Source: Lachnospiraceae bacterium
Lineage (GTDB): Bacteria > Bacillota > Clostridia > Lachnospirales > Lachnospiraceae
Assembly: GCA_900766925.1 (NCBI GenBank)
Contig: CAAFXG010000316.1
Location: forward strand, 3,735 to 67,734
Length of the DNA stretch: 64,000 bases
Reading direction: 5' to 3'
The translations under genes were made by a program, and so were the position numbers. The number at the start of each line of letters is the position of its first letter. Within the stretch, counting starts at the first letter, position 1. Positions 1 to 64,000 of this stretch are shown one piece after another. Under the pieces are notes generated by a model that was not told the origin of the DNA, did not search any database, and was given only the letters and a program-made list of their open reading frames with translations.

Positions 1-2
1 AT

Positions 3-629
3 CCGGCAATGGAGGATTTCGCGATAGATATCGTGATAGGTAAGGGAGCCGGTGCGCGTTCAATAAGACTTGATTTACCTAAGTTCACCTTAGTGGGTGC
101 GACAACAAGGGCAGGAATGCTTACTGCACCTTTAAGGGACAGGTTTGGTGTAGTGAACAGATTAGAGTTTTACAGTGTAATGGAGCTTATGCAAATTATA
201 ATCAGATCATCAGGAGTGCTTGGAGTTACAATTGATGATGAAGGTGCTTTAGAGATTGCAAAAAGGTCCAGAGGTACACCTAGGCTGGCTAACAGATTTT
301 TGAAACGTGTAAGGGATTTTGCTGAAATTGAACATAATGGTGTAATTGATTATGATGTTGCAAAGACGGCCCTGGACAGATTAGATGTAGATTCACAGGG
401 ACTTGATAATACGGATCGAAATATTCTGGAAACAATGATGTATAAATTTTCGGGAGGACCGGTCGGACTCGATACACTTGCCGCCGCAATCGGTGAGGAT
501 GCCGGTACGATTGAGGATGTATATGAGCCATATTTAATTAAAAATGGTTTTATTAACAGAACACCCCGTGGAAGAATCGTTACGGAACATTGTTATAAGC
601 ACTTTAATTTAGAACATTTAATGAAATAA
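3..629 (+). CDS. ruvB: Holliday junction branch migration helicase RuvB, C-terminal part (5' end outside window)
   Basis: The reading frame is open to the window edge. The translation [20 protein letters not shown]...[18 protein letters not shown]...[11 protein letters not shown] matches the RuvB AAA+ sensor and winged-helix regions. Confidence 0.9.
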
Positions 630-655
630 TAATTATATAACGAAGGAGAATCATT

Positions 656-1060
656 ATGGCAAACAAAGTAGATATACCGGTAGTTATTAATGGAAAAGTA
701 TATACACTTAGTGGCTATGAAGGTGAAGATTATCTTCAGAATATTGCCACATATATTAATGGCAAAATTGCGGAATGTAAAACATCTGATCAATACAGGA
801 GAATGAATACCGAATATCAGGGAGTTCTTCTTGCACTTAATATTGCAGATGATTATTTTAAGGCTAAAAATCAAGCTGACAGTATGGTAACTGAGGATAA
901 TAATAAGGAACAGCAGTTATACGATCTCCGCCATGAGGTAATTGAGGCTCAGATTAAACAGGAATCAGCACTTAGAATGATAGAAGAGTATAAGGAACAG
1001 ATTAATGCTCTTCAACGTAAAATAATACAGCTCGAGGCTGAAAAGGGAAGAAATGATTAA
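656..1060 (+). CDS. zapA: Cell division protein ZapA-like
   Basis: 134 aa with RBS GAAGGAG 8 nt upstream. The N-terminus VVINGKVYTLSGYEGEDYLQNIATYINGKI followed by a C-terminal coiled coil is typical of ZapA. Confidence 0.7.
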   Translation: MANKVDIPVVINGKVYTLSGYEGEDYLQNIATYINGKIAECKTSDQYRRMNTEYQGVLLALNIADDYFKAKNQADSMVTEDNNKEQQLYDLRHEVIEAQIKQESALRMIEEYKEQINALQRKIIQLEAEKGRND

Positions 1061-3542
1061 TTTCAGAAAGAAACCTGAAATACTTGCACCATGCGGGTCA
1101 TATGATATACTTGTTGCCGCTATTGCGGCGGGCGCTGACGCCTGCTACATTGGCGGCAATAAATATGGTGCCCGTGCTTATGCAACCAATTTTGATACTG
1201 ATTCCATTGTCCGTGCAATTGACTATGCACATCTTCATGATGCAAAACTGTATCTCACAATTAATACTTTATTCAAACAGAATGAAATATCCGATTTATT
1301 TAATTATATAAAACCATATTATGAAGCCGGTTTAGATGCTGTAATTGTACAGGATTTAGGAGTGTTTTATGTTGTTAAGGAGCTTTTTCCTGATATAAGT
1401 ATACATTGTAGTACGCAGATGAACATTAACTCAGTTCATGGTGCAAGACTTATGTATGAACATGGTGCCCATAGAATTGTTACTGCCAGAGAAATGTCTC
1501 TTTCAGAGATTAAAACAATTAAGGATGAAATTCCTCAGCTTGAACTTGAAGCCTTTGTACATGGTGCGATGTGTTATTCATACAGCGGTCAGTGCCTTAT
1601 GAGCTCGTTTGCAGGTGGAAGAAGCGGAAACAGAGGAAGATGTGCACAACCATGCAGAAAGTGTTACGGAAAAGATTATATTTTATCCATGAAGGATATG
1701 TGTAGCCTGGAAAACATACCTGCTATCATTGATGGCGGTATAGATTCACTTAAAATTGAAGGGCGAATGAAAAATTCATATTACGTGGCTTCGGCAGTTG
1801 ATGCATATAGAACAATGCGTGATATGTATTTAAACGGAATTTTCAGTATAAAAGAGGCTGAGAAAGCTAAGAAACGACTTGCAAATGTTTATAACCGTGG
1901 CGGATTTTGTGATGGATATTTCTTCATGCATAATGGTCCGGAAATGATTTCAAGCACAAGACCAAACAACCAAGGTGTAAAAACAGGTTATCTAAAGCAG
2001 ATTAATAATGGAAGTATAGATATAAAATTATGTGAAAATCTTTATAGGGGTGATGTTTTAGAGCTTAAAACCAATAAAAATGAAATAATAGAAATCACAT
2101 CAGGAATTGATGGTAAGTGTGGAAATGTAGTAAGGTTAAATGCTCCAAAAACTAAATATTTACAAAAAAATCAGGATATATACAGGACAAAATGTCAATA
2201 TATACTCGATGAAACCCACCGCCAATTTTTATGCGACAAGGCAGCTGACAGGATAAAATTGCCACTAAGCTTCAAAATGTTTGCTAAAATTGGGGAGCCT
2301 TTTAAGGCTATTGTAAGCTGCCGTAATAATGGACGTGTTTTTTCGGCAGAGTATATATATGGAAAAGTTGAGGCCTGTAAAAATCAGACAACAGACGTAC
2401 AGAATATAATTCAAAAAATAAGCCAACTTGGCAATACGGATTATTATTTTGAAGATATAAATATATCGGTTGATAATAACGCTTTTATTCCGTTAGGAGT
2501 AATTAAACAACTGCGTCGGTCTTCAATTGACATGCTCGAGGCAGAAATTATCGATTCATATCGTCGCAGCATTACACCTTCCGGTAACAAATGCACGTCG
2601 CCGGACAGACAAGATATCAAGATTGTAAATGAACTAATAATGTCTTCGGAGGATGTGACCGTAGATAAAAAGCAGATTATATTGTCTGAAGATACGGCAG
2701 TTTATCCTGAAATTAAGATTCACATTTCTGATATGACACAACTTAAAGCAGTTATGAAATATACAAATGATGTAAAGCTTTATGGTATATATATGAGTCG
2801 CAGACTCTATGATGAGGCTCAAAAATCAGGTTATACCGATGCCTTGAAGATGAATGGTATAAAAATATACCTTGAGCTTCCGTATATAATTGACAGTGAT
2901 TTTAATCTAATGGCCTATTTGCCAAAAGATTCAATAAGTGGTATATATATAAGAAATATTGACGGATTAGCCACAATACATGATTTTTTTTCTAATTTAG
3001 AACTCGATTTTATTTGTGCCTATTCATTATACGCATATAATACTTATGCCAGAAGATTTATTGCTGATTTATTGAAGGACAGGATAATATTTGAACTTCC
3101 AAGAGAGCTCAATTTAAAAGAACTTTCTGCATCCTTTGGTATGAATGTAAAGTCAATAAATGAATTTATGATTTACGGACATCAGCAGGTTATGCTGTCT
3201 GCTCAGTGTGTACAAAAGAATAGTGACGGTTGCGACCATGCATACAATACATTAAAAATAACAGATGATAAGGGTAACAGTTTTTTTGCCAAATGCTTCT
3301 GCGATGGTTGCTTCAATGTAATATACAATAATGCAGCAACATGTATGTTTAATAAACTATATGAGATAAAACAGCTTATAAATCCGGTTTATTTTCAGCT
3401 TGAGCTTACAATTGAAGATGAAAAAGAAACAGTTAAGATTATGGAAATGCTTGTAAATGCCGTAAATAATAAAGATACATCTATGATAAATTTATCTGGT
3501 AATATGTATACAAACGGACACAACTATAGGGGAGTAGAGTGA
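1053..3542 (+). CDS. Peptidase U32 family protein (collagenase-like / Fe-S family)
   Basis: 829 aa. The N-terminal PELLAPCGS...AGADACYIGG and the Cys motif GNRGRCAQPCRKCY followed by LKIEGRMK are hallmarks of the U32 family. The start overlaps the zapA stop. Confidence 0.85.
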   Translation: MINFRKKPEILAPCGSYDILVAAIAAGADACYIGGNKYGARAYATNFDTDSIVRAIDYAHLHDAKLYLTINTLFKQNEISDLFNYIKPYYEAGLDAVIVQDLGVFYVVKELFPDISIHCSTQMNINSVHGARLMYEHGAHRIVTAREMSLSEIKTIKDEIPQLELEAFVHGAMCYSYSGQCLMSSFAGGRSGNRGRCAQPCRKCYGKDYILSMKDMCSLENIPAIIDGGIDSLKIEGRMKNSYYVASAVDAYRTMRDMYLNGIFSIKEAEKAKKRLANVYNRGGFCDGYFFMHNGPEMISSTRPNNQGVKTGYLKQINNGSIDIKLCENLYRGDVLELKTNKNEIIEITSGIDGKCGNVVRLNAPKTKYLQKNQDIYRTKCQYILDETHRQFLCDKAADRIKLPLSFKMFAKIGEPFKAIVSCRNNGRVFSAEYIYGKVEACKNQTTDVQNIIQKISQLGNTDYYFEDINISVDNNAFIPLGVIKQLRRSSIDMLEAEIIDSYRRSITPSGNKCTSPDRQDIKIVNELIMSSEDVTVDKKQIILSEDTAVYPEIKIHISDMTQLKAVMKYTNDVKLYGIYMSRRLYDEAQKSGYTDALKMNGIKIYLELPYIIDSDFNLMAYLPKDSISGIYIRNIDGLATIHDFFSNLELDFICAYSLYAYNTYARRFIADLLKDRIIFELPRELNLKELSASFGMNVKSINEFMIYGHQQVMLSAQCVQKNSDGCDHAYNTLKITDDKGNSFFAKCFCDGCFNVIYNNAATCMFNKLYEIKQLINPVYFQLELTIEDEKETVKIMEMLVNAVNNKDTSMINLSGNMYTNGHNYRGVE

Positions 3543-3543
3543 T

Positions 3544-4980
3544 ATGGTTAATATCATTTGTGAGATTTCAAAATATTTAATCATTTTATTTATGATTTTA
3601 TATACGGTAAAATGTTTTTCTATTTTGTCATCCAAGGACGAAGATAAAAAACGTAAAAAACTCAATAAACAGATTGTATATGTTTTTATCATACATTTTT
3701 TGTGCTACCTGACTCTGTACCTGAGATTGCATCAGATAAAAATTCTTATTTTTTATCTTGCACAGATATTTGTAGCGATACTTTACATGGTAATATATCA
3801 TTCCATATACAAGGAATCTTCGAGATTATTAACTAATAATACAGCCTTTATGCTGCTTATAGGTTATACTATACTTACAAGACTCGATTTTAATAATGCA
3901 GTTAAGCAGTTTGTAATGGCTACGGCAGGCCTTGTAATTTCAGCTTTTATCCCGTATATCATGCTAAAGTGGAAGAATATTAAGAATATGGGAACAGCAT
4001 ATGGAATAATAGGTTTGCTTTTCCTGCTTACTGTATTTATACCGGGAATAGGAAAGGCACAGTATGGTTCGCGGAACTGGATTCAAATAGGAAGCTTCGG
4101 AATGCAGCCTATGGAATTTGTCAAAATCATATTTGTGTTCTTTGTTGCCAGTATGCTTGTCAAGGCAATTACACTAAAGGATTTGCTTATTAATGCATTG
4201 ATATCGGCTGCATTCATGCTGGTGCTTGTGCTTGAGAAGGATCTTGGTGCTGCAGTTATCTTTTATGTAACTTATGTTTTTATGGTATATTTAGCAACCT
4301 CCAGGGTTATTTTCCTTATAAGCGGAATTTCTCTGGGGGCACTGGCAGTCAGTGCCGGGTATTTGTTGTTTAAGGATTCGTTGTTCCGGCATGTTCTGGT
4401 AAGAGTTGAAGCCTGGCAGGATCCGTTTGCACATATTGACGGTAGTGGATACCAGGTAGCCCAGTCGTTATTTGCACTTGGAACGGGAGGATACACAGGC
4501 TCGGGACTATGTATGGGTAAGGCAAATACTATTCCGGTTGCAAGCAGTGACTTCATATTCTCAGCAATTTGTGAAGAACTTGGTGTCATATTTGGTCTTG
4601 CACTTATTCTTGTTCTGGTGAGCATATTTATTTCATTTGCAAATGTAGCTATGAAATGTAGGAATCCATTTTATAAATATGTTGCATTCGGATTCGCATC
4701 AATATTTAGCATACAAACTCTGCTTAACCTTGGTGGTGTTACCAAATTCATACCTTCCACGGGTGTCACACTTCCTTTGATAAGCTATGGTGTAAGTTCT
4801 GTATTGAGTACATTAATTATATTTTCAATTGTTCAGGGAGTTTATGTAATTACAAGTAAAGAGGCGGATAAAATTGAAAAAGAAAGAGAAAGAATCATTA
4901 AACGCGAAGCCCTTGCTAACGGAGGAGGAGTTCCTGGAGAGAGAGCAACAAAGGGCAAAAAACAACAAAATAAAGAATAA
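3544..4980 (+). CDS. SEDS family glycosyltransferase (FtsW/RodA/SpoVE)
   Basis: 478 aa, polytopic. Motifs include GSRNWIQIGSFGMQPMEFVKI, SDFIFSAICEELG and TGVTLPLISYG. Confidence 0.85.
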   Translation: MVNIICEISKYLIILFMILYTVKCFSILSSKDEDKKRKKLNKQIVYVFIIHFLCYLTLYLRLHQIKILIFYLAQIFVAILYMVIYHSIYKESSRLLTNNTAFMLLIGYTILTRLDFNNAVKQFVMATAGLVISAFIPYIMLKWKNIKNMGTAYGIIGLLFLLTVFIPGIGKAQYGSRNWIQIGSFGMQPMEFVKIIFVFFVASMLVKAITLKDLLINALISAAFMLVLVLEKDLGAAVIFYVTYVFMVYLATSRVIFLISGISLGALAVSAGYLLFKDSLFRHVLVRVEAWQDPFAHIDGSGYQVAQSLFALGTGGYTGSGLCMGKANTIPVASSDFIFSAICEELGVIFGLALILVLVSIFISFANVAMKCRNPFYKYVAFGFASIFSIQTLLNLGGVTKFIPSTGVTLPLISYGVSSVLSTLIIFSIVQGVYVITSKEADKIEKERERIIKREALANGGGVPGERATKGKKQQNKE

Positions 4981-6373
4981 TCCAATACTTGTTATAACCT
5001 ATATGCTTGTGACGGTGTTTATGTGTCTCATCGGATATATTATATATTTTATGCAGTTTAAAGCAGAGGTTACAATAGCAAATACCAGGAACATTCGTCA
5101 GGATTCCTTTTCAGACGTTGTGGAACGTGGTGATATTATAACCAGTGATGGTGTAGTTGTTGCAACAAGTACAACGGATGAAGAGGGTAATACCACAAGG
5201 TCATATCCTTATGCTAATATGTTTGCACATGTTGTTGGCTATGACTCTAACGGGAAGTCCGGTCTTGAGCTTCAGGGTAATTTTTATATGCTGAGAACTC
5301 ACATCAATATGTTCGAGAGAATTTATAAGCAGATTAAGGAAAAGAAAAACAGGGGCGATAATCTGGTTACAACTATAAGCTACGATTTACAGAGCGCGGC
5401 TTATAATGCACTTTCAGGGTGTAATGGTGCAGTTGTGGTGCTTGAGCCTTCATCAGGTAAGATATTGGCTATGGTGTCCAAACCGGATTTTGATCCGAAT
5501 AATATGGACTATGTATGGTCATACCTGCAGTCAGAGGAAGGAGAAAAAAGCACATTATTATTAAATCGAGCCACACAGGGGTTATATGCACCTGGCTCTA
5601 CATTCAAAATTCTGACCATGCTTGAGTATATGCGTGAAAATACTGACTATGAAAGCTATGTATATGAATGTGCAGGAAATGCAATATTTTCAAATGTTCG
5701 AATCAGGTGTAGTAATGACCGGGTACATGGTACTGAGAATCTGGCAGACTCTCTTGCCTATTCGTGTAATCTTTCGTTTGCAAATATAGGTATGTCCCTT
5801 AATCTTGCAAGCTACAGAAAAACCGCCGATGAGCTTTTATATAACTCTGAGCTTCCTTATGATGGTGAATATAGTAAGTCATCGTTTGTATTAGATTCAG
5901 GCAGTGATAAGGATTCCGTTCCACAGACGGTAATCGGGCAGGGTGAAACGCAGATTACTCCATTGCATAATGCCATGATTATGTCAGCCATTGCCAATGG
6001 AGGTGTTTTGATGAAGCCTTATTTGATTGATTCTATTGTCAATGACGATGGAGCAAACATAAAAAGCTTTTCGAGCAAAACCTACGGTAGTCTGATTACG
6101 GTTGATGAAGCATCAGTTCTTACTGAATATATGAAGGGTGTATGTGATTATGGAACTGCATCCGGATACTTTGCAGGACTTGAATATGATGTGGCCGGTA
6201 AGACAGGAACGGCAGAGTATGATAATAATGGTAACTGTAATTCATGGTTTGTTGGATTTTCAAATCCTGACCAGCCCGATATTGTGGTGAGTGTTGTTGT
6301 TGAGGATTCAAATACAACAGGTGTTTCGGGAGTCTCCGTGGCACGACAGATATTTGACGCATACTATTATTAG
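4874..6373 (+). CDS. Class B penicillin-binding protein (transpeptidase) partnered with the upstream SEDS gene
   Basis: One N-terminal TM helix. Motifs are SxxK (APGSTFK), SxN (YSCN) and KTG (AGKTGTA). The start is uncertain: the listed start is TTG at 4874, which overlaps the SEDS gene by 107 nt. Confidence 0.8.
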   Translation: MKKKEKESLNAKPLLTEEEFLEREQQRAKNNKIKNNPILVITYMLVTVFMCLIGYIIYFMQFKAEVTIANTRNIRQDSFSDVVERGDIITSDGVVVATSTTDEEGNTTRSYPYANMFAHVVGYDSNGKSGLELQGNFYMLRTHINMFERIYKQIKEKKNRGDNLVTTISYDLQSAAYNALSGCNGAVVVLEPSSGKILAMVSKPDFDPNNMDYVWSYLQSEEGEKSTLLLNRATQGLYAPGSTFKILTMLEYMRENTDYESYVYECAGNAIFSNVRIRCSNDRVHGTENLADSLAYSCNLSFANIGMSLNLASYRKTADELLYNSELPYDGEYSKSSFVLDSGSDKDSVPQTVIGQGETQITPLHNAMIMSAIANGGVLMKPYLIDSIVNDDGANIKSFSSKTYGSLITVDEASVLTEYMKGVCDYGTASGYFAGLEYDVAGKTGTAEYDNNGNCNSWFVGFSNPDQPDIVVSVVVEDSNTTGVSGVSVARQIFDAYYY

Positions 6374-6378
6374 AATTC

Positions 6379-6407
6379 TTGCTATATTATCCAAAATCTG
6401 ATATAAT
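6379..6407 (+). promoter_or_regulatory. Sigma-A type promoter for the NUDIX gene
   Basis: TTGCTA (6379-6384), 17-nt spacer, TATAAT (6402-6407) preceded by TG. Confidence 0.5.
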
Positions 6408-6454
6408 ACCTCATGAAATGTGTACACACCAATTATTTTGCAGGAGGGATTGCA

Positions 6455-6907
6455 ATGGTTGAAGCAACAAGCTGTGGTGGTGTGGTAATCTTTAGAGGTA
6501 AGATATTATTACTTTACAAAAATTACAAAAACAAATATGAAGGATGGGTGCTTCCGAAGGGAACTGTGGAAAAGGACGAGCAGCATAACGAAACTGCCCT
6601 TCGTGAGGTTAAGGAAGAGACAGGAGTCAGTGCCCAGATAATTAAGTACGTAGGAAAAAGCAACTACACATTCAATACTTCATATGATGTGGTGAACAAG
6701 GATGTTCATTGGTATCTTATGATGGCTGATAGCTATTATAGCAAGCCTCAGAGAGAAGAGTATTTTTTGGACTCAGGTTACTACAAGTATCATGAGGCTT
6801 ATCATCTTCTTAAGTTTCCTAACGAGAAGCAGATTTTAGAGCAGGCGTATTCAGAATACACTACACTTAAACAGAATAATCTGTGGGGAAGCAAGAAATA
6901 TTTTTAA
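6455..6907 (+). CDS. NUDIX hydrolase
   Basis: Nudix box GWVLPKGTVEKDEQHNETALREVKEETG. I prefer ATG 6455 (RBS AGGAGGG 8 nt upstream) over ATG 6413, which lies only 6 nt after the predicted -10. Confidence 0.8.
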   Translation: MVEATSCGGVVIFRGKILLLYKNYKNKYEGWVLPKGTVEKDEQHNETALREVKEETGVSAQIIKYVGKSNYTFNTSYDVVNKDVHWYLMMADSYYSKPQREEYFLDSGYYKYHEAYHLLKFPNEKQILEQAYSEYTTLKQNNLWGSKKYF

Positions 6908-7024
6908 ACATGTAACTAACAGTTGTCGCACCTTGGATATTTAGATGTAAGGCTGACTGAAAATGTCGGCATTTTACTTCCTAAAATATCACAGGTGCGA
7001 CAGTTACATTTATAAGGAGAATTT

Positions 7025-7867
7025 ATGTCTAAACCCAAAAGGAAATCAAAAATTATATATGTTGTTTGTATGGTGCTTCTAATTTGTATTTTTGTCGGTT
7101 GTGCAATTTATCTGGTAAAATATTTCTGGGAAAGCCACGAGAGTGAAGAAATGTTTGATGAGTTAAAGACTCTAATCGTTGAGGATGATAGTTCCATAGA
7201 CAGAGGCAATGAAGGAAAAATCAGTTCACCGTCAGACAGCTCTTATTCAGAACAAAAGATTGAATATATTGATATTGACGGAGTGATGGTTTCAAAAAAA
7301 TTCGGGGAACTATATAAACGAAATAAGGATTTCATCGGATGGCTTACAATTAATGATACATGTATAGATTATCCGGTAATGCAAAGCATGTACGAGGAAG
7401 AATTTTATATTCATAAGGATTTTGACGGACAGTACAGTGCTGCCGGAACTCTTTTTACAGATACATCATCGTATGTTGACAAACCAAGTGATAATATATT
7501 GATTTACGGGCACAACATGAATAGTGGCAAGATGTTTCATAGTCTTATTAATTATGAGAAGGAGGACTTCTATAAGGCGCATAAATTTATTCAGTTTGAT
7601 ACAATATATGATAACGGAATATATGAAGTCATTGCGGCCTTTAGAACCCAGATATATGATGCCGGATATGAGGGATTCAAATATTATACGTTTTTTGATG
7701 CCAAAGATGAGACAGAATTTGAGGAATATATTTCAAATTGCAAAGCCTTAACACCGTATTCGATTGATGCAACTGCAACCTATGGAGATAAGCTGATCAC
7801 TTTATCTACCTGTGCATATCATACGAGTGACGGAAGATATGTTGTAGTTGCTAAGAAGATAAAATAA
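7025..7867 (+). CDS. srtB: Class B sortase
   Basis: N-terminal TM anchor. Motifs are IGWLTINDTCIDYPVMQ, catalytic His in LIYGHNM, catalytic Cys in LITLSTC, and a downstream Arg (GRYVV). Confidence 0.8.
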   Translation: MSKPKRKSKIIYVVCMVLLICIFVGCAIYLVKYFWESHESEEMFDELKTLIVEDDSSIDRGNEGKISSPSDSSYSEQKIEYIDIDGVMVSKKFGELYKRNKDFIGWLTINDTCIDYPVMQSMYEEEFYIHKDFDGQYSAAGTLFTDTSSYVDKPSDNILIYGHNMNSGKMFHSLINYEKEDFYKAHKFIQFDTIYDNGIYEVIAAFRTQIYDAGYEGFKYYTFFDAKDETEFEEYISNCKALTPYSIDATATYGDKLITLSTCAYHTSDGRYVVVAKKIK

Positions 7868-7892
7868 CAATTAAATAATCTGATAACATTTC

Positions 7893-7921
7893 TTGACAAA
7901 TATAAGCTTATATGATATAGT
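7893..7921 (+). promoter_or_regulatory. Sigma-A type promoter for tRNA-Leu
   Basis: TTGACA (7893-7898), 17-nt spacer, TATAGT (7916-7921), 12 nt before the tRNA 5' end. Confidence 0.6.
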
Positions 7922-7933
7922 TTCGTTTGTTAA

Positions 7934-8017
7934 GCCGGTGTGTCGGAATTGGCAGACGAGGCAGACTCAAAATCTGTTGATGGCAACATCGTGCGGGTTC
8001 AAGTCCCGCCACCGGCA
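7934..8017 (+). tRNA. tRNA-Leu, anticodon CAA (type II, long variable arm)
   Basis: Hand-folded cloverleaf. Acceptor GCCGGTG/CACCGGC, anticodon stem GCAGA/TCTGT with loop CTCAAAA, 15-nt variable arm (GATG/CATC), T-arm GCGGG-TTCAAGT-CCCGC, discriminator A. CCA is not encoded. Confidence 0.93.
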
Positions 8018-8020
8018 TTG

Positions 8021-8067
8021 AATGAGGAAATAGCTAGTTGATATGTCTAGGTATTTCCTCATTTTTT
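8021..8067 (+). terminator. Intrinsic terminator after tRNA-Leu
   Basis: Stem AATGAGGAAATA (8021-8032) pairs with TATTTCCTCATT (8052-8063) and runs into a T-tract. Confidence 0.8.
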
Positions 8068-8105
8068 GATTAGTTGGTTGATACCGTAATCGATAGGGGG
8101 ATAAT

Positions 8106-8828
8106 ATGCAATATACAATACTCTTACTGGAGGATGATATGGCACTTGCTATGGGAATTGAATATGCGCTTAAAGGTGAGGGATATAATGTAGTTCATGC
8201 TGCTACAATCAAACAGGCAAGAGCATGGCTTGATAATAATACTAACCTTTGTAATAAAGGTATTGCTGCTTTGTTTGATGTAATGCTGCCGGATGGAAAC
8301 AGCTTTGATTTACTTAAAGAATACCGGAGAAAGGGAATAAGCATACCAATAATATTTTTAACCGCAATTTCAGACGAAATAAATGTAGTTCAGGGATTGG
8401 ATCTCGGTGCAGATGATTATATCGCAAAGCCCTTTCGTGTTAGAGAGCTTATTTCAAGGCTTAAGGCTGTGCTTAGAAGATACGAAGTGAATGCAGACAG
8501 CATTATTACATATGGTGATTTGGTTGTTGATATGAATACCGCCAAGGTCTACAAAAAAACAGATAAAGACGAGTCGGTTTATCTTGATCTTACTGCAGGA
8601 GAATATAAAATGCTTTTATATTTCCTTCAAAATCAAGGAGTTATATTATCCAGAAATTTAATACTGGAGCATCTGTTTGATAACAATGGTAATTTTATTG
8701 ATGATAACACTTTGTCTGTTTATATTAAACGATTGAGGGAAAAGCTTGGTGACACTGACAAAAAACACCCTTATATAAAAACTGTCAGAGGAATAGGCTA
8801 TATTATGGAGAAGGAAAATGCTTATTAA
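8106..8828 (+). CDS. OmpR/PhoB-family response regulator (BceR-like)
   Basis: Receiver domain with LLEDD and the phospho-acceptor context LFDVMLPDG. C-terminal winged helix ...LSVYIKRLREKL...IKTVRGIGY. Confidence 0.9.
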   Translation: MQYTILLLEDDMALAMGIEYALKGEGYNVVHAATIKQARAWLDNNTNLCNKGIAALFDVMLPDGNSFDLLKEYRRKGISIPIIFLTAISDEINVVQGLDLGADDYIAKPFRVRELISRLKAVLRRYEVNADSIITYGDLVVDMNTAKVYKKTDKDESVYLDLTAGEYKMLLYFLQNQGVILSRNLILEHLFDNNGNFIDDNTLSVYIKRLREKLGDTDKKHPYIKTVRGIGYIMEKENAY

Positions 8829-9816
8829 TAAAGAATCAAAATTATTTACAATTGTATTTTTTATTGTATTCATTGCATCAATAATATTTGGTTACAGCAT
8901 AAATGAAGGTATCCTATATATTATATTTCAGGAAGTATTAATTATAATTATCTATATTTCAGGTATATATTCACTTAATAAAATTAATAAAGATATAGTA
9001 AATATACGTCATTTTACAGAAAAAACAGAAAATTGTTTTGAAAAATATGATGAGGGTGAAATTGGAAAATTGGCTGGCAGCATTGAAAGCGTTCGACATA
9101 AGCTGGAGGAAGCTGAACAAAGACAACGCCGTGAGAAAGAATTCCTGCGAGATATTATTTCCGATATATCACATCAGATTAAAACTCCTGTTTCAGCTCT
9201 TACGGTCTTTAATGACATTATGCTCGATGCCATAGAAGATGAAAAATTAAGAAATATACTGCTTCAATCTGAGCTGCAGCTTGAGAGAATAACCTGGCTT
9301 GTTGAAGCAATGCTTAAGCTTGCAAGAATAGAAGCAGAATCGGTCGTATTCGAGAAAAAACCCGTTGACATTAATAAGCTTTTAATATCCTGCGCCAACA
9401 TGCTGAAAATAAGAGCAGATGAGAAAAAAATTGATTTTAATATAAACGGACAGGCGATGTTATCAATTGATGAAGAATGGACTAAGGAAGCAATTATTAA
9501 TATTATGAAAAATGCAATCGATTATGGCCCGGCTAAATCTGACATTGAGATTACAATAAAACAAACACCTATATCAACTAAGCTTATTATAAAGGATTAT
9601 GGTAATGGAATTGAAGAAAAGGACAGGCTGAATATTTTTAAACGTTTTTATCGTGCAGCAACAAACGAAGTTAATCCAAACAGTGTTGGAATCGGACTTT
9701 CACTTGCAAAAAGCATAATAGAAGGGCAGGATGGCAAAATATGGGTGGAAAGCAGACATATCTCAGAATGCATAAAGGATGAACAGTCTTATACAAGCAT
9801 GGTAATAATGTTCTAG
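8818..9816 (+). CDS. Intramembrane-sensing histidine kinase (BceS-like)
   Basis: Two N-terminal TM helices with almost no external loop. H-box ISDISHQIKTP, N-box NIMKNAIDYG, G-boxes DYGNGI and GIGLSLAK. Overlaps the regulator gene by 11 nt. Confidence 0.85.
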   Translation: MLINKESKLFTIVFFIVFIASIIFGYSINEGILYIIFQEVLIIIIYISGIYSLNKINKDIVNIRHFTEKTENCFEKYDEGEIGKLAGSIESVRHKLEEAEQRQRREKEFLRDIISDISHQIKTPVSALTVFNDIMLDAIEDEKLRNILLQSELQLERITWLVEAMLKLARIEAESVVFEKKPVDINKLLISCANMLKIRADEKKIDFNINGQAMLSIDEEWTKEAIINIMKNAIDYGPAKSDIEITIKQTPISTKLIIKDYGNGIEEKDRLNIFKRFYRAATNEVNPNSVGIGLSLAKSIIEGQDGKIWVESRHISECIKDEQSYTSMVIMF

Positions 9817-9977
9817 ACCAATTAAATTCAAATAATTTGTTGAAATAATTCAATAAAAATTGTATTATATATTTGGATAATTATGGCTAAAATCAAGTTT
9901 TTTACGTTATATATTTGCTATAACGCCTTGAGTTACCTAAATAGATTGTAAATTAGAATTACACAGGGAGGTTCATA

Positions 9978-12683
9978 ATGAATAAGAGTAAAAACAGTTT
10001 AAAACGTATTAAGAAATCTGCAGCATATATTATGGTTGCCATAATGGCAGGAACTTGTCTTAATCTGCCGGCAAATACTATGAAAGTTATGGCGGCTGAA
10101 CAGGGCACAATAGCCAATTCAACATTTCAAACTGAATACACCTATGGAGACACAATTAATCCTACAACAGAAATGTTCTCAATTAATAATAGCTCTGCCG
10201 TCCCGAGCTTTACCTGGTACTTAGGTGATGTAACGGAAGGAGAGCTTGATTCCACGCAGGCATTAGAGGCAATCCCAACAGATGCAGATACATATACTCT
10301 GGTTGTTTCAATTGAAGAAGATGATAATTATTCAGCGGCTGAGCTACGTATTAAGGTTGTAATTGAACCGAAGGTTCCTACAGCACCTACAGCACCGGTT
10401 ATCAGTAATGACGACATTACAGATACATCGGTAACTATTACGATACCTTCTCCTGCAGATGAAAATGATACAACTAAATATGAATATCTGTGTATAAAGA
10501 GTAGTGATGTTACGAATGAATATAATCCGGCAGAGAGTACAGGCTGGACAGAATCTAACATATTTAATGATTTGGATGCAAACACAGCCTATACATTTTA
10601 CCAAAGAATTGCAAAAGTAGACGATAATACAATAGAATCTGCACCAAGTGGTTCTACTGAGGTTACAACCCTTAAGACAGACATTACCAACAGTGCAGTT
10701 GTAACGGTACAGGGTACATATACATATACCGGTTCGGCGATTACCCCTGAAGCAGCAAATGTTACAGTATCAGTTAATGATACAAATATAGACTCTTCTA
10801 AGTATACGTTTTCTGCATCTGATAATATTAATGCTGGAACAGCTACAATTACTGTTACAATGAACAACGATGCTGAATTTACCGGCAGTCCTACCGGCAC
10901 ATTTACCATTGATGCAGCTACCCTTGCAGATTATACACTCCCGACCGCTTCAGATATTGAATACGGAGAGACATTGGCAGACAGTGAGCTTACAGGTGGG
11001 TCAGTTTCATTTAATGAACAGACAGTAGAAGGAACATGGAGCTTTAAAAATCCTAATACTAAGCCGGATGTAAATACAGAGGGAGCTTTATTTGAAATTG
11101 TTTTTACGCCGGGTACTAACTATAATCCAATAGAGAATGTATCCGTAAATGTAAAGATTAATTATGGAACTGCTCCTAATCCGCCGGAATCAACAGCTGC
11201 ACCGACTTATGGCAAAGATAAAACTGTTGCTGATGTGAGCTTACCGGCCGGTTGGTCATGGAATAACGAAGATGCCACAAAAGCACTTATAGTCGGTACA
11301 GAGGTAGAAGCAACGGCAAATTATACGGCAGATGATGCCGATAATTATTCCGCTGAAAGTAAGAGCGTTACCATTAAGATTATAATGTCAGATTGTCCAC
11401 ATTCACATAAGTCAACTATTAATGCTAAGACTGAAAGCTGCACATCGGAGGGCTACACCGGTGATACATGGTGCAGTGATTGTGAAAGTGTAGTTACCCA
11501 AGGTAGCAAAATTCCAAAGAAGTCGCATAATCTTAAAAAGACTGCGGCAGTTGAGCCAACATGTGTTTCGAATGGCAATATTGAATACTGGACATGCTCA
11601 TCTTGTAAAAAAATATATTCAGACTCTAAGGCTACAACTCAGGTGACTAATACTAAGCTAACTATTGATTCAAAAAATCATAAGAGCATAGATATTAAGG
11701 GAGACAAGGCTCCAACCTGTTCAGAAGAAGGATATACTGGAGATACATTTTGTTTGGATTGCAGGACAACCGTTAGTTATGGAAAACCAATCGACAAAAT
11801 TGAACATTCCCCTAAGACTGCAGTCAAGGAAAATGTTGAGGAAGCAACCTGTACAACAGCAGGTTCATATAATTTGGTTGTATATTGCTCAGAATGTGAC
11901 AGTGTTATCAGTAGCACACACAAAGTAATACCTGCATTAGGACATAAGCTTACCAAAACTGCTGCAGTTGCACCAACCTGTAAGAAAAAAGGTAATAAAG
12001 AGTATTGGACCTGCTCGGTTTGTGACAAAATTTATAGTGATTCGAAGGCAACAAACGAAACAACTAAGAGCAAAATGACTCTCAGGATTGATTCAGATAA
12101 TCATGTCAATATTGTCATCAGATATGCAAAGGCACCTACATGTGTTAAATATGGATATACAGGTGATACATATTGTAAGGATTGTGGTAAGCAGATTGAT
12201 ACCGGAGATATTATCAAAAAGCTGCCTGTTCCTGCGAAGGGTAAAACTCTTACTGATACCAAGACTATGGCTAAGTACAAGGTTACGAAATCCGGAACCA
12301 AGGGTGGAACGGTAACGTATGTTAAGTCAACTAACAGTAAAGCAACTAAGGTTACTATTCCATCGACAGTTAAAATTGACGGTATTACATATAAGGTAAC
12401 TGCAATCGGTGCAAACGCATTCAAATCCAATACCAAAATTAAAACTCTGGTAATCGGCTCTAATATTGAAAGCATAGGCAAAAATGCGTTCTATGGTGCA
12501 AAGAACCTTAAGTCTGTTACAATTAAGACTGCTAAGCTCACCTCCAAAAAGCTGGGCTCAAAGTCATTTAGTAAGCTTAATTCCAAGGCAGTCATAAAGG
12601 TTCCTTCAAAGCAATTAAAGAACTACAGAACAATTCTCAAAAAAGCCGGAATTACAGGTAAAAATCAGAAAATAACCAAATAG
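9978..12683 (+). CDS. Secreted/cell-surface protein with Ig/MBG-like repeats, six His-Cys3 modules and a C-terminal BspA-type leucine-rich repeat region
   Basis: 901 aa with RBS AGGGAGG. The signal peptide ends ...MKVMAAEQG. Repeated modules PTCxxxGxxxxxxCxxC are present. The LRR-like C-terminus reads IPSTVKIDGITYKVTAIGANAFKSNTKIKTLVIGSNIESIGKNAFYGAKNLKSVTI. No LPXTG-type sorting signal. Confidence 0.8.
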   Translation: MNKSKNSLKRIKKSAAYIMVAIMAGTCLNLPANTMKVMAAEQGTIANSTFQTEYTYGDTINPTTEMFSINNSSAVPSFTWYLGDVTEGELDSTQALEAIPTDADTYTLVVSIEEDDNYSAAELRIKVVIEPKVPTAPTAPVISNDDITDTSVTITIPSPADENDTTKYEYLCIKSSDVTNEYNPAESTGWTESNIFNDLDANTAYTFYQRIAKVDDNTIESAPSGSTEVTTLKTDITNSAVVTVQGTYTYTGSAITPEAANVTVSVNDTNIDSSKYTFSASDNINAGTATITVTMNNDAEFTGSPTGTFTIDAATLADYTLPTASDIEYGETLADSELTGGSVSFNEQTVEGTWSFKNPNTKPDVNTEGALFEIVFTPGTNYNPIENVSVNVKINYGTAPNPPESTAAPTYGKDKTVADVSLPAGWSWNNEDATKALIVGTEVEATANYTADDADNYSAESKSVTIKIIMSDCPHSHKSTINAKTESCTSEGYTGDTWCSDCESVVTQGSKIPKKSHNLKKTAAVEPTCVSNGNIEYWTCSSCKKIYSDSKATTQVTNTKLTIDSKNHKSIDIKGDKAPTCSEEGYTGDTFCLDCRTTVSYGKPIDKIEHSPKTAVKENVEEATCTTAGSYNLVVYCSECDSVISSTHKVIPALGHKLTKTAAVAPTCKKKGNKEYWTCSVCDKIYSDSKATNETTKSKMTLRIDSDNHVNIVIRYAKAPTCVKYGYTGDTYCKDCGKQIDTGDIIKKLPVPAKGKTLTDTKTMAKYKVTKSGTKGGTVTYVKSTNSKATKVTIPSTVKIDGITYKVTAIGANAFKSNTKIKTLVIGSNIESIGKNAFYGAKNLKSVTIKTAKLTSKKLGSKSFSKLNSKAVIKVPSKQLKNYRTILKKAGITGKNQKITK

Positions 12684-12704
12684 TATATGTATATACAAAA
12701 TAAG

Positions 12705-12730
12705 GAGCCGGGCACGAATGTGCCCGGCTC
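12705..12730 (+). terminator. Intrinsic terminator hairpin after the surface protein gene
   Basis: GAGCCGGGCAC-GAAT-GTGCCCGGCTC, an 11-bp GC-rich stem. A T7 run follows at 12747-12753 after a second small hairpin. Confidence 0.6.
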
Positions 12731-12797
12731 TGCTACTCTATGGCTGTTTTTTTACAGCCCCTTATTTACACATATAATTTATGATATATAAGATATC

Positions 12798-12811
12798 TTA
12801 CAAAACTGTAA
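12798..12811. promoter_or_regulatory. BceR-type response regulator operator candidate
   Basis: Perfect inverted repeat TTACA-AAAC-TGTAA lies 94 nt upstream of the ABC ATPase start. It fits the TNACA-N4-TGTAA repeat that, as I recall it, is reported for BceR-like regulators. Confidence 0.5.
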
Positions 12812-12904
12812 GAATTAATTTTCTATTAGTAAGATGATTGTAAGAAAGCTGATATATATTACTGTTATATAAAATATATCAAGTAAGAAAGGCGGGAATC
12901 TCCG

Positions 12905-13588
12905 ATGCATATTTTAAAAGCCAGAAATCTGACAAAAATATACGGAAAGGGGGAAGCTGCAATTACGGCGGTTAATCATATAAACCTAGATATTGTAAAA
13001 GGTGAGTTTACAGCCGTTGTTGGTACGTCCGGTTCGGGTAAATCAACCCTTCTACATCTTCTCGGCGGCGTTGATACACCAACGGAGGGTGATGTGATAA
13101 TAGACGGTGACAATGTATATAGTTTGAAGGATGACAAACGCTCAATTTTAAGACGCAGAAAAATAGGATTTATTTTTCAGACATATAATTTGATACCTGT
13201 ACTAAACGTTGAAGAAAATATTACCATGCCTGTTCTTCTGGATGGAAATACTCCGGACAGGGATGAGGTTATGAATATGCTTGAAATGCTTGGACTAAAG
13301 GAGAGACGCAATCATCTGCCAAATCAGCTTTCCGGAGGTCAGCAGCAGAGGGTGGCAATAGGTCGTGCCTTAATGAACCATCCTTCAATCATTATTGCAG
13401 ATGAGCCCACAGGCAATCTGGATAAGAAAAACAGTGAGGAGGTTATGGAGCTTTTATGTAAGGCCTGCCGTGAAAAAGGAGAAACCTTAATACTAGTTAC
13501 ACATAATCCGGATATTGCGGCCATGGCAGACAGAATAATTCACCTTGAGGACGGAACAATAGTAAGTGATACAGGGGCAGGTGAGTAA
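12905..13588 (+). CDS. ABC transporter ATP-binding protein (MacB/BceA-like)
   Basis: Walker A GTSGSGKST, signature LSGGQQQR, Walker B IIIADEPTGNLD. Confidence 0.9.
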   Translation: MHILKARNLTKIYGKGEAAITAVNHINLDIVKGEFTAVVGTSGSGKSTLLHLLGGVDTPTEGDVIIDGDNVYSLKDDKRSILRRRKIGFIFQTYNLIPVLNVEENITMPVLLDGNTPDRDEVMNMLEMLGLKERRNHLPNQLSGGQQQRVAIGRALMNHPSIIIADEPTGNLDKKNSEEVMELLCKACREKGETLILVTHNPDIAAMADRIIHLEDGTIVSDTGAGE

Positions 13589-13589
13589 T

Positions 13590-16031
13590 ATGAAAAATTT
13601 GACAACACTTAGTCTAAGGTATCTAAAGCAAAACAGACACAGAACAATCACAACTATTATTGGTGTACTGTTATCTTCAATGCTTGTTTATATTATTTTC
13701 GTTGCCGGAAATAGCATATATGACTCTGTGACACTTACAAATTACGAAAAAAGCTATGGAGTTGATGCAATTTATTCTGTCACATACGAGCAGTGTAATG
13801 ATTTGCTTTCTATGGCTCCATACTATGAAAAGGAAAGTGCAATTGAAATAAATGAGCTTGAGGTTTCGCATGCATTTGCCTTTTGTTCTTCATATCAGAC
13901 TTATATAAATGATTTTAAAGCAATGCCGGTACCGTTTGATATGGTATATGGAACTGTACCAAAATCATTTAATTCTATAATTATTTATAACGAAGATGCA
14001 AGACTATCAGACCTTAAGGTTGGCGACAAAATACAAACATTTACTTCAATTAACAATGATAGTTTTGAAAAAAGACCTGATACAGTTGAAAAGCAAATTT
14101 CAGGAACATTTGATGAAACAAAAGAATTGATGATTGAAAATCCCGATACCGGAGAAACTATAGGCTTATATATGTACAGCAGTTACATGCTGATGTCCGA
14201 TGAAGTTATGCAGGAAGCAGCGTCACTTAATAAGCTGTACGTCTGTGTTACATTTGCAAATAAGGATAATCTCACTGATAAGATAGCTCTCTTATCGTCA
14301 CACTTAAATAACTGTAAATATTACATAAATCCTGATGCACTTGAAGCATTTGAAAATGAAAATTCACTTACTTATCTTGCCTTTAATGCGATTAGCTTGT
14401 TAATAGCGGCAGTTGTTGCCTTCCTTACAATGTTTATTGTAAGAAATGCTTTTAATATATCTGTACACGAACGCAATAACGATTACGCAATATTAAGATG
14501 CATTGGTATGGACAGACGCCAGATTATAAAAATAGTATTAGCTGAAGCATTTATAATATCCCTTATCGGTGTTGTATTTGGTATGCTGATTGGACAGGGC
14601 ATTGTTACGGTGGGATTCTGGTATATAAGAAATATTCTTGATTTATCATCAGTTTATAAGGCCAGATTTTATTTAAAGGCGGTTGGTTTTACCTTGCTGT
14701 ATACTGTGGTTACTACTGCATATGCAATGATAGCACCTGTTGAACAGCTGTATAAGCTTAATCCGATAGAGGCAATACGCCGGGTTAATGATGTAAAACA
14801 AAAAAAGTTAAAATCGGGCAAAGGTAAGCTTTTAACGAAATTATTTGGTGTTGAGGTTGGCTATGCCTACAAAAATGTTATGCGCAAAAAGGGACGCTTT
14901 CTTATTACAGTATTTTCGCTTGTAGTATGCTCAACATTATTTGTAGGAATAACAACAGCCTTTTCTATGATTAATAAATGGATTAAAACCTGTGTGTATA
15001 CAGTTTCAGAATATGAGGCTGCATTTTATATTGACGATGAAAACATTAGTAAGTTCAGAAAGAATTTATATGATAATGAGTTAATAGAAAAAGACTTCGT
15101 TTTTAAATCCGGATTCGGATTTGTTACTGAGGATTCCGATTTTTATAAAAGCACAAATGCACTTTGCGGTTTATATCTTGGTTTTGATAATAAAAATTAT
15201 AATAAAATTGCCGATATGGCAGGCAGTAAGATTAAGTTCGATGCAAATGTAATTCCTGTAATAAAATTAACAGACGATACTGAACACGAGTTAGGCAGTA
15301 CCTATACCTTCTATAACGGAGATACTGAGGTTACGCTTGGAATTACAGCAGAAATATCATGGCAGGATTTATTTAATTATATTAAAGAAATAGGTATTTT
15401 AAATTATGTCGCTGATTATAGTAATATGTCGTATATAATATACAATATGGATGATGGCTTCATGGGACCGGCTTTATGTCCTGATGGTAAAGACGGCTTT
15501 AATAATGTTGGTAATGATTATAAAATGCTTGTAAAATTAAATCCGGATACAGACTCAAGAAAATTTGATGAATTCCTTAAAAAATGTCCTTATTGGTTTG
15601 ATGATACATATACATATTTAAAAGAAATCTACAAGAGCTTTCAGGCTGTAGAAGCAATTATAATATTGTTTATTTTAATTCTTCTTATAATTATAATTGT
15701 TAATAACATCAATATGAACCGTTCCGATATGATAATGCGGCGTAAGGAATTTGAAATATTACAGACTATCGGAATGAGTTACAGACAACATAGTAAAATG
15801 CTGTATGCTGAATCACTGTTTTCAACGATTACTGCATCAATTATTGGTTCAATACTGGGTACATTTCTAGGCTTTTTGATTTCATACGGAATAATTATTG
15901 ATGATTTGCTTGATGGCAAAATTAGTTTTTCAGCCAACCCGATATCAATAATTATATCCTTTATTATATTTATTGTTTTTGGAATAATATCAGTATTTCT
16001 CTCAAGGGAGGAAGATTACAGGCTGGGGTAA
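13590..16031 (+). CDS. FtsX-family ABC permease with two FtsX modules (BceB-like)
   Basis: Two TM clusters (around aa 270-400 and aa 690-815) are separated by TM helices and a large soluble domain. I prefer ATG 13590 (MKNLTTLSLRYLKQN), 2 nt after the ATPase stop, over 13566. Confidence 0.8.
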   Translation: MKNLTTLSLRYLKQNRHRTITTIIGVLLSSMLVYIIFVAGNSIYDSVTLTNYEKSYGVDAIYSVTYEQCNDLLSMAPYYEKESAIEINELEVSHAFAFCSSYQTYINDFKAMPVPFDMVYGTVPKSFNSIIIYNEDARLSDLKVGDKIQTFTSINNDSFEKRPDTVEKQISGTFDETKELMIENPDTGETIGLYMYSSYMLMSDEVMQEAASLNKLYVCVTFANKDNLTDKIALLSSHLNNCKYYINPDALEAFENENSLTYLAFNAISLLIAAVVAFLTMFIVRNAFNISVHERNNDYAILRCIGMDRRQIIKIVLAEAFIISLIGVVFGMLIGQGIVTVGFWYIRNILDLSSVYKARFYLKAVGFTLLYTVVTTAYAMIAPVEQLYKLNPIEAIRRVNDVKQKKLKSGKGKLLTKLFGVEVGYAYKNVMRKKGRFLITVFSLVVCSTLFVGITTAFSMINKWIKTCVYTVSEYEAAFYIDDENISKFRKNLYDNELIEKDFVFKSGFGFVTEDSDFYKSTNALCGLYLGFDNKNYNKIADMAGSKIKFDANVIPVIKLTDDTEHELGSTYTFYNGDTEVTLGITAEISWQDLFNYIKEIGILNYVADYSNMSYIIYNMDDGFMGPALCPDGKDGFNNVGNDYKMLVKLNPDTDSRKFDEFLKKCPYWFDDTYTYLKEIYKSFQAVEAIIILFILILLIIIIVNNINMNRSDMIMRRKEFEILQTIGMSYRQHSKMLYAESLFSTITASIIGSILGTFLGFLISYGIIIDDLLDGKISFSANPISIIISFIIFIVFGIISVFLSREEDYRLG

Positions 16032-16046
16032 AATTACCCCAGCCTG
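16019..16046. terminator. Palindrome spanning both stop codons of the convergent permease and sigE genes (possible bidirectional terminator)
   Basis: CAGGCTGGGGTA-AAAT-TACCCCAGCCTG, 12-bp arms. There is no strong T-tract on either side. Confidence 0.45.
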
Positions 16047-16762
16047 ATCATTTCCTTTTTAAGTCTCTTGATTATTTTTTTCTCTAATCTTGATATGTAA
16101 GATTGTGAAATACCCAGTAAATCAGCCACCTCCTTCTGGGTCATTTCCTCATCATTGTGACCAATACCAAATCTAAGCTCAATTATGGTTCTTTCGCGTT
16201 CAGACAGGGTTTCCATTGCCTGTTCAAGCAACGAACGGTCGACCTCATCCTCCAAATCCTTATATACTACGTCATCATCAGTTCCCAGAATGTCAGACAG
16301 AAGTAGCTCATTACCATCCCAGTCAACATTTAATGGCTCATCTATGGAAACCTCGACTCTTGTTCTTGAGCTTCTTCTAAGGTGCATAAGAATCTCATTT
16401 TCAATACATCGGCTTGCATAGGTTGCCAGTTTTATATTTTTATCTGTTTTAAAGGTATTAATTGCTTTAATTAGTCCAATAGTTCCTATGGAGATTAAAT
16501 CCTCAACTCCAACACCGGTATTGTCAAATTTTTTAGCTATATATACAACAAGCCGAAGATTATGCTCTATTAGGGTTCGCCTGACCTGTATATCATCGTC
16601 AGACAGCTTTTCAAGCATAAGTGCTTCCTCCTCTGAAGACAGTGGTGGTGGGAGAATTTCAGCTCCTCCAATATAATGTACCTCGTTTTTTGGAAAAAAT
16701 AAAACATTTGCAAAGCTTTTGATATTGAATCTTATTTTGTTATTACTAACAATACTAATCAT
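16034..16762 (-). CDS. sigE: Sporulation sigma factor, pro-sigma-E
   Basis: [18 protein letters not shown]...[40 protein letters not shown]...[20 protein letters not shown] is nearly colinear with B. subtilis pro-SigE, including an N-terminal pro-sequence. RBS is GAGAGGAG. Confidence 0.9.
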
Positions 16763-17636
16763 TTGAATACTCCTCTCTATATGGTTTTAAGCTTTCATTA
16801 AGTAAAACCTGATAATCTCCGGTATATGAATTTTTGAAGCTGTATCTGCTTATACAAGCTGTAATATTTTTATATATTTTTCCATTGTTACAAAATGAAA
16901 CTGAAGAAAGCTTAAACGCCGGCATATAAGCCAGATTTGTACTTATAGTCTGATATGCAATAGGATAAAACAGATTATGCACCAGCTTGTGAGCCGAAGA
17001 GTAGTCGAATTCACCTGTGTTATGATAGGAGAGAATTATACTGTATGTAAGATCATCAAATAATCCTTTTAAACTCTGATAATCTATAATTATTACAGGA
17101 TTTCCGGTATAATCGTCCGTTAAAACATTTCCTGAATCATAATACCCCGTCAATTCAACACTGGATTTATCCAGCGTCAGCATAACATCATATAAATATT
17201 TACTTCTTACAAATCTTCTTTTAAATAAAATGCAACAAAAAAGGATTATTCCTCCCAATAAAATAATTTTTGTTACAAGCTCGTATGATGATATAAATCC
17301 TTTTTGGTTGTCAATTGAAAGTATTCCACAAAGTAAAATCATCACACAAAGAACTGCCAGAACGTAAATACAAAAATTTGTTTCAGAATTCCATTTAAAA
17401 TATAAATATGTCATAAATGTATAAATGGTGACATATAATATAAGATGTAACAGGAAAAATCTGTTTAATGTCAGTAAATACACAATTTCAGTAAATAAAG
17501 CAGTTAAAACAGACCAGCTACATGCACGTATAATCTTTATACGTTTACCTTGTAATGCTGATGCAGCAGATATTATAAACAGGTTAATAAGACTGTTTGT
17601 AATAAGCATGACATCTGCATATACAATATAGGTCAT
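16755..17636 (-). CDS. spoIIGA: Sigma-E processing peptidase SpoIIGA
   Basis: Five N-terminal TM helices followed by the aspartic protease motif [11 protein letters not shown]...PVIII. It lies immediately upstream of sigE and overlaps it by 8 nt. I prefer ATG 17636 (GGGAGG 5 nt upstream) over GTG 17642. Confidence 0.85.
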
Positions 17637-17721
17637 ATTCACCTCCCTGATTCTTTAGATGCAATTATAGTAGCCTGATGATGAAAAAATCGTCGTTTGA
17701 TGGTGTATGATTTCAAAGAAG

Positions 17722-17782
17722 TTCGATTATGTTCGACATGAATGCGGACTATCATGGATTAAGAAGAAAATAATAATCGACA
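17722..17782 (-). promoter_or_regulatory. Candidate Spo0A boxes upstream of spoIIGA
   Basis: On the - strand there is one exact 0A box TGTCGAA (17732-17738). Two near matches are AATCGAA (17722-17728) and TGTCGAT (17776-17782). They lie 86-146 nt upstream of the start. Confidence 0.45.
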
Positions 17783-17802
17783 AATTGAAGTGTGCAATAT
17801 AT

Positions 17803-17850
17803 AAAAGGAACAGCCACATTAGCAAAATTAAATTGCAATATGGCTGTCCC
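17803..17850 (-). terminator. Intrinsic terminator of the SDR gene
   Basis: The - strand reads GGGACAGCCATATT...AATGTGGCTGTTCC followed by TTTT. Confidence 0.7.
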
Positions 17851-17878
17851 TAAAATTCATTTAATTATAAGCTATACG

Positions 17879-18682
17879 TTACCAGGTACGACCTGACATC
17901 ATTCTAAACTGTGCCACGGTAGGAGTGTGCGAATTTAAACCTCCGTCACAGGTAAGTACCTGTCCGTTCATATATGCTGCCTCATCACTTGCAAGATATA
18001 CACACAGATGACCAATGTCCTCAGGCATACCATATCGTTTTCCAAGAATATTAGACATAAATATCGATTTTAATTGTTCCGGAATACGGTTTTCATTCTG
18101 AGGTGTAACAATAAGACCCGGTCGAACACAGTTGCAACGAATACCATTTGGACCATACATACATGCAACATATTCAGTAAGCTTGTCAACACCGGACTTA
18201 GCACATGCATAAGCAATTGTACCAAGATCACCACCCGCACTTGCCATTGAACCAATATTGATAATACTACCGCCATTCTCGTTTTTCAGCATATATGGGA
18301 GGGCTTCCTTAATCATATTAAATGTGCCACCAAGGTCCGTAGCAACAACTGCGTTGAACTGTTCGAGAGTAAGCTCATCAACACGTCCATCCTTCATGCC
18401 CATACCGGCTGCATTGTTGATAAGAACATCAATACGTCCGAATTTCTCAGCAACGTCTGCAATTAATGCGTGCATAGATTCCTGATTTGTAAGGTCAAAT
18501 GCATGAAACCATGCATTACCGCCTTCTGACTGAATATCCTCAACAACCTTCTGACCACGCTCAACATTACGACCTGTAATTATTACCTGTGCTGCCTCTT
18601 TGGCACACAGCTTGGCAATACCAATACCGATACCGCTGGTAGAACCGGTAACAATTACTACTTTATCCTTTAATCTCTCCAA
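17879..18682 (-). CDS. Short-chain dehydrogenase/reductase (SDR) family oxidoreductase
   Basis: TGSTSGIGIG cofactor motif, NNAG, and catalytic S...YACAK. TTG start with a GGAGGTG RBS. Confidence 0.9.
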   Translation of the reverse strand: MERLKDKVVIVTGSTSGIGIGIAKLCAKEAAQVIITGRNVERGQKVVEDIQSEGGNAWFHAFDLTNQESMHALIADVAEKFGRIDVLINNAAGMGMKDGRVDELTLEQFNAVVATDLGGTFNMIKEALPYMLKNENGGSIINIGSMASAGGDLGTIAYACAKSGVDKLTEYVACMYGPNGIRCNCVRPGLIVTPQNENRIPEQLKSIFMSNILGKRYGMPEDIGHLCVYLASDEAAYMNGQVLTCDGGLNSHTPTVAQFRMMSGRTW

Positions 18683-18831
18683 TTAAAACACCTCCATAAA
18701 ATAAAATTATGTAACAATATCAAAGCTGTTATTATACCAGATATTTACATATTATTAGTTTATTTTACTTTCAGCTTAAATGCAAGTAAAATTAAATTTA
18801 TTTTTAAAAATTTTATATAAAGGGTTATTTT

Positions 18832-20547
18832 ATGAATTATGACATTTCAAAAATTAGTACTGAGCTTGAAATAGCAATTGATACACCTGAAGATTTAAGA
18901 CAGAATTCACTGGATCTTAACGTAGGCTATGACATGCTTTTCAGGGAGTGGGAGCTTATAATAAAATATACAGGAAACCTTGATAAAATTGCAACACAGC
19001 TTGAATTTACATTTACAGAGCTTCTTAATGGTTATGCAATCATAAGAATAAGTGAAGAAAAAATAGAACTCTTAAGTCAGATTCCTGAAATAATCTTTAT
19101 TGAAAAGCCAAAAAGCATTTATACAGCCGATACTTCAATACAGACAGGCAAAATTGTATCCTGCATGGATATTAATGTTGAAGCACTTCTTGGTACATCA
19201 GATGTTGCTTTAAATGGTGACGGCGTTTTAGTTGCTGTAATAGATTCAGGTATTGATTTCTCAAATCCGTATTTTATTAATCCGGATGGTACATCCAAAA
19301 TAGTAAGCTATTGGAATCAGGATGTCCCCGGGAATCCACCGGAGGGGTACAAAATAGGTTCTGTTTATTCGGGTGAAGAGCTTAAATCCATAGATAGAAC
19401 TGATAGTATTTTTTATGATCTGACTGACGTGTCAGGTCATGGAACCGCAGTTGCAGGGATTATTGCAGAATCAGTGCCTATGGCAGGATTGATAATTGTA
19501 AAGCTTGCAGATTCAAATAATTTTGGCTTTCCAAGGACAACATCTTTAATGATGGGGATTGACTACAGTATTCGGGTAGCTTTAAATTTGAATCTGCCGT
19601 TGGTAATTAATATAAGTTTTGGGAATAATTATGGTGATCATGCAGGAAATTCAATATTGGAAAGCTATATAAATGATGTATCAGGTGTCGGAAGAATTAA
19701 TATGGTGACCGGCATGGGTAATGACGGAAACAGTGGAAGACACATAAGAAGATTATTGAAAACAGGACAGAGCACTGATGCAGAATTTATAGTACGCCTG
19801 TATGAAACAGCTATAAATATCCAAATTTGGCGCAGTTATGCAGATGATGTATTAATTTCAATGACAACTCCAAGAAATGAGATTATCGGTCCGTTTAACA
19901 AATATCAGGAAATCATGACCTATAATCTGGCTGATATGACTATAATTGTATTAAATGGTTCACCATCACCAATAAATAAAAATCAGGAAACCTATATCTC
20001 AATAATTCCAAATCAAACTTATATCCAGGAAGGAATATGGAAAATCAGTATACAGGCAAAAAAAATAAATGACGGTTTTATTGATTTATGGCTTCCGGTC
20101 GCAGACAGTACCAGTACTGCCGTAAGTTTTCTTGAATCTGACGCAGACATTTCACTTACAATACCTGCTTCGGCCTCATCCACAATAAGTGTGGGGGCAT
20201 ATGATGCGGTATCTCTTACATATGCTCCATTTTCAGGTAGAGGATTTACAAGAGATAACAGAGTTAAGCCGGAAATATCTGCACCGGGAGTAGGTATTAA
20301 AACTGCTGCCATAGGAGGTGGTGAAACAATAGTATCCGGCACTTCATTTGCAGCACCATTTGTTTCAGCCGGCGCGGCTATGTTAATGCAATGGGGTATA
20401 ACGACGGGAAACGACCCATATTTATACGCAGAAAAGCTCAAAGCCTATCTCATCAGAGGTGCAAGAAAATTACCCGGTTATATGGAATGGCCTAACGAAA
20501 AGCTGGGATACGGTGCACTATGTGTAAAGGACAGTCTGCCCATATAA
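18832..20547 (+). CDS. Subtilisin-like S8 serine protease, germination Csp-like
   Basis: 571 aa with no signal peptide. The prodomain-like N-terminus reads WELIIKYTGNL...LLNGYAIIRI...IIFIEKPK. The catalytic triad is intact: VAVIDSGID, SGHGTAVAG, SGTSFAAPFVSG. Confidence 0.7.
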   Translation: MNYDISKISTELEIAIDTPEDLRQNSLDLNVGYDMLFREWELIIKYTGNLDKIATQLEFTFTELLNGYAIIRISEEKIELLSQIPEIIFIEKPKSIYTADTSIQTGKIVSCMDINVEALLGTSDVALNGDGVLVAVIDSGIDFSNPYFINPDGTSKIVSYWNQDVPGNPPEGYKIGSVYSGEELKSIDRTDSIFYDLTDVSGHGTAVAGIIAESVPMAGLIIVKLADSNNFGFPRTTSLMMGIDYSIRVALNLNLPLVINISFGNNYGDHAGNSILESYINDVSGVGRINMVTGMGNDGNSGRHIRRLLKTGQSTDAEFIVRLYETAINIQIWRSYADDVLISMTTPRNEIIGPFNKYQEIMTYNLADMTIIVLNGSPSPINKNQETYISIIPNQTYIQEGIWKISIQAKKINDGFIDLWLPVADSTSTAVSFLESDADISLTIPASASSTISVGAYDAVSLTYAPFSGRGFTRDNRVKPEISAPGVGIKTAAIGGGETIVSGTSFAAPFVSAGAAMLMQWGITTGNDPYLYAEKLKAYLIRGARKLPGYMEWPNEKLGYGALCVKDSLPI

Positions 20548-20682
20548 CCATTAACCGGATTACTTCTTTTATTGAGGTTAATTCTAAATTATGATATAAT
20601 ATGATGCGCGCGTAGGTCATCAAACTTCGTTTGGTGACATTATATAATCCCAACATTATACGGAAACAGGGTATGATAACTA

Positions 20683-23226
20683 ATGAAAAATCTTGTATTT
20701 GGTATTCTGGCACACGTTGATGCCGGTAAGACAACTTTATCTGAAGCCATGCTTTATCATGCAGGAATTCTAAAAAATCCCGGAAGGGTAGATAATCGCG
20801 ATACAATGCTTGACAGTAATGAAATGGAGCGGGCAAGAGGTATAACTATATTTTCTAAGCAGGCACATTTTGAGGTTGATAACACTCATATAACTTTACT
20901 CGATACACCGGGACACGTGGATTTTTCGGCAGAAATGGAACGTACACTTTCTGTTTTAGATTACGCTATTCTGGTGATAAGTGCAACTGACGGTGTGCAG
21001 GGGCATACCAGGACGCTTTGGAAACTGTTTGATGAATACAAAATTCCTGTTTTTATTTTTGTAAATAAAATGGATCAGCATAATAGTGATAAAGCTGAAA
21101 TATTAACAAAGCTTCAGGCAGAGCTTTCGGAGGGCTGTGTTGATTTATCAGCTTCAGAAGCATACGAGGAAATTGCCGTGGTCTCGGGGGATGAAAAGCT
21201 ACTTGAATACTATCTGTCCAATGGAACTATTTCAAAAGATGTTATAATTAATCTTATTGGTCAGCGTAAAATATTTCCGTGCTATTTTGGTTCAGCATTA
21301 AAATTATATGGTGTCAGTGATCTTCTTGACGGTATAGATATCTATACAAAGGAACCTTCATATGGGGAGAAATTCGGTGCAAGAGTTTATAAAATTACCC
21401 GTGACCCACAGGGAAACAGATTGACACATATGAAGATAACAGGCGGTAAATTAACAATAAAATGTCCGGTAACTGCCGATGAAAAGGTAAACCAGATTCG
21501 CATATATAATGGCGACAAATACGATAACATAAACGAGATAGGACCCGGACATGTTTGTGCAGTTACAGGTTTAAACAGCACCAGGGCAGGAGATGGCTTA
21601 GGCTTTGAATCAGACAATGACATTCAGCTTATTGAACCTGTACTAACATACAAATTATCCCTGCCTGACAATATGTCATCCAGAAAAATATATCCTGAGA
21701 TGAAATGTCTTGAAGAAGAATTGCCGGAGCTTTGTGTAAACTGGAACGAAGAAGCAGAAGAAATAACAGTTAAACTTATGGGACTTGTTCAGATAGAAAT
21801 ATTAACATCCCTTATTAATAAAAGATTTGGCTTTGAACCCATATTTGGAACAGGAACAATTACATACAAGGAAACCATTTCCAATACAGTAATAGGAGTG
21901 GGACATTTTGAACCCTTACGGCATTACGCAGAGGTACATCTTTTGATGGAACCTGCAGAGCCGGGGACCGGAATAATACTTGATACCAATTGTAGCGAGG
22001 ATGTACTTGAACGTAACTGGCAACGATTAATTCTGACACATCTTAAGGAAAAAAAACATCTGGGAGTACTCACCGGTTCAGCGCTGACTGATGTAAAAAT
22101 TACTGTTATTAACGGCAGGGCACATCAAAAGCATACAGAAGGCGGAGACTTTCGGCAGGCAACCTACAGGGCAGTCCGCCAGGGACTTATGCAGGCTGAA
22201 GCTGTATTGCTTGAACCATACTATAATTTCAGAATAGAAATACCTTCGGATATGGTTGGGCGTGTCATGACCGATATTGAGACTATGCACGCAACAATTA
22301 ATCCGCCTGATATTACCGGTGACTACGCTGTTATCAAGGGTTATGGTCCTGTTGCTACAATGAGAGATTATCAGATTAATCTGAATGCATATACAAGGGG
22401 CTGTGGAAATATTTTTGTAAGCTTCAGAGGCTATGATATATGTCATAATCAGGATGAAGTGGTATCACAAATAAACTACAATCCTGATAATGACCTTAAA
22501 AATCCTTCTTCCTCTGTTTTTTGTGCACATGGTTCAGGCTTTATTGTTCCATGGTATGAGGTTCCTGAATATATGCATGTGTCTGATGAGACGGAAACAG
22601 ATATATTCTCTGTAAATCCAGACCTATACAAACCGAAGGCCGGCTTTGACTATTCAATCGACCTTGAGGAAATAGATGCTATTTTTTCAAGAACCTTTAA
22701 TGCAAACATCAAATCAGATAAGCATGATTTTAAGAAAAAGAAAACTAATTTACAATATTATACAAAAACCAATACCGGAAAAATAAATCCATCCCGTGAA
22801 AAAATGCTTATTGTTGACGGATATAATGTTATTTTTGCATGGGAAGAATTAAAGTCCCTTGCAGGTATTAATATTGATTCCGCCAAAGACAGGCTTATTC
22901 ATATATTATCTAATTATTACGGAATAACAGGAGAAAAACTTCTTTTAGTTTTTGACGGATACAAGCTAAAGGGCAATTACGGAAGTAACGTTGCCGTGGA
23001 TGACATAGAAATTGTTCATACAAAGGAGGGTGAGACTGCAGACCAATATATTGAGAAATATACCTATACCAATGCGGACAAATATGATATAACAGTTGCA
23101 ACCTCGGATGGTCTGATACAGACAATCTGCCGTTCCAAGGGCTGTCGCATACTTTCATCAAGAGAACTTTTGGATATAATTGAGGTAACGTCGCAAAAAT
23201 TACGTGATGAATATCACATTGACTAA
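20683..23226 (+). CDS. Tet(M)/EF-G-like translational GTPase fused to a C-terminal YacP/Rae1-type NYN ribonuclease domain
   Basis: G1 AHVDAGKT, G2 RGITI, G3 DTPGH, G4 NKMD, plus EF-G-like domains II-V. From about aa 708 (nt 22804), MLIVDGYNVIFAW...LLLVFDGY...EGETADQYIE...ITVATSDGLIQ...LSSRELL aligns with B. subtilis YacP (Rae1). Confidence 0.85.
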   Translation: MKNLVFGILAHVDAGKTTLSEAMLYHAGILKNPGRVDNRDTMLDSNEMERARGITIFSKQAHFEVDNTHITLLDTPGHVDFSAEMERTLSVLDYAILVISATDGVQGHTRTLWKLFDEYKIPVFIFVNKMDQHNSDKAEILTKLQAELSEGCVDLSASEAYEEIAVVSGDEKLLEYYLSNGTISKDVIINLIGQRKIFPCYFGSALKLYGVSDLLDGIDIYTKEPSYGEKFGARVYKITRDPQGNRLTHMKITGGKLTIKCPVTADEKVNQIRIYNGDKYDNINEIGPGHVCAVTGLNSTRAGDGLGFESDNDIQLIEPVLTYKLSLPDNMSSRKIYPEMKCLEEELPELCVNWNEEAEEITVKLMGLVQIEILTSLINKRFGFEPIFGTGTITYKETISNTVIGVGHFEPLRHYAEVHLLMEPAEPGTGIILDTNCSEDVLERNWQRLILTHLKEKKHLGVLTGSALTDVKITVINGRAHQKHTEGGDFRQATYRAVRQGLMQAEAVLLEPYYNFRIEIPSDMVGRVMTDIETMHATINPPDITGDYAVIKGYGPVATMRDYQINLNAYTRGCGNIFVSFRGYDICHNQDEVVSQINYNPDNDLKNPSSSVFCAHGSGFIVPWYEVPEYMHVSDETETDIFSVNPDLYKPKAGFDYSIDLEEIDAIFSRTFNANIKSDKHDFKKKKTNLQYYTKTNTGKINPSREKMLIVDGYNVIFAWEELKSLAGINIDSAKDRLIHILSNYYGITGEKLLLVFDGYKLKGNYGSNVAVDDIEIVHTKEGETADQYIEKYTYTNADKYDITVATSDGLIQTICRSKGCRILSSRELLDIIEVTSQKLRDEYHID

Positions 23227-23348
23227 ATATATCAGGCTATTAAGGCTATTGATATTTTTTATCAGATAAATTTGAGAATAATATTTTATTATTTGGGAAT
23301 TTTATATTATAGTTAAGTTGCAGTACATAATATCAAGGAGGAACGCTT

Positions 23349-23657
23349 ATGTCAGTGCTAAATATTACAACTAACAACTTTGAACAGGAGGTGCTTAATT
23401 CAGATATACCTGTATTGGTCGATTTCTGGGCAGCATGGTGTGGTCCCTGCAAGATGCTTGCACCGATTGTTGAAGCGGTAGCGGAAGCAAGAAATGATGT
23501 AAAGATTTGTAAGGTAAATGTTGATGAAGAACCGGATCTTGCAATCAAATACAAAGTAATGAACATTCCAACGTTAGCTAAATTTGTTAATGGACAGCTT
23601 GTTGATAAATCCGTAGGAGTAATTTCAAAGTCAGAATTAAACGAGTTTTTGGGATGA
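23349..23657 (+). CDS. trxA: Thioredoxin
   Basis: 102 aa with active site WAAWCGPCK and RBS AAGGAGG. Confidence 0.92.
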   Translation: MSVLNITTNNFEQEVLNSDIPVLVDFWAAWCGPCKMLAPIVEAVAEARNDVKICKVNVDEEPDLAIKYKVMNIPTLAKFVNGQLVDKSVGVISKSELNEFLG

Positions 23658-23691
23658 ATTTTGATAATAAAAACATTTTTCAGGAGGAAGT

Positions 23692-24597
23692 ATGACAGAT
23701 ATATGCATTATAGGCGGTGGAACAGCGGGTTTAACCGCAGCAATATATGGATTACGTGCCGGAAAAAGCGTTAAGCTCATAGAGGAACTTACTTATGGTG
23801 GTCAGATTATCAATTCTAATTCAATAGAAAATTATCCCGGATTTAAAAATATCTCAGGATATGAATTTTCGACAGCTTTATATGAACAGGCATTGGAGCA
23901 GGGGCTTGATTTCATAGCCGATACGTGTATAGAATTAGTTAAAGCTGAAGATAAATTTACAATAAGCTGTAAAGAGAACACCATAGAAGCAAAGACAGTA
24001 ATTATTGCAACGGGCGTAAAGAGACGTAAGCTTAACGTTCCCGGTGAGGAACGATTAGCCGGCAATGGTGTTTCGTATTGTGCAACATGTGACGGTGCTT
24101 TTTTTAAGGGACGTGACGTTGCTATATGCGGTGGTGGAAATACAGCCTTGGATGAAGCAATCTTTCTTTCAAATTATTGCAGTAAGGTAATATTAATTCA
24201 CAGAAGAGAGGAATTCAGAGGCTCATCAAATAAACTTTCATTGTTAGAAGCACGTAATAATGTTGAAATAATTAAAAATTCAACTATTTTGTGTGTTAAT
24301 GGTACCGAAGAGGTTTCATCAATAACTTATCGCGATAATATAACAGGAAAATCAGTTGAAAAGCCGGTTAGTGGAGTCTTTGTTGCAATAGGACAGGCAC
24401 CTGATAATTCATTTGCCGCTAAAATTGTCAATCTTGATGAATCAGGTTATGTTATTGCCAATGAAGATTGCAAGACAAACGTTTTCGGTCTTTTTACCGC
24501 AGGTGATTGTAGAACAAAAGAAATAAGACAGCTTACTACAGCTACCGCAGATGGTACGGTTGCCGCTTTACAGGCCTGTAAATATATTGATATGTAA
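23692..24597 (+). CDS. trxB: Thioredoxin-disulfide reductase
   Basis: FAD motif IIGGGTAG, redox CATCDG, NADPH motif GGGNTA. Lies directly downstream of trxA. Confidence 0.9.
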   Translation: MTDICIIGGGTAGLTAAIYGLRAGKSVKLIEELTYGGQIINSNSIENYPGFKNISGYEFSTALYEQALEQGLDFIADTCIELVKAEDKFTISCKENTIEAKTVIIATGVKRRKLNVPGEERLAGNGVSYCATCDGAFFKGRDVAICGGGNTALDEAIFLSNYCSKVILIHRREEFRGSSNKLSLLEARNNVEIIKNSTILCVNGTEEVSSITYRDNITGKSVEKPVSGVFVAIGQAPDNSFAAKIVNLDESGYVIANEDCKTNVFGLFTAGDCRTKEIRQLTTATADGTVAALQACKYIDM

Positions 24598-24732
24598 TAT
24601 GTCATAAAAGTTAATTTATATAAGAAAGTATATGATTATGTAACCCTAAATCATATATTTCCTTGTTAAATTAACTTTTTTTGGTAAAATATTTCCATAA
24701 TGTTTATAAAATAAACCAGGGGGACTGAAATT

Positions 24733-26433
24733 ATGGAACACAAAAAGATTAAACTAATAAACTCAGTTAAAACAAGAGTAATTACTGCAATGTTTTTAAT
24801 GGCATTATTAACGGGAATAGCCTTACTGGTTATGATTATTCCTAGCTTTAAGAAAACCTTAAATAATGACACCAAAAGCTATATGACCGATATGGCAAAG
24901 GCTTACGGAATCATGTTAGATGAAGAAAAAAACCTTGTTGGCCTTTCAGAGACATTATCTCCGGACAATCTGTCAGAAGCAGTTGGCGGAGTGAAGGTTA
25001 ATGGTTTGAAATCAAGTTACATATATGTTGTAAGTGCAAACGGAACCATGCTTTATCATCCTACGGCAGATAAAATCGGTAAATCTGTTGAAAATGCTGC
25101 AGTACTTGCAACTGTAGATAAAATTTCAAAAGGGCAGAAGGTAGAAAATGAGGTTATCGAATATGATTTCAAGGGTGTTACGAAGTATGCCGGAATATAT
25201 GTCAATGATGCTCAGGATTTTATTGTAGTTGTAACGGCCGATGAAAAAGAGGTTATGGCTCCGCTTAACTTAGTAATTAATAAGACAGTTATCAGCCTGA
25301 TTATTGTCCTTGGACTGATAATTGTAATTGGCTCATTTATTGCTTACAGACTAATTAAACCAATTAACGAAATTGCCATGGTAGCTTCTGACTTGGCAGA
25401 TATGAATTTTGCGGAACATCCAAAGCTTAACCTACTCGGAAAGCATAAGGATGAGGTAGGACATATGGCCCGTTCGCTTGAATATCTCAGGAGTGAGCTT
25501 GTTGAGGCCTTCATATCCATAAAAGCTAAGAGTGATGAGGTTATGAATGCTTCCACATCACTTACCTCTGATGCAGCTGAAACTACAATAACAATGGAGC
25601 AGGTTGAAAATGCCGTAAATGATATTGCCGAAGGCGCAAACTCACAAGCTGCGGAAACTCAGAAAGCAACTGATAATGTAATTATTATGGGAAATATGGT
25701 TAAGGATACCAATGAGGAGGTTAATAATCTTCTTACATTTGCCCGGGAAATACAACTTTCAGTTAACGAAGCCAAGGAGGTTCTGCGTAATCTGGAAGCA
25801 GTTAATAACAATGCAAAGGAATATATTGATATTATTGCAAATCAGACCAATACTACAAATGAATCAGCACTTAAGATAAGTGAGGCTACCAGACTTATTA
25901 CAGCTATTGCCGAAGAAACCAACCTGCTTTCCCTCAATGCATCCATTGAAGCTGCAAGAGCCGGTGAACACGGAAGAGGCTTTGCGGTTGTGGCTGCTGA
26001 AATTCAGACGCTTGCAGAACAATCCAATGAATCTGCAAAGCAGATAGAAATAATTATTCAACAGTTACTTTCAGATTCTGAAAAGGCCGTTGAAACAATG
26101 TCAGATGTCAAGGATATTATTAATATTCAAAGTGAGCATGTAGCTCAGACTGACACTGCCTTTAACAGAATTTCTGACGGAATTACCGAATCAATCAAAG
26201 GAATTAATACAATTTCTGACAAAACCTCAAGTCTTGATTCTGCCAGAATAAATGTGGTTGACATTGTTCAGAATCTTACTGCAATTGCAGAGCAGAATGC
26301 TGCAGATACAGAGGAAACATCAGCGTCAACAACAGAGGTAACAGCAATTGTAGAAGGTATTTCCGATAAGTCCGAATCACTTCGTAAGGTTGCAGGAGCT
26401 CTTGACGAGGGTATATCAATTTTCAGATACTAA
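24733..26433 (+). CDS. Methyl-accepting chemotaxis protein (Cache-like sensor, HAMP, MA domain)
   Basis: Two TM helices flank a roughly 150-aa sensor domain. The conserved signalling hairpin reads [38 protein letters not shown]. Confidence 0.9.
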
Positions 26434-26456
26434 GCATACAATTTAATATTATAAAC

Positions 26457-26648
26457 ATATAAAAAAAGCGTGATTCTGTCGGCACCGGCTGTATATATAG
26501 CTAATAAAAAGACCGTTTGGCAACGTCAGCACTTAACGAGCGTGTTTTTAGACGAGTTTAGTACTGTTACGTTGACAACCGAGCGGGAGTAAGTCTTATT
26601 ATTAGCTATATATACAGCCGGTACCGACAGAATCACGTTTTTTTATAT
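26457..26648. repeat. Giant hairpin element copy 1: about 53-bp stem with A-tract/T-tract flanks and a 79-nt apical core
   Basis: I paired it base by base. Positions 26461-26513 pair with 26593-26644 with only an A.A (26508/26598) and a C.A (26483/26623) mismatch. The core 26514-26592 is homologous (as reverse complement) to the core of copy 2. Confidence 0.8.
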
Positions 26649-26715
26649 TCATACATTGTTTTTTGGTATATTTTGTGATATTTTATAGAAGAGTATGTTT
26701 ATTTGGAGGTTTGTA

Positions 26716-28020
26716 ATGAGAGAATATTCTACACAAATGGAAGCGGCAAGAAAAGGAATTATTACACCCGAATTAAAAAAGGTTGCAGATAAAGAAAAAA
26801 TGTCTGTAGATGAATTATTGCCATTAGTTGCAAGTGGTAAAGTTGTTATTTGTGCTAACAAAAATCATAAATGTCTTGAACCACAGGGTGTGGGCTCAAT
26901 GCTTACAACCAAAATTAATGTAAATCTTGGTGTTTCGAAGGATTGCAAGGATTATGATATAGAAATGAAAAAGGTTATGGAAGCAGTCGATATGGGTGCA
27001 CATGCAATAATGGATTTGTCATCACATGGTAATACTATTCCGTTTAGAAGAAAACTCACCTCGGAATGTCCTGTTATGATAGGAACCGTGCCTGTATATG
27101 ATTCTGTTATACACTATCAGAGGGATCTTGCAACCCTCACTGCAAAGGATTTTATAGATGTTGTGCGTCTTCACGCCGAAGATGGTGTTGATTTTGTTAC
27201 ACTTCACTGCGGAATTACCCGTAAGACTATAGAACAAATTAAAAATCACAAGCGTAAGATGAATATAGTATCAAGAGGCGGTTCTCTCGTCTTTGCATGG
27301 ATGACGATGACCGGTAACGAAAATCCATTTTATGAATATTATGACGAGATATTAGATATATGCAGAGAATATGATGTTACAATTTCACTTGGAGATGCGT
27401 GCCGCCCGGGTTGTCTTGCTGACGCATCGGATGTATGCCAGATTGAAGAGCTGGTTCGGCTTGGAGAGCTTACCAAACGTGCATGGGAAAAGGATGTACA
27501 GGTTATGGTTGAAGGTCCCGGACATATGCCTATGGATCAGATTGCAGCCAATATGAAGCTTCAACAGACAATTTGTATGGGAGCACCATTTTATGTACTC
27601 GGACCGCTTGTAACAGATATTGCACCGGGATATGACCATATTACATCAGCTATCGGAGGTGCAATTGCTGCAGCTTCAGGTGCAGCGTTTCTGTGCTATG
27701 TTACACCTGCTGAGCATTTGGCACTTCCTAATGTTGAAGATGTAAAGCAGGGTATAATCGCATCTAAGATTGCAGCCCACGCGGCTGACATTGCCAAGGG
27801 AATAAGAGGTGCAAGAGATATAGACGACAGGATGGCTGACGCAAGACGGGCTCTTGACTGGGAAACACAGTGGGAGTGTGCCATAGATCCTGATACTGCC
27901 AGGGCAATCCGTGATGACAGAAGTCCTGAGCATGATGATACATGCTCAATGTGCGGTAAATTCTGTGCCGTAAGGAGTATGAATAAGGCGTTAGCAGGTG
28001 AATACATAGATATTTTATAA
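26716..28020 (+). CDS. thiC: Phosphomethylpyrimidine synthase ThiC
   Basis: The sequence is colinear with ThiC, for example [12 protein letters not shown] and the C-terminal Fe-S motif [11 protein letters not shown] prefer ATG 26716 (RBS GGAGG) over 26695. Confidence 0.9.
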
Positions 28021-28038
28021 TAGGGGGGAAAAAGCAAA

Positions 28039-28971
28039 ATGGATTATCAGGAAGTATTGTACATACTCAAGAGAAAAGTGAGAAGAATATTCAAAAAAAC
28101 CAAGAAATTTTGTAAAAGAACCTGGCGTAAATTTGTACATTGGTTAAGATGGTATATCCGTTTGCTTATCAGGCATACTAAGGCTAAGGATTACAGCGTA
28201 TTAATCTATACAATTACAGCATTAATTGTATTTATTCTTGTGATTTCATTGATTGGAAAAGCATTTTCATCACTTGGTCACAAGGACAAAAAAAAGGAAG
28301 TCGAGCCTACAACCGAGATTGTAACCCCGGTTGAACCTACCATGACAGATGCAGAAAGAGAGCACCAACAGCTTGTAAGCCAGAGTAAGATTATATATGA
28401 CAATAACAAGGATTTCCTTATTCTTGTAAATGATACTCATCCACTTGATGAAGATTACACCTTTGAACATCATACCTTAAACAGCGGATACGATATTGAC
28501 GAGAGAATATTTAATGATTTGGTTAACATGCTTACGGACCTTAATAATGAGGATTTACATTATTCAATTGTATCAGGATACAGAAGCAGACAATACCAGC
28601 AGTCATTAATTGATAATGACGTTGCAACATACATGAATCAGGGTATGTCACAGGAGGAGGCCTATGAATTAACGATACAGTCTGTACAGCTCCCGGGTTG
28701 TAGTGAACACGAGACCGGACTTGCTCTTGATATTACCTCTGAGGGCATTTATGAGCTGACAGAGAATATTCAAGAATATGAAACCATACAGTGGCTTACT
28801 GAAAATTGTCATAAATACGGCTTTATATTAAGATATCCAAAGGATAAGGTTTCATCAACAGGAATAAAATACGAACCTTGGCATTTCAGATATGTTGGTC
28901 TGGAGGCGGCTGCCTTCCTTCAGAAAAATAATCTGTCATTGGAGGAATTTTATGAGCTGCTAGGCAAATAA
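28039..28971 (+). CDS. D-alanyl-D-alanine carboxypeptidase, VanY/M15B family
   Basis: TM anchor. Motifs are SGYRSRQYQQSL, SEHETGLALDI and EPWHFRYVG. Confidence 0.85.
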   Translation: MDYQEVLYILKRKVRRIFKKTKKFCKRTWRKFVHWLRWYIRLLIRHTKAKDYSVLIYTITALIVFILVISLIGKAFSSLGHKDKKKEVEPTTEIVTPVEPTMTDAEREHQQLVSQSKIIYDNNKDFLILVNDTHPLDEDYTFEHHTLNSGYDIDERIFNDLVNMLTDLNNEDLHYSIVSGYRSRQYQQSLIDNDVATYMNQGMSQEEAYELTIQSVQLPGCSEHETGLALDITSEGIYELTENIQEYETIQWLTENCHKYGFILRYPKDKVSSTGIKYEPWHFRYVGLEAAAFLQKNNLSLEEFYELLGK

Positions 28972-28989
28972 TTTTTAGGGGAATAAATT

Positions 28990-29871
28990 ATGTCCAAAAA
29001 AGAGAGCAAAAGAAGAATCAAGCGTCGCAGTAAATCATATAGGAGAGCAATGATATATGTAAATCTGTTCTTCGTATGCTTTATAATATTTTTCTTTATA
29101 TTTGGGGCTGTTCATACCTTTACCAACAAAAAGAATTATCGAAAGGATGGTATTGAATATTACAAGCTCGAGGAATATGAGGCGGCAATCGAAAGCTTTG
29201 ACAGGGCATTGGCATGCAATCAGTGGTTTTCTTCCAAAATGAATGTTGATATTGAATTATACAAGGCTTCCTGTTATATGGAGCTACATGATTATGAGGG
29301 AGCAGCAAGAACATATTCTGACATAGTAAAAAAATATAAGTCAATTTATTTCGACAAAGAAAAGGTTGATTTTATGATTATTTTAAATCAGAACCTTCAG
29401 AAATATTCAGACGGAGACCTTATTTCAACTGTTTCTGTCTTTTGTGAGGCTGTTGAAAAGGGATACTATGAAATGAGCCTTTATGCTGCCATATGCTATG
29501 AAGCGCAGGAAGATATGGAACAGATGAAGCAATATTATGACATCTACAGTAATCATTTTGGTATGAATTCATTTTTGTATTACAAATATGCAACATACTA
29601 TATTCTTAAGGAAGATTATTCCACGGCCCTTTCATATGTTGAGGATGGGATTGCCGGAACCGATCAGGAGTATATAAGATATCTGTTATTTGAACAGATA
29701 TTATGTTATGAAAAGCTTCATATGTACAATGACGCACTTGATTTAGCCACCAGCTATATTTCCAGATATCCGGATGATGTACGGGGGCAGGATATGTACG
29801 AATTTCTTGATACAAGAGTTAACATTAACGAAACTCCACTCAGTGACAAATTCACTGATAAACAGGAATAA
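28990..29871 (+). CDS. Membrane-anchored tetratricopeptide repeat protein
   Basis: N-terminal TM helix. TPR-like repeats include YYKLEEYEAAIESFDRALA and ELHDYEGAARTYSDIV. Confidence 0.6.
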   Translation: MSKKESKRRIKRRSKSYRRAMIYVNLFFVCFIIFFFIFGAVHTFTNKKNYRKDGIEYYKLEEYEAAIESFDRALACNQWFSSKMNVDIELYKASCYMELHDYEGAARTYSDIVKKYKSIYFDKEKVDFMIILNQNLQKYSDGDLISTVSVFCEAVEKGYYEMSLYAAICYEAQEDMEQMKQYYDIYSNHFGMNSFLYYKYATYYILKEDYSTALSYVEDGIAGTDQEYIRYLLFEQILCYEKLHMYNDALDLATSYISRYPDDVRGQDMYEFLDTRVNINETPLSDKFTDKQE

Positions 29872-29898
29872 TATTATGTAAATAACAGGTGATTTCTT

Positions 29899-31128
29899 AT
29901 GTATGATAATAACGAATTAGTTGAGAAGGTTATACTTGTCAGCGTCGATTTAGATAACGGTGAGGATGTTTCGAGTAACCTTGATGAGCTTGAAGAGCTT
30001 GTTAAAACTGCAGGGGCAGTAGTTGTCGGCAGACTTATCCAAAAAAAGGAAAATATAGATAAAGCAACTTATATTGGCTCCGGTAAAACTCAGGAATTAA
30101 AGGATATGGTTTATAATCTTGACGCGACAGGAATTGTCAGTGATGATGAGCTTTCTCCTATGCAGATTTCCAACCTTACTAACGAGCTTGACACAAAGAT
30201 TATGGACAGGACAATGGTTATTCTTGATATTTTTGCCGCAAGAGCCAATACAAGAGAGGGTAAAATACAGGTTGAGCTTGCACAGCTTAAATATCGTTCA
30301 TCCAGACTTATCGGAATGAGGAGCTCTCTTTCAAGACTTGGTGGAGGTATAGGTACAAGGGGTCCCGGTGAAAAAAAGCTTGAAATTGACAGGCGAATAA
30401 TAAGAGATCGTATTGCTCAGCTTGGACGTGAGCTCGAAGATGTGAAGTCCCACCGTGAAGTAATGCGTAAGCAGCGCATGGAAGGTAATTTGCCTATAAT
30501 TTCTATTGTAGGCTATACAAATGCAGGTAAATCAACGCTTCTTAATCATTTGACTGACGCAGGTGTGCTGGAGGAGGATAAGCTGTTTGCAACATTGGAT
30601 CCTACATCACGTAATTTCAAGCTGTCAAATGGGCAGGAGGTAATTATTACAGACACAGTCGGTTTTATACGCAAGCTTCCTCACCATCTGATTAATGCTT
30701 TTCGTTCAACACTCGAAGAGGCTAAATATTCTGATATTATTTTACATGTCGTAGATATTTCAAATCCTCATGCCGACAGTCAGATTGCTGCTGTTTATGA
30801 TACCCTGAACGGACTGGGTGTATCTGATAAACCCATTATTACTGCCTTTAATAAAATTGATAAATGTGATGAGCTTCCGGTTATAAAGGATTTGACAGCA
30901 GACGAGACAATTCGTATTTCAGCCAAAAAGGAAATAGGCTTTGATGAATTATCAGAGGTGCTGGCAAGACAGATAAATAAGCTTCGGGTATACATTGAAA
31001 AAATTATACCATATTCTGACGCCGGACTTGTTAACCGAATTCATACATCAGGTACTATTTTAGAAGAAGAATACAGAGAGGATGGAATATTTATCAGGGC
31101 TTATATTGATTCAAGCCTTGGTATATAA
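29899..31128 (+). CDS. hflX: GTPase HflX
   Basis: HflX N-domain ...IFAARANTREGKIQVELAQLKY..., G1 GYTNAGKST, G3 DTVGF, G4 NKID. Confidence 0.9.
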   Translation: MYDNNELVEKVILVSVDLDNGEDVSSNLDELEELVKTAGAVVVGRLIQKKENIDKATYIGSGKTQELKDMVYNLDATGIVSDDELSPMQISNLTNELDTKIMDRTMVILDIFAARANTREGKIQVELAQLKYRSSRLIGMRSSLSRLGGGIGTRGPGEKKLEIDRRIIRDRIAQLGRELEDVKSHREVMRKQRMEGNLPIISIVGYTNAGKSTLLNHLTDAGVLEEDKLFATLDPTSRNFKLSNGQEVIITDTVGFIRKLPHHLINAFRSTLEEAKYSDIILHVVDISNPHADSQIAAVYDTLNGLGVSDKPIITAFNKIDKCDELPVIKDLTADETIRISAKKEIGFDELSEVLARQINKLRVYIEKIIPYSDAGLVNRIHTSGTILEEEYREDGIFIRAYIDSSLGI

Positions 31129-31135
31129 AATCAAC

Positions 31136-32506
31136 ATGGAGCTTCCAAAATTATTTGAGAGTAATATGCGTTCCCTGCTTGGAGGGGAATTCGAACAATA
31201 TAAAGAATGTCTTGATAAACCTATGTATCATGGTATTCGAATTAATACAACTAAAATTTCAGTTGAGGATTTTCTAAAAATATCTCCGTTTCACCTGGAA
31301 CCGGTTCCATGGTGTTCAAACGGCTTTTATTATGATGAAGAAATTGATAAGCCATCTAAGCATCCATTTTATTTTGCAGGCTTATATTATATACAGGAGC
31401 CAAGTGCCATGACCCCTGCGGCTGTTATTCCCGTTAATAAGGGTGACAGGGTTCTTGATATTTGTGCAGCTCCCGGAGGTAAATCAACAGAATTAGCTTC
31501 AAAGCTTGCTGATACCGGAATACTTGTATCAAACGATATAAGTGCATCAAGAGCCAAGGCTTTACTCAAAAATTTAGAGGTTTTTGGAGTCGGCAATGCA
31601 CTTATTATCAGTGAAGCTCCATATAAGCTTTCTGAGCGTTTCCCCGAGTATTTTGATAAAATACTTATTGATGCACCATGTTCAGGCGAAGGTATGTTCA
31701 GAAAATCAAATTCAATGATTACTGCATGGGAAAATAACGGTAATCAATTATTTGCTGATATCCAGAGAAGTATTTTACCTGAGGCGGTAAAAATGCTTAA
31801 ACCGGGCGGAATGCTTCTTTATTCAACATGCACCTTTGCTCCACTTGAAAATGAACAATCTGTTGAATATTTACTTTCTTTAGATGACAATCTGGAAATT
31901 GTACCATTTGACAAATATGAAAAATTTGATGATGGTCACCCGGATTGGGGTAACACTGACAATGATGCATTAAAGAGTTGTGCAAGACTATGGCCGCACA
32001 GACTTAAAGGAGAGGGTCATTTTGTCTGTCTTGTAAAGAAGAACGGCACGTCAACCAATTCAGGTAATACCGGCGATTACCCTGTAAAAAGAGTAAAGCT
32101 TCCAAATGAGGTTACGGAATTCCTTGATTTGATTAATAAACCCTTTGACAAATCCAGATTCGAAATATCAGGTGATAAATTATATTACATTCCTGAAGCA
32201 TTTCCGGGAGTTCGTGGCTTAAGGATACTAAGATGCGGCTTGTACATGGGTGAACTTAAGAAGAATCGTTTTGAGCCAAGTCAGTCACTTGCAATGTATC
32301 TAAAGGGAGAGGAATTTACAAATTCAATTTCCTTAGCTGCAGATGATGAAAGAATCAAAAGGTATCTTAAGGGCGAAACAATTAACGTAGATGGTAAAGA
32401 CGGCTGGGCATTGATTTGTGTTAACTCATATCCGCTTGGCTGGGGTAAGCTTAACAACGGTACGCTCAAAAATAAATATCTTGCCGGCTGGAGACTTATG
32501 TCCTGA
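31136..32506 (+). CDS. RsmB/RsmF (NOL1/NOP2/Sun) family rRNA m5C methyltransferase
   Basis: SAM motif DICAAPGGKS, and catalytic Cys motifs DAPCSGEG and YSTCT. I prefer ATG 31136 over 31082, which overlaps hflX. Confidence 0.85.
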   Translation: MELPKLFESNMRSLLGGEFEQYKECLDKPMYHGIRINTTKISVEDFLKISPFHLEPVPWCSNGFYYDEEIDKPSKHPFYFAGLYYIQEPSAMTPAAVIPVNKGDRVLDICAAPGGKSTELASKLADTGILVSNDISASRAKALLKNLEVFGVGNALIISEAPYKLSERFPEYFDKILIDAPCSGEGMFRKSNSMITAWENNGNQLFADIQRSILPEAVKMLKPGGMLLYSTCTFAPLENEQSVEYLLSLDDNLEIVPFDKYEKFDDGHPDWGNTDNDALKSCARLWPHRLKGEGHFVCLVKKNGTSTNSGNTGDYPVKRVKLPNEVTEFLDLINKPFDKSRFEISGDKLYYIPEAFPGVRGLRILRCGLYMGELKKNRFEPSQSLAMYLKGEEFTNSISLAADDERIKRYLKGETINVDGKDGWALICVNSYPLGWGKLNNGTLKNKYLAGWRLMS

Positions 32507-32568
32507 CTGTTAGCATTGTTGTGTAAGCGTCATATTATGAAATATATTATTTTATGAGGTTTTTGTAT

Positions 32569-33153
32569 ATGAGTAAAGTAAAAAAAGGTGATTATGGATA
32601 TATAAAAGCATATAAAACAGGTAAATTACTGTGGTCACTCGCTTTTGCGATAATGATATCCATAACTGTAATTGCTACAATAATTATGTTCGGAGATACA
32701 TCCAGGGTTGCCATAGTATTTGCAATACTTTTATCCCTGCCCTTTGCCAAGTTTTTAATTTCGTATATTATGAGCGCTCCGTTTAATCCCTTGTCAGAGG
32801 ATGATTACAGGAAAATATGCGATGGCACATGCGACTCAAATGGGGTATGTCAGGGACTGTACTTTGATATTGCAATTTCCATGTATGAGGGTATTAATTT
32901 TTATCCATCAATGTGTATAAAGAATGGAAGAATATACGCCTATGTAATAGATAAGCAATTTAATACTAACAAAAAGAATTATGAAAAATGGATTAAACAG
33001 TGTATAGCAGACAGTAAATATGATTACCCGATAACTTTATTTGACAATCTTGATGCCTATATCAAAAAGGTTGGGTCAATTAGCAGCCCTAATGATAAAA
33101 CATTATTGATTGACAAATTCATCAAAGACAAAATATTTGAATCTTCATTATAA
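32569..33153 (+). CDS. Hypothetical membrane protein
   Basis: ORF with two predicted TM helices (LLWSLAFAIMISITVIATIIMF and VAIVFAILLSLPFAKFLISYI). I recognised no family. Confidence 0.45.
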   Translation: MSKVKKGDYGYIKAYKTGKLLWSLAFAIMISITVIATIIMFGDTSRVAIVFAILLSLPFAKFLISYIMSAPFNPLSEDDYRKICDGTCDSNGVCQGLYFDIAISMYEGINFYPSMCIKNGRIYAYVIDKQFNTNKKNYEKWIKQCIADSKYDYPITLFDNLDAYIKKVGSISSPNDKTLLIDKFIKDKIFESSL

Positions 33154-33174
33154 GAGATGGTATAAGGATGAAAC

Positions 33175-34185
33175 ATGATTGAATTAATAATTTCAAATAA
33201 TGATGCGGGGCAGCGCCTGAACAAGTTTCTTATGAAATATCTAAATGAAGCTCCATCTTCATTTATTTACAAAATGCTCCGCAAAAAAAATATAGTTCTT
33301 AATAACCTTAAGGCTAAGGGTGATGAAATTCTTGTTTTGGGCGATAGTGTTAAGCTTTACCTTGCAGATGAAACAATAACCCGATTCCAATCAGATAATA
33401 ATAATAAACAGTGTGATAAGGCTGTAACCAATAAGGAAATTAATAAAAATACACTGGTGATTCTGTATAAGAATAACGATATAATTGCGGTTCATAAGCC
33501 TGCAGGTGTTCTTTCCCAGAAATCAAAGTCCTCTGATTATTCAATTAATGAATGTATAGTTGACTATTACAACACGAATATTTCTGATTCCTTATACAAT
33601 CAAACATTTAAGCCCTCTGTCTGTAACCGTTTAGACAGAAACACCTCCGGAATTATACTTGCGGGTATATCTCTTAAAGGAAGTCAAATGCTTTCAAGAA
33701 TGCTTAAGGACAGGGAAGCAGATAAGTTTTATTTTACAATTGTTAAAGGTGATTTTAAATCCAGGAAAAGAATTACATCTTATATCAGTAAAGACGGAAC
33801 CCAAAATATGTCTGTAGTGATTGGGGAAGCAGACTACAACAAATCAAAGAAATATCCTGAAGAATATACAAGGATTGAAACAGAATTCATTCCGGTTTCA
33901 TTTTCTAATGGATTTACATTATTAAAGATTAAACTTATTACAGGCAAATCACATCAAATAAGGGCACAATTAAAGCAGCTTGGCTTTCCGATAATTGGAG
34001 ACACCAAGTATGGGGATGAAAGCTGCAACCGTCAAATGAAGAAGAATTTTAATTTGAAGAATCAGCTTCTTCACGCAGGTCTTGTTATTATGCCTGACCA
34101 AACCAGGATATACGACCCGCTTCCTGAGCAATTTATTATGATTTGTAATGGACTTGGGCTGGATATAAAGAATATTGAAGAATAA
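33175..34185 (+). CDS. RluA-family pseudouridine synthase with S4-like N-domain
   Basis: Catalytic motif CNRLDRNTSGIIL and C-terminal GKSHQIRAQL. Confidence 0.85.
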   Translation: MIELIISNNDAGQRLNKFLMKYLNEAPSSFIYKMLRKKNIVLNNLKAKGDEILVLGDSVKLYLADETITRFQSDNNNKQCDKAVTNKEINKNTLVILYKNNDIIAVHKPAGVLSQKSKSSDYSINECIVDYYNTNISDSLYNQTFKPSVCNRLDRNTSGIILAGISLKGSQMLSRMLKDREADKFYFTIVKGDFKSRKRITSYISKDGTQNMSVVIGEADYNKSKKYPEEYTRIETEFIPVSFSNGFTLLKIKLITGKSHQIRAQLKQLGFPIIGDTKYGDESCNRQMKKNFNLKNQLLHAGLVIMPDQTRIYDPLPEQFIMICNGLGLDIKNIEE

Positions 34186-34198
34186 ATAGGATTTACTT

Positions 34199-34729
34199 AT
34201 GGCAACTTGGAATTCCAGAGGATTAAGAGGTTCGACCTTAGAGGAACTAATCAATCTTACAAATGAATTATACAGAGAAAAAAATCTTGGCTTAGTCCAA
34301 AAAATACCAACACCAATAACCCCGGTCAAAATAGATAAGGAAAATGGAAACATTTCTCTGGCTTATTTTGAAAAGGATTCTACAGTTGATTATATCGGTG
34401 TTGTTCAGGGGATACCCATATGCTTTGACGCAAAGGAATGTGCCACAGATACATTTCCCCTACGCAATATACATGAGCATCAGGTAAGCTTTATGGAGGA
34501 CTTTGAAAGACAGGATGGTATCAGCTTTTTAGTTATAATGTTTACATCCAAAAATGAATTTTACTATTTAAGATTCTCTGAATTAAAGAAATATCTGGAC
34601 AGGGTCAATGACGGTCATGCCAGAAATTTTAAATATGATGAGCTGGACAAAAAATATTTTATACGCTCAGAATCCGGTGCACCGGTTCATTATCTAAAGG
34701 GGCTTCAGCTCGATATAAAGGAAAGGTAG
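34199..34729 (+). CDS. recU: Holliday junction resolvase RecU
   Basis: NSRGLRGSTLEELINLTNELY...VQKIPTPI...VDYIGVVQGIPICFDAKEC matches RecU. Confidence 0.85.
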   Translation: MATWNSRGLRGSTLEELINLTNELYREKNLGLVQKIPTPITPVKIDKENGNISLAYFEKDSTVDYIGVVQGIPICFDAKECATDTFPLRNIHEHQVSFMEDFERQDGISFLVIMFTSKNEFYYLRFSELKKYLDRVNDGHARNFKYDELDKKYFIRSESGAPVHYLKGLQLDIKER

Positions 34730-34737
34730 GAATAAAG

Positions 34738-36696
34738 ATGTACGACTACTATAGAACCGCGGTAGCGGTACCTGATATAAAGGTCTGCGATGTTCAATAT
34801 AATACACAGGAAATTATCAGCAAAATTAACGAGGCAAATAAGGAATCAGTTAAACTGATTACATTTCCGGAGCTTTCTCTTACCGGATACACCTGTGCCG
34901 ACTTATTTCTGCAGGAGCTTGTAATAACAGAGGTCCATAAGGGACTGAGCCAAATTCTTAACGCTTCCTGTGGTCTTGATATGATTATAGTGGTTGGCGC
35001 ACCTGTAAGGCTTTCATACCAGCTTTTTAATTCAGCAATTGTAATTTACAATGGACAGATACAGGGAATTAATGTAAAGACATTTATCCCTAATTATAAT
35101 GAATTTTACGAAAAAAGATGGTTTTCCTCAGCTTCAGAGCTTGATGCAGAAGAGGTATCATCCAGAGAAATACTTGGAAATGAATGCACTGATAATTATT
35201 ACATTCCAATTGGTAATGATATAATTTATCGGGTAAATGACGAGCTTACCTTCGGTATTGAAATATGTGAGGATGTATGGTCACCTTTACCGCCATCTAC
35301 CTGGATGGCAATGTCAGGAGCAGAAGTTATTCTGAATCTGTCAGCCAGCAATGACACAATAGGCAAACGTGATTACAGAAGACAGCTTATCAAAAGTCGT
35401 TCGACAGCTCTAATGTGTGAATATATTTATGTATCATCAGGAAGCTCAGAAAGTAGCACAGACCTGATTTTTTCCGGTCACAGCCTCATAGCTGAAAATG
35501 GAAGAGTTTTGATTGAAAACGAAAAAATAGTTGACAATAATTATATTATGGTATCGGATATGGATTTGGGAAAAATTCGTGCGGACCGTTTGAAGGGAAA
35601 AACCTTCAAGGATACCTACAGATTGTATGGAAAAGAGCATAGTATTCGTCAGATAGAATTTAATATGGAGTGTAATTTGACGTCTGACGGTTCAAAATAT
35701 AGAATCAATCCACGACCTTTTATTCCGTCATCCAAAAGCAAACGACTTGAACGTTGCAGGGATATATTTGACATGCAGGTCGGTGGACTTGCAAAACGTA
35801 TTTCAATAACAGGCGGAAAGATGGTAATTGGTGTATCGGGCGGAATGGATTCAACCCTGGCACTTCTGGTAGGTGCCCAGACACTTAAGAAGCTTGGAAG
35901 GCCAATGACAGACCTTGTTGGTATTACCATGCCGGCCTTTGGAACAACTGACAGAACCTACAATAATTCACTGACATTAATGAAAACCCTCGGAATAAGT
36001 ACTGAAACAATTCCAATAAAGGATGCATGTATACAGCACTATAGGGATATTGGACATGATATCGAGGTTAAAGATATTACCTTTGAAAATGTTCAGGCAA
36101 GGGAGAGAACACAGGTATTAATGGATTATGCCAACAAAATCGGAGCGATTGTGGTAGGTACCGGCGATTTATCCGAGCTTGCTCTTGGCTGGTGCACATA
36201 TAATGCAGATCAGATGAGTATGTATGGTGTAAATGCAAGTATTCCAAAAACTCTTGTAAAATGGCTTATTGACAGTGTTGTCCAATACAACCTGTTTCCG
36301 GACAGCAGTGAGGTATTAAAGGATATTATTGAAACTCCTATTAGCCCCGAGCTTCTGCCACCTGATGAAAATGGCAATATATCACAGAAAACTGAGGATT
36401 CTGTCGGACCATATGAATTACATGATTTCTTTTTATACTATGTAATGCGTTACGGCTTTTCACCATCAAAAATATATTATATGGCTACCCGGGCATTTGA
36501 TGGTGATTATGATTCCTGCACAATCCTTAAATGGATGAAAACATTTTACAGGAGATTTTTTAGTCAGCAGTTTAAAAGAAGCTGTATGCCGGATGGTGTA
36601 AAGGTAGGTAGTGTATGTCTCTCACCAAGAGGCGACTGGAGAATGCCTTCCGATGCCTCAGTTAATATATGGATGAAGGAGCTTGACAATTTATAA
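34738..36696 (+). CDS. nadE: Glutamine-dependent NAD+ synthetase
   Basis: 652 aa. N-terminal CN-hydrolase domain (FPELSLTGY, EICEDVW) plus a synthetase domain with the PP-loop GVSGGMDST. Confidence 0.9.
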   Translation: MYDYYRTAVAVPDIKVCDVQYNTQEIISKINEANKESVKLITFPELSLTGYTCADLFLQELVITEVHKGLSQILNASCGLDMIIVVGAPVRLSYQLFNSAIVIYNGQIQGINVKTFIPNYNEFYEKRWFSSASELDAEEVSSREILGNECTDNYYIPIGNDIIYRVNDELTFGIEICEDVWSPLPPSTWMAMSGAEVILNLSASNDTIGKRDYRRQLIKSRSTALMCEYIYVSSGSSESSTDLIFSGHSLIAENGRVLIENEKIVDNNYIMVSDMDLGKIRADRLKGKTFKDTYRLYGKEHSIRQIEFNMECNLTSDGSKYRINPRPFIPSSKSKRLERCRDIFDMQVGGLAKRISITGGKMVIGVSGGMDSTLALLVGAQTLKKLGRPMTDLVGITMPAFGTTDRTYNNSLTLMKTLGISTETIPIKDACIQHYRDIGHDIEVKDITFENVQARERTQVLMDYANKIGAIVVGTGDLSELALGWCTYNADQMSMYGVNASIPKTLVKWLIDSVVQYNLFPDSSEVLKDIIETPISPELLPPDENGNISQKTEDSVGPYELHDFFLYYVMRYGFSPSKIYYMATRAFDGDYDSCTILKWMKTFYRRFFSQQFKRSCMPDGVKVGSVCLSPRGDWRMPSDASVNIWMKELDNL

Positions 36697-38210
36697 TGAA
36701 ATTAAACGATCTGTTGAAATATAATGATATAACCATTCAATGCCATGACAATCCTGATGCAGATGCAATTGCATCAGGCTATGGTTTATATTGCTTTTTT
36801 CATGCCATGGGCAAGAATGTAAAGCTTATTTACAGCGGAAATAATATTATTCAGAAGGCAAATCTTACCCTTATGATTGAAAAGCTTAACATACCGATTG
36901 GCTATTTCTCACCAACAGAGGTATCTGAGCATAAAATTAAGGGGCTGCTGATAACGGTAGATTGTCAGTATGGTGCGGGTAACGTGACTAAAATAGAAGC
37001 TGACACAATAGCAATAATTGACCATCATCAGATAGAGATAAATAATATTGACTTAAGCCTAATCATGCCCGGTATCGGAAGCTGTTCAACAATTATATGG
37101 AATATGCTGACGGAAGAAAACTTCAATATCTCAGATGATTTAGGTACAGCCTTATATTACGGATTACTGACAGATACTAATCAGTTTACGGAAATGCATA
37201 CTCCATTGGACAGAGATGCTCAGGACGGAATCTCATTTAATAATTCTTTTATTTCACTATTTTGTAATTCCAATATTTCACTTCGTGAGCTTGAAATAGC
37301 CGGAATTGCAATGCTTCGCTACAGCTTTAATGAAGATTATAATTTTGCAGTTATTAAAGCACAGCCCTGTGACCCCAATATTCTCGGATTAATCAGTGAC
37401 TTTTTATTACAGGTACATGAAATATTCACCTGCGTTGTATATAACGAGGTACCCGGTGGTTTTAAACTATCGGTGAGAAGCTGTGTGAGAGAAGTAAATG
37501 CAGGTGAGCTTGCTTCATTCCTTACCCAGGATTTGGGTTCAGGCGGAGGTCACTACCAGAAGGCCGGAGGATTTATAAGTAAGAAGCTTTTTGATGAAAA
37601 ATATACAAGTCTGCATTCAGAAGCGTATTTTAATAACAGAATGGTAGAATATTTCAATAATTATGATTTGGTTTATGCCAATGAATATGAGGCAGATATC
37701 GAATCTATGAAATGCTACAGAAAGAAGAATATCCCTGTTGGTTACGTTAATGCCTATGAGGTTCTTCCGGTCGGTACCCCTATAACAATTCGTACACTTG
37801 AGGGTGACATTGATATGCAGATAGAAGAAGACCTCATCATAATGATAGGTATTAAGGGAGAAGTATATCCAAACAGAATTGAAAAATTCAAGCGTTCCTA
37901 CAAGCCGCTTCCTGATAAATACATTTATAATAAATATGTAATTAACAACGATTATGAGCCTGTAATTAAGGACAGAAATACCGGTGAGATAAAGCCCCTT
38001 ATTGATTATGCAAAGGTTTGTGTTACAACCGGAGAAGTACAAATATACGCAAAGCCGATAGAAAAGGATGTAAAGGTATTTACAAGCTGGGATCAGGAAA
38101 AATATATGAAGGGCAGGATAGGGGATTATCTTGCTGTTCGAACTGATGATTTACATGATGTATATATAGTTGAGCAGAACATTTTCCAAAGAACATATGA
38201 ACAATTATAG
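36696..38210 (+). CDS. DHH/DHHA1 family phosphoesterase with a roughly 170-aa C-terminal extension of unknown family
   Basis: Motifs are HDNPDADAIAS, ITVDCQ, IIDHHQ, GLLTDTNQF and the DHHA1 motif GSGGGHYQKAGG. The ATG overlaps the nadE stop (TAATG). Confidence 0.8.
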   Translation: MKLNDLLKYNDITIQCHDNPDADAIASGYGLYCFFHAMGKNVKLIYSGNNIIQKANLTLMIEKLNIPIGYFSPTEVSEHKIKGLLITVDCQYGAGNVTKIEADTIAIIDHHQIEINNIDLSLIMPGIGSCSTIIWNMLTEENFNISDDLGTALYYGLLTDTNQFTEMHTPLDRDAQDGISFNNSFISLFCNSNISLRELEIAGIAMLRYSFNEDYNFAVIKAQPCDPNILGLISDFLLQVHEIFTCVVYNEVPGGFKLSVRSCVREVNAGELASFLTQDLGSGGGHYQKAGGFISKKLFDEKYTSLHSEAYFNNRMVEYFNNYDLVYANEYEADIESMKCYRKKNIPVGYVNAYEVLPVGTPITIRTLEGDIDMQIEEDLIIMIGIKGEVYPNRIEKFKRSYKPLPDKYIYNKYVINNDYEPVIKDRNTGEIKPLIDYAKVCVTTGEVQIYAKPIEKDVKVFTSWDQEKYMKGRIGDYLAVRTDDLHDVYIVEQNIFQRTYEQL

Positions 38211-38218
38211 GGGGAAAC

Positions 38219-40702
38219 ATGGATAATAAATATTTATATGATGCATTTATAAGCTACAGACACACAGAAATAGATAAGTTTGTAGCTGAAACCTTACATA
38301 AGGAATTAGAATCATTTAAATTACCCAAAAAGCTTCGTAAAACAGGTGGTAGAGCAAGAACAAAAATAAACAGAGTATTTCGTGATAAGGATGAGCTTCC
38401 TTTAACCAGCAATCTTGAAGATCCAATTATTAATGCATTAGAGCAATCGGAATTTCTTATTGTAATCTGCTCGCCAAGACTTCCGGAATCAATCTGGTGC
38501 CAAAAAGAGATTGAAACATTTATAAGCATGCATGGAAGGCACAAGGTTCTAGCCGTTCTTATAGAAGGCGAACCTGACGAGTCCTTCCCTGATGCACTTT
38601 TATTTGATAATGTAACTGTACAGAATGAAGACGGTTCAACAAGTATCATCAAAAAACCTGTTGAACCACTTGCAGCAGACTTCAGGGGCTCAACCAAAAA
38701 GCAGATTAAAAAAGCTATGAAATCGGAAATATTAAGACTGCTTGCTCCAATGTTCGATCTGTCGTATGATGATTTAAAGCGACGCCACAGAGAAAGGAAA
38801 ATACGTAAAATAATAGGTGTATCTGTAGCCGTATCCATTGCAAGTATATTGTTTGCCGGCTACAGCGCAATTATGGCTCATAAAATTCAAAAACAGAATA
38901 TAAAAATTGAACAACAGTCACAGGAGATAGAAGCTCAAAATGAAAATCTGAAAATACAGGCTGAGGAAATTGAGGCACAGAATCAAAATCTTAAGCTTGA
39001 GCAGGCAAGAAGCTTAGCAAAGAACGCCGAAAATCTCCTTGCCAGGGACGACAGATATGGTGCTGTTAAACTGGCTTACGAAGCTGTAACGGATTATGAA
39101 GGTATGGAAATGCCTCTTACCCCGGAGGGCAGACTTGCACTGACCGAGTGCCTTGGTCTTTATGATGGTTGTTCAAATGTAAGTGCTGTTAAGCAGCTTG
39201 AAACACCCGGCATTATAGATTCAATAAAGGTGTCACCTGAAAAAGATTTATTACTTACCCTGGACAGTATCGGAAACCTTATACTATGGAATGTATCAGA
39301 CAGTAATAAGCTTATCAGTATAACAGAGCCAAATGGAATTCTGTCATACGATTTTATAAATGAAGATTCATTTTTCTATTTAAATAACGAAAATAAACTA
39401 ATAAAGGTTAATATAGCAGACAAAAACGAAACATTATATACAAGCTCAGATTCAATATTTGGAGATATTTATAATGCAATTTCAACTCCTGATGGTAAAA
39501 AAATAATTGTCCGTGAGATGTATTCATATGTGGTTCTGGATGCAAAAAATCTTACGGAAATATCAAGGTATGACGTACCATATGATATAGTCAATACTAA
39601 AATTATGTGTTCAGATGATTCCTCTGAGGCATACATTTTTGCACAAAATGAGGATGACGGATTATCTGTAATCTCCTTTAATATCTCTGACGGAAGTCAG
39701 ATTATTCAAAGCGATGCACCTGCCGGTATAATTTCCGATGTATGTAACAATTCAACCGGTATTTATGTACTCAGCTTTGATTTTGCAAGCTATAATTCTT
39801 TAAAGTCCGTAGTAACAGCCTATGACAGGACAACAGGTGAAATTAAATGGACAAGAGAAGAGGACGCAGTAGTAGCAAATAAGATGTATTATTCTAACAA
39901 GGACGGTAATGGTTTCATACTTGTGGTATCAGACCACGAGAGCCGGTTAATTGATGCAGGAACTGGCGAACAGATTAAATATTATATTACGGATACCGAA
40001 GCTGTTACCTGTAAGCTGAGCCAAAACGGTGATTTTATATTATATACTTCCGATGGTGTATGTCATTATATAAATACTACAAAGGATAAAATGGATGTAG
40101 GTCTTCAAACCATAGTATGTAACAATATTTCATTATTGGATATCACAACCTCCGGATGTGTTGGTGTACCGGAAAATGATAATCGTGTAATTATCTACAC
40201 ATATCGAAGAAACCTCGACTCAGCAGTATTTGATGGCGAACTCGCAGAAGCTTTAACAACAAATGAAACTGATGATTCCATACTTAATGAATGGGGCAAA
40301 GAAAACGGAATTGAAAGAGCTGCATTTATAAGTACATACTTAAATATTCCTGATGCAAACCTTGTTTTAGTTGCTTTCGTTGATGAATCCATTGAATTCT
40401 ACAGAGCTGATACAATGGAGTTTCTGACACATTACGATGATTTTAATGCAATGATGTGTGATTACTATGGTGAAGTAGATGGCTTATACTATATAACAAC
40501 CGTTACGGAAGGAATAGCTGTAGATAAAGACGGAAATATAATAAGCAGAATTGATGAAATGTGTGGTCTCTCTAAAGATTTGAAGCAGGTGGTTGTCTAT
40601 GGCCGTGATGAAAACGCCAAGCAGTGCCGGATTTCAATTCCTATCTACTCATTTGAAGAAATAATAAATCGTACCAAAGAATTCCTTGGTACAGAGGAAT
40701 AA
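38219..40702 (+). CDS. TIR-domain transmembrane protein with coiled coil and beta-propeller-like C-terminal region
   Basis: aa 5-135 read YDAFISYRHTE...VFRDKDELPL...FLIVICSP...SIWCQKEIE (TIR_2-like). KRRHRERKIRK is followed by a TM helix IIGVSVAVSIASILFAGYSAIMA (aa 198-220). A QNxNLK coiled coil follows, then about 550 aa with WD40-like strands (for example GNLILWNV). Confidence 0.8.
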   Translation: MDNKYLYDAFISYRHTEIDKFVAETLHKELESFKLPKKLRKTGGRARTKINRVFRDKDELPLTSNLEDPIINALEQSEFLIVICSPRLPESIWCQKEIETFISMHGRHKVLAVLIEGEPDESFPDALLFDNVTVQNEDGSTSIIKKPVEPLAADFRGSTKKQIKKAMKSEILRLLAPMFDLSYDDLKRRHRERKIRKIIGVSVAVSIASILFAGYSAIMAHKIQKQNIKIEQQSQEIEAQNENLKIQAEEIEAQNQNLKLEQARSLAKNAENLLARDDRYGAVKLAYEAVTDYEGMEMPLTPEGRLALTECLGLYDGCSNVSAVKQLETPGIIDSIKVSPEKDLLLTLDSIGNLILWNVSDSNKLISITEPNGILSYDFINEDSFFYLNNENKLIKVNIADKNETLYTSSDSIFGDIYNAISTPDGKKIIVREMYSYVVLDAKNLTEISRYDVPYDIVNTKIMCSDDSSEAYIFAQNEDDGLSVISFNISDGSQIIQSDAPAGIISDVCNNSTGIYVLSFDFASYNSLKSVVTAYDRTTGEIKWTREEDAVVANKMYYSNKDGNGFILVVSDHESRLIDAGTGEQIKYYITDTEAVTCKLSQNGDFILYTSDGVCHYINTTKDKMDVGLQTIVCNNISLLDITTSGCVGVPENDNRVIIYTYRRNLDSAVFDGELAEALTTNETDDSILNEWGKENGIERAAFISTYLNIPDANLVLVAFVDESIEFYRADTMEFLTHYDDFNAMMCDYYGEVDGLYYITTVTEGIAVDKDGNIISRIDEMCGLSKDLKQVVVYGRDENAKQCRISIPIYSFEEIINRTKEFLGTEE

Positions 40703-40735
40703 ATACCTTTAACTATATATTACCTTTTCCAATAT

Positions 40736-40939
40736 ATAAAAAACTGCCTGTGGCATAGGTTTTCCGCCCGGCAGTATATATGTATATGAACTAAGACACG
40801 CTCTCGCTCGGTTGTTCACGTAACGGTACTAAACTCGCGTAAAATGCACGCTCGTTAAGTGCCGACGTTCTCAAACGGTCTTAGTTCATATACATATATA
40901 CTGCCGGGCAGAAAACCTATGCCACAGGCAGTTTTTTAT
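40736..40939. repeat. Giant hairpin element copy 2: 62-bp stem with A-tract/T-tract flanks and an 80-nt apical core
   Basis: Positions 40736-40797 pair with 40878-40939 with a single C.A mismatch (40765/40910). The core 40798-40877 matches the reverse complement of the copy 1 core at about 65 of 80 hand-aligned positions. Confidence 0.8.
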
Positions 40940-41020
40940 TGTACAAATAATTATAAGAGCGTTTTAACGGACTTATAAAATGGTATATTATAACTGTTCA
41001 AGAGCAGACCGGTCAGAATA

Positions 41021-41116
41021 CGAATATTTGTTCGAAATAAATATTGACAAACGAACAAATGTACGTTATATTATATACAAGTCAATCGAACAGACGTTTA
41101 CAAGAACATTTGTTTA
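41021..41116. promoter_or_regulatory. Cluster of four LexA (Cheo box) operator candidates overlapping a sigma-A promoter
   Basis: The boxes are CGAATATTTGTTCG (41021-41034), CGAACAAATGTACG (41052-41065), CGAACAGACGTTTA (41087-41100) and AGAACATTTGTTTA (41103-41116), against the consensus CGAAC-N4-GTTCG. The promoter is TTGACA (41044-41049), 17-nt spacer, TATATT (41067-41072). Confidence 0.55.
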
Positions 41117-41135
41117 TAATAAGGAGGATTTATTT

Positions 41136-41462
41136 ATGAGAACACATGATACAGCTTATTTTATTCATAGAAATTTAAAATCAATTCTTGGAGGAATTAT
41201 TCTTTTACTTGTTTTAGGTATTCTTATTCTTGGAGTTTTTAATATTAACAGCAAGGCTTCAAATTATAATCAGAAGTATTTCAAGTGTATAGATATTTGC
41301 TATGAAGATACACTTTGGACAATTGCAGAAGAATATATGACAGAAGAGTATAAATCAGTTAATGATTACATCGAAGAAGTTAAGAGTATTAATGGTCTTA
41401 CAAGCGATAAAATTTACAGTGGTGCGACCTTAGTTGTTCCATACTACGCAGCACCCATGTAA
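41136..41462 (+). CDS. Small TM + LysM protein, YneA-like SOS cell-division inhibitor candidate
   Basis: 108 aa from ATG 41136 (RBS AAGGAGG 8 nt upstream). N-terminal TM helix ILGGIILLLVLGILILGVF. C-terminal LysM domain YEDTLWTIAEEY...INGLTSDKIYSGATLVVP. Confidence 0.65.
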   Translation: MRTHDTAYFIHRNLKSILGGIILLLVLGILILGVFNINSKASNYNQKYFKCIDICYEDTLWTIAEEYMTEEYKSVNDYIEEVKSINGLTSDKIYSGATLVVPYYAAPM

Positions 41463-41489
41463 TTTTTATATAAAATCATACCATACCTC

Positions 41490-41527
41490 AGAAGCCATCG
41501 TTATCCCATGTTCGATGGCTTCTTTTA
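41490..41527 (+). terminator. Intrinsic terminator after the LysM gene
   Basis: AGAAGCCATCG, 12-nt loop, CGATGGCTTCT, followed by TTTT. Confidence 0.75.
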
Positions 41528-41585
41528 ATCTTATTTATCATTTCTTAACTGTAAAATTTTGTTATATAAAAACAAATCGATATCA

Positions 41586-41614
41586 TTGAAAAATACACAT
41601 TCATGTTTTATAAT
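41586..41614 (+). promoter_or_regulatory. Sigma-A type promoter upstream of miaB
   Basis: TTGAAA (41586-41591), 17-nt spacer, TATAAT (41609-41614). Confidence 0.5.
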
Positions 41615-41652
41615 ATATTGGTTAAAATTTAAGCTATGAAAGGAAACATAAT

Positions 41653-43104
41653 ATGGATAACAGCACGATTCCAGCTATGGAGCCGGATAGACAATACTAT
41701 TTTATGAACAGATGCAAGGAGCACCTGCTTACGCTTAAGGCAGAAGCGAATCGTACACTTACATATAATGTGCAGACCTTCGGGTGTCAGATGAATGCCC
41801 ATGACTCTGAAAAGCTCAAAGGTATTCTGGACGAAATCGGATATGTGGAAATAGACGATGAAAAGGCCGATTTTGTAATATGTAATACATGTACAATAAG
41901 GGAGAATGCCAATCAGAAGCTCTATGGACATCTGGGGCATCTCAAGAGTCTTAAATCCAAGAATCCTAATATGATTATCTGCTTATGTGGATGTATGATG
42001 CAGGAACCACACGTAATAGAAACAATCCAAAAAAAATACCGTCATGTGGATATTATTTTCGGAACACATAATATTTATAAGCTTGCTGAGCTGATTTGTT
42101 CCTATTATCAAACCCATAAACCGGTAATTGAGGTATTGAATAACACAGACAAGATTGTAGAAAAGCTTCCACAGAAGCGTAAATATACCTTCAAGGCCGG
42201 TGTTAATATCACATATGGATGTAACAATTTCTGTACATACTGTATTGTTCCGTATGTACGTGGAAGAGAAAAGAGCCGCAAGCCGGAAGAGATAATTGCT
42301 GAAGTAAAAGCCCTGGCGATGACAGGTGTCAAAGAAATTATGTTACTCGGACAGAATGTCAATTCCTATGGTCAGATATATGATTATTCCGACGGTAAAA
42401 TTGTCAGAATGGATCCTGAGAATTCATGTACATTTCCACAGCTTCTTAAGAGGGTATGTGAGGTACCGGGTATAGAAAGAGTCAGATTTATGACAAGTCA
42501 TCCTAAGGATTTATCAGATGAGCTGATAGAAGTAATGGCCGGTGAACCAAAGGTATGTAATCATTTGCATTTGCCTGTACAGTCCGGCTCTACAGATATT
42601 CTGACTAAGATGAACAGACGATACACCAAAGAGCATTATCTGAATCTGGTTGACAAAATTCGTACAGCGATGCCTGATATTTCGCTTACAACTGATATTA
42701 TAGTAGGCTTTCCGGGTGAAACCGAAGAGGATTTCCTCGATACCTTAGATATAGTAGAACGTGTCAAATTTGATCAGGCATTTACATTTATTTATTCCAA
42801 GAGAACAGGTACTCCGGCAGCAACTATGGACAATCAGGTGCCGGAAGCTGTTGTAAAGGACAGATTTAGCCGACTGTTATCAAGTGTTAATACCATTGCC
42901 AATAAACAGGTTTCAAGATATGAAGGAATGGTTAAGGATGTTCTGGTAGAAGAAATCAATCATCACGATTCTTCGCTTGTTACCGGAAGAACAAGTGAAA
43001 ACATAACGGTTCATTTTCCGGGGGATGCCGGTATGATTGGACATATGGTAAAGGTAAAATTGACAGATTGTAAAGGATTCTATTTCCTGGGTACACAGGA
43101 ATAA
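41653..43104 (+). CDS. miaB: tRNA (i6A37) methylthiotransferase MiaB
   Basis: UPF0004 domain (QTFGCQMN), radical SAM motif GCNNFCTYCIVP, and a C-terminal TRAM domain. Confidence 0.9.
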   Translation: MDNSTIPAMEPDRQYYFMNRCKEHLLTLKAEANRTLTYNVQTFGCQMNAHDSEKLKGILDEIGYVEIDDEKADFVICNTCTIRENANQKLYGHLGHLKSLKSKNPNMIICLCGCMMQEPHVIETIQKKYRHVDIIFGTHNIYKLAELICSYYQTHKPVIEVLNNTDKIVEKLPQKRKYTFKAGVNITYGCNNFCTYCIVPYVRGREKSRKPEEIIAEVKALAMTGVKEIMLLGQNVNSYGQIYDYSDGKIVRMDPENSCTFPQLLKRVCEVPGIERVRFMTSHPKDLSDELIEVMAGEPKVCNHLHLPVQSGSTDILTKMNRRYTKEHYLNLVDKIRTAMPDISLTTDIIVGFPGETEEDFLDTLDIVERVKFDQAFTFIYSKRTGTPAATMDNQVPEAVVKDRFSRLLSSVNTIANKQVSRYEGMVKDVLVEEINHHDSSLVTGRTSENITVHFPGDAGMIGHMVKVKLTDCKGFYFLGTQE

Positions 43105-43120
43105 GAAAAGGTGAGAATAC

Positions 43121-45757
43121 ATGGGAAAATTATCTCCTATGATGGAGCAGTATGTAGCTACAAAGGAACAATATAAGGATTGTATTTTATTTTACAGATT
43201 AGGCGATTTCTATGAGATGTTCTTTGATGATGCACTCACAGCCTCAAAAGAACTCGAAATCACGTTAACAGGCAAGGATTGTGGTTTAGAGGAGCGCGCT
43301 CCAATGTGTGGTGTACCGTACCATGCTGCTGATATATACATCAACAGATTAATAGAAAAAGGTTATAAGGTAGCAATAGGAGAACAGGTCGAAGATCCTA
43401 AGTTAGCCAAGTGTCTTGTAAAACGTGAGGTTATCCGTGTTGTAACACCCGGGACCAATATGTCGTCTGAGGTACTCGACGAAACCAAAAATAACTATCT
43501 TATGAGTATTTCTTATTACAACTTTAAATATGGTATTTCGGTGGCTGACATTTCAACAGGCATATTTAAAACCTGTAATGTATCTACTGCTGAAAAGGTA
43601 ATAGATGAGATAAACAAATATCAGCCTTCCGAGATTATTTATCAGGATACCTTTTTAAACTCGGGTATCGATGTTAATTACACAATAGAAAAGCTTAAAA
43701 TAACTGCCTCTGAGGCACCGTCACATTATTTCAACTACGAAACCTCTGAGATAACCCTGAAACGACATTTTCATGTCTCAAGCATTGAGGGGTTGGGGTT
43801 AAAGGATTTTCCGGAATCGGTTGTTGCATCAGGTGCCCTGCTTCAGTATTTATACGATACTCAAATGAATTCACTTTCTCATATTAATCATATTGAATTA
43901 TATTCCGTAGATTCTTATATGATAATAGATTCGTCAACACGCAGAAATCTGGAATTAACAGAAACTTTAAGAGATAAGCAAAAAAAGGGTTCATTACTTT
44001 GGGTATTAGACAAAACCAAGACTGCAATGGGTGCAAGGAAGCTACGAGAATACGTAGAGCAACCCCTTTTGTCAAAGGAATCAATTCAGGAACGTCTTGA
44101 TTCAATTGAAAGTCTAAATGCATCCCTTATAACCAGAGAGGAACTTAGAGAATATTTAAATACAATCTATGACCTGGAACGTTTAATGACAAGGATATCA
44201 CTTCGTACAGCTAATCCAAGAGATATGCTTTCATTCAAAAATTCCATAAAATATCTTCCTGCAATAAAGGATATGCTTAAGGAATTAAAAGCCCAAAGAT
44301 TTCAGGATATATACAACGATTTTGATGTGCTTGATGATTTATATGAATTATTAGAGTGTGCCATAAATGAGGAACCGCCTATTTCCATCAAAGAAGGCGG
44401 TATTTTCAAGCCCGGATATAATGAGCAGATTGATAAGCTCAAGCTTGCCAAGAGTGAATGTAAAAACTGGATTGCGGAGCTTGAGGCAAAGGAAAGAGAT
44501 GCAACAGGCATCAAAAATCTCAAAATAAAATATAACAAAGTATTCGATTATTATTTTGAAGTAACAAATTCATTTAAAGATTTGGTACCGGATTATTTTA
44601 TACGTAAGCAAACTCTGGCTAATGCCGAACGTTTTACAACACCTGAGTTAAATGAGCTTTCAAGCACAATTCTTGGTGCTGAAGATAAGCTTTACGCTTT
44701 AGAATATGAAACCTATGTAGAGCTTCGTGACAAGGTTGGTGAAGCACTGACCAGAGTACAAAAAACAGCTCAATATATAGCCGAAACAGATGCATTGGCT
44801 TCACTTGCATATGTTAGTGAAAAGAACAATTACACGAGACCTGCTATTAATGAGGAGGGTGTGATTGATATAAAAAATGGCAGACACCCAGTAGTTGAGA
44901 AGATGCTTGGCAATGACAGCTTCGTATCTAATGATACATTTCTTAATAATATAGAAAGCAGAATATCAATTATTACAGGTCCAAATATGGCAGGTAAATC
45001 AACATATATGAGACAGACTGCACTTATTGTATTAATGGCTCAAATCGGTTGCTATGTTCCTGCTGACAGTGCAAATATAGGCTTATGTGACCGTATATTT
45101 ACAAGAGTAGGTGCATCAGATGATTTAGCATCCGGTCAGTCAACATTTATGATTGAAATGAATGAGGTTGCCAATATTCTTAGAAATGCAACAAACAACA
45201 GCCTTATTATCCTTGATGAAATAGGCCGAGGAACATCAACCTTTGACGGACTCTCCATTGCATGGGCAGTTGTTGAATACATAGCAGATAAGGAACTGCT
45301 TGGAGCAAAAACTTTGTTTGCCACCCATTATCATGAGCTTACTGAGTTAGAGGGCAAGCTTTCTTCTGTTAATAACTATTGTATTGCCGTTAAAGAAGAA
45401 GGGGACAATATAGTATTTTTGCGTAAAATAGTCAAAGGTGGAGCAGATAGAAGCTATGGCATCCAGGTTGCAAGACTTGCAGGCGTACCAGACAGGGTAT
45501 TAAGAAGGGCAAATGAAATCTGTCTACAGCTTGTCGACTCTGATATAGCATCCAAGGCCAAGGCAATTGAAATAAAGGACATGAAAGATTCTTCCTCAAA
45601 ATCCGGGAAGGATTCTTACGACCAACTGTCATTTTTTTCATCACCTGTTGAAATGTCTATTGCAAACGAACTTAAAACAATGGATTTAAACAATATGACA
45701 CCAATTAAGGCTATGCTTTATTTGCAGGAATTACAGGAACGATTAAAAAGCAATTAG
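43121..45757 (+). CDS. mutS: DNA mismatch repair protein MutS
   Basis: N-terminal TPMMEQY...FYRLGDFYEMFFDDA, Walker A GPNMAGKST, DEIGRGTSTFDG, THYHEL. Confidence 0.95.
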   Translation: MGKLSPMMEQYVATKEQYKDCILFYRLGDFYEMFFDDALTASKELEITLTGKDCGLEERAPMCGVPYHAADIYINRLIEKGYKVAIGEQVEDPKLAKCLVKREVIRVVTPGTNMSSEVLDETKNNYLMSISYYNFKYGISVADISTGIFKTCNVSTAEKVIDEINKYQPSEIIYQDTFLNSGIDVNYTIEKLKITASEAPSHYFNYETSEITLKRHFHVSSIEGLGLKDFPESVVASGALLQYLYDTQMNSLSHINHIELYSVDSYMIIDSSTRRNLELTETLRDKQKKGSLLWVLDKTKTAMGARKLREYVEQPLLSKESIQERLDSIESLNASLITREELREYLNTIYDLERLMTRISLRTANPRDMLSFKNSIKYLPAIKDMLKELKAQRFQDIYNDFDVLDDLYELLECAINEEPPISIKEGGIFKPGYNEQIDKLKLAKSECKNWIAELEAKERDATGIKNLKIKYNKVFDYYFEVTNSFKDLVPDYFIRKQTLANAERFTTPELNELSSTILGAEDKLYALEYETYVELRDKVGEALTRVQKTAQYIAETDALASLAYVSEKNNYTRPAINEEGVIDIKNGRHPVVEKMLGNDSFVSNDTFLNNIESRISIITGPNMAGKSTYMRQTALIVLMAQIGCYVPADSANIGLCDRIFTRVGASDDLASGQSTFMIEMNEVANILRNATNNSLIILDEIGRGTSTFDGLSIAWAVVEYIADKELLGAKTLFATHYHELTELEGKLSSVNNYCIAVKEEGDNIVFLRKIVKGGADRSYGIQVARLAGVPDRVLRRANEICLQLVDSDIASKAKAIEIKDMKDSSSKSGKDSYDQLSFFSSPVEMSIANELKTMDLNNMTPIKAMLYLQELQERLKSN

Positions 45758-45768
45758 GAGTTTATCTT

Positions 45769-47835
45769 ATGATTCATTTACTCGACAAAGCTACAATAGA
45801 TAAAATTGCAGCCGGTGAGGTTATTGAGAGACCCTCATCTGTGGTTAAGGAGCTTCTCGAAAATTCAATAGACGCAGGCTCCACATCGATTACTGTTGAA
45901 ATTAAGGATGGTGGCATGTCCTTCATACGTGTGACCGATAATGGCTGTGGAATATCTAAGGAAGAAGTAAGAACTGCATATATGCGTCATGCAACCAGTA
46001 AGATAGAGACTGCAGACGACCTTGCAGGTATAGTTTCCCTTGGATTCAGGGGTGAAGCCCTTTCCACGATTGCAGCCGTTGCACAAACAGAAATGATTAC
46101 CAAAACCGACGATTCACTAACAGGTGTTAAATATGTTATATACGGCGGAGAGGAGGTTGAATTTTGTGATGTAGGTGTACCTGACGGCACAACAATAGTT
46201 GTAAGGAACCTGTTTTTCAATACCCCCGCACGTAAAAAATTTCTTAAAACACCAATGACGGAGGGCTCCTATATAAACGATTTGGTACTGCATCTTGCAT
46301 TATCACACCCGGATATATCATTTAAGCTTATAGTAAATGGTACCAGCAAGCTTGACACATCAGGAAACGGCAATGTAAAAGACACTATTTATCAGCTTTT
46401 CGGACGTGATATAACCTCTAATCTTATTCCTATTGAATGTCAGGAGGGAGATATCATAATAAATGGTTTTATTGGTAAACCATTTATTTCACGTGGCAAC
46501 AGAGGGCTTGAAAATTACTTTATCAACAACAGGTATATTAAGAGCAGCATAATAAACAGGGCAATTGAGGAAGGCTATAAAACCTTTGTTATGCAGCATA
46601 AATTTCCGTTTACGGCACTGTATTTTGAGCTTCCGGCAGAAAAATGTGATGTAAATGTACATCCTACAAAAATGGAATTCAAATATGACAATGAACGGAT
46701 GCTGTTTGAGGTCATAACCAAGACGGTCCGTGAAGCATTAACACATAAGGAAATAATTCCTAAGGAAAATACTGATACCAGAAAAGAACGGCTTGAACAG
46801 CTTAAGGAAGAAGCAGCAGCCAAAAAAACAATGTCAAAACCTGCAGAGCCATACGAAAGTGTAAGACGTCAGAACGAATCAAGGATGACTCCACAGGCTA
46901 ATGTCCGTGCCGGAAAATACAGTCCGACCTATAAGATATTAGAAGCGCTTAAAAAGGCTGAGGAATCTGAAGCAACTTCCAGACCGGAGAATAAGGCAGT
47001 TAATAATGCTGCATTAAATTTGCTTAACGATGACGGAGTAAAATATACATCCGAACGAGATAATATTCTTCCGAAGGAAAATACTTCTATTGAGATATCT
47101 GCCAATGAAACTCCGTTTCAGTCCAAGAATCCGGCTGTTTCTGCATATACCCGTATGCAGACAAACAAAGACATTCTTAAGGATGATAACAAATTTCGTG
47201 AAGTAATGGGACATCAGGCCTCCTTATTTGATGATGACTTTCTTACCGAAAAAGCCCGTAAGAAGCACAGGGTAATAGGTCAGTTATTTAATACCTACTG
47301 GCTCATCGAATACGAAAAGAATCTGTATATTATGGATCAGCATGCGGCTCACGAAAAAGTAAACTACGAACGTATGCTCAAAAATTTCAACGAAAAACAG
47401 ATTTATTCACAGCAGCTCATGCCTCCTATGGTTGTAACGGTATCATACATAGAGAGACAGGCAATTCTGGATAATTTTGATTTGTTCATGAAAATTGGCT
47501 ATGACATTGAAGAATTTGGGGGAAACGAATTTAAAATTAATGCTGTTCCGAGCAATTTATTTGATGTCCATGGAAGAGAAATGTTTCTTGAATTTGTAAG
47601 TTCGCTCATAAATAATACAGGCTTCATGTCCAATGATATTTTCATAAAAAAGCTATCTACAATGGCATGTAAGGCTGCAATTAAGGGAAATATGAGTATT
47701 ACTTCCAAGGAGGCAGATGCCTTGATAGACGAGCTGTTACAGCTTGATAATCCATACACCTGTCCTCACGGCAGACCGACAATTATTTCAATAAGCGAGG
47801 ACGAGCTTGAGAAGAAATTCAAGAGAATAATATAG
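45769..47835 (+). CDS. mutL: DNA mismatch repair protein MutL
   Basis: GHKL ATPase N-terminus IAAGEVIERPSSVVKELLENSIDAG and GFRGEAL. The C-terminal endonuclease region contains QHAAHE. Confidence 0.95.
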   Translation: MIHLLDKATIDKIAAGEVIERPSSVVKELLENSIDAGSTSITVEIKDGGMSFIRVTDNGCGISKEEVRTAYMRHATSKIETADDLAGIVSLGFRGEALSTIAAVAQTEMITKTDDSLTGVKYVIYGGEEVEFCDVGVPDGTTIVVRNLFFNTPARKKFLKTPMTEGSYINDLVLHLALSHPDISFKLIVNGTSKLDTSGNGNVKDTIYQLFGRDITSNLIPIECQEGDIIINGFIGKPFISRGNRGLENYFINNRYIKSSIINRAIEEGYKTFVMQHKFPFTALYFELPAEKCDVNVHPTKMEFKYDNERMLFEVITKTVREALTHKEIIPKENTDTRKERLEQLKEEAAAKKTMSKPAEPYESVRRQNESRMTPQANVRAGKYSPTYKILEALKKAEESEATSRPENKAVNNAALNLLNDDGVKYTSERDNILPKENTSIEISANETPFQSKNPAVSAYTRMQTNKDILKDDNKFREVMGHQASLFDDDFLTEKARKKHRVIGQLFNTYWLIEYEKNLYIMDQHAAHEKVNYERMLKNFNEKQIYSQQLMPPMVVTVSYIERQAILDNFDLFMKIGYDIEEFGGNEFKINAVPSNLFDVHGREMFLEFVSSLINNTGFMSNDIFIKKLSTMACKAAIKGNMSITSKEADALIDELLQLDNPYTCPHGRPTIISISEDELEKKFKRII

Positions 47836-47871
47836 GTTTTTACGGAAATATCAGATTAAAAGGGGCACAAT

Positions 47872-48837
47872 ATGCAGGCAAGTGATTCAAAGAAAAAATT
47901 AATAATACTCACAGGTCCCACCGCAGTAGGCAAAACAGAGCTTTCCATCATGCTTGCAAAGGCCTGCCATGGGGAAATTATTTCGGCAGATTCTATTCAG
48001 GTTTATAAGCATTTTGACATTGGCTCAGCCAAGGTAACCAGGGAAGAAATGCAGGGTGTTCCACATCATCTGATAGATATATTGAATCCTGAAGACAATT
48101 TCAGTGTTGCTGACTTTAAAGAAATGACACTTGAGGCAATGGATAAGATTTATGCAAATGGTAATATACCTGTTATTACCGGTGGAACAGGCTTTTATAT
48201 ACAGGCTGTTCTAAATGATATAGATTTTACTAAGGTCGAAGACGATGGCTACAGAACATCACTTGAAGAGCTATATAAACAAAGAGGAGCGACTTACCTC
48301 TATCGCATGTTGGCAGAAATTGATCCTGAGTCGCTGGATGTCATACACGAAAACAACGTAAAACGTGTAATACGAGCTCTTGAATATTACCACCAGACAG
48401 GTGAGAAAATATCAACACATAACGAACGTGAAAAGAAAAAGGCTACTTCATATAATTCCGCCTATTTCGTTCTAAACTGTAACAGAGCTCTTTTGTATGA
48501 GAGAATAGAAAAAAGAGTTGATATTATGCTTGAGCAGGGACTTGTTGATGAGGTTAAACATCTTGTTGATACATACAAGCTTACAAGAAAGAACACCTCT
48601 TTGCAGGGAATCGGTTACAAGGAAATATTAGAATACCTTGATGGAAATATTACGCTTGATGAGGCAATATATATTCTTAAACGTGATACCAGACATTTTG
48701 CCAAAAGACAGCTCACTTGGTTTAAACGTGAGAAGGATGTAATCTGGGTAGATAAGGATAAATTGACAACAAAAGAAAAACAGCTCGAATTTATGCTGTC
48801 AGAGCTTAGCAGGAGGAATATTATAAATGAACGGTAA
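47872..48837 (+). CDS. miaA: tRNA dimethylallyltransferase MiaA
   Basis: P-loop GPTAVGKT, plus DSIQVYKHFDIGSAK and GGTGFY. Confidence 0.9.
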   Translation: MQASDSKKKLIILTGPTAVGKTELSIMLAKACHGEIISADSIQVYKHFDIGSAKVTREEMQGVPHHLIDILNPEDNFSVADFKEMTLEAMDKIYANGNIPVITGGTGFYIQAVLNDIDFTKVEDDGYRTSLEELYKQRGATYLYRMLAEIDPESLDVIHENNVKRVIRALEYYHQTGEKISTHNEREKKKATSYNSAYFVLNCNRALLYERIEKRVDIMLEQGLVDEVKHLVDTYKLTRKNTSLQGIGYKEILEYLDGNITLDEAIYILKRDTRHFAKRQLTWFKREKDVIWVDKDKLTTKEKQLEFMLSELSRRNIINER

Positions 48838-50119
48838 AGATACATTAAAACAATACTATATTGATTTAGGTATTGATGAAAAGGTATACGATTTTTGTGC
48901 TGATATAGAAGAAACCTTAAGAGACAGGTTTGCAGATATTGATAAAATTGCTGAGCAAAATCAGGTAAAAGTTCTTAAGGCCATGCAGGAGGCTAATTTC
49001 TCAGAAGCACACATGAATGGAACAACCGGGTATGGATATAATGACTCCGGAAGAGAAGCAATAGAAGAAATATATGCAAAGGTATTTAGAACAGAGGATG
49101 CATTAGTAAGGCAACAGATTACCTGTGGTACTCATGCACTCACAATAGCCTTAGCCGGTAATCTTCGTCCGGGTGACGAAATTCTTTCACCGGTCGGCAA
49201 GGTCTATGATACGCTTGAGGGTGTTATAGGTGTAAGAGAGTCCAAAGGCTCACTTGCCGAATTTGGTATTACCTTTAAACAGGTTGATTTACTTCCAAAT
49301 GGTGAATTTGATTATGATAACATTAAAAAGAACATAAATGAACATACTAAGCTCATAGAAATTCAACGTTCAAAAGGCTATGATGTAAGACCCACCTTAT
49401 CAGTAGCAAAGATTGGGCAGGTTATTAAATTTATCAAAACAATTAAACCTGATGTTATCTGTATGGTTGATAATTGTTATGGAGAGTTTGTAGATATAAT
49501 AGAACCTTCTGAGGTTGGAGCTGACATGGTTGTCGGTTCACTTATTAAAAATCCGGGCGGTGGCTTAGCCCCAATCGGAGGATATATTTGCGGTACAAAG
49601 GAATGTATTGAAAACTGCGCATACAGACTTACAAGTCCGGGACTTGGCAAAGAGGTAGGTGCATCACTTAATGTTACCAGAAGCTTCGCACAGGGCTTAT
49701 TCCTTGCTCCGACGGTAACTGCAGCCGCACTTAAGGGTGCCATCTTTGCAGCAAATGTCTACGAAAAGCTAGGCTTTAAAACAGTTCCTGACTCAACTGA
49801 GGAACGACATGATATTATACAGGCAGTGGAATTTGGCAAACCTGAACTGATACGGGCATTTTGCGAAGGAATACAGGCTGCGGCACCGGTTGACAGCTAT
49901 GTTACTCCTATTCCCTGGGATATGCCCGGATATGACAGTCAGGTTATTATGGCAGCCGGAGCGTTTGTATCCGGTGCATCAATTGAATTATCTGCAGATG
50001 CGCCAATGAAGGAGCCGTATGCAGTATATTTTCAGGGGGGCCTTACCTATCCACATGCAAAGTTCGGTATAATGATGTCCTTACAGAAAATTGTAGAAAA
50101 AGGTCTTATAGTATGGTAG
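48827..50119 (+). CDS. PLP-dependent methionine gamma-lyase family protein (YnbB / aluminium-resistance-like)
   Basis: GTTGYGYNDSGREAIEEIYAKVF...SLIKNPGGGLAP is typical of the YnbB family, which often follows miaA. Confidence 0.75.
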   Translation: MNGKDTLKQYYIDLGIDEKVYDFCADIEETLRDRFADIDKIAEQNQVKVLKAMQEANFSEAHMNGTTGYGYNDSGREAIEEIYAKVFRTEDALVRQQITCGTHALTIALAGNLRPGDEILSPVGKVYDTLEGVIGVRESKGSLAEFGITFKQVDLLPNGEFDYDNIKKNINEHTKLIEIQRSKGYDVRPTLSVAKIGQVIKFIKTIKPDVICMVDNCYGEFVDIIEPSEVGADMVVGSLIKNPGGGLAPIGGYICGTKECIENCAYRLTSPGLGKEVGASLNVTRSFAQGLFLAPTVTAAALKGAIFAANVYEKLGFKTVPDSTEERHDIIQAVEFGKPELIRAFCEGIQAAAPVDSYVTPIPWDMPGYDSQVIMAAGAFVSGASIELSADAPMKEPYAVYFQGGLTYPHAKFGIMMSLQKIVEKGLIVW

Positions 50120-50165
50120 ACTATAATTTATGCGTGGTAAGTCAAACCATAACGGAGGAGAAATA

Positions 50166-50426
50166 ATGGCAAAATCAGTAGATAAAAGCGGTTGGACACT
50201 ATTAGTAATTTTACTTTGCGGAATTGTTTTAGGTGGTTTCCTTGGATATCTGTGCCGTAATGTAAGTGGATTATCATGGTTGTCATATGGTCAGACCTTT
50301 GGTTTGTCAGAGCCGTTGGTTCTTGACCTTGGTATACTTGTCTTAACCTTTGGGTTTACAATTTCAATAAATATTGCCAGTATTATCGGTATAGTTATTG
50401 GAATTATACTCTACAAAAAACTATAA
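50166..50426 (+). CDS. Small membrane protein, DUF4321-like
   Basis: 86 aa from ATG 50166 (RBS GGAGGAG). Two hydrophobic helices. The position ahead of radC and the mre genes is typical for this family. Confidence 0.6.
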   Translation: MAKSVDKSGWTLLVILLCGIVLGGFLGYLCRNVSGLSWLSYGQTFGLSEPLVLDLGILVLTFGFTISINIASIIGIVIGIILYKKL

Positions 50427-50469
50427 ACGGATGTTTCCTTTTGCACCCGGAGAGGTGGAAGGAGACTAA

Positions 50470-51162
50470 ATGAATAATTTGATTAAGGATATTGCGGTGT
50501 GTGAAAGACCATACGAAAAGGCAATATCAAATGGTGTGTCTACACTAAGTGATGCGGAGCTTTTAGCGGTGATTTTAAGGACCGGAACCAGAGACTCAAG
50601 CTCAATTGATTTGGCTAACCGCATTTTAAATGCCCATTTTTTTCATAAAGGGCTGATTGGTCTGCAGTATATCAGAAGAGAAGAGCTGCTTAAAATCAAA
50701 GGCATTGGAAATACGAAAGCAACCCAGCTTCTTGCAATATCGGAGCTGGCTAATCGTATGAACCAAACTCGTCTAAAAATGGATATATCATTTAACAATC
50801 CTGAAACAATTGTGGCGTATTATATGGAGAAATGCAAATATCTTACAAAAGAAAATACATTTCTTATGATGTTTTCCAATACAAATATGCTTATTAAAGA
50901 TATACGATTATCTGAAGGTACTGTTAATCAGGCATTACTTTCGCCAAGGGATATTTTTATAGAAGCACTTAAATGTGAAGCGGTCTATATAATACTTGTA
51001 CATAATCATCCATCAGGTTTGCCTGAACCAAGCAATGCAGATAAGGAAGTTACAATCAAGGTGGCTTCAGCAGGCTATTTACTTGATATACAACTAATCG
51101 ACCACATAATAATTGGTAATCAAAGCTATGTCAGCATGCGTGAAAGAGGAATAATACAATGA
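50470..51162 (+). CDS. radC: RadC-like JAB/MPN domain protein
   Basis: HhH region LLKIKGIGNTKATQL and JAMM motif VHNHPSG. Confidence 0.85.
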   Translation: MNNLIKDIAVCERPYEKAISNGVSTLSDAELLAVILRTGTRDSSSIDLANRILNAHFFHKGLIGLQYIRREELLKIKGIGNTKATQLLAISELANRMNQTRLKMDISFNNPETIVAYYMEKCKYLTKENTFLMMFSNTNMLIKDIRLSEGTVNQALLSPRDIFIEALKCEAVYIILVHNHPSGLPEPSNADKEVTIKVASAGYLLDIQLIDHIIIGNQSYVSMRERGIIQ

Positions 51163-52007
51163 AATTTGATAAGAGAAGAGACATACATCCAAAATATCTT
51201 TTATTGGCACTAACAATAATTTGTGTCATTTTTTTAGTGTTCTCTTATTTTGCGGGAGATAAAATTGCTGTTCTCAAAAATCATACGGTTAAAATCATAA
51301 CACCTATCCAGCAGGGAATAAATGAAATTGGTATATGGACAGACTCCAAACTCAAGAACCTCAAAGAAATTGAGAAATTGAATGCCGAAAATGCTGAACT
51401 AAAAAATCAGATTTCAGAATACAAAGCTGAAATAACCAATTATCAAAACAAGCTTTTGGAGCTTTCAAATCTTCAGGCATTATACAAGCTTGATGAGCAA
51501 TATCCTGACTATAATAAAACTGCCGCAAATGTATTTGCCAAGGATGCCTCATCATGGTTTTCAATATTCTATATTGACAAGGGACGAAATGACGAGATAT
51601 ATGTCGGAGCCAATGTATTGTGTGGTGACGGCTTAGCAGGTATAGTAACAGAATGCTATGATGACTATTCAAAGGTACGTGCAGTTATTGATGACAGCTC
51701 TAATATAAGCGCCAGAGTTATGCCTGCAAATGCACTTTGTACGGTTGAGGGTAACTTAAGTCAGTTTGATAACGGATATATGACTGTCAAAAATATAGAT
51801 AAGGATGCGAAGGTATCGGTTGGTGACAAGGTGGTTACCTCAACGATTTCAGAACGTTTCCATCCGGGTATAACGATTGGATATGTCTCCGAAATATCAA
51901 TGGATTCAAATAACCTTACAATGACTGCATATATAACACCTGCAGTTAATTTTGACAATATTTCCAATGTGCTTATAATCACCGACCAGAAACAGATTGT
52001 AAATTAA
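51159..52007 (+). CDS. mreC: Rod shape-determining protein MreC
   Basis: TM helix plus coiled coil (NAENAELKNQISEYKAEI), then a beta-barrel domain with GLAGIVTE and VVTS...FHPGITIG. ATGA overlap with radC. Confidence 0.85.
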   Translation: MKFDKRRDIHPKYLLLALTIICVIFLVFSYFAGDKIAVLKNHTVKIITPIQQGINEIGIWTDSKLKNLKEIEKLNAENAELKNQISEYKAEITNYQNKLLELSNLQALYKLDEQYPDYNKTAANVFAKDASSWFSIFYIDKGRNDEIYVGANVLCGDGLAGIVTECYDDYSKVRAVIDDSSNISARVMPANALCTVEGNLSQFDNGYMTVKNIDKDAKVSVGDKVVTSTISERFHPGITIGYVSEISMDSNNLTMTAYITPAVNFDNISNVLIITDQKQIVN

Positions 52008-52022
52008 CAAAGGCGGCATAAT

Positions 52023-52535
52023 ATGAGAAGAATATTAACACTTTCAATTCTTATAATTTTGAATTTCACATTGCAGTCAACTGTATTTGGTTTTCATGAT
52101 ATTGACAGTATTACTCCGAATTTACTTTTGATTTTAACTATGTCATTCGGATTAATGCGTGGAAGACGTGAAGGTATGCTTGTAGGCTTTTTCAGCGGTT
52201 TTCTTTTGGATATCTTTTTTTCCAGCATACTGGGACCATATATGCTGGTTTATATGTTTATTGGATATATAAACGGTTTTTTTCACAAGAATTATATGGT
52301 AGAAGATGTAATGCTTCCTCTTATCGTAATAATTGTTGATGAGTTTGCTTTTAACACTGTAATATATATAATTTGCTTTTTGCTACAAAATCATTTGAAT
52401 TATACGGATTATTTAAGAAGTATCATATTACCGGAAATGCTTTGCACCGCATTACTTACAATAATAATCTATAAAGTATACGTAGTTATTAACAGATACC
52501 TCAAGCTTAAGGTTGAAGGGAAGGAAAATAAATGA
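52023..52535 (+). CDS. mreD: Rod shape-determining protein MreD
   Basis: 170 aa, five hydrophobic helices, directly after mreC. Confidence 0.75.
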   Translation: MRRILTLSILIILNFTLQSTVFGFHDIDSITPNLLLILTMSFGLMRGRREGMLVGFFSGFLLDIFFSSILGPYMLVYMFIGYINGFFHKNYMVEDVMLPLIVIIVDEFAFNTVIYIICFLLQNHLNYTDYLRSIILPEMLCTALLTIIIYKVYVVINRYLKLKVEGKENK

Positions 52536-55378
52536 TTCGGGAAATACTTGATTCAATCAAAGAAATAATACTCGATTATGTCAGACACAGGCTTTTCCCA
52601 ATTACTCTTATTGTAATTGCATTATTTTGTGTACTGGTAAACAGACTTTTCCAGCTTCAGATTGTTGAGGGAAAAGAGCATATGGAAAATTTTATATACA
52701 AATCAGAAAAAACTCTTACTATTGAGTCTGTCAGAGGCAATATCTATGACAAAAATGGCAAGCTTCTTGCTTACAATGAATTATCATACTCTGTAGTATA
52801 TAGTAATGATACAAGAATCTCCGCAAGGGCAAAGGAGCTTGGGTTATCTGAAAACAGGCTCAAAAACTCTATTTTATCAAGAACAATAAATATACTTGAA
52901 GAGCATGGTGATACACTGTATGTGGATTTTCCTATTACCTTAACTCCGGGTGGAGAATATAAATATACAATTTCTGAAAATCAGCTTAAGACCTTCTTAC
53001 AAAATGTGTATTCTGTTACAGATTTTGATAAGCTTTCAGATGAGAAGAAAAATTCAACTGCAGAGGATATAATAACATATTTATCAGGGAGTAAAATGTT
53101 TGATTTATCAGATGAATACAACAGGGAAGAAGCCTTAAAAATTATCTCCTGCAGATATAAGCTGTGGCTGAACAGATATCAGCAATATGTGCCTGTCACC
53201 ATAGCCTATGATATAAGTGAGGAAAGCAATGCCGCAATCACAGAGTTTTCTGATGAATTAATCGGAATGTCAGTATGCGTAAAATCACTCAGAAAATACA
53301 ATGATGCTGTTTATTTTGCTCATATAATAGGATATGTTGGGGCTATTTCCGGTGATGAAATGGAAAAATACAATCTTACCCTTTCTGAGAACGAGCAATA
53401 TAAGGGCGAGGAAATGGTTGGTAAGACAGGAATTGAGCAATATTGTGAAAGCGAGCTTCGCGGAAGCAGTGGTTCTGAGACAATGTATGTCGATAATCTG
53501 GGTAAGGTTATTGAAACAGTTGAAACAACCCCTGCAACGGCAGGAAATGATGTCTATCTTACGATAGATGCCGACCTGCAAAAATATTGTTACAACATGC
53601 TTGAAAAGGAAATTGCATCTATTATTCTTGCAAATCTTACAAGTGTTTTATATGTTGAGCCTGAAGAAAATGCACCGATACCTATTTCGGATGTTTATTT
53701 TGGTCTGTTTAATAATAATTATTTATCAATTGAAGCCATGAGTGAGCCTGATGCATCTGAGCTTGAGAGATCAATTTACTCATTATTTACCTCAAAAAAA
53801 GCTAACACTCTGGAAAAGCTTAATGACATTCTTACCAAAAGCTACACACCATTATCAGGCTTAAACAGGGAATATCAGGAATACATGGAATATATCTGTG
53901 AGGCATTGAGCAAAAACGGTATATATGATTCCGGTTCAATTCCTAAGGACGGCAAGGAATTTATAGCATATACTAACGATGAGACATCCCTTGCTGAATA
54001 TCTTAAATATGCAATAAGTATAGAGGCAATTGATATATCTGAAATTGATATAGACAGCTCATATTATGACAACGATGAAACCTATACGCTATTATGCGAT
54101 TATATTATAAAATATCTTGATTCGGATACTGAATTCGACAAACAAATAACCAAAAATATGATACAATCCGGTGAAATAACAGGTGCAAACATTGTAAATC
54201 TGATATATTTACAGGGATTATTGGATGAAGACGGGGATAAAGAATTTGCAGAGTACAACAACGGACAATATGGACCATACGAGTTCATGCGCAAAAAAAT
54301 TGAGAATCTTGATATAACTCCTGCAATGCTTGCCATAGAACCCTGCTCAGGTTCGGTTGTGATAACCGACGTAAATACCGGAGATGTCTTGGCAATGGTT
54401 ACCTATCCAAGCTATGATAATAACTACTTAACAAATGAAGTTAATTCAAAGTATTACAATACACTTCTGGCTGATAAGACTACACCTTTATACAATCGTG
54501 CTGCTCAACAAAAGACTGCGCCCGGTTCAACCTATAAACCACTTTCAGCTATTGCCGGTTTAACGGAAGGTGTTATTGATACTTCAACCTATATAGCCTG
54601 CCTTGGAGAATTTGATAAGGTTGAGCCGCCACCAAGATGCTGGTCATATCCTGTTGGACATGGTGCCTTAAATGTACAGGGTGGTATCAAAAACTCATGT
54701 AACATTTTCTTCTATCAGGTTGGATATAGTCTGGCTAAAACAGAAGATGGCAAATATAGTGACTCATATGGTTTGGAAAGACTGAACAAATATGCTAATT
54801 TATTTGGACTAAATGATTTGTCCGGAATTGAGTTACCTGAAATTACTCCTACAGTGTCAGATAATGATATTGTTCGAAGTGCAATAGGACAGGGCAAGAA
54901 TTCATATGCACCTATTCAGATTTCACGATATATAACAACAGTTGCTAATTCAGGTACATGCTTTGATTTGACACTTATTGATAAAGTAACTGACTATGAG
55001 GGTAACCTTCTCAAAGATAACGAAGCTAATGTCAGAAACAAAATCAATGAAGTTACTGCAGGCACCTGGGACGTTGTACATGCAGGAATGCGAGATGTTG
55101 TAACAGGTGTGGGCAAGGATGACCTGATTAATAAGGTTAATGTAAATATTGCAGGAAAAACAGGTACAGCACAGGAAAGTGAAATAAAGCCTGACCATGC
55201 ATTATTTGTTTCATATGCTCCATATGAGAATCCTGAGGTATCTGTAACCTGTGTAATACAAAATGGTTATTCATCAGGAAATGCGAGGGAGCTTGCATCA
55301 TTTATTTATGCGTATATGTATGATTCTGATAAGCTGGCTGATGCAAAAATGAAAGGCAATACCAGTGTATCAGATTAA
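52532..55378 (+). CDS. Penicillin-binding protein 2 (elongasome class B PBP), long form
   Basis: N-terminal TM helix, RGNIYDKNGKLLA, SxxK (APGSTYK), SxN (NSCN), KTG (AGKTGTA). 948 aa. Confidence 0.85.
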   Translation: MIREILDSIKEIILDYVRHRLFPITLIVIALFCVLVNRLFQLQIVEGKEHMENFIYKSEKTLTIESVRGNIYDKNGKLLAYNELSYSVVYSNDTRISARAKELGLSENRLKNSILSRTINILEEHGDTLYVDFPITLTPGGEYKYTISENQLKTFLQNVYSVTDFDKLSDEKKNSTAEDIITYLSGSKMFDLSDEYNREEALKIISCRYKLWLNRYQQYVPVTIAYDISEESNAAITEFSDELIGMSVCVKSLRKYNDAVYFAHIIGYVGAISGDEMEKYNLTLSENEQYKGEEMVGKTGIEQYCESELRGSSGSETMYVDNLGKVIETVETTPATAGNDVYLTIDADLQKYCYNMLEKEIASIILANLTSVLYVEPEENAPIPISDVYFGLFNNNYLSIEAMSEPDASELERSIYSLFTSKKANTLEKLNDILTKSYTPLSGLNREYQEYMEYICEALSKNGIYDSGSIPKDGKEFIAYTNDETSLAEYLKYAISIEAIDISEIDIDSSYYDNDETYTLLCDYIIKYLDSDTEFDKQITKNMIQSGEITGANIVNLIYLQGLLDEDGDKEFAEYNNGQYGPYEFMRKKIENLDITPAMLAIEPCSGSVVITDVNTGDVLAMVTYPSYDNNYLTNEVNSKYYNTLLADKTTPLYNRAAQQKTAPGSTYKPLSAIAGLTEGVIDTSTYIACLGEFDKVEPPPRCWSYPVGHGALNVQGGIKNSCNIFFYQVGYSLAKTEDGKYSDSYGLERLNKYANLFGLNDLSGIELPEITPTVSDNDIVRSAIGQGKNSYAPIQISRYITTVANSGTCFDLTLIDKVTDYEGNLLKDNEANVRNKINEVTAGTWDVVHAGMRDVVTGVGKDDLINKVNVNIAGKTGTAQESEIKPDHALFVSYAPYENPEVSVTCVIQNGYSSGNARELASFIYAYMYDSDKLADAKMKGNTSVSD

Positions 55379-55430
55379 ATAAATTACAGGCGGGTTATTG
55401 ACTGCTAAATTTAAAAAAAAGAGGTGAGAA

Positions 55431-55937
55431 ATGATAAGTCCCGTTATTATTAAAGGTAATAAAATGGGCATTAGGTTAATAATTCCCTCAGAAGCGGTTT
55501 TAGACGATGTTATCGCAGAGCTCAAAAGAAAGCTTCAGAAAACAGGGCATTATTACAGAAGCATTAAACCAATTTCAGTTACCTTTGGAGGAAAGTATTT
55601 AACAGAGGATGAAACAGATACAATAATAGATACTTTAAGAAATATAGGACTTAACATACAACCGAACAATACGCAAACAAAACAAAAGAAAGAATACACA
55701 AGAGATTTACTATCCGACAAAGATGGTCTGTTTTATGTTGGTAATTTAAAAGCAGGCCAGTCAATTGATGCCTCTGAAAGTATAATTATAGTCGGAGACA
55801 TCGAACAGGGAGCATCAGTATTTTCTACAGGAAACATAATTGTAACCGGCGCACTGAATGGATATGCAGAGGCCGGGTGCAAAGGCAGAAAGGATGCTTT
55901 TGTTTATAGTTTCATTAATGGGAGGAATAGTAAATGA
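55431..55937 (+). CDS. minC: Septum site-determining protein MinC (short form)
   Basis: C-terminal beta-helix repeat IIVGDIEQGASVFSTGNIIVTGALNGYAEAG. Lies directly upstream of minD. Confidence 0.75.
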   Translation: MISPVIIKGNKMGIRLIIPSEAVLDDVIAELKRKLQKTGHYYRSIKPISVTFGGKYLTEDETDTIIDTLRNIGLNIQPNNTQTKQKKEYTRDLLSDKDGLFYVGNLKAGQSIDASESIIIVGDIEQGASVFSTGNIIVTGALNGYAEAGCKGRKDAFVYSFINGRNSK

Positions 55938-56746
55938 GCGAAGTGATAGTAGTAACATCAGGTAAGGGTGGTGTAGGTAAAACCACAACAACTGCTAATA
56001 TAGGTACAGGATTGGCCAGATTAGGGTACACTGTACTCCTGATTGACACAGACATAGGACTTAGAAATCTTGATGTAGTCATGGGACTTGAAAATCGCAT
56101 TGTGTATAATCTCGTTGACGTAATAGAAGGTAATTGCAGGGCTAAATCGGCAATTATTAAAGATAAAAACTGTGCCGGTTTATATTTATTACCTGCAGCA
56201 CAAACAAGAGATAAAACTGCTATAGTTCCGGAACAGATGAAGAAGCTGATAGAAGAATTAAAGCCTAATTATGACTACATAATAATTGACTGTCCTGCAG
56301 GCATTGAACATGGCTTTAAAAATGCCATTGCGGCAGCCGAAAGAGCAATAATTGTCACTACACCGGAGGTATCGGCAATAAGAGATGCAGACCGAATTAT
56401 AGGTATTCTTGATGCAAACGAAATGCCCAGAATAGAGCTTGTTATTAACAAGGTCAGACAGGACATGGTCAAACGCGGTGATATGATGTCTGTAGATGAT
56501 GTTGTAGAGATACTTGCAATCCATCTGCTTGGTACAATTTCAGACGATGAAAATATCGTCATTTCAACCAACAGAGGAGAGCCAATTGCCGGTTCAAACA
56601 CCAAAACAGGCAAGGCCTATGATAATATTGCCAGAAGAATAGCAGGCGAAGCTGCAGCAACAAGTGAGCCTGAAAAATTTACATTATTTAAATGGATAAA
56701 GAAGAAGGATAAGGATGTTCACAAAATTCAATCTCAGGGATTATAA
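55934..56746 (+). CDS. minD: Septum site-determining ATPase MinD
   Basis: Deviant Walker A SGKGGVGKTT, IIDCPAG, and a C-terminal amphipathic tail FTLFKWIKKK. Confidence 0.9.
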   Translation: MSEVIVVTSGKGGVGKTTTTANIGTGLARLGYTVLLIDTDIGLRNLDVVMGLENRIVYNLVDVIEGNCRAKSAIIKDKNCAGLYLLPAAQTRDKTAIVPEQMKKLIEELKPNYDYIIIDCPAGIEHGFKNAIAAAERAIIVTTPEVSAIRDADRIIGILDANEMPRIELVINKVRQDMVKRGDMMSVDDVVEILAIHLLGTISDDENIVISTNRGEPIAGSNTKTGKAYDNIARRIAGEAAATSEPEKFTLFKWIKKKDKDVHKIQSQGL

Positions 56747-57833
56747 TTTCAAATTACTTGCACTTGTACTTATTGAGGTAATCATAGGTATTGTTATTGT
56801 AAACAGTGCAGACAGTTCATTTACATCAAGGCATATACCCGGGGCCTTAGCAGGTCTGTTTGCAATGCTGTTTCTTTCGGTTGTAAATTATGATTTTGTA
56901 TGTAAATTTGCATATGTATATTACATTATCAATACCGTGCTCCTGCTGCTTGTACTTCTTGTAGGCGTAAATGTCAATAACGCCACCAGATGGATTTTGA
57001 TTGGTGGAGCAGGCGGAGTACAGTTCCAGCCTTCAGAGTTTTCAAAGCTGTTTATGATAATTTTCATAGCTGTATTTCTTGATAAATACAAAGAAAAAAA
57101 CCAGATTAACACCTTCAAATGTATTGCTTTTTTTGCATTATATGTCGGTATTACACTGATTTTAATTGTGAGTGAACCTGACCTTTCAACAACAATATGT
57201 CTTACACTGGTTATTGTGACCATGTTATATGTTTCAGGTTTAAGCTATAAAATAATTGGAATTGCACTGTTAATTCTTATTCCATTATCAGGTAGCTTTT
57301 TATGGTATATTCAGAGGCCTGACCAGGTATTACTCAAGGATTATCAGGTTGGACGTATTATGCAGTTTATATATCCAAGCCAGTATGGTACAGATTATTC
57401 ACAACAAAATAACTCTATTATGGCAATTGGCTCCGGACAGCTTACAGGTAAGGGTTTAAATACATCCACAATTGCAACCGTAAAGGATGCCAATTTTATT
57501 TCCGAACAACAGACTGACTTTATTTTTTCTGTCATTGGTGAGGAGCTTGGATTTGTTGGAAGTTTAATTATTATTGCAATTATACTCTTAATAGTGTTAC
57601 AATGTATTAGCGTAGGCAGAAATGCAAAGGATACAAAGGGTATGCTTATTGCAACCGGAATGGGTTGCTTAATTGCGTATCAGTCCTTTATTAACATAAG
57701 TGTAGCTACAGGGGTATTACCTAATACAGGTATTCCACTTCCATTTATCAGCTACGGCTTAAGTTCCCTGTTAAGTATCATGGCGGGAATGGGAATTGTA
57801 TTGAATATCAGCCTGCAGAGAGCAAAATACTAG
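56715..57833 (+). CDS. rodA: SEDS protein RodA
   Basis: QFQPSEFSKL, TDFIFSVIGEELGF and TGIPLPFISYG. Overlaps the minD 3' end by 32 nt. Confidence 0.85.
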   Translation: MFTKFNLRDYNFKLLALVLIEVIIGIVIVNSADSSFTSRHIPGALAGLFAMLFLSVVNYDFVCKFAYVYYIINTVLLLLVLLVGVNVNNATRWILIGGAGGVQFQPSEFSKLFMIIFIAVFLDKYKEKNQINTFKCIAFFALYVGITLILIVSEPDLSTTICLTLVIVTMLYVSGLSYKIIGIALLILIPLSGSFLWYIQRPDQVLLKDYQVGRIMQFIYPSQYGTDYSQQNNSIMAIGSGQLTGKGLNTSTIATVKDANFISEQQTDFIFSVIGEELGFVGSLIIIAIILLIVLQCISVGRNAKDTKGMLIATGMGCLIAYQSFINISVATGVLPNTGIPLPFISYGLSSLLSIMAGMGIVLNISLQRAKY

Positions 57834-57846
57834 AAGGAGAAAGCAT

Positions 57847-58245
57847 ATGAATATCGGTTTAATAGCACATGATACAAAGAAAAAGCTAATGCAGAATTTT
57901 TGCATTGCATACCGTGGTATATTAGCGCATCATGAATTATTTGCTACCGGAACCACAGGTCGTATGATAGAAGAAGTAACAAATCTTACTGTACACAAGT
58001 TTCTGGCCGGACATACAGGTGGTGAACAGCAGTTGGGTTCCATGATTGAAAGTAATGATTTGGATATGATGATTTTCTTACGTGATCCACAAACCAAGAA
58101 ATCTCATGAAGTGGATATAAATAACATTTTTACATTGTGCGATATACACAACATTCCGCTTGCGACAAATTTGGCAACTGCTGAGCTTATGATAAAAGCC
58201 TTAGACAGGGGTGACCTCGATTGGAGAGAACTGTTTAAGCATTAA
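57847..58245 (+). CDS. mgsA: Methylglyoxal synthase
   Basis: IALIAHD-type N-terminus (IGLIAHDTKK), ATGTTG and GHTGGEQQ. Confidence 0.9.
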   Translation: MNIGLIAHDTKKKLMQNFCIAYRGILAHHELFATGTTGRMIEEVTNLTVHKFLAGHTGGEQQLGSMIESNDLDMMIFLRDPQTKKSHEVDINNIFTLCDIHNIPLATNLATAELMIKALDRGDLDWRELFKH

Positions 58246-58260
58246 TATACAGGTGATTTA

Positions 58261-59244
58261 ATGTTCAAAAATATAATCAGGTATCTTACGGTTATAGCAG
58301 GATTAACGTTTATATTCTTAATTGTAACCAAAATCAATTGCGTAACAACCGACAAATATCCCGATTTGGATGAAATTTCCATCAAAGTTGATTCATCGAT
58401 TTGTCAGGTTGATTCTCTTGATGATGCGTTACATAATACCATTGTATACAGGAAAGGTGTTAATTCCGATTTATTTAAAAGCTGTAACTATGCATTATTT
58501 GTTGATGATACAACTAAATATGTTTATGCAAGTAAGAATGCACACAGACGTATGTATCCCGCAAGTATGACAAAATTTGTTACAGCCTCAGTTGTCTGTG
58601 ACAAAATTGAAGCGGGTGAGATAGGTTTAGATGATATGGTTACAATTACTCAGAGATATGATTTGACATATGAGGGGGTAGAGCCATGTCAGCTTACACC
58701 GGGCTGTAAGATTTCTGTCAAGGATTTACTTTACGGACTGCTGATTCAGTCCAATAATTATTATGCTATTATTCTTGCAGAATATGTGGCAGGTGACATA
58801 CCATCATTTTGCGACCTTATGAATTCAAAGGTTCAGAATATAGGAGCCACCAATTCACATTTTGCCAATCCACATGGATTAGACGATCCTGACCACTATA
58901 CAACTGCATACGACATATATTTAATAACCAAGGAAGCCTATAATCATGAGATAATCAGAAAAATTGATACCTTTGAAAAATATTCTTATTCATATTACAA
59001 TTCAAACGGAGAGTTAATTGCTGCTGATGCAGAATCAACTAATTTTTTTATGCTGGGATTAGCTGAATTGCCTGCAAACTATCAGATTGAAATATGGAAA
59101 ACAGGAACTACATCCGGAGCAGGTAACTGCCTGACCATGTACCTTACAAAGGATAACCATACCTACATTGTAATTGCATCATGTGACGATTCCAAAGCCA
59201 CATTGTATGATGCTATAATCAAGCTACTGTGTATGGTTGGTTAA
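58261..59244 (+). CDS. D-alanyl-D-alanine carboxypeptidase, S11 family (DacB-like)
   Basis: SxxK (PASMTK), SxN (QSNN), KTG (KTGTT), and an N-terminal TM/signal segment. Confidence 0.8.
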   Translation: MFKNIIRYLTVIAGLTFIFLIVTKINCVTTDKYPDLDEISIKVDSSICQVDSLDDALHNTIVYRKGVNSDLFKSCNYALFVDDTTKYVYASKNAHRRMYPASMTKFVTASVVCDKIEAGEIGLDDMVTITQRYDLTYEGVEPCQLTPGCKISVKDLLYGLLIQSNNYYAIILAEYVAGDIPSFCDLMNSKVQNIGATNSHFANPHGLDDPDHYTTAYDIYLITKEAYNHEIIRKIDTFEKYSYSYYNSNGELIAADAESTNFFMLGLAELPANYQIEIWKTGTTSGAGNCLTMYLTKDNHTYIVIASCDDSKATLYDAIIKLLCMVG

Positions 59245-59278
59245 CTATAAAATAAAATGCACTATGGAGGAAAATGGG

Positions 59279-59698
59279 ATGTTAGAATTAATTATCGGTG
59301 ACAAAGGAAAGGGTAAAACCCGCAAAATGGTGGAAAGGGCCAACAACGAAAACAAAATTACAAGTGGCTCTATAATCTATATTGACAAGAGCAACAAGCA
59401 CATGTACGAGTTAAGTAACTCCATCCGCCTTATTAATATGCATGATTACAATATAAATTCATATGATGCATTTGTAGGTTTTATTCAGGGGCTTATTTCT
59501 TCAAATTATTCGTTGACACATATTTTTTTAGACAATTTTATGACATTATTGTCTATTGAATCAGATCAACTGACACAGGCATTAGATGAGATGTATAATT
59601 TGTCAGAGAAATACGATATTACTTTTGTAATAAGCACAGCCGTAAATGAAAATGAAATTGACGACAAATACAAAGCAGGTATAATCTGTAAATTATAA
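59279..59698 (+). CDS. Hypothetical small protein with Walker-A-like GDKGKGKT
   Basis: 139 aa from ATG 59279 (GGAGG 8 nt upstream). It has a P-loop-like motif and a hydrophobic strand plus D (IFLDNF). The family is not recognised. Confidence 0.4.
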   Translation: MLELIIGDKGKGKTRKMVERANNENKITSGSIIYIDKSNKHMYELSNSIRLINMHDYNINSYDAFVGFIQGLISSNYSLTHIFLDNFMTLLSIESDQLTQALDEMYNLSEKYDITFVISTAVNENEIDDKYKAGIICKL

Positions 59699-59783
59699 TA
59701 TTGTAGTAACAGTATCGATAATTCCTTATCAAATGTAAGGGTATTATTTACAAATATAGTTTAGCAGAAGGTAGTGAGAACAG

Positions 59784-61166
59784 ATGGGGCAGAGAAATAA
59801 CCTTATTAAATTTAACAGAGATATAAAAATAAATGCTGCAACATGCGTTATTGCAGCTATTTTGTTGTATGTAATTATAAGTGTAGTTTCTGCCTTAAAT
59901 AAGGACCCGATAACAATCTATAAGGTCAGCAAAAGTAATGTAAGCAATAACATTACCTTAAATGGATTGATAATACGTGATGAAGAAGTAATAAAAGCCG
60001 GTAAATCCGGTTATGTATGCTATTACATAAGGGATGGTGCCAAGGTAAAAAAATCATCAACTGTTTGCACTATAGATGAAACAGGTCAGGTTTATGATGT
60101 AATAAATGATTCAGACGGTTATGAGGGAATTCTTACCACTGATGACTATAATGATGTGCGAGCTTTAATTTCATTGTATAAGGTATCATATAATGATGTA
60201 GAGTTCTATTCATCATACAATTTTGAAAACAATATAAACAACAAGGTTCTTGAGCTTACTAATGAGATAATAATGCAACAAATGAGTGATACCGGTAAGG
60301 GTGGGGCATCGCTTTCTGCTATTACATCACCTGACAGCGGTCTGGTGACATATTACATTGACGGATATGAAAATTTTGATATATCCAAAATAAGTCATGC
60401 ATATTTTGATCAGTCAAAATATGTTAAGCAGACGCTCAAAACCGGAGATATTGTTTCAGCAGACAGTGCAATAGTCAAGATAATTCCAAGTGAAAGCTGG
60501 AATATAGTTGCTCCAATTTCTACTGATCAGATAGAAGCAATATCTCAAAAATCCAAGATATCTTTTTATATTAATAACTCAAGCTATATAATTTCGATGC
60601 CATTTGAAATTATCGATGCCCAGGATGGTTCATACATTAACATCTCACTTAATAAGTATCTTGCAAACTTTTTATCTGAGAGGTTTGTATCAGTTGAAAT
60701 AATCATGGATGATGATACAGGATTAAAAGTACCTGTATCTGCAATTGTAAATAAGACTGTATACAAAATTCCGATTAACTATTTATCGGCAGGCGGTAAT
60801 CAGAACAGCTCAAACAGAATTAACATACAGATACGTGATGAAAAGAATGATATAACAATCAAACAGATTTCACCTACAATCTACAAAACAGATGAAAAGT
60901 ACTGTTATGTTGATCCACTTGCCTTTGAGGATACAGACGTTATTATTGATATAAATTCTAACAAAAATACGGCGGTATCCTTGCTTGAATCAGAAGAAAT
61001 TACAGGTGTATATGTCGCTAACAGGGGAACAGCTGAATTTAGAATGATTAATGTACTTAAGGTCGTTGATGAATTCGCCTTAGTTGAAAATGAAGGCGAG
61101 CTAAGTGCATATGATAACATTGTATTAGATGCATCAAAGGTTTCTGAAAATCAAATAATATATTAA
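59784..61166 (+). CDS. Membrane-anchored protein, weak HlyD/barrel-sandwich-like resemblance
   Basis: 460 aa with one N-terminal TM helix (AATCVIAAILLYVIISVVSAL) and a beta-rich remainder. The function call is weak. Confidence 0.4.
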   Translation: MGQRNNLIKFNRDIKINAATCVIAAILLYVIISVVSALNKDPITIYKVSKSNVSNNITLNGLIIRDEEVIKAGKSGYVCYYIRDGAKVKKSSTVCTIDETGQVYDVINDSDGYEGILTTDDYNDVRALISLYKVSYNDVEFYSSYNFENNINNKVLELTNEIIMQQMSDTGKGGASLSAITSPDSGLVTYYIDGYENFDISKISHAYFDQSKYVKQTLKTGDIVSADSAIVKIIPSESWNIVAPISTDQIEAISQKSKISFYINNSSYIISMPFEIIDAQDGSYINISLNKYLANFLSERFVSVEIIMDDDTGLKVPVSAIVNKTVYKIPINYLSAGGNQNSSNRINIQIRDEKNDITIKQISPTIYKTDEKYCYVDPLAFEDTDVIIDINSNKNTAVSLLESEEITGVYVANRGTAEFRMINVLKVVDEFALVENEGELSAYDNIVLDASKVSENQIIY

Positions 61167-61182
61167 ACAGAGGTGAATTAAA

Positions 61183-61875
61183 TTGTTAAAAGAAAACCTT
61201 GAACAGGTACAATCCAATATACGAAAGGCATGTGTTAGGTCAGGAAGAAATTATGACGATGTAACATTGATTGCTGTCAGTAAAACAAAACCACTTTCCG
61301 ACATTGAAGAGCTTATTACATATGGCATAGAGGAATATGGTGAAAATAAGGTTCAGGAGTTATGTGATAAATTCGAGAACGTATCCAGACCGGTAAATTG
61401 GCATCTTATTGGTCATCTTCAGACCAACAAGGTAAAATATATTGTCGATAAGGCATGTCTTATACACTCTGTTGATTCTTTACATTTAGCCAAAGAAATT
61501 GAAAAAGAGGCAGCCAAAAAGAATGTCATTGTAAATATACTTATTCAGGTAAACATAGCACATGAAGACACCAAATTTGGAATTTCAGAAGCTGAGGTAT
61601 ACGACCTGATTAATTCCATTAAAGCATTTGAACATATTAAAGTAAGAGGATTAATGACAATAGCACCATTTGTTGAAGATTCCGAGGAAAACCGCATTCA
61701 TTTTAGGAATTTGAACCAATTATTACTTGACATAAAATCAAAAAACATTGATAATATTGATATGAGTATACTATCTATGGGAATGACTAATGATTATGAA
61801 GTTGCCATCGAAGAAGGAGCAACCATGGTACGGGTTGGAACAGGAATTTTCGGTGCACGCAACTACAATATATAG
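61183..61875 (+). CDS. ylmE: YggS/YlmE family pyridoxal-phosphate homeostasis protein
   Basis: LIAVSKTK (PLP lysine), HLIGHLQTNK, and SMGMTNDYEVAIEEGATMVRVGTGIFG. TTG start with a GAGGTG RBS. Confidence 0.85.
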   Translation: MLKENLEQVQSNIRKACVRSGRNYDDVTLIAVSKTKPLSDIEELITYGIEEYGENKVQELCDKFENVSRPVNWHLIGHLQTNKVKYIVDKACLIHSVDSLHLAKEIEKEAAKKNVIVNILIQVNIAHEDTKFGISEAEVYDLINSIKAFEHIKVRGLMTIAPFVEDSEENRIHFRNLNQLLLDIKSKNIDNIDMSILSMGMTNDYEVAIEEGATMVRVGTGIFGARNYNI

Positions 61876-61892
61876 GTAAGGGAGACAGACTT

Positions 61893-62531
61893 ATGGCTAA
61901 AGAAGCAAACAAGAAAAGTTTTTTAGACTTTTTTAAAATGAAAGATTTAGATGATGATGACGAATTTGATGATGACTTATTTGACGATGATGATGACGAT
62001 GACGATGATGACGACGATTATGTACCTTCACGAGCTAAGGCAAAGCAGAGGAATACATATACAAGAGCATCTCAGGACAATTCTCAACCATCATATTCCA
62101 AGCCATCCTACAATCAGACTTCTTCATCGCAAAGCCAGAGTTACAGTTCTCAGAAGCCGCAGCCTGCAAGAACCACCGGTTCCAGCAAGTTAGTTGATTT
62201 CAACAATGGCAGGTCACAGAGAACGGAAAGTAGCAGGGGTAGAAGTGAAGTGTATGTTATCAAACCACAGGAAATCAGTGAGTCACAAACTGTCACAGAT
62301 TTTCTTAAAAGCGGTAGAACAATTGTAATTAATATGGAAGGGCTTGAGCTTGCACCTGCTCAGCGTATAATTGATTTTATTGGTGGTGCATGTTATGCAC
62401 TTAATGGTACATTGCAGGCAATTTCAGCAAACATTTTTATTGCAGCACCGGAAGCAATTGAAGTATCCGGAGATTTAAGGGAAGAGATTTTAAATGAGAC
62501 AACAGTTTCTCCTCAATTAGGACGTTACTGA
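61893..62531 (+). CDS. sepF: Cell division protein SepF with an acidic/disordered N-terminal half
   Basis: The C-terminal SepF core reads VYVIKPQEISESQTVTDFLKSGRTIVINMEGL...AQRIIDFIGGACYALNG. Confidence 0.85.
   Translation: MAKEANKKSFLDFFKMKDLDDDDEFDDDLFDDDDDDDDDDDDYVPSRAKAKQRNTYTRASQDNSQPSYSKPSYNQTSSSQSQSYSSQKPQPARTTGSSKLVDFNNGRSQRTESSRGRSEVYVIKPQEISESQTVTDFLKSGRTIVINMEGLELAPAQRIIDFIGGACYALNGTLQAISANIFIAAPEAIEVSGDLREEILNETTVSPQLGRY
61944..62018 (+). repeat. GAT/GAC low-complexity tract encoding the poly-Asp region of SepF
   Basis: Encodes DLDDDDEFDDDLF followed by 12 consecutive Asp codons (61983-62018). Confidence 0.9.
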
Positions 62532-62563
62532 TTACTTATGATTATACAAGGGGGATTTGCAGG

Positions 62564-63781
62564 ATGCTTACACCGGTTGACATTCAACAAAGAAAATTTC
62601 ATGTAGGCGTGGGTTATGACAAAAAGGATGTTAACACCTTTTTTGAGGAAGTAGCTACCAATTATGAACAGCTTTATCGTTCAAATGCTGAGCTTAAGGA
62701 TAAGGTTGCAACTTTAACTGATGCTTTACAGAATTATAAGTCAAAGGAATCTGAGCTTAACAAAGCTATTAAGCTGGCAGAAAAGGATTCTGAGGATGTA
62801 AAGACAAAGGCTCACAAAGAGGCCAAGAATATTGAATTAGATGCCAAAAATAAGGCTAAGGCAATTGTTGGAGATGCCGAAGTACGGCTTGAAGAGATTA
62901 AAGCCGAGATAACAATGCTTGAAACGCAGTATGCTGCATACAAATCGAATTTTGCATCTCTCATGAAAAAGCAATTTGAACAGCTTAAAGAAATTGATTT
63001 TGATGTGGATTCATACATAGACGATAGAGCTCTTACTCTTCTCGGTGGTAATTCCGCACCCAGACCATCATCTGCTGAAAACAGCTTTGGCTCATTTGAG
63101 GGTGATCCACAGATGAGAGATGAGTCAACTCTCGGTGGCATGAGTAACGGAGGAGCTTCATTTGGTTCCGTTGCAGACAAAAATAGCACGAGTGCTGTTT
63201 ATACCTCTGCACTTGGTGCCAATGAGGATTTTGTAGATCCATTTAATCCTGCATCAAACAACAGATATAATCCCTTTGAGGATACATCTGTTGATCATCG
63301 CAATACAAAGGCAGTTACGGGTAATTCGAATTTCAAGGTCAGCAAGGGTGACAGCTCCAAAAAATATAAGAGAACCGTACCAAATGCCAATACAAATAAG
63401 AATAATACAACAACAGCAAAGGCGTCTTCTCCCAGCTTAGACAGGCAGGCACCTAAAGCTACTGAAAAGCCTGTAAATACTGATAATATTAAATCTGGCA
63501 TCAAATCAGAGCCTCCAAAGGAACAGCTACAAAATAATGCAAATGATTCTATGTCTGATTTTAAAGGAAGCCGCAAAAATACCGTTGATACTTCAGGAGA
63601 AATACCAATAGTTCATTTATATCCAGATCACTCTGAGGATGAATTAACAACTGACAAGATTTCAGCCAAAAATAATGCAGATGAGGAACAACTTGTTGGT
63701 GATATCGAGGCTAAACCTTCAGGAGCTGCTCTAATTGGTGATGGTGAAGCTTCTGATGATGACGGATTTGAATTTATTTAA
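62564..63781 (+). CDS. divIVA: DivIVA with a long disordered C-terminal extension
   Basis: The N-terminus reads MLTPVDIQQRKFHVGVGYDKKDVNTFFEEV. A coiled coil follows, and the C-terminal roughly 230 aa are low complexity. Confidence 0.85.
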   Translation: MLTPVDIQQRKFHVGVGYDKKDVNTFFEEVATNYEQLYRSNAELKDKVATLTDALQNYKSKESELNKAIKLAEKDSEDVKTKAHKEAKNIELDAKNKAKAIVGDAEVRLEEIKAEITMLETQYAAYKSNFASLMKKQFEQLKEIDFDVDSYIDDRALTLLGGNSAPRPSSAENSFGSFEGDPQMRDESTLGGMSNGGASFGSVADKNSTSAVYTSALGANEDFVDPFNPASNNRYNPFEDTSVDHRNTKAVTGNSNFKVSKGDSSKKYKRTVPNANTNKNNTTTAKASSPSLDRQAPKATEKPVNTDNIKSGIKSEPPKEQLQNNANDSMSDFKGSRKNTVDTSGEIPIVHLYPDHSEDELTTDKISAKNNADEEQLVGDIEAKPSGAALIGDGEASDDDGFEFI

Positions 63782-63811
63782 TATCTGATTAATATATATA
63801 GGAGATTAAAG

Positions 63812-64000
63812 ATGAATGATTTAACAGTACATTATGATGGAAAGCCTATATACAATATAGTTTATTCAGATAATTTTGACGGACTTGGCAAGTTAATTAA
63901 CGAACTCGGATACAAAAACAGAAAAATATGTATTGTATCTGAGACTAATGTAGCATCCTTGTATATGGATGCTATATTGTTGTCTGTACAAAACTATTGT
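63812..64000 (+). CDS. aroB: 3-dehydroquinate synthase-like, N-terminal fragment (3' end outside window)
   Basis: RBS GGAG. YDGKPIYNIVYSDNFDGLGKLI...KICIVSETNVASLY resembles the AroB N-terminus. Only 63 codons are visible. Confidence 0.55.
   Translation, partial: MNDLTVHYDGKPIYNIVYSDNFDGLGKLINELGYKNRKICIVSETNVASLYMDAILLSVQNYC

Follow-up and report, generated by a model that had tools for sequence, protein, structure and literature searches.

The window, i.e., the whole 64,000-nt stretch of Lachnospiraceae DNA analyzed, carries a gene in which a translational GTPase of the EF-G branch is joined to a Rae1-type endoribonuclease. The gene and its parts are located as follows.

20572..20600, + strand: promoter-like site, TTGAGG-17 nt-TATAAT with a TG upstream, about 83 nt 5′ of the start codon
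20683..23226, + strand: whole gene, GTPase–Rae1 fusion, 847 aa, stop codon within the coordinates
20683..21348 (aa 1–222), + strand: G domain with a short G′ insert (Pfam GTP_EFTU, aa 4–222, E 3.1e-53)
21373..21840 (aa 231–386), + strand: domains II and III (Pfam EF-G_D2 and EFG_III; AlphaFold2; Foldseek)
21856..22197 (aa 392–505), + strand: domain IV (Pfam EFG_IV, E 5.4e-16)
21895–21939 (aa 405–419), + strand: family-specific domain IV tip loop GVGHFEPLRHYAEVH
22114–22173 (aa 478–497), + strand: family-specific domain IV tip loop GRAHQKHTEGGDFRQATYRA
22204..22452 (aa 508–590), + strand: domain V (Pfam EFG_C, E 2.5e-19)
22453..22578 (aa 591–632), + strand: family-specific C-terminal mini-module (conservation; AlphaFold2)
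22579..22797 (aa 633–705), + strand: flexible, poorly conserved tether (pLDDT; conservation)
22798..23223 (aa 706–847), + strand: Rae1-type NYN_YacP endoribonuclease domain (Pfam; PDB alignment)
22816–22818, + strand: catalytic D712, equivalent to Rae1 D7
23041–23043, + strand: catalytic D787, equivalent to Rae1 D81

The open reading frame, translated from its first in-frame start codon, is unbroken over 20683..23226 (+), confirming the single 847-aa polypeptide that an earlier sequence-only reading of this DNA had described. A frameshift or assembly artefact was ruled out, as the best 120 database homologues were all 845–895 aa long with both halves, and all of them carried PF00009 plus PF05991. 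Similarly, the 80 genome loci kept from a genome scan all spanned at least query residues 1–813, and most extended to 840–847. Pfam searches of the window protein matched GTP_EFTU, EF-G_D2, EFG_IV and EFG_C in the one half and NYN_YacP in the other. Upstream of the gene, the promoter-like site at 20572..20600 (10 of 12 matches) suggests that the fusion gene may be transcribed on its own, but this promoter evidence is weak because the count of such sites in the region was not above the shuffled expectation. The 5′ UTR fold was ordinary (z = −0.78), no better than that of shuffled sequence. No Rfam leader or attenuator was found in 20480–20760, and neither a tet(M)-style leader peptide nor an attenuator or riboswitch was detected 5′ of the fusion gene.

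The G domain contains the P-loop AHVDAGKT, switch I RGITI (T55), DTPGH with the catalytic His78, NKMD and GSAL. Among 96 diverse family members, D13, G15, K16, T55, D74–G77, N128, K129 and D131 were invariant, while H78 was at least 90% conserved in these members and invariant in a closer set of 67 sequences. The complete set of translational-GTPase motifs noticed earlier was thus borne out, with G1–G5 invariant or nearly so, and the DTPGH histidine and the domains II–V that follow place the protein in the EF-G branch of the translational GTPase superfamily. Judged from the retention of G1–G5 and the catalytic His78, the fusion GTPase should be SRL-activated as other trGTPases are. Compared with S. 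aureus EF-G, the G′ region lacks about 67 aa, query residues 164–229 aligning with EF-G 175–307, and it runs colinear with Tet(M). EF-G_D2 was matched at aa 231–306 (E 3.2e-09) and EFG_III at aa 318–386 (E 1.5e-04, under the gathering score), and the region of domains II and III is covered by AlphaFold2 secondary structure and by Foldseek EF-G matches. Conservation in the family is highest in domain IV, at a column mean of 0.69 vs. 0.60 in the G domain, and the tip-loop residues of this domain are invariant across the fusions. This conservation, in loops specific to the family, argues for a specific contact of the tip loops in the decoding centre.

The EF-G-like body, previously placed up to about residue 640, was found to end at about residue 590, and a conserved mini-module then follows (mean conservation 0.62). 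Its conserved pattern over residues 587–632 is CHN..EV....Y.P..D..NP..SVFC.HG.G..VPW..V...MH, in which S611 is invariant and F613, C614, G617, W624 and H632 are at least 90% conserved. The module was predicted by AlphaFold2 to fold as helix, beta-hairpin and helix (pLDDT ~70–85), while no Pfam match was obtained for aa 586–707, that is, the mini-module plus linker, even at E = 10. By eye, it bears no obvious likeness to the C-terminal extension of Tet(M). This conserved segment (aa 591–632) could alter the picture proposed below.

Between the mini-module and the nuclease, the tether had pLDDT values below 50 at aa 644–659 and 674–703 in the AlphaFold2 model of the fusion protein (pTM 0.45). 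The mean conservation was 0.20 in the linker segments and 0.34 in a semi-conserved helix segment (aa 655–690), which holds the only semi-conserved helix of the tether (aa 661–674, EEID.I..RTF). The tether comprises ~19% K/R and ~17% D/E, and the Lys-rich character ascribed to it earlier is evident in KKKK at aa 684–687. From H632 to D712, the family members have 70–196 aa (median 95) and the window protein about 79 aa. Being disordered in the model and variable in both length and sequence, the tether is predicted to behave as a leash for the nuclease rather than as a rigid fusion.

The C-terminal part was matched by NYN_YacP (PF05991) at aa 709–844 with an E value of 3.3e-39 and 135 bits vs. 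a cut-off of 24.6, and its alignment to B. subtilis YacP/Rae1, for which crystal structures exist (5MQ8/5MQ9), had an E value of 1.2e-19 and 37% identity. The alignment with YacP drawn by eye in the sequence-only reading (LIVDGYN, VFDG, ETAD, VATSD and SSRELL) was reproduced in full against these structures. Rae1 residues D7, N10, D53, D81 and D104 correspond to D712, N715, D758, D787 and D809 of the window protein, and the acidic active-site positions, stated earlier to be retained, were invariant in the 96 diverse family members. The catalytically dead mutant of Rae1 is D7N D81N (PMC10351889). The NYN domain of the window protein covers model positions 1–138 of 166; the protein stops 3 aa past the core and so lacks the YacP C-terminal tail (model positions ~139–166). 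A tail of 13–37 aa is kept in about half of the fusion family, and in a subset of the tailed members it carries a YacP-type motif (e.g., RNYLxxxLSxE...IRLGK; compare RNWLEERLDKETLSKLENIRRKR of the C. difficile stand-alone protein). These YacP-type tails indicate that the nuclease fused originally was a whole Rae1.

With both halves in one polypeptide, the window protein belongs to the published family of Tet-like GTPase–NYN_YacP fusions, and it is 53% identical over residues 1–844 to the fusion of L. phytofermentans ISDg (Atkinson 2015, Additional file 8). Tet–NYN_YacP fusions in Clostridia were listed by Atkinson 2015 (PMC4342817) and likewise described by Matelska 2017 (PMC5499597). The earlier suggestion that the architecture is uncharacterised therefore holds for its function, as no functional study of a GTPase–NYN_YacP fusion was found in a full-text literature search, but not for the architecture itself, which was reported in 2015 and 2017. 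The genome scan found at least 600 species genomes with a match to the fusion. About 300 clusters (50% identity) matched the tether-plus-nuclease segment strongly, the best 150 of which were full-length or truncated fusions. The family is large and wide among gut and soil Clostridia; its hosts include Acetivibrio thermocellum, Agathobacter rectalis, Lachnoclostridium phytofermentans and Desulfitobacterium hafniense, and the gene is single copy per locus across the Clostridia scanned.

To compare the gene neighbourhoods, ORFs were called in the 80 genome loci and the window and then clustered. No conserved neighbour gene was found among the 80 loci, no family occurring in more than 14 of them and none at a fixed position; the commonest were a histidine kinase, an ABC ATPase and a MATE pump, at scattered positions in 14 of the 80 loci or fewer. 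As neighbours were so scarce and scattered, no operon logic was available for use, and conserved operon partners for the fusion gene were rejected. In the window, the neighbours are a CspB-like germination protease and trxA/trxB, with sigE/spoIIGA adjoining, and in A. rectalis a BrnT/CopG toxin–antitoxin pair adjoins the fusion gene. Across the window and the homologue loci, the surroundings are chromosomal, variable and of a housekeeping type. Plasmid matches were confined to two large non-mobilizable replicons, and no genuine case of a mobile-element, plasmid or phage context was found. Phage carriage was considered for two matching ‘Bacteriophage sp.’ records, both flagged UNVERIFIED, and was rejected: MT835514, the one examined, encodes AddAB, FeoB, RsmH, GltX and glycerol kinase and is therefore a bacterial chromosome.

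The Rae1 gene sits in a cysS–mrnC–rlmB–yacP–sigH cluster, and the stand-alone yacP of C. difficile lies in this canonical context, whereas the fusion gene, including that of the window, occurs in unrelated ones. No second NYN_YacP gene was detected by tblastn, with the NYN domain and B. subtilis Rae1 as queries, in the window and the 80 loci, which cover less than 1% of each genome. When the C. difficile stand-alone YacP was used as a query of the protein collection, the 120 matches listed were all from Peptostreptococcaceae. In these organisms, the fusion may serve as the Rae1 itself or be a specialised paralogue.

Similar to Rae1 of B. subtilis, the C-terminal 140 aa of the window protein are an NYN_YacP domain with all active-site residues; in contrast, Rae1 is a free 170-aa protein, while in the fusion it is the C-terminal passenger of a GTPase of about 700 aa. 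Cleavage of mRNA by the endonuclease Rae1, in its stand-alone form, depends on translation and falls at the tail of stalled ribosomes, about 12 nt 5′ of the codon in the stalled A site (PMC12407103). A docking model of 2017 had put Rae1 in the A site, as recounted in the same paper. Cleavage in the A site, on which the sequence-only reading had relied, has been given up by its own proponents (PMC12407103). According to a 2026 preprint, Rae1 acts on collided ribosomes upstream of trans-translation and is now central to CART, a Gram-positive rescue pathway for collided ribosomes, while the free protein contacts ribosomes too briefly for structural work (PMC13622287). By analogy, the fusion likely does the same job as Rae1, that is, translation-coupled mRNA cleavage.

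Our preferred explanation, to which we give about an even chance, is that the fusion is a chromosomal housekeeping-type factor in which a tethered, complete Rae1 and an EF-G/Tet-like GTPase cooperate to cut the mRNA of problem ribosomes. For this factor we infer ribosome binding, the RNA substrate, the cleavage site, a preference for stalled or collided ribosomes and a link to trans-translation. The five-domain body in its GTP form would dock at the ribosomal factor-binding site with the G domain on the sarcin-ricin loop, and domain IV would enter the decoding centre and probe it with two invariant His/Arg-rich loops. In ribosome complexes of EF-G and Tet(M), domain IV fills the A site, because of which the nuclease would have to act outside it. 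The flexible tether would swing the nuclease to mRNA outside the A site, most likely at the bound ribosome's mRNA entry channel, which on a disome would be the stretch just behind the stalled leader, where stand-alone Rae1 cuts. The factor would then be released by GTP hydrolysis, and upstream ribosomes would reach the new 3′ end and be rescued by tmRNA. The exit point and reach of the tether are assumed here from what is known of EF-G and Tet(M) complexes. In line with a preference for collided ribosomes, native B. subtilis disomes contain a collided ribosome in the rotated/hybrid state (PMC10897456). EF-G normally acts on ribosomes in this state. Tet(M) and Tet(O), on the other hand, bind ribosomes that are not rotated and whose A site is empty, so that the body, Tet-like in layout with its short G′, may favour either state.

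Likely functional analogues of the fusion are SmrB of E. coli and Cue2 of yeast, nucleases of collided ribosomes that cut mRNA at the interface behind the stalled ribosome and pass upstream ribosomes to rescue pathways; unlike the fusion, they have unrelated SMR folds and no GTPase, and their recognition of the disome interface is direct. In Hbs1–Dom34 (Pelota) and other surveillance factors delivered by trGTPases, a translational GTPase inspects stalled ribosomes in mRNA surveillance, but these are two-protein, EF-Tu-type systems with no nuclease in the complex, while the fusion combines an EF-G-type GTPase and a nuclease in one polypeptide. The fusion may represent a new coupling of the GTPase cycle to bacterial mRNA surveillance and could reveal how bacteria cut mRNA on stuck ribosomes. 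It strongly hints from which face of the ribosome Rae1 works, and it would offer a stable, nucleotide-lockable complex for cryo-EM.

A related reading, which we hold only tentatively, makes the fusion a GTPase-timed sensor of failed translocation. As EF-G would, the body would engage a collided ribosome in its rotated state. With translocation blocked by the ribosome ahead, the factor would dwell there, and this dwell would license the tethered Rae1 to cut the mRNA at the entry channel or disome interface. If true, no earlier nuclease of bacterial no-go decay would have been driven by a translational GTPase. The fusion, locked with GDPNP or by an H78 mutation, would then also be a natural handle for a structure of ribosome-bound Rae1, which is missing because the free protein binds too transiently.

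It is rather unlikely that the factor is directed at rRNA or tRNA and inactivates, matures or dismantles ribosomes, e.g., in starvation or sporulation. A nuclease at the factor site would be near the SRL, H69 and h44, and many hosts are spore-formers, the window gene itself adjoining sigE/spoIIGA and the germination protease gene. Such a target was raised by Atkinson 2015 (PMC4342817), and, before Rae1 was characterised, NYN_YacP had been tied through its gene neighbourhood to the rRNA/tRNA processing genes mrnC and rlmB (PMC5499597). However, Rae1, the sole characterised family member, cuts mRNA, and the sporulation neighbours are not conserved among the 80 loci.

Delivery of the NYN domain by the GTPase into the A site, as proposed in the sequence-only reading, with a RelE-like cut of the A-site codon, is improbable. 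The 2017 docking model and a fusion partner that binds the A site and GTPase centre are in line with it, but domain IV, by which EF-G and Tet(M) fill the A site, is the one best conserved here, which makes the delivery sterically unlikely, and the nuclease is on a long disordered leash, not in place of domain IV.

We regard it as very unlikely that the fusion is a tetracycline ribosomal-protection protein with an RNase accessory, as the automatic annotation labels it. Its EF-G-like body has five domains and a short G′, as in Tet(M) and Tet(O); the window protein aligns colinearly with Tet(M) 1–614 and has tet_protect as its best NCBIfam model. However, the 414.8 bits obtained with this model were far under its cut-off of 775, and the other Tet models were likewise under theirs (775–1425 bits overall): Tet(M) 217 vs. 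1420, Tet(Q) 280 vs. 1425, M/W/O/S 258 vs. 1100 and Otr(A) 289 vs. 900 bits. In phmmer searches the protein was equally close to EF-G (221 bits) and Tet(M) (219 bits). It shares with EF-G all G motifs and domains II–V matched by EF-G Pfam models, and its top Foldseek matches were EF-G chains (E 5e-50); it differs from EF-G in being only ~25% identical, in the shorter G′ and in domain IV loop I, which is HFEPLRHY in the fusion and of a QSGGRGQ type in EF-G. The EF-G models also scored below their cut-offs (TIGR00484, 267 vs. 659 bits; NF009381, 334 vs. 583 bits). Domain IV loop III lacks the drug-dislodging Y506/Y507/S508/P509 of Tet(M), which align with A480/H481/Q482/K483 of the window protein; A480, H481 and K483 were invariant in the closer set (n = 67), and the tip His of EF-G domain IV lies opposite H481 in the alignment. 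Further, unlike Tet(M) and Tet(O), the fusion carries a nuclease and is absent from mobile elements, occurring in variable chromosomal housekeeping contexts in hundreds of Clostridia species. This evidence says that the tetracycline-resistance label is wrong.

A translation-shutoff toxin or anti-phage abortive-infection effector is scarcely credible: ribosome-targeted RNases are common as defence effectors, Rae1 has been speculated to act on collision-causing phage mRNAs (Tetreault preprint, PMC13622287) and the A. rectalis gene has a toxin–antitoxin pair next door, but neither the full protein nor its NYN part matched a PADLOC model at E ≤ 0.01, no gene for a partner, an immunity protein or an antitoxin recurs beside the fusion gene, its surroundings are not those of a defence island or mobile element, the matching ‘phage’ records are those rejected above, and the gene is widespread in one copy per locus across Clostridia.

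Mis-annotation as a tetracycline-resistance or elongation-factor protein, anticipated from the sequence, was borne out in public records, which name homologues as members of the TetM/W/O/S family. The RefSeq name of the A. rectalis homologue is ‘TetM/TetW/TetO/TetS family tetracycline resistance ribosomal protection protein’, while others go under ‘translation factor GTPase family protein’ or ‘NYN domain-containing protein’. As annotation pipelines routinely attach Tet-family product names to fusions, gut-metagenome resistome counts that rely on them may be inflated.

The fusion gene was found to be one uninterrupted 847-codon ORF that uses the first in-frame start codon, and Pfam recognized GTP_EFTU, EFG_C and NYN_YacP in it, so that the single ORF carrying both halves, as proposed in the sequence-only reading, was borne out.

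Fusion gene and Pfam domains of the window protein
20683-23226, forward strand: fusion gene
aa 4-222: GTP_EFTU, E 3.1e-53
aa 231-306: EF-G domain 2
aa 318-386: EFG_III, weak match
aa 392-505: EFG_IV
aa 508-590: EFG_C
aa 709-844: NYN_YacP, E 3.3e-39, 135 bits vs. a 24.6-bit cut-off

The C-terminal part was aligned with the crystallised B. subtilis YacP/Rae1 (PDB 5MQ8/5MQ9) at an E of 1.2e-19, which reproduced every YacP motif match previously made by eye, and the identity to Rae1 was 37% by tblastn. Using phmmer, the N-terminal 640 aa scored almost equally on EF-G (221 bits) and on Tet(M)/Tet(O) (219/218 bits), and were colinear with Tet(M) 1-614, confirming the presumed colinearity with EF-G/Tet proteins, while the G' of the window protein is ~67 aa shorter than that of S. 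aureus EF-G. In the AlphaFold2 model (mean pLDDT 79.7, pTM 0.45), aa 1-643 and 704-847 were well folded, and 644-659 and 674-703 were disordered; the top PDB matches of the model were EF-G chains (E 5e-50).

Further, all of the best 120 database homologues (54-65% identical, 845-895 aa) carried both PF00009 and PF05991. A sensitive search with the tether and nuclease (aa 590-847) retrieved, at E <= 1e-30, 303 clusters of 50% identity; from the best 150 of these, 88 proteins of 835-1069 aa entered the alignment, and the shorter proteins, which start inside the fusion, appear to be truncated pieces of it. In a one-genome-per-species scan at least 600 genomes were matched, and each of the 80 loci kept spanned at least query residues 1-813, most of them up to 840-847. 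The hosts included Lachnospiraceae, Anaerovorax, Fusibacter, Eubacteriaceae, Herbinix, Cellulosilyticaceae and the Oscillospiraceae Intestinimonas, Flavonifractor and Dysosmobacter, to which a 2015 list adds Ruminococcus albus, Acetivibrio thermocellum, Clostridium cellulolyticum and Desulfitobacterium hafniense (Atkinson 2015, PMC4342817). These results demonstrate that the fusion is a real and large family, and an assembly accident was ruled out by its size and by the presence of both halves in the 120 best homologues.

The architecture, previously thought unreported, has already been described twice (Atkinson 2015, PMC4342817; Matelska 2017, PMC5499597), the second time as a 'TetM-NYN_YacP' fusion with an unclear role, and the window protein shares 53% identity, from one end to the other, with one published fusion sequence. 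It is best filed in the published family of Tet-like-GTPase-Rae1 fusions, a variation on the Rae1 type of ribosome-associated nuclease. The description of the fusion as uncharacterised still appears true, as full-text literature searches yielded no functional study; among the most recent Rae1 work, the fusion is absent from the introduction and discussion of one paper, and a term search of a second gave no hit.

Conservation was then evaluated in a family alignment of 96 diverse members. The P-loop D13, G15 and K16, switch I T55, DTPG(H78) and NKxD N128, K129 and D131 were invariant or nearly so. Related translational GTPases are activated by the SRL, and with its motifs so preserved the GTPase half should be catalytically competent and SRL-activated as well. 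Similarly, D712, N715, D758, D787 and D809, corresponding to Rae1 D7, N10, D53, D81 and D104, were invariant, so the acidic NYN active-site positions (D712, D758, D787, D809) are retained as had been stated; the published catalytic-dead Rae1 mutant is D7N D81N (PMC10351889). Mean column conservation was highest in domain IV (0.69), followed by a C-terminal mini-module (0.62) and the G and NYN domains (both 0.60), and lower in domains III and V (0.49), a semi-conserved helix segment (0.34) and the linkers (0.20). At the tip of domain IV are two loops that are specific to the family and essentially invariant, GVGHFEPLRHYAEVH and GRAHxKHTEGGDFRQATYRA; H481 lines up with the EF-G tip histidine. 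The mini-module (aa 591-632), following domain V, is a conserved helix-hairpin-helix with the pattern SVFC.HG.G..VPW and had no match in a Pfam search.

The Lys-rich linker noted between the halves was present, its composition being rich in Asp/Glu as well as Lys/Arg; this tether is 70-196 aa long across the family (median 95; ~79 in the window protein). About half of the family carries a 13-37-aa tail beyond the NYN core, and in a subset this contains a motif, e.g., KNYLFDQLSKE...EEIRLG, matching the tail of the stand-alone C. difficile YacP (RNWLEERLDKETLSKLENIRRKR). This match indicates that the fused partner was a whole Rae1, and the clade of the window protein has lost the tail.

Based on this architecture, the GTP-bound body would dock at the factor site with the invariant loops of domain IV probing the decoding centre, so that the A site would be filled by domain IV and not by the nuclease. 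The disordered leash may then let Rae1 reach mRNA beyond the A site, and, as estimated from the general geometry of ribosomes, it would be long enough to get to the channel through which mRNA enters the bound ribosome. In disome structures the A site of the collided ribosome lies ~27-30 nt upstream of that of the stalled one; assuming this spacing, and if the body binds the collided ribosome, the entry-channel stretch would fall at position -12 behind the stalled ribosome. GTP hydrolysis would release the factor, and upstream ribosomes on the truncated mRNA would go to tmRNA. We give about an even chance to the fusion being a ribosome-targeted, GTPase-anchored mRNA cleavage factor in translational quality control, and its specific version, a failed-translocation timer on the collided ribosome, is less likely. 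Native B. subtilis disomes pair a non-rotated stalled ribosome with a collided one in the rotated/hybrid state (PMC10897456). The A-site model of Rae1 cleavage has been withdrawn by its own proponents, and stand-alone Rae1 cuts 12 nt upstream of the stalled A-site codon (PMC12407103). The Tetreault 2026 preprint (PMC13622287) showed that tmRNA tagging on collided ribosomes depends on Rae1 ('CART'), and it states that there is no structure of Rae1 on the ribosome, its binding being transient. The fusion is of moderate to high interest as a direct means of addressing by experiment the current question of how Rae1 engages ribosomes.

Among other readings, rRNA or tRNA as the target, in ribosome turnover, is rather unlikely. 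Cleavage in the A site is doubtful to a greater degree, since the GTP-gated A-site delivery suggested earlier rests on a superseded Rae1 model and domain IV would take that site. A true tetracycline protection protein is very improbable: the window protein scored below all curated cut-offs, the drug-dislodging Tet(M) residues Y506-Y507-S508-P509 give way to A-H-Q-K in the alignment with Tet(M), and fusion loci showed no mobile context, the only plasmid carriers being two large non-mobilizable replicons. A warning of mis-annotation proved useful here, as RefSeq names the Agathobacter rectalis fusion (NZ_CP143948.1) a TetM/W/O/S-family resistance protein. A defence or toxin role is the least probable, and PADLOC defence models gave no match.

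The window is ordinary chromosomal DNA of a spore former of the Clostridium class. The fusion gene is preceded by ruvB, FtsW/PBP2, sortase B, a two-component system, ABC/FtsX, sigE-spoIIGA, SDR and a CspB-like protease, and followed by trxA-trxB, MCP and thiC.

Other features of the window
7934-8017, forward strand: isolated tRNA gene (55 bits in Rfam), flanked by the sortase B gene and a PhoB-type two-component system
9978-12683, forward strand: 901-aa ORF, no NCBIfam match at E <= 1e-10
16034-17642, reverse strand: paired sigE and spoIIGA genes (the latter for the protease that processes pro-sigma-E), indicating a spore-forming host
18832-20547, forward strand: CspB-like germination protease (CspB prodomain and subtilase), directly upstream of the fusion gene
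26695-28020: thiC

On weak evidence, a promoter-like site is placed 83 nt ahead of the fusion gene, and no leader RNA was found upstream of it. No conserved neighbours were detected in the 80 loci, the best family being common to at most 14 of them at scattered positions, and in Anaerostipes faecalis and A. rectalis the gene has other, unrelated housekeeping neighbours. Besides that of the window, a CspB-like protease lies at 7819-9444 of the MT835514 locus, ~6 kb upstream of the fusion gene there, and the family occurred near the fusion gene in 4 of 80 loci; this proximity is probably synteny among relatives and not a functional link. MT835514.1, labelled 'UNVERIFIED: Bacteriophage sp.' from a human faecal virome, suggested phage carriage, which was rejected: it is bacterial chromosomal DNA, with AddAB, FeoB, RsmH, GltX and glycerol kinase genes.

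In that locus (15204-19511) gltX directly follows the fusion gene, and gltX of B. subtilis is the head of an operon whose last gene is yacP. The A. rectalis fusion gene, on a 252-kb 'plasmid' packed with housekeeping genes, has a BrnT/CopG toxin-antitoxin pair immediately upstream on the opposite strand (5429-5937 of the locus). The 260 nt before thiC (26434-26694) yielded neither a TPP riboswitch nor another Rfam match at E <= 1, which is unusual for thiC in a Firmicute; the tRNA gene was the sole Rfam gathering-level match within the 64 kb.

Follow-up and report, generated by a model that had tools for sequence, protein, structure and literature searches.

Introduction

Hairpin repeats of the REP, BOX, ERIC, Correia and SPRITE types shape transcription termination and mRNA stability. 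To our knowledge, the mobilising machinery of most small hairpin repeats is still unknown. In Correia elements, the 26-bp terminal inverted repeats are conserved, the centre varies and there is a TA duplication. The Correia (NEMIS) elements of Neisseria and the ERIC elements of enterobacteria are palindromic intergenic repeats of 100–160 bp that are co-transcribed with their neighbours; the long hairpins of Correia and ERIC are cleaved by RNase III, and their mobilising enzyme is unknown (PMC10969869). The pneumococcal SPRITE is an AT-rich, non-coding Firmicute repeat of less than 200 bp, in which an 18-bp duplex is followed by a U-rich tract. It is enriched near the 3' ends of genes and between convergent genes, and no cognate IS or target-site duplication has been identified for it (2011; PMC3049150). 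REP and REPIN sequences are extragenic hairpin repeats at gene 3' ends, recognised by an HUH Y1 transposase in their folded, single-stranded form (PMC2817692, PMC3333891), and IS1397 and ISKpn1 are IS3-family elements with a transposase gene that insert into the hairpin loops of palindromic units (PMC1525189).

Here, we analyze a hairpin located between a gene for a methyl-accepting chemotaxis protein (MCP) and thiC in a 64,000-nt stretch of Lachnospiraceae DNA (the window). Judged from its sequence, the element is a copy of a previously undescribed family of hairpin repeats of ~200 bp, mostly between about 190 and 215 bp, in uncultured gut Lachnospiraceae, an abundant lineage. Compared by description only, the family resembles SPRITE in its oversized duplex, its ends of the AAAA/TTTT type, its preference for gene 3' ends and for the space between convergent genes, and the lack of an IS or a duplication. 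It differs in having arms of 50–62 bp instead of an 18-bp duplex, an 80-nt core that forms a covarying three-way junction, and another host clade. Like Correia and ERIC, it is a palindromic intergenic repeat that forms a long hairpin; unlike Correia, its centre is conserved, its termini vary and no duplication was seen. In REPINs the arms (REP) are conserved and the loop is variable, whereas this family shows the opposite.

The element also recalls a rho-independent terminator, with a stem followed by T7, an A7 tract before it, a position 3' of a gene and the slot that a 10-bp terminator occupies in a relative. By contrast, such terminators have a stem of 5–20 bp and a loop of 3–8 nt, and the element has about 95 paired positions and a branched apex. 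It is small, non-coding, dispersed and polymorphic for insertion at orthologous sites, as are classical MITEs, but its terminal inverted repeats are not conserved between copies and it lacks a target-site duplication. Integron attC sites carry R/L boxes at the base and a variable apex, and occur in cassette arrays with an integrase, whereas here the base is variable, the apex is conserved, the copies are solitary and no integrase is nearby. Three traits distinguish the family from SPRITE, Correia and REPIN: the apex is a conserved three-way junction that covaries, the arms evolve fast while staying self-complementary, and cores appear to be exchanged. In practice, such elements break metagenome assemblies, escape standard terminator predictors and can pass for RNA genes.

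The hairpin between the MCP gene and thiC

The first-pass annotation described a near-perfect hairpin with a stem of about 53 bp around a 79-nt core. A repeat search recovered the core with identical coordinates (26514–26592), flanked by 52-nt arms (26462–26513 and 26593–26644) that are 94% complementary. Two mismatches had been given as the only ones in the stem, A.A at 26508/26598 and C.A at 26483/26623. Both are present at these positions, but there is a third non-Watson–Crick position, G26468 opposite T26638, where the stem meets the A7 and T7 tracts. The 192-nt element folds as RNA into a single long hairpin of −100.6 kcal/mol, against −40.9 ± 4.1 kcal/mol for shuffled sequences (z = −14.7; 0 of 200 shuffles equally good). 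With DNA parameters, the fold has an energy of −63.5 kcal/mol (z = −14.9). The features of this hairpin (copy 1) are as follows.

26457–26648, + strand: whole hairpin, including the ATAT-A7 and T7-ATAT flanks; the sense strand of the core is +
26461–26467, no strand: A7 tract at the foot of the hairpin on its 5' side (sequence)
26469–26475, no strand: outermost stem CGTGATT, pairing with 26631–26637; no counterpart in other copies (arm alignment)
26476–26513, no strand: left family-homologous arm, CTGTCGG..CCGGCTG-TATATATA-..AAGAC (arm alignment)
26512–26519, + strand: invariant ACCGTTTG; its CG and TTG form pairs with CAA and CG in CAACCG (26576–26581)
26514–26592, + strand: conserved 79-nt apical core, three-way junction (alignment, consensus fold)
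26522–26573, + strand: long apical helix AACGTCAGCACTTAAC / GTTTAGTACTGTTACGTT (fold, covariation)
26538–26539 with 26554–26555, + strand: tandem G.A/A.G 2x2 loop in the long apical helix (fold)
26540–26553, + strand: variable apical hairpin (fold)
26576–26585, + strand: CAACCGAGCG, nearly invariant (alignment)
26583–26590, + strand: mini-hairpin GC-GGGA-GT, with the family form GC-GNRA-GC
26593–26630, no strand: right family-homologous arm, complement of 26476–26513, holding A.A 26508/26598 and C.A 26483/26623
26631–26637, no strand: AATCACG, partner of the outermost locus-specific stem (sequence, arm alignment)
26638–26644, no strand: T7 tract at the 3' foot, in the same relative position as the terminator T-run of L016

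The stem of copy 1 ends at 26637 and T7 occupies 26638–26644, 204 nt after the MCP stop codon. The stem abuts T7 and is mirrored by A7, and the resemblance to a bidirectional terminator that had been pointed out earlier is upheld. A consensus scan found no other terminator-like site in the MCP–thiC interval, and did not call the hairpin itself (26457–26648), with its 52-nt arms and 79-nt core. We infer that copy 1 terminates transcription in both directions, as an oversized terminator, and forms a hairpin at the 3' end; it would thereby insulate the thiC promoter.

The same spacer is available for comparison in L016, a syntenic contig of the NCBI metagenome assembly GCA_037193465.1 that was reached through a ThiC homologue (P0005, 92% identity). 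Exactly where the window has the giant hairpin, it contains an ordinary 10-bp terminator, AAGGTGGAAC-12 nt-GTTCCACCTTTTT; written out with its T-run, this is AAGGTGGAAC, a 12-nt loop, GTTCCACC and T5. The T7 tract of copy 1 is co-linear with the T-run of L016, and the sequence 3' of the T-run is alignable between the window and L016 (ATTCATAC..ATTGTT..TTTTGTGATAT..GGAGGTTTG).

In an Rfam scan at the gathering threshold, no TPP riboswitch was found in the leader of ~70 nt (26649–26715) of thiC (26716–28020), nor upstream of thiC in L016 (9871–10000). A thiC gene without a TPP riboswitch is unusual in Firmicutes. On the other side of the MCP gene, 5' of it and 3' of a trxB-like gene, a 35-nt imperfect inverted repeat (24603–24683; 71% complementary, 11-nt loop) is probably an ordinary terminator.

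A second copy in the same window

The paralogous copy that had been noticed at 40736–40939 is confirmed, with 62-nt arms (40736–40797 and 40878–40939) that are 98% complementary. Its features are given below.

40736–40939, − strand: copy 2, with an 80-nt core at 40798–40877 whose sense strand is −
40738–40743 and 40932–40937, no strand: A6 and T6 flanks (sequence)

The core of copy 2 is ~85% identical to that of copy 1, on the opposite strand, and one core 15-mer is common to the two copies at a chance expectation of 0 matches. The arms, in turn, have only CCGGCWGTATATAT and AAGAC in common. A third match to the core 15-mer, with 2 mismatches, was found at 48416 within a coding sequence, and is attributed to chance.

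A further family copy lies 3' of nadE in L016; its arms measure 55 nt and its core 74 nt. In the window, the nadE stop codon overlaps the next gene, which leaves no intergenic space at this site. The flanks of copy 2 and of the L016 copy, compared as possible orthologues, did not align convincingly. Between nadE and copy 2 the window encodes a DHH/DHHA1 phosphoesterase (36696–38210) and an 827-aa TIR-domain protein (38219–40702) with a weak beta-propeller-like region, a pair that may represent inserted defence genes; in L016, nadE is followed directly by the family copy.

A dispersed family in gut Lachnospiraceae

A family-wide pattern, TACNGTTNCGTNNNCAACCGAGCG, was taken from the motif common to the three cores (copy 1, copy 2 and L016). 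It has 16 matches among the GTDB species representatives, of which 14 are real. The remaining two, in Alistipes (L028 and L029), lie inside coding sequence and were rejected as chance. The real matches come from at least 6 Lachnospiraceae MAGs of deer and other gut samples, except for one MAG labelled Bacteroides, with 2–4 matches per MAG. A covariance model built from the family (R1) recovered all real pattern matches and added diverged copies that the pattern had overlooked (L024 2056–2170, L019 6534–6652 and L049 211–327). The family thus comprises more than 15 copies of 190–250 bp at unrelated intergenic loci, with no conserved ORF. The search of related genomes for the core that the first-pass annotation had proposed therefore yielded dispersed copies. 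The annotation had also named a finding of many identical MITE copies as evidence against its reading. This is only half borne out: the copies are indeed many, but they are far from uniform, and what they conserve is the apical core and not the termini.

R1 had no match in 52 kb from other relatives, and BLAST of the cores found none among plasmids and phages. Two family-wide patterns gave one chance match and none in viral contigs, where the 14 matches of a 16-mer scan fell in coding sequence and were likewise due to chance. A pattern made from the two window copies, GTCNGCACTTAACGAGCGTG, was absent from reference genomes and had 1 chance GC-rich match in metagenomes; this block is not conserved across the family. 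No Rfam family was found at the gathering threshold for the window or for 10 related loci, and at E ≤ 10 the hairpin element had only chance snoRNA- and miRNA-like matches. Matches to mir-4536 on L033 were below the gathering score and were ascribed to the perfect AT-rich hairpin.

The apical core

Each copy forms one long hairpin with the conserved core at its apex, and the consensus fold of the core is a three-way junction. The arms run into a short helix, ACCGTTTG / CAACCG, in which one copy switches G-C to C-G (column pair 23/154: GC 16, AU 1, CG 1). The next helix, of ~20 bp (AACGYCRGYACTTARY / RYTTAGTACYGTTRCGT), contains a tandem G.A/A.G loop, symmetric in form (YGAG/CGAR), and is capped by an apical hairpin of variable sequence and length. 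A mini-hairpin on the 3' side, GC-GNRA-GC, has a loop that conforms to GNRA in every copy (GAGA, GAAA, GGGA or GCGA). The motifs ACCGTTTG and AACCGAGCG are invariant across the cores, and the position of CAACCGAGCG is occupied by GAACCGAGCG or CAATCGAGCG in two copies overlooked by the strict pattern.

In an alignment of 18 sequences, the core helices are 98–99% paired and 8 pairs are altered on both sides. When the partners were slid by 1–3 columns, pairing dropped to 30–37%. This covariation, compared with the slid controls, indicates that the core is selected as the fold of a single strand.

The core of L021 (5538–5698) is 56 nt longer than the others, and contains a partial apical domain, CACTTGGCGAGGTACTTTCGAGCCTAGTG, nested in its own apical loop.

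The arms

The arms diverge strongly between copies, while each copy is 94–100% self-complementary. Conservation is highest in the core and lowest at the outer arm ends, as seen in the alignments of the copies. Subfamily A consists of both window copies and those of L016, L021, L022, L027 and L033. Its arms are homologous over their full length (GCTGYCGC...ATATGGCAKGTATATATGGATGAT...AAAAC), with 15–40% difference and indels; those of L027 are chimeric. The subfamily A arm pairs comprise 333 Watson–Crick pairs and 9 others (4 G.T, 4 A.C and 1 A.A). Since G.T and A.C are equally frequent, the long arms show no strand bias. From this composition, the subfamily A arms look like young DNA palindromes that gather random transitions, in which case one arm would have been copied from the other.

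In subfamily B, the inner arm is imperfectly paired and conserved in sequence. It is followed on each side by 12–21 unpaired, non-conserved nt and then by a perfect, locus-specific inverted repeat of 15–23 bp. In copy 1, the outermost stem (26469–26475/26631–26637) may be a remnant of an old terminator stem or other target-derived sequence. The A/T-run ends are A7/T7 and A6/T6 in the window, A4–6/T6 in L016 and T7 in L022 and L027; T-runs are absent at many copies, for example those of L021 and L033.

Genomic context

All copies are intergenic and have housekeeping neighbours, such as enolase, iPGM, glmS, pyrG, glgP, pheS and fur. Every copy lies 3' of at least one gene; among the classifiable loci, 4 are convergent, 8 co-directional and none divergent. 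The core has no preferred orientation relative to its neighbouring genes (at the co-directional loci, sense at ~3/9, antisense at ~6/9, including copy 2). In L023 (1787–2317), a family copy is located between the terminator of a T-box leader (RF00230, 1787–2010) and the start codon of pheS, and must therefore be read through by the transcripts that get past the T-box terminator. Family members are thus not always strong terminators.

It had been noted that no gene adjacent to copy 1 encodes a transposase, reverse transcriptase or recombinase. This holds, and none was found at the ~14 loci examined either. No RAYT/TnpA gene is adjacent to these ~14 family loci and no cognate IS was found in them (8–20 kb each). 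Target-site duplications or direct flanking repeats were not found at any copy; the flanks go on as inverted repeats instead. A likeness of GGGGCTGTTG to the IS6-like end GGCACTGTTGCAAA was dismissed as a coincidence, because no 8-bp duplication accompanies it.

Presence and absence at orthologous sites

Mobility of the element is supported by its presence and absence at orthologous sites, among them the MCP–thiC and nadE sites of the window and L016 described above. A further comparison involves the iPGM–enolase spacer. Among 10 contigs from different samples with 100% identical enolase, 3 have an upstream copy (L040, L045 and L049). Six contigs with identical enolase (5 of them aligned; the empty sites include L041, L042, L044 and L048) have a spacer that is ~160 nt shorter and has no upstream copy according to R1. 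The spacer measures 426–428 nt without the upstream copy and 563–653 nt with it. The one clean pair, L041 (empty) and L040 (filled), differs by a duplicated small hairpin and 16-nt spacers, and is not a simple insertion. The filled alleles also differ from each other: the arms of L040 and L049 are ~92% identical, whereas their cores are ~65% identical and belong to different sub-lineages, indicating that the core has been exchanged. At another site, Fur/M23, L033 and L052 are filled and L051 is empty, with a short hairpin there instead.

A single spacer can hold two family copies, as seen between iPGM and enolase. The 589-nt spacer at L019 6100–6710 (the same locus as L040 2411–3001) contains two copies, of different subfamilies and in opposite orientations, and a canonical terminator. 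The upstream copy is bracketed by two small GNRA hairpins, GCATCC-GTGA-GGATGC, of which the empty alleles have one. The idea that this small hairpin beside the L040 copy is a widespread REP was abandoned, as it was found only at that locus. The secG–rnr spacer is also polymorphic among the identical-enolase strains (L042 3642–3815, also L044, L045 and L049, versus L040 4724–4779). The ~118-nt insertion is hairpin-rich and unrelated (AATTCATAGGAACCTCCTATGAATT...GCGCATAAGAATGTGCTTTGCACATTCTT), with no match to R1.

A probable mobile hairpin in a terminator slot

The first-pass annotation had offered three readings of the hairpin, namely a structured RNA, a DNA cruciform or hairpin element, and a non-autonomous mobile element that sits in terminator-like palindromes. 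The last is the best supported, given the dispersed and polymorphic family and the L016 terminator at the same site. In our judgement, the element is probably, though by no means certainly, a selfish, non-autonomous mobile hairpin repeat of the MITE/SPRITE/Correia/REPIN kind that occupies a bidirectional terminator slot. Several points count against this reading: the conserved centre and variable termini, the reverse of a classical MITE; the lack of a transposase, cognate IS or target-site duplication at the loci examined; the difference between L041 and L040, which is not a plain insertion; and the L023 copy, which must be read through.

According to this model, copy 1 would have inserted into the stem-loop of the MCP gene's intrinsic terminator, or taken its place, with the T-run being kept. 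The core is probably the recognition module of an enzyme, because it is conserved as a single-strand fold; the apical three-way junction would be recognised by a mobilising enzyme that acts in trans, is not encoded nearby, and reads the folded single strand as an ssDNA hairpin, a cruciform or RNA. The favoured mechanistic analogy is the REPIN–RAYT system, in that the enzyme might read the core in the way that REP or IS200 hairpins are read by HUH/Y1 transposases. The arms would need only to pair with each other, and their self-complementarity could be kept if one arm is copied from the other, at the birth of a copy or afterwards, through quasi-palindrome correction in replication.

The locus-specific outer stems and the nested L021 copy suggest, at the level of sequence, a preference for hairpin loops. 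IS1397 and ISKpn1 offer a precedent for loop targeting that would fit both observations, although the unit of the present family is non-coding and its loop targeting is inferred. We put forward, as a tentative and rather doubtful extension, a "mobile loop" system in which an enzyme recognises the folded, single-stranded core and moves or copies it into other hairpin loops (terminators or older copies) and the arms are regenerated or corrected. This would explain the conserved centre with variable paired arms, the outer stems, the core exchange between L040 and L049, and the nesting in L021. If true, such a terminator-parasitising loop would be distinct from the mechanisms of MITE, REPIN and IS elements. 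The ACCGTTTG...AACCGAGCG motif, the GNRA mini-hairpin and the strain-level empty and filled sites provide handles for finding the enzyme, and also allow a test of whether mobile hairpins can take over terminator slots.

Among the alternatives, a structured RNA with a host function survives best, yet we consider it unlikely. It could be a protein-bound module in 3'-UTRs, an RNase III entry site for mRNA stability, or a small RNA gene, with dispersal being secondary. The covariation of the core helices agrees with such a role, as do the RNA-typical motifs (the GNRA loop in four variants and the tandem sheared G.A/A.G loop) and the position of the copies 3' of at least one gene, where they are probably transcribed. 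The non-canonical pairs of the core, read on the sense strand, include 8 cells of G.U (~5–6 events) and 1 of A.C; this excess hints at a functional sense strand but is not significant. The structured reading of the first pass survives for the core, given its covariation, but a host RNA function is hard to square with the occurrence of copies in both orientations relative to transcription, the core being antisense at ~6/9 of the co-directional loci, including copy 2. Furthermore, a promoter is conserved at none of the copies, Rfam is empty even at E ≤ 10, and the long arms, with 4 G.T and 4 A.C, have no RNA-strand bias. The strain-level presence and absence beside identical housekeeping genes argues against an essential function in cis.

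A role of the extruded hairpin or cruciform as a host DNA element, such as a protein-binding or nucleoid site, a replication or priming site, or a recombination site, appears improbable. In its favour, DNA parameters give a fold of equal strength (z = −14.9), the arms, having no strand bias, look like palindromes of DNA, and a function of this type would not depend on orientation. Mini-hairpins of the GCGAAAGC type are, moreover, unusually stable as DNA. Against such a role, the element is patchy among close strains and species, occurs in variable contexts at irregular spacing, can share one intergenic spacer with a second copy, and has no associated gene.

We give little credit to an immobile intrinsic terminator that grew long in place, with the likeness between copies being due to duplication or convergence. 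The A-tract and T-tract flanks and the coincidence with the L016 terminator would be accounted for, but not the recurrence, in several species, of one 80-nt core and its invariant 8- to 10-mers beside >12 unrelated housekeeping loci, the polymorphism of the sites between strains, or the missing T-runs at many copies.

Very slight indeed is the chance of an inverton, in which the core, flanked by the long inverted repeats, would be able to flip and would hold a promoter reading outward to thiC. The core is indeed asymmetric, lies between long inverted repeats and occurs in either orientation, depending on the locus, and the first-pass annotation had proposed a promoter, TTGACA-N19-TATTAT, in the core of copy 1. 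This candidate was rejected: TTGACA occurs only in copy 1, its position being occupied by GTGAAC, GTGAGC, GTAGTC or GTATTC in other copies, so that the hexamers are not conserved, and a consensus scan of the copy 1 element called no promoter, the spacer between TTGACA and TATTAT being 19 nt. A single orientation was found in 10/10 assemblies of one locus and in 4 other orthologous pairs, no invertase gene is adjacent, and the covariation of the core would be left unexplained.

An assembly artefact can be virtually discounted: fold-back chimeras can yield palindromes and contigs break at the elements, but the same architecture, with its conserved asymmetric core, was recovered from many samples in independent NCBI, ENA, JGI and Logan assemblies. 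The contig breaks, which repeats are expected to cause, fall within the element in L020, L030 and L052 and ~120 nt past it in L016.

Four family copies (L021, L022, L027 and L033) are located on CAYOOW01 contigs, from the MAG labelled "uncultured Bacteroides sp." A protein with a SpoIID domain is encoded on L051, the contig with the closest relative of its Fur protein. The label seems to be mistaken, and the genome probably belongs to Lachnospiraceae or other Clostridia.

What the first reader, a model, noticed from the sequence alone, without database searches (positions are those of the whole stretch)
34738..40702. Tightly coupled gene string: NAD+ synthetase, long DHH/DHHA1 phosphoesterase, TIR protein, closed by a giant hairpin
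Seen in the sequence: the nadE stop and the DHH gene start overlap (TAATG at 36694-36698). The TIR gene starts 8 nt after the DHH stop with its own RBS. No terminator is visible until the 62-bp hairpin at 40736. The DHH protein keeps all catalytic motifs (DxD, D, DHH, D, GGGH) and carries an extra C-terminal region of about 170 aa that I cannot assign. Established knowledge: NadE makes NAD+. TIR domains consume NAD+ and can produce cyclic-ADPR-type signals. Stand-alone DHH/DHHA1 enzymes hydrolyse short nucleotides or cyclic dinucleotides (NrnA, Pde2, GdpP). Inference: the three activities could form one NAD-centred module of supply, signal generation or depletion, and signal clearance. The TIR gene may instead simply have been inserted downstream of a housekeeping nadE-nrnA-like pair.
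Basis: inference. Interest (0 to 1): 0.7.

Follow-up and report, generated by a model that had tools for sequence, protein, structure and literature searches.

The report
TIR sensor paired with PGDYG-tailed DHH phosphoesterase
The long DHH phosphoesterase and the membrane TIR protein form a gene partnership that recurs, and is sometimes fused, across distant bacterial phyla and that I could not find described, whereas the neighbouring NAD+ synthetase gene is only a chance neighbour in this genome.

Summary
The sequence observation is correct. nadE (34738-36696) overlaps the DHH start by 1 nt. The TIR gene starts 8 nt after the DHH stop. A 62-bp-stem hairpin lies at 40736-40939.

The three-gene "NAD module" reading is only partly right. 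nadE lies next to the DHH gene in none of 160 related loci, and the tight same-strand packing extends upstream through recU to hflX.

The DHH-TIR pair is real. In 77 informative Lachnospiraceae species, 45 carry an intact TIR gene directly after DHH-long and 5 carry remnants, across at least 10 different flanking contexts. TIR-then-DHH and divergent arrangements also occur.

The unassigned C-terminal ~180 aa is a divergent PGDYG-type (PF14083) beta module. Proteins carrying it occur in several phyla. They combine it with DHH, a class III cyclase, GGDEF or HAD. In 7 of 9 contexts examined they sit beside or are fused to a TIR protein: TIR-LRR, TIR-TPR, short TIRs, or a TIR-DHH-module fusion with 14 members. 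The module diverges faster where TIR has been lost.

Most likely model: a TIR sensor signals through the PGDYG module, and the attached enzyme is the output. I found no prior description in Pfam, NCBIfam, PADLOC or the literature library.

The parts
34738..36696 (+). nadE, glutamine-dependent NAD+ synthetase (652 aa). A bystander gene, probably co-transcribed here but not part of the conserved association.
   Evidence: NF002730 equivalog at 848 bits against a cut-off of 473, with CN_hydrolase and NAD_synthase domains. No nadE homologue in any of 160 related loci.
36696..38210 (+). DHH-long, a 504-aa DHH/DHHA1 phosphoesterase with a C-terminal PGDYG-like module
   Evidence: Pfam DHH at 56 bits. 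All catalytic motifs are invariant in 25 orthologues. AF2 model pLDDT 84.6. Residues 1-325 superpose on TM1595, GdpP, Rv2837c and NrnA (Foldseek E about 1e-18).
36729..37583 (+). Catalytic DHH (aa 12-156) and DHHA1 (aa 217-296) domains
37671..38207 (+). C-terminal all-beta module (aa 326-504). Its last ~125 aa (aa 378-501, nt 37827-38198) are a divergent PGDYG-type domain with a ~30-aa insert and the motif G-R-I-G-D-Y-L-A-V.
   Evidence: AF2 model of the module alone has pLDDT 90.7. There is no PDB fold match (best E 0.15). It matches uncharacterised viral proteins and PGDYG proteins in BFVD (E 2.7e-9 to 3e-4 for whole-module hits). Pfam PGDYG matches weakly in 4 of 17 members. An HMM built from canonical PGDYG domains hits aa 378-414 and 445-501 (E 3e-8). 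The module is found in 480 representative clusters.
38219..40702 (+). TIR-TM-coiled coil-beta-propeller-like protein (827 aa)
   Evidence: Pfam TIR_2 at 38.7 bits and ThsB_TIR at 24.2 bits, with weak PQQ_2/WD40-type matches in aa 479-612. There is a single hydrophobic segment at aa 198-220, with net charge +5 on its N-terminal side.
38231..38788 (+). Cytoplasmic TIR domain (aa 5-190), with the putative catalytic Glu97 (nt 38507-38509) in the S-x-W-C-x-x-E-I motif
   Evidence: Motifs conserved in at least 90% of 46 orthologues: YDAFISYRH, RxFRDxxELP, WCxxEIETF, EGEPxxSFP, EPLAADxRG. The profile matches TLR2/6 and plant TIR structures.
38810..38878 (+). Transmembrane helix (aa 198-220), N-in and C-out
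   Evidence: Kyte-Doolittle maximum of 1.96; the flanking sequence KRRHRERKIRK lies on the N-terminal side.
38882..40699 (+). Extracytoplasmic region: coiled coil (aa ~222-275) followed by a beta-propeller-like sensor region that evolves fast
   Evidence: Median pairwise identity is 29%, against 68% for the TIR domain in the same genome pairs. The Pfam propeller matches are weak. The fold was not modelled.
40736..40939 (.). Giant hairpin with 62-nt arms and an 80-nt loop, flanked by an A-run and a T-run. It is the likely end of the transcription unit and one of two copies of a repeat element.

Best explanation
Genes 36696-38210 and 38219-40702 form a two-gene nucleotide-signalling module. nadE is an unrelated housekeeping gene that happens to lie upstream in this genome.

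The TIR protein is a type II membrane receptor. It has a cytoplasmic TIR domain that keeps the catalytic glutamate, one transmembrane helix, and a fast-evolving extracytoplasmic coiled coil plus propeller-like sensor.

Inferred steps:
1. A cue at the ectodomain oligomerises the TIR domains.
2. The TIR domains cleave NAD+ (or another nucleotide) into a small signalling nucleotide.
3. That signal, or the TIR domain itself, acts on the PGDYG-type beta module at the C-terminus of DHH-long.
4. The module controls the attached NrnA/Pde2-like DHH/DHHA1 phosphodiesterase, changing the level of its substrate. Candidate substrates are pApA, c-di-AMP, pAp, nanoRNA or 2',3'-cNMP.

Shown here: the domain content, the conserved catalytic residues, the membrane topology signal, and the comparative-genomic linkage of TIR with the PGDYG-type module.

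Inferred only: NADase activity, the identity of any signal, binding of a signal by the module, the DHH substrate, and whether the output is phage defence or ordinary physiology.
For: 1. Adjacency. Among 80 Lachnospiraceae species loci found through DHH-long, 45 have an intact TIR orthologue immediately downstream and 6 have TIR fragments. Five of those 6 are remnants where there was room for the gene, and 1 is cut by its contig end. 27 have none and 3 end too early to tell. The gap between the genes is typically -17 to +90 nt.

2. Context. The pair survives in at least 10 unrelated flanking contexts, while the flanking genes change.

3. Permutation. TIR-then-DHH order occurs in L131 and L156, and a divergent arrangement in L135.

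4. Fusion. P0389 is a TIR_2-DHH-DHHA1-module protein. It belongs to a 14-member cluster from independent assemblies. Its DHH-long part is 35% identical to the window protein over all 504 aa.

5. Cross-phylum recurrence. I looked up 9 other proteins that carry the module. Seven have a TIR protein adjacent or fused:
- TIR-LRR overlapping a DHH-module-PGDYG gene in a Desulfovibrio (L174).
- Two TIR genes after the DHH gene in L175.
- A 932-aa TIR protein divergent from a DHH-like-module-GGDEF gene (L176).
- A TIR-cyclase-X-module-Metallophos operon (L170/L171).
- TIR-TPR in L179.
- A 525-aa TIR protein 4 nt upstream in L180.
- The P0389 fusion.

6. The module stays while the enzyme changes: DHH, class III cyclase, GGDEF or added HAD.

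7. The module diverges faster in TIR-less lineages, and the catalytic core does not. Among species pairs that both have TIR, module identity is 5.8 points below catalytic-core identity. Among pairs that both lack TIR, it is 14.5 points below.

8. Catalytic residues of both proteins are conserved.
Against: - DHH-long persists intact in about 27 of 77 informative Lachnospiraceae species without an adjacent TIR gene, so it has a TIR-independent role. A TIR gene elsewhere in those genomes was not excluded.
- TIR orthologues with 52-68% identical TIR domains lack a nearby DHH in 46 of 69 informative metagenome loci. The receptor can therefore stand alone or use other partners.
- In Lachnospiraceae the block DHH-(TIR)-glnS-DUF2225 is syntenic. 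Part of the adjacency signal is simple vertical inheritance.
- There is no biochemical evidence. The module has no solved homologue and no known ligand.
- The GGGH histidine is lost in the fusion protein.
- The relaxation test uses non-independent species pairs.
- The neighbourhood is housekeeping, not a defence island, and PADLOC has no matching model.
Confidence: 0.6

Rival explanations
1. This is a three-gene NAD-centred module. NadE supplies NAD+, TIR consumes it or converts it into a signal, and DHH clears the signal.
For: nadE overlaps the DHH start and no terminator intervenes. TIR domains use NAD+ and DHH enzymes hydrolyse small nucleotides (established knowledge).
Against: None of 160 related loci has nadE within 6-8 kb of DHH or TIR. 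Equally tight packing extends upstream to recU, a pseudouridine synthase, rsmF and hflX. nadE is an ordinary equivalog of the housekeeping enzyme.
Confidence: 0.04
2. The adjacency is coincidental, inherited synteny. DHH-long is simply the housekeeping nanoRNase or pApA phosphodiesterase of these bacteria, its C-terminal domain helps substrate handling, and the TIR receptor works independently.
For: DHH-long is retained where TIR is lost. TIR orthologues often stand alone. DHH, TIR and glnS are syntenic in many Lachnospiraceae. DHH-long evolves at a moderate, housekeeping-like rate.
Against: The association recurs in Desulfovibrio, in a locus with a TonB-dependent receptor, and elsewhere, with unrelated TIR architectures. 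It also occurs in permuted order and as a fusion. The module diverges faster after TIR loss. Chance adjacency to a rare domain such as TIR in 7 of 9 independent contexts is very unlikely.
Confidence: 0.15
3. DHH-long is the off-switch. Its active site hydrolyses the TIR-made nucleotide, as ring nucleases and the archaeal membrane-associated DHH-DHHA1 nuclease do for cOA. The C-terminal module only tunes specificity.
For: DHH phosphodiesterases act on diverse cyclic and linear nucleotides, and a DHH-DHHA1 nuclease degrades a CRISPR second messenger (cited in PMC7824862). The catalytic motifs are intact. The L170 operon also carries a Metallophos phosphoesterase.
Against: In other lineages the same module and TIR partner go with synthases (class III cyclase, GGDEF) rather than hydrolases. 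That makes the module, not the hydrolase, the constant partner of TIR. No separate effector is evident next to the pair in the window.
Confidence: 0.2
4. The pair is a Thoeris-like abortive-infection phage-defence system. The TIR protein senses infection, and DHH-long is the killing or arresting effector, switched on through its module.
For: The TIR partners carry pattern-recognition-type repeats: propeller, LRR and TPR. The gene is patchy, with repeated loss. The sensor region evolves fast. Tandem TIR paralogues occur. A CHAT-TPR gene is a neighbour in L179. Stand-alone PGDYG proteins are common in phages and could act as sponges (inference).
Against: The context is housekeeping, inheritance within Lachnospiraceae is vertical, and the TIR domain is 68% conserved. 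PADLOC has no model for DHH-long. An ectodomain outside the membrane is an odd place to sense phage replication. DHH-long is kept without TIR.
Confidence: 0.25

Closest known systems
Stand-alone DHH/DHHA1 phosphodiesterases (NrnA, Pde2, Rv2837c/CnpB, TM1595, DhhP, GdpP catalytic domain)
   Same: The two-domain DHH/DHHA1 fold and all catalytic motifs. Foldseek E is about 1e-18 to TM1595, GdpP, Rv2837c, NrnA and DhhP.
   Different: An additional ~180-aa C-terminal beta module of PGDYG type. The score against the NCBIfam NrnA equivalog is 21.8 bits against a cut-off of 350. It is genetically coupled to TIR proteins.
Thoeris (ThsB TIR sensor plus ThsA signal-binding effector)
   Same: A two-gene logic in which a TIR protein sits next to a protein combining a putative sensing module with an enzymatic output. 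The window TIR passes the Pfam ThsB_TIR cut-off (24.2 against 21.2 bits).
   Different: There is no SIR2, Macro, SLOG or TM-type ThsA. The partner is a DHH phosphodiesterase with a PGDYG-type module. The TIR protein is membrane-anchored with an ectodomain. The locus is in a housekeeping context and is inherited vertically.
Membrane-associated DHH-DHHA1 nuclease (MAD) of Sulfolobus type III CRISPR signalling
   Same: A DHH/DHHA1 enzyme tied to an immune second-messenger pathway (Zhao et al. 2020, cited in PMC7824862).
   Different: MAD degrades cyclic oligoadenylate made by Cas10. Here the partner is a TIR protein, the DHH protein is soluble, and its role (sensor-effector or degrader) is unknown.
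Animal Toll-like receptors and plant TIR receptors
   Same: The architecture of a repeat-type extracellular or ligand-sensing domain, a single TM helix and a cytoplasmic TIR domain. The TIR profile matches TLR2/6/15 and plant L6, AtTIR and Roq1 TIR domains. The plant-like S-x-W-C-x-x-E motif is present.
   Different: The topology is inverted, with TIR at the N-terminus and the sensor at the C-terminus. The sensor is propeller-like rather than LRR. No death-domain adaptors are present. Common descent beyond the TIR domain is not implied.
PGDYG proteins (Pfam PF14083, function unknown; bacteria and phages)
   Same: The last ~125 aa of DHH-long align to canonical PGDYG domains. Longer relatives carry an additional PGDYG domain scoring up to 98 bits.
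   Different: The window protein itself does not reach the Pfam cut-off. Its domain has a ~30-aa insert and a preceding beta subdomain. No function is known for the family, so the comparison gives no mechanism.

Membership tests
Glutamine-dependent NAD+ synthetase (NadE, long form) | N-terminal CN-hydrolase (glutaminase) domain plus C-terminal NAD synthase domain, scoring above the curated equivalog cut-off | tested here: met
   NF002730 at 848 bits against a cut-off of 473. CN_hydrolase covers aa 7-283 and NAD_synthase aa 361-568.
DHH/DHHA1 phosphoesterase superfamily | Motifs I-IV (DxD, D, DHH, D) and the DHHA1 GGGH motif | tested here: met
   D21/D23, D89, D109-H110-H111, D160 and G283-H286 are invariant in 25 orthologues. 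Pfam DHH scores 56.3 bits, above its cut-off. DHHA1 scores 21.4 bits, below its 25.9 cut-off.
DHH/DHHA1 phosphoesterase superfamily | Two-lobed DHH plus DHHA1 fold | tested here: met
   The AF2 model (pLDDT 84.6) matches TM1595, GdpP, Rv2837c, NrnA and DhhP at Foldseek E 1e-18 to 1e-15.
NrnA (bifunctional oligoribonuclease / pAp phosphatase) as an equivalog | Score above the NCBIfam equivalog cut-off, and a two-domain protein of about 310-340 aa | tested here: not met
   NF053633 scores 21.8 bits against a cut-off of 350. The protein is 504 aa with an extra C-terminal module.
NrnA / Pde2 / GdpP | Hydrolysis of nanoRNA, pAp, pApA or c-di-AMP | not testable with these tools
   Needs an enzyme assay.
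GdpP | N-terminal TM helices, PAS and a degenerate GGDEF domain before DHH/DHHA1 | tested here: not met
   The DHH domain starts at residue 12. There is no TM segment (maximum hydropathy 1.56) and no PAS or GGDEF match.
TIR domain (enzymatic, NADase-type) | TIR fold or profile match above the curated cut-off | tested here: met
   TIR_2 at 38.7 bits against 28; ThsB_TIR at 24.2 bits against 21.2. The profile matches TLR2/6 and plant TIR structures.
TIR domain (enzymatic, NADase-type) | Catalytic glutamate in the (S/T)xWCxxE(L/I) helix | tested here: met
   E97 lies in S-I-W-C-Q-K-E-I. W, C and E are invariant in 17 aligned orthologues and conserved in at least 90% of 46.
TIR domain (enzymatic, NADase-type) | NAD+ cleavage or signal production | not testable with these tools
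   Needs biochemistry.
Thoeris defence system | ThsB-type TIR gene next to a ThsA effector (SIR2, Macro or TM with a SLOG or equivalent signal-binding domain) | tested here: not met
   The neighbours are nadE, DHH-long and a LysM gene. There is no SIR2, SLOG or Macro match. PADLOC gives only weak TIR-only hits to PDC-S66 and SAVED-TIR.
PGDYG (PF14083) | Pfam profile match above the gathering score (27 bits) | tested here: inconclusive
   The window protein has no PGDYG match at E<=0.01. Four of 17 orthologue modules match at best E 0.009. An HMM built from canonical PGDYG domains of longer relatives hits aa 378-414 and 445-501 at E 3e-8 in a small database. Relatives carry genuine PGDYG domains scoring up to 98 bits.
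Rho-independent terminator | A short GC-rich stem-loop followed by a U-run | tested here: inconclusive
   A T-run follows the hairpin and an A-run precedes it. However, the stem is 62 bp with an 80-nt loop, far outside the usual range, and the scan did not call it.

The most novel reading that the evidence does not exclude
The PGDYG-type beta module is a previously unrecognised receptor or coupling domain for TIR-domain signalling. It would define a cross-phylum family of TIR systems in which pattern-recognition-style TIR sensors (propeller, LRR, TPR) drive interchangeable nucleotide-enzyme outputs (DHH phosphodiesterase, class III cyclase, GGDEF). Stand-alone phage PGDYG proteins could then be sponges for the same signal.
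Probability: 0.35. Interest if true: 0.85.

Novelty: new variant of a known kind. Interest (0 to 1): 0.7.

Why it matters
TIR domains are the shared enzymatic core of immune signalling in bacteria, plants and animals. Each newly identified partner has so far revealed a new signal molecule or effector logic.

Here a TIR receptor with a Toll-like-receptor-style layout is coupled to a phosphodiesterase of the c-di-AMP/nanoRNA class through a domain of unknown function, PGDYG. The pair is common in dominant gut Lachnospiraceae; one orthologue was listed in 886 blocks of the assembly index.

If the coupling is real, three things follow:
- It gives PF14083 a first functional context.
- It predicts a link between TIR signalling and the housekeeping second-messenger or nanoRNA pools.
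- It offers a tractable two-protein system for testing how an extracellular cue is turned into a nucleotide signal in Gram-positive commensals.

It also corrects a tempting but wrong reading, namely that nadE forms part of an 'NAD module'.

Tried and rejected
- **nadE as part of the module.** Rejected: 0 of 160 loci have it nearby.
- **An alternative conserved partner for stand-alone TIR orthologues.** None found. Neighbours include tatD, ksgA, a MATE transporter and ABC genes.
- **Assigning the DHH C-terminal module.** PDB sequence search gave nothing (best E 0.38). Foldseek against PDB gave nothing (best E 0.15). NCBIfam gave no hit. Only BFVD and PGDYG gave leads.
- **PADLOC on nadE and DHH.** No hits. 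TIR gave only weak domain-level hits.
- **Close relatives of the module on viral contigs.** None.
- **The hairpin.** No Rfam family. No phage or plasmid blastn match. No copy in the 168 loci fetched by then. No match of the core in viral contigs.
- **Lachnospiraceae synteny-block genes** (glnS, DUF2225, purH-like, guaB). None lies in this window.
- **Literature.** Searches for PGDYG, TIR+DHH and Thoeris+DHH found no description of the pair. The library is incomplete, so absence is not proof.
- **TIR-domain protein search.** It returned mostly gene fragments and added little.

Full report
**1. Observation**

- nadE occupies 34738-36696. Its TAA stop overlaps the ATG of a 504-aa DHH/DHHA1 gene (36696-38210).
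- An 827-aa TIR gene starts 8 nt after the DHH stop, behind an AGGGGGA ribosome-binding site (38219-40702).
- nadE is an ordinary glutamine-dependent NAD+ synthetase: NF002730 at 848 bits against a cut-off of 473.
- The DHH protein carries every catalytic motif, all invariant in 25 orthologues.
- The hairpin has 62-nt arms that are 98% complementary, with an 80-nt loop. Its RNA MFE is -130.7 kcal/mol, z = -18.
- A simple scan finds no credible + strand terminator before the hairpin.

The tight packing, however, continues upstream. hflX, rsmF, an unassigned ORF, a pseudouridine synthase and recU all lie on the same strand with gaps of 47 nt or less. Coupling by spacing therefore says nothing specific about these three genes.

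**2. Synteny from the DHH side**

DHH-long is a large, well-conserved family. More than 4,000 proteins of about 505 aa match it, and the 120 best-scoring hits are 60-70% identical to the query over their full length.

A scan of one genome per species returned 80 Lachnospiraceae loci. I analysed them by tblastn and neighbour clustering.
- 45 loci have an intact TIR orthologue directly downstream.
- 6 have TIR fragments. Five of these are remnants where there was room for the gene, and 1 is cut by its contig end.
- 27 have no TIR.
- 3 end too early to tell.
- None has nadE, recU, miaB or mutS nearby.

The pair is kept in at least 10 unrelated flanking contexts. A frequent one is guaB - GGDEF/EAL - IMP cyclohydrolase - purH-like - DHH - [TIR] - glnS - DUF2225 - MocR.

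On a DHH tree the TIR-less species fall in at least 8 separate clades. This indicates an ancestral pair with repeated loss of TIR.

An abundant gut species shows the same arrangement, DHH then TIR, behind mtnA/mtnB-like genes.

**3. Synteny from the TIR side**

A metagenome scan with the TIR-domain profile gave 69 informative loci.
- 17 have DHH-long directly upstream.
- 6 have it nearby in other arrangements. Two have the reverse order, TIR then DHH (L131, L156). One is divergent (L135). Two have inserted ORFs between the genes (L096, L130).
- 46 have no DHH within 6 kb.

The TIR-TM-propeller family is therefore broader than the pair, and it sometimes occurs in tandem copies. A Thermoclostridium orthologue also stands alone.

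**4. Relative evolutionary rates**

In the same genome pairs, median identities are as follows.

| Protein or region | Median identity |
|---|---|
| DHH catalytic part | 70% |
| DHH C-terminal module | 63% |
| TIR domain | 68% |
| TIR ectodomain | 29% |
| glnS | 84.5% |
| purH-like | 89% |
| DUF2225 | 53% |

The signalling domain is conserved and the sensor region evolves fast.

**5. The unassigned C-terminal region**

AlphaFold models DHH-long well (pLDDT 84.6). Residues 1-325 superpose on TM1595, GdpP, Rv2837c, NrnA and DhhP at E about 1e-18.

The C-terminal 180 aa, modelled alone (pLDDT 90.7), is an all-beta, two-lobed module.
- It has no PDB fold match.
- It has no PDB sequence match.
- It does match uncharacterised viral proteins at E 2.7e-9 to 3e-4. 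Its last ~55 residues also match PGDYG proteins.
- Pfam PGDYG (PF14083) matches weakly in 4 of 17 orthologues.
- An HMM built from canonical PGDYG domains aligns to residues 378-414 and 445-501.

A profile search of 1.84 billion representative proteins found the module in 480 clusters. Pfam on the non-standard lengths shows these architectures:
- DHH-DHHA1-module (the majority)
- DHH-DHHA1-module plus a second, canonical PGDYG domain (up to 98 bits)
- DHH-DHHA1-module plus HAD
- DHH-like-module-GGDEF
- REC-class III cyclase-X-module
- X-module
- module-PGDYG
- TIR_2-DHH-DHHA1-module

**6. The module travels with TIR**

The TIR-DHH-module fusion (P0389) belongs to a cluster of 14 sequences from independent assemblies. 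Its DHH-long part is 35% identical to the window protein along all 504 residues. Its TIR domain belongs to a different subfamily.

I looked up the genomic contexts of eight further module proteins.

| Protein | Architecture | Locus | TIR neighbour |
|---|---|---|---|
| P0316 | DHH-module-PGDYG (Desulfovibrio) | L174 | TIR-LRR gene upstream, overlapping by 4 nt |
| P0375 | DHH-module-PGDYG | L175 | Two TIR genes downstream |
| P0271 | DHH-like-module-GGDEF | L176 | 932-aa TIR protein, divergent |
| P0308 | X-module | L170/L171 | Operon TIR-cyclase-X-module-Metallophos |
| P0379 | DHH-module-PGDYG | L179 | TIR-TPR two genes downstream; TPR-CHAT upstream |
| P0300 | DHH-module-PGDYG | L180 | 525-aa TIR protein 4 nt upstream |
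| P0369 | DHH-module-HAD | L178 | None |
| P0325 | REC-cyclase-X-module | L173 | None seen on a 4.4-kb contig |

Counting the fusion, 7 of 9 contexts have TIR adjacent or fused. A tenth look-up, P0337, lay on a contig too short to use.

Source names place this family in Desulfovibrio, Synergistaceae, Betaproteobacteria, Desulfobulbus and Clostridia.

Within Lachnospiraceae, the module diverges faster where TIR has been lost.

| Species pairs | Catalytic-part identity | Module identity | Difference |
|---|---|---|---|
| Both have TIR | 65.7% | 59.8% | -5.8 |
| Both lack TIR | 67.4% | 53.1% | -14.5 |

The species pairs are not independent, so this result is suggestive only.

**7. The TIR protein**

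- The profile hits TLR2/6/15 and plant TIR domains.
- The motif S-I-W-C-Q-K-E97-I matches the catalytic-glutamate helix of enzymatic TIRs. That assignment rests on established knowledge of plant and bacterial TIR NADases. The motif is conserved in 46 orthologues.
- A single hydrophobic segment (aa 198-220), preceded by KRRHRERKIRK, predicts an N-in, C-out topology.
- The C-terminal 600 aa gives only weak propeller-type Pfam matches. It was not modelled, so 'propeller' is an inference.

**8. Interpretation**

The constant elements across lineages are a TIR protein with a repeat-type sensor and a protein carrying the PGDYG-type module. The enzyme attached to the module varies. This favours a model in which the module couples to TIR, either by binding a TIR-made nucleotide or by binding the TIR domain itself. 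The enzyme, here an NrnA/Pde2-like phosphodiesterase, would then be the output.

The alternative, that DHH merely degrades the TIR signal, has a precedent: a DHH-DHHA1 nuclease degrades the type III CRISPR messenger (cited in PMC7824862). It does not explain the cyclase and GGDEF variants.

Retention of DHH-long without TIR shows that the enzyme also has a TIR-independent role.

Whether the system serves phage defence or ordinary envelope or environment sensing is open.
- For defence: the repeat-type sensors, patchy distribution, fast-evolving sensor region, tandem paralogues and a CHAT neighbour.
- Against defence: the housekeeping context, vertical inheritance, the exposed ectodomain and the absence of a PADLOC model.

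**9. Novelty**

I found no Pfam, NCBIfam or PADLOC model for the pair and no paper in the library describing it. No paper mentions PGDYG at all. The library is incomplete.

I classify the finding as a new variant of a known kind: TIR-based nucleotide signalling with a new partner domain and output.

**10. The hairpin**

It is one of two copies in the window. The other lies at 26462-26644, between an MCP gene and thiC.
- The ~80-nt loops are about 88% identical over 65 nt.
- The inner ~30 nt of the arms are related.
- The outer arm halves differ in sequence yet remain self-complementary.
- Each copy is flanked by an A-run and a T-run.

A small palindromic repeat element that inserted into, or also serves as, a bidirectional terminator is the simplest reading. 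It has no Rfam, phage or plasmid match, and no copy in the other loci.

Downstream, two LexA (Cheo)-like boxes overlap a strong promoter in front of a small TM-LysM gene. That gene resembles yneA and starts the next transcription unit.

Noticed in passing
window 26462-26644 and 40736-40939: Two copies of an unclassified palindromic repeat. Each has a ~80-nt core (about 88% identical over 65 nt) enclosed by very long perfect stems (52 and 62 nt). The outer stem halves differ in sequence but stay complementary. Each copy is flanked by an A-run and a T-run and sits after a + strand gene (an MCP gene; the TIR gene). There is no Rfam, phage or plasmid match and no copy in related loci.
   Followed up: partly
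window 41020-41072 and 41136-41462: Two LexA/Cheo-like boxes (CGAATATTTGTTCG and CGAACAAATGTACG) overlap a near-consensus promoter (TTGACA-17-TATATT). They lie upstream of a small TM-LysM protein whose likely true start is the Met at ~41136. This resembles the SOS-induced division inhibitor YneA.
   Followed up: partly
L170 2388-6640 (also L171): An operon of TIR_2 (296 aa), class III nucleotidyl cyclase (508 aa), X-PGDYG-like module (340 aa) and Metallophos phosphoesterase (210 aa). It is a second, DHH-less form of the TIR-module association. Related REC-cyclase-X-module fusion proteins of 750-850 aa also exist (P0325, P0327, P0312, P0360, P0353, P0376).
   Followed up: partly
L179 862-11011: A DHH-module-PGDYG gene flanked by a 1314-aa TPR-CHAT (caspase-like protease) protein upstream. 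Downstream lie a 304-aa unknown protein and then a 1007-aa TIR-TPR protein. This looks like a larger conflict-type locus.
   Followed up: no
L085-L088 6001-8874: In an abundant gut species (its protein is listed in 886 index blocks) the TIR gene after DHH-long is called as three ORFs of 188, 365 and 410 aa. It is either split or decaying. Truncated TIR remnants are also seen in L014, L017 and L026.
   Followed up: partly
L074, L101, L165, L167: Tandem duplicated TIR-TM-propeller genes. This suggests diversification of the sensor region.
   Followed up: no
L001-L080, upstream of DHH-long: The genes directly upstream of DHH-long are often nucleotide-metabolism genes with very short gaps. Examples are a purH-like AICAR transformylase with IMP cyclohydrolase and guaB, mtnA/mtnB-like genes, and nadE in this window. 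This may be coincidence, or a hint to the TIR-independent role of the enzyme.
   Followed up: no
P0389 (L169 367-2436): In the TIR-DHH-module fusion the DHHA1 GGGH motif reads SGGAM, so the histidine is lost, while the DHH motifs I-IV are kept. The phosphoesterase may be altered or inactive in the fused form.
   Followed up: no

Follow-up and report, generated by a model that had tools for sequence, protein, structure and literature searches.

The gene at the centre of this analysis is predicted from its sequence to encode a membrane protein that crosses the bilayer once in type II orientation (N-in, C-out) and belongs with the ApTIR-like proteins of 'TIR-linker-TM-stalk-repeat domain' layout, and it appears frequently to be co-transcribed with, and directly downstream of, a motif-intact DHH-DHHA1 phosphoesterase gene. 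This conserved upstream DHH-DHHA1 gene, a predicted partner overlooked by a preliminary description of the same DNA, is the new element reported here. The best overall explanation, to which we give about an even chance, is an outside-sensing type II TIR enzyme with a DHH partner acting on nucleotides. The window, that is, the whole stretch of DNA analysed, comprises 64,000 nt of a Lachnospiraceae contig (CAAFXG010000316.1), and the encoded 827-aa protein consists, in order, of a TIR domain, a linker, a TM helix, a heptad-periodic helix, an eight-bladed propeller and a beta-rich C-terminus. This architecture in outline and the N-in/C-out topology had been proposed from the letters alone, and both are kept across the family as judged by Pfam, hydropathy, K/R flanks and AF2. 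The AlphaFold model that had been suggested as a check (AF2, pLDDT 88) yields a TIR-compatible N-terminus, a stalk helix and a propeller. The features of the gene are as follows.

38219..40702, + strand: TIR protein gene, one ORF from ATG, 827 aa, stop codon included
38231..38623, + strand: predicted cytoplasmic TIR domain, aa 5-135 (Pfam TIR_2, PDB TIR matches, AF2)
38495..38509, + strand: W93-C94-Q95-K96-E97, WxxxE motif with the putative catalytic Glu (alignment to Roq1 WCLEE and TLR2 WCKYE)
38624..38809, + strand: family-specific cytoplasmic extension, aa 136-197 (invariant columns, 62% mean identity, AF2)
38810..38878, + strand: one predicted TM helix, aa 198-220 (hydropathy)
38879..39043, + strand: predicted extracytoplasmic stalk helix, aa 221-275 (sequence, AF2, conserved residues)
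39044..39166, + strand: helical cap before the propeller, aa 276-316 (AF2 helices 279-290 and 302-312)
39167..40210, + strand: predicted extracytoplasmic beta-propeller, WD40-like with eight blades, aa ~317-664 (AF2, Foldseek, profile)
40211..40699, + strand: C-terminal beta-rich domain, aa 665-827 (AF2; strands 704-808, terminal helix 812-823)

The Rfam scan gave no match near the TIR gene, and in a promoter and terminator scan of 32000-41700 the counts were close to the shuffled expectation for this AT-rich DNA.

The N-terminal domain matched Pfam TIR_2 (PF13676) over aa 24-119 with an E value of 1.6e-9 (38.7 bits against a cut-off of 28) and also exceeded the cut-off of ThsB_TIR (24.2 bits against 21.2); the Pfam TIR model reached 19.7 bits over aa 7-122, slightly below its cut-off. 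When a profile of aa 1-197 was compared with solved structures, it matched the TIR domains of TLR2, TLR6, L6, AbTir, Roq1, TcpB and PdTIR, the best being TLR2 (E 4.8e-5). The preliminary identification of a TIR domain is thus borne out by the TIR_2 score and these profile matches. Alternating strands and helices run over aa 7-135 of the AF2 model in an order compatible with a TIR fold, and the list from a Foldseek search with the whole model held no fold-level TIR match because the propeller dominated that search. Mean identity of the domain is 70% (63 homologues). The segment SIWCQKEIE aligns residue by residue to sTWCLEEL of Roq1 and sEWCKYEL of TLR2, which places E97 at the catalytic-Glu position of WxxxE, as the preliminary description had claimed, and W93 and E97 are invariant in 64/64 homologues as well as in 80/80 species-level homologues. 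E97 therefore provides the Glu in the WxxxE of helix alpha-C by which NAD+-cleaving TIRs are recognized; since the non-enzymatic TLR2 has the same Glu, its presence is necessary for catalysis and not diagnostic of it.

The extension that follows (aa 136-197) contains a beta-hairpin with an invariant E149-P-L-A-A-D154-x-R156-G, a helix at 160-178 and a basic juxtamembrane KRRHRERKIRK, and can be aligned with the corresponding region of ApTIR. Topology was deduced from hydropathy and the positive-inside rule. The Kyte-Doolittle profile peaks at 1.96 over aa 198-216, the only segment above 1.5 (the runner-up reaches 1.44), and the 15-residue flanks of aa 198-220 carry eight K/R on the N side and three on the C side. 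Among 64 homologues these flanks average 5.4 and 2.4 K/R, respectively, with an excess on the N side in 63; the position of the hydrophobic segment is kept in all 64, at just 30% sequence identity. In the AF2 model the N-terminus is a folded TIR domain without a signal peptide. One TM helix, no cleavable signal peptide and a more positive N flank together describe a type II single-pass protein, and because of the positive-inside bias the TIR domain is placed in the cytoplasm, in agreement with the single TM helix behind a basic cluster that had first been read from the sequence.

On the other side of the membrane, the stalk carries EIEAQNENLK at aa 236-245 and EIEAQNQNLK at aa 250-259, both inside one predicted helix (aa 183-275). 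Ile or Leu recurs every seven residues from 223 to 258, and Gln occupies the majority of the d positions in between; at least 90% of homologues keep Q226, Q254 and Q262, and I223 and L258 are conserved as well. In the AF2 model the helix is unbroken over 219-275, and its pLDDT exceeds 90 beyond about aa 240. The repeats, the heptad spacing and the modelled helix all agree with the coiled coil named in the preliminary description. That description had also assigned about 550 aa to WD40-like strands, which is right as to the fold and too wide as to its extent: the propeller occupies only aa ~317-664 and is followed by a beta-rich region at aa ~704-808. The modelled propeller has 31 strands, giving eight four-stranded blades of which the final one is three-stranded. 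A family profile matched the WD40 regions of Apaf-1, Tako8 and WDR5 (E 1e-15 to 1e-10), and Foldseek matched the model to the eight-bladed propellers ODA16, Tako8 and BamB (approximately 1e-17 to 1e-14), with target-normalised TM scores of 0.75-0.77 for Tako8 and ODA16 and 0.65 for BamB. The block-mean pLDDT of aa 665-820 is at least 90.

Identity across the family falls from 70% in the TIR domain and 62% in the linker to merely 22% in the propeller and 24% in the C-terminal beta-rich domain. As far as sequence can tell, a conserved TIR and linker set against a divergent propeller resembles the selection pattern of a receptor. The search scored 8000 candidates and gave 2067 homologues at E<=1e-3, and nearly all of the 120 homologues listed are full-length. 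The TIR-propeller family occurs in no fewer than 508 GTDB species, the majority of them Lachnospiraceae, and clustering at 50% identity divides it into more than 2000 groups; among its cultured carriers are Butyrivibrio fibrisolvens D1, Ruminococcus lactaris ATCC 29176 and Lachnospiraceae bacterium AB2028, the last of which has the DHH pair. The TIR-linker-TM cassette also occurs in Butyrivibrio; in Fusobacterium it is joined to WD40 repeats and in Sinorhizobium to TPR repeats, fusions that fit a modular design in which a conserved output would be joined to a variable sensor. A literature search found no account of a TIR-TM-propeller architecture or of a DHH-TIR operon, and Weagley et al. 2022 was the only useful report.

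The second component lies immediately upstream.

36696..38210, + strand: 504-aa DHH-DHHA1 phosphoesterase, NrnA/Pde2/GdpP-catalytic-domain-like (Pfam, motifs, AF2, Foldseek)
38209..38214, + strand: Shine-Dalgarno-like AGGGGG, read from the sequence, 4 nt ahead of the TIR ATG

The AGGGGG shares bases with the TAG that ends the DHH gene (38208-38210), and the gap between the two genes is 8 nt. The upstream protein matched Pfam DHH (E 5e-15) as well as DHHA1, and D21/D23, D89, D109-H110-H111, D160 and G284-G285-H286 are invariant in 45 DHH homologues, with G283 kept in at least 90%. Its AF2 model (pLDDT 86) aligned in Foldseek with TM1595, GdpP and NrnA over roughly its first 340 aa (1e-17 to 1e-15), so that both the motifs and the two-domain fold are those of DHH/DHHA1 phosphoesterases; the fold corresponds to that of pApA and c-di-AMP phosphodiesterases. 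Alignments to RecJ extended over about 500 columns at a query-normalised TM score of only about 0.36. An all-beta C-terminal domain (aa ~323-504) is rich in invariant residues, and nothing credible was found for it in a PDB profile search or a Pfam scan at E<=10.

Of 80 GTDB species loci with the TIR gene, 53 have a DHH homologue as its immediate upstream neighbour, and in all three loci looked up from DHH homologues the TIR gene lies downstream. In most loci the paired genes share a strand and either overlap or are separated by fewer than 100 nt. Flanking contexts include NadE and the YneA-like gene on either side of the pair (the window), trpA and EAL, and a phosphoribosyltransferase and ANTAR. 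At the 27 loci with no DHH gene in flanks of up to 6 kb (shorter on short contigs), the upstream genes vary and encode S51 peptidase, GNAT, HD, ribosomal protein L17, NUDIX, DUF1232 or AraC proteins; the HD and NUDIX genes were considered as substitutes for DHH and set aside, as one locus each is too thin a basis. NadE was considered as a functional partner too, an NAD+ synthase beside a putatively NAD+-consuming TIR, its gene in the window ending within the start of DHH. It was likewise rejected: a tblastn search of 87 related loci gave neither NadE nor YneA as a neighbour in any of them, and its position is best regarded as a coincidence of this genome.

Seen from the DHH side, the pairing is less regular: the TIR gene is found at just 20 of 74 DHH loci, so the association could in part be inherited synteny. 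Carried to its end, this argument holds that the adjacency is meaningless, a single ancestral insertion behind a housekeeping nanoRNase gene in Lachnospiraceae having been inherited and lost. Such a history would compete solely with the DHH part of the best explanation, and we regard it as a real possibility, if on balance not the one we would expect. It agrees with a DHH gene that exceeds the TIR gene both in conservation (50-67% identity) and in spread and that, where the TIR gene is absent, often sits in the same context between a 392-aa gene and a ~560-aa gene (resembling the AICARFT/IMPCHas and GlnRS genes, respectively, of locus L001). The dominant paired context covers 17 of 61 loci, which also counts in its favour; against this, the pair persists, tight and on one strand, in at least 15 contexts in which both flanks differ.

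Under the preferred reading of an outside-sensing TIR enzyme with a DHH partner, the variable ectodomain would bind a ligand outside the cytoplasm, of envelope, environmental or possibly phage origin. The ligand would cluster or re-register the stalk and TM helices so that the cytoplasmic TIR modules meet, and their assembly would create a composite active site, as in other TIR enzymes. The TIR domain would then cleave NAD+, probably yielding an ADPR-type or cADPR-type nucleotide, and the co-transcribed DHH phosphoesterase would act on this nucleotide or on a linked nucleotide pool, in turnover or reset. As the DHH gene is widespread without the TIR gene, the enzyme would also have a TIR-independent housekeeping role. 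DHH enzymes hydrolyse phosphoesters, and we know of none that acts on cADPR-type molecules. The most specific version, in which an extracellular or cell-wall ligand of the hypervariable propeller oligomerises the receptor, the TIR domain makes a cADPR-type messenger from NAD+ and DHH degrades or processes that messenger, is improbable as a whole. If true, hundreds of Lachnospiraceae species dominant in the gut would possess a module made of a Toll-like receptor and an enzyme that clears its signal, with a role in environmental, host or neighbour sensing rather than in classical intracellular phage defence.

Two relatives bear on catalysis. ApTIR was reportedly assayed as a TIR NADase by Essuman and colleagues in 2018. 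RUMLAC_02310 of R. lactaris ATCC 29176 belongs to the family proper (375 aa aligned at 35% identity, E 4e-71) and also has an EPMAADIRG, a basic cluster, a TM helix and a propeller-type ectodomain; it differs in reading SYSH/WVQRE where the window protein reads SYRH/WCQKE, and in having HTH_3 and DapF instead of DHH directly upstream. In Table S2 of Weagley et al. 2022, the product of a TIR-plus-linker construct of ApTIR is given as cADPR, and the isolated TIR domain of RUMLAC_02310 (139 aa) is scored 'None' for NADase in E. coli. The latter construct ended before the invariant EPxAADxRG hairpin and lacked any oligomerising part. With the ApTIR construct active and the truncated RUMLAC_02310 domain inactive, the experimental record is mixed, and NAD+ cleavage and outside-in signalling by the window protein are plausible predictions. 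The inactive RUMLAC_02310 domain can also be taken to mean that the TIR domain is a non-enzymatic interaction module, homotypic or heterotypic as in animal TLRs, which recruits or regulates a cytoplasmic partner; such a scaffold receptor would accord with a best solved match, TLR2, that has WC..E without catalysis. Its partner would most plausibly be the co-transcribed DHH protein, engaged through the conserved, invariant-rich C-terminal beta domain that has no PDB or Pfam match, and given the likeness of the DHH fold to c-di-AMP and pApA phosphodiesterases an envelope cue would thereby be tied to c-di-AMP, pApA or nanoRNA turnover. That domain is found equally in orthologues without a TIR neighbour and is therefore not a dedicated TIR-binding adaptor; 27 of the 80 TIR loci have no DHH neighbour, and the homologous ApTIR construct is catalytically active. 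We regard a purely scaffolding role as unlikely.

TIR domains are common defence effectors, and the preliminary description had implied an antiphage framing. On such a reading, a dedicated abortive-infection sensor would detect phage adsorption or envelope breach with its hypervariable ectodomain and deplete NAD+ with its TIR domain, halting the infected cell. The ectodomain does diverge far more than the TIR domain, a Sinorhizobium relative adjoins a gene for a PLD-like nuclease, and loci that are syntenic in other respects differ in whether a TIR gene lies between DHH and the ~560-aa gene (annotated, where it is, as glutaminyl-tRNA synthetase family). PADLOC and NCBIfam gave weak matches at the level of the TIR domain to PDC-S66, SAVED-TIR, retron-TIR and Thoeris type III, far under the family cut-offs (17 bits against 220 for the ThcB4 model of Thoeris type III) and covering the TIR domain alone; membership in Thoeris, CBASS or retron systems was rejected for this reason. 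No ThsA, SLOG, Macro or SAVED partner and no CBASS partner lies beside the TIR gene in the window, PADLOC found no Thoeris component among the TIR protein, DHH partner, NadE and YneA-like protein, and the Thoeris arrangement of a ThsB-type TIR adjoining a ThsA-type effector (SIR2-SLOG or Macro/TM) is absent. The neighbours in the window are DHH-DHHA1, NadE, RecU and a YneA-like LysM gene, and there as in related loci the setting is one of housekeeping genes and not a defence island. The GC content of the gene (36.2%) is close to that of the window (36.4%); 2.9 million viral contigs held no relative, and among plasmid or chromid records just one from Lachnospiraceae matched. Confined mostly to one bacterial family with synteny kept, the gene looks vertically inherited and not island-like, and it shows none of the marks of a mobile or phage-borne defence gene (an island, a prophage or plasmid location, atypical composition). 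A dedicated antiphage sensor is thus decidedly unlikely.

Bacterial TIR systems are NAD+ depleters or makers of cADPR-type signals, and to our knowledge all those studied to date sense intracellular events. If the preferred reading is true, control of a TIR enzyme from across the membrane would give this ancient immune domain a kind of input not seen before, and nothing outside animals would come closer in function to Toll-like receptors. The conserved pairing with an NrnA/GdpP-like phosphodiesterase points to a connection, open to testing, of NAD-derived signals with the turnover of nucleotides. The family is concentrated in Lachnospiraceae, core members of the human and animal gut microbiota, and according to Weagley et al. 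2022 cADPR variants and other products of microbial TIRs can already be measured as metabolites in gut communities.

Among known systems, the closest is ApTIR (APTIR_ACTS5, Actinoplanes sp.), which has the same order of TIR domain, linker, basic cluster, TM helix and repeat-containing coiled coil, with YDAFISY..., VFRD... and W..QEIE in the TIR domain and EPxxxDxR and a 'dL' helix in the linker. The two proteins align by BLASTP over 326 aa (E 1e-16) and by hhalign, linker included, at 98.2%; ApTIR differs in its actinobacterial source, its 26% identity and a much longer coiled coil. UniProt reportedly assigns WD40 repeats to its C-terminal region. With a TIR domain, an EPxxxDxR linker, a single TM helix, a coiled-coil stalk and a repeat-type C-terminus, the window protein has all the traits of this group. 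Thoeris ThsB, TIR-SAVED and retron-TIR proteins share with it a TIR domain with Glu at the catalytic position; unlike ThsB and other defence TIRs, the window protein is predicted to be membrane-anchored, with a large ectodomain and housekeeping surroundings. The DHH partner shares both domains and all motifs with NrnA, Pde2, Rv2837c, TM1595 and GdpP (target-normalised TM scores of 0.6-0.7), and differs from the solved enzymes in its extra all-beta C-terminal domain of about 180 aa and its 16-20% identity. Receptor Ser/Thr kinases of the M. tuberculosis PknD type follow the same type II logic, with a cytoplasmic signalling enzyme, one TM helix and a propeller sensor outside; their output domain is a kinase and not a TIR domain, and the likeness is an analogy only. 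The comparison with Toll-like receptors drawn in the preliminary description is likewise fair for layout and does not amount to membership. TLRs such as TLR2 are single-pass receptors with a repeat-domain sensor outside, a TIR domain inside and the same WC..E, whereas they are type I proteins with an LRR ectodomain and a C-terminal TIR domain that scaffolds MyD88-type adaptors absent in bacteria; the window protein has neither the LRR ectodomain nor this orientation, and instead combines an N-terminal TIR domain and a propeller in a predicted type II arrangement.

The TIR protein is encoded by a single ORF in the window:

38219..40702, + strand, TIR protein ORF, 827 aa

The preliminary description had read this ORF as an N-terminal TIR domain with a glutamate in the catalytic position, one TM helix, a repeated EIEAQN(E/Q)NLK stretch and a beta-propeller-like C-terminal half. 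Residues 24-119 match the Pfam model TIR_2 (E 1.6e-9, 38.7 bits against a cut-off of 28); the ThsB_TIR score also exceeds its cut-off, and the classic TIR model falls slightly under its own. A profile of aa 1-197 matched the solved TIR domains of TLR2 (4.8e-5), TLR6, flax L6, AbTir, Roq1, TcpB and PdTIR. Residue-for-residue alignment places SIWCQKEIE against Roq1 sTWCLEEL and TLR2 sEWCKYEL, which puts E97 where the WxxxE motif has its catalytic Glu; this Glu is conserved in the non-enzymatic TLR2 too. The sole hydrophobic segment of the protein (aa 198-220; maximum Kyte-Doolittle 1.96, runner-up 1.44) is immediately preceded by KRRHRERKIRK. Both copies of the EIEAQN(E/Q)NLK repeat lie inside one long predicted helix, the stalk, in which every seventh residue is I/L and the intervening d positions are mostly Gln; read from this pattern, the stalk is probably a weak, switchable coiled coil. 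The C-terminal half is WD40-like, and a family profile matched Apaf-1, Tako8 and WDR5 (E 1e-15 to 1e-10). An AlphaFold2 model of the protein, built from 64 homologues (mean pLDDT 88), arranges 31 strands in eight blades at aa 317-664, followed by a further beta-rich domain up to aa 808, and Foldseek with this model returned the 8-bladed propellers ODA16 and Tako8 (target-normalised TM 0.75-0.77) and BamB (0.65), with E of about 1e-17 to 1e-14. All parts of the earlier layout were thus borne out, and we hold the architecture and family assignment with high confidence.

Membrane topology was judged by the positive-inside rule applied family-wide. All 64 homologues carry a hydrophobic segment in the same place (start aa 184-223), and its N-side flank is the richer in K/R in 63 of them, with means of 5.4 residues on the N side and 2.4 on the C side. 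In the AlphaFold2 model the N-terminus is a folded domain without a signal peptide, and the C-terminal 607 residues are strongly acidic (102 D+E vs 50 K+R). An N-in/C-out arrangement is the best-supported predicted topology, and the K/R excess supports the previous placement of the TIR domain in the cytoplasm and of the C-terminal part outside.

Among the candidates scored, 2067 homologues of the window protein were found at E<=1e-3. The 120 homologues listed are nearly all full-length, and those with names, from Acetatifactor and other Lachnospiraceae, are annotated as 'TIR domain-containing protein'. When one genome was scanned for each GTDB species, at least 508 species had a relative; among the matches listed these are nearly all Lachnospiraceae, with a few MAGs labelled Bacilli, Erysipelotrichaceae or Tenericutes. 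With aa 1-197 as query, an exhaustive search resulted in 2097 clusters (50% identity) at E<=1e-30; in the best 150 of these the module is N-terminal and the proteins mostly measure either about 790-870 aa or about 950-1090 aa, both length classes having propeller-type ectodomains. Two members of the family were also observed on different contigs (L049 and L069) of one Lachnospiraceae MAG, EHIM01_bin.010, so paralogous receptors may occur in some genomes.

Mean identity to the window protein is 70% in the TIR domain, 62% in the linker (the family-specific cytoplasmic stretch at aa 136-197), 30% in the TM helix, 42% in the stalk, 22% in the propeller and 24% in the C-terminal domain. W93, E97 and the EPLAADxRG motif, which lies in a beta-hairpin following the TIR core, are virtually invariant across 80 species-level homologues. 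A constant cytoplasmic output joined to a fast-diverging outer domain is the pattern that a receptor would be expected to show; the divergence of the ectodomain may alternatively reflect weaker constraint. In other lineages, TIR-linker-TM proteins include one of 814 aa from Butyrivibrio fibrisolvens D1 (54.5% identity, on a 243-kb replicon), one of 1018 aa with clear WD40 repeats from Fusobacterium vincentii, and a 918-aa protein of Sinorhizobium megaplasmids whose TIR domain begins some 150 aa from the N-terminus, whose TM helix is followed by TPR repeats and whose gene has a PLD-like gene upstream. Records from Rhizobium, Novosphingobium, Mycobacterium and Streptomyces came up as well with the TIR-plus-linker query. 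A conserved TIR-linker-TM output joined to interchangeable sensors of the repeat type is consistent with receptors of modular design. Bovatus_RS13830 of Bacteroides ovatus, for which NADase activity is given as 'None' (Weagley et al. 2022, Table S2, PMC9092222), has a TIR start (FISYRH..., LIVICSP), a TM-like hydrophobic segment and a large C-terminal region; N-terminal TIR-TM layouts therefore exist in Bacteroidota too.

Upstream of the TIR gene, across an 8-nt gap containing an AGGGGG Shine-Dalgarno-like sequence, lies a gene for a DHH-DHHA1 phosphoesterase (36696-38210, 504 aa; hereafter DHH). Its first ~340 residues match the stand-alone phosphodiesterases TM1595 (pApA), GdpP catalytic domain (c-di-AMP), NrnA, Pde2, Rv2837c and DhhP (E 1e-17 to 1e-15). 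Across 45 homologues the catalytic motifs of the DHH domain (DxD, D, DHH and D) and G284-G285-H286 of DHHA1 are invariant, G283 of DHHA1 is conserved in at least 90% of them, and the AF2 model has a pLDDT of 86. For the C-terminal domain (aa ~323-504), which is all-beta and conserved, neither PDB nor Pfam yielded a relative, and the domain also occurs in DHH orthologues without a TIR neighbour.

A DHH homologue (54-67% identical) is encoded directly upstream and on the same strand in 53 of 80 GTDB species loci, and it frequently overlaps the start of the TIR gene. Look-ups started from DHH homologues found a TIR-TM-propeller gene directly downstream in three of three cases (MAGs labelled Blautia sp. 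and Clostridium sp., and a mouse-gut metagenome contig). When the outer flanking genes were clustered, the pair appeared in at least 15 contexts with both flanks different, the commonest being AICARFT / pair / GlnRS (17 loci) and others being trpA / pair / EAL, phosphoribosyltransferase / pair / ANTAR and, in the window, NadE / pair / YneA-like. The adjacency could be inherited synteny without function, a rival to the DHH link alone; the many independent flank contexts argue against this explanation, which we consider somewhat doubtful. A direct functional link between the TIR protein and DHH is somewhat the likelier of the two, and we propose it tentatively. In a DHH-centred metagenome scan the TIR gene was downstream in only 20 of 74 assessable loci, and at many TIR-less DHH loci the flanking genes are sized as in AICARFT / DHH / GlnRS with the TIR gene missing. 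At 27 of the 80 TIR loci no DHH was found in the flanks examined (up to 6 kb), and the upstream genes there vary. The evidence is thus for a one-way dependence, in which DHH is a conserved gene that also exists independently and the TIR gene an accessory found preferentially in its company. No description of a pairing with an NrnA/GdpP-like phosphodiesterase seems to exist.

Several loci of relatives depart from this arrangement. Directly upstream of the TIR gene, with no DHH beside it, an HD or a NUDIX gene was found in one locus each (L045:5404-5970 and L063:5367-5912, MAGs labelled Tenericutes and Bacilli); on one locus of each, these nucleotide phosphohydrolases might be a functional replacement of DHH. 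On a metagenome contig (L004:6470-7989) the DHH upstream of the TIR homologue is split into ORFs of 112 + 370 aa, through a frameshift, pseudogene formation or faulty assembly. Extra ORFs lie between the DHH and TIR genes in L120, L143 (about 241 + 247 aa), L126 (122 aa) and L030 (534 aa):

L120:7229-9502, ORFs between DHH and TIR
L143:7248-9503, ORFs between DHH and TIR
L126:6042-8939, ORFs between DHH and TIR
L030:4333-5937, ORFs between DHH and TIR

Genes for c-di-GMP turnover recur within a few kb of the pair or of a lone TIR gene in several contexts:

L001:3778-6384, GGDEF-EAL or EAL gene
L006:1821-4481, GGDEF-EAL or EAL gene
L089:1125-3854, GGDEF-EAL or EAL gene
L090:10296-12224, GGDEF-EAL or EAL gene
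L172:10734-12573, GGDEF-EAL or EAL gene

In the window the pair lies among housekeeping genes, with an RluD-like pseudouridine synthase, RecU and NadE upstream and a YneA-like LysM gene, MiaB, MutS, MutL and MiaA downstream. The stop codon of the NadE gene (34738-36696) overlaps the DHH start codon by 1 nt, so that nadE, DHH and TIR genes form one tight co-directional array in this genome, and a maker of NAD+ (glutamine-dependent NAD+ synthase) thus sits beside its putative consumer; a NadE neighbour was found in none of the 87 related loci examined. An inverted repeat (40736-40797 / 40878-40939) begins 34 nt past the TIR stop codon, with 62-nt arms, 98% complementary, and an 80-nt loop; it is unique within the window and without a match in Rfam. 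A MITE-like element is one possible identity, a large terminator or regulatory hairpin another. The LysM protein gene (40980-41462, 160 aa), downstream of the TIR gene and before miaB, mutS, mutL and miaA, is similar to YneA, a suppressor of cell division in the SOS response (NCBIfam PRK14125, 56.1 bits, slightly under the cut-off of 60). Neither Pfam nor NCBIfam has a match for the 199-aa ORF at 32554-33153, which lies upstream of the pseudouridine synthase gene. At gathering threshold, Rfam matches a tRNA gene (7934-8017) and nothing else in the 64-kb window.

Two relevant entries are found among the 160 bacterial TIR domains assayed by Weagley et al. 2022 (Table S2, PMC9092222). ApTIR from Actinoplanes, originally tested by Essuman et al. 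2018, shares its order of parts with the window protein (TIR, EPxxxDxR linker, basic cluster, TM helix, long repetitive coiled coil) and is homologous to it (BLASTP 1e-16 over 326 aa; hhalign 98.2%, including the linker); its construct of aa 2-178, which contains the linker, has cADPR as the listed product (Table S2, PMC9092222), and ApTir is named among TIR NADases in a review. RUMLAC_02310 (Ruminococcus lactaris ATCC 29176) belongs to the family proper: it is 35% identical over 375 aa (E 4e-71), carries EPMAADIRG, a TM helix and a propeller, and has no DHH neighbour in the locus examined. NADase activity of its 139-aa construct in E. coli is given as 'None' (Table S2, PMC9092222), a negative that is weakened because the construct is truncated, stopping right before the invariant hairpin, and is without an oligomerising element. 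Enzymatic competence of the family is thus plausible but unproven, and we put an NAD+-cleaving output at about even chances. That the TIR protein is a non-enzymatic scaffold regulating DHH or other partners, as the shared Glu of TLR2 would allow, is unlikely. Least probable is a dedicated antiphage abortive-infection sensor, against which stand the housekeeping gene context, native GC content, a largely vertical distribution and the absence of relatives on viral contigs and of known defence partners.

Alongside the observed domain order, fold predictions, conservation, catalytic-position residues, operon structure and ApTIR homology, an NAD+-cleaving receptor can be proposed in which the ectodomain would bind an extracytoplasmic ligand, the stalk and TM helices would transmit clustering, and the TIR modules would come together and cleave NAD+, with an ADPR-type or cADPR-type nucleotide as the probable product; the DHH enzyme would act in the turnover of this product or of a pool linked to it. 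The architecture is firmly established and gut commensals carry many members of the family; the function is what we infer, and one direct test on a relative gave a negative result. The likeness to a Toll-like receptor is one of layout only, and the window protein cannot be counted among the TLRs, since it lacks their LRR ectodomain and is oriented the other way round. Nor is it Thoeris, as there is no ThsA-type effector. The searchable literature holds no study of ApTIR-like proteins as full-length receptors, and it is to this membrane-anchored TIR-repeat group, within the TIR superfamily, that the window protein belongs.
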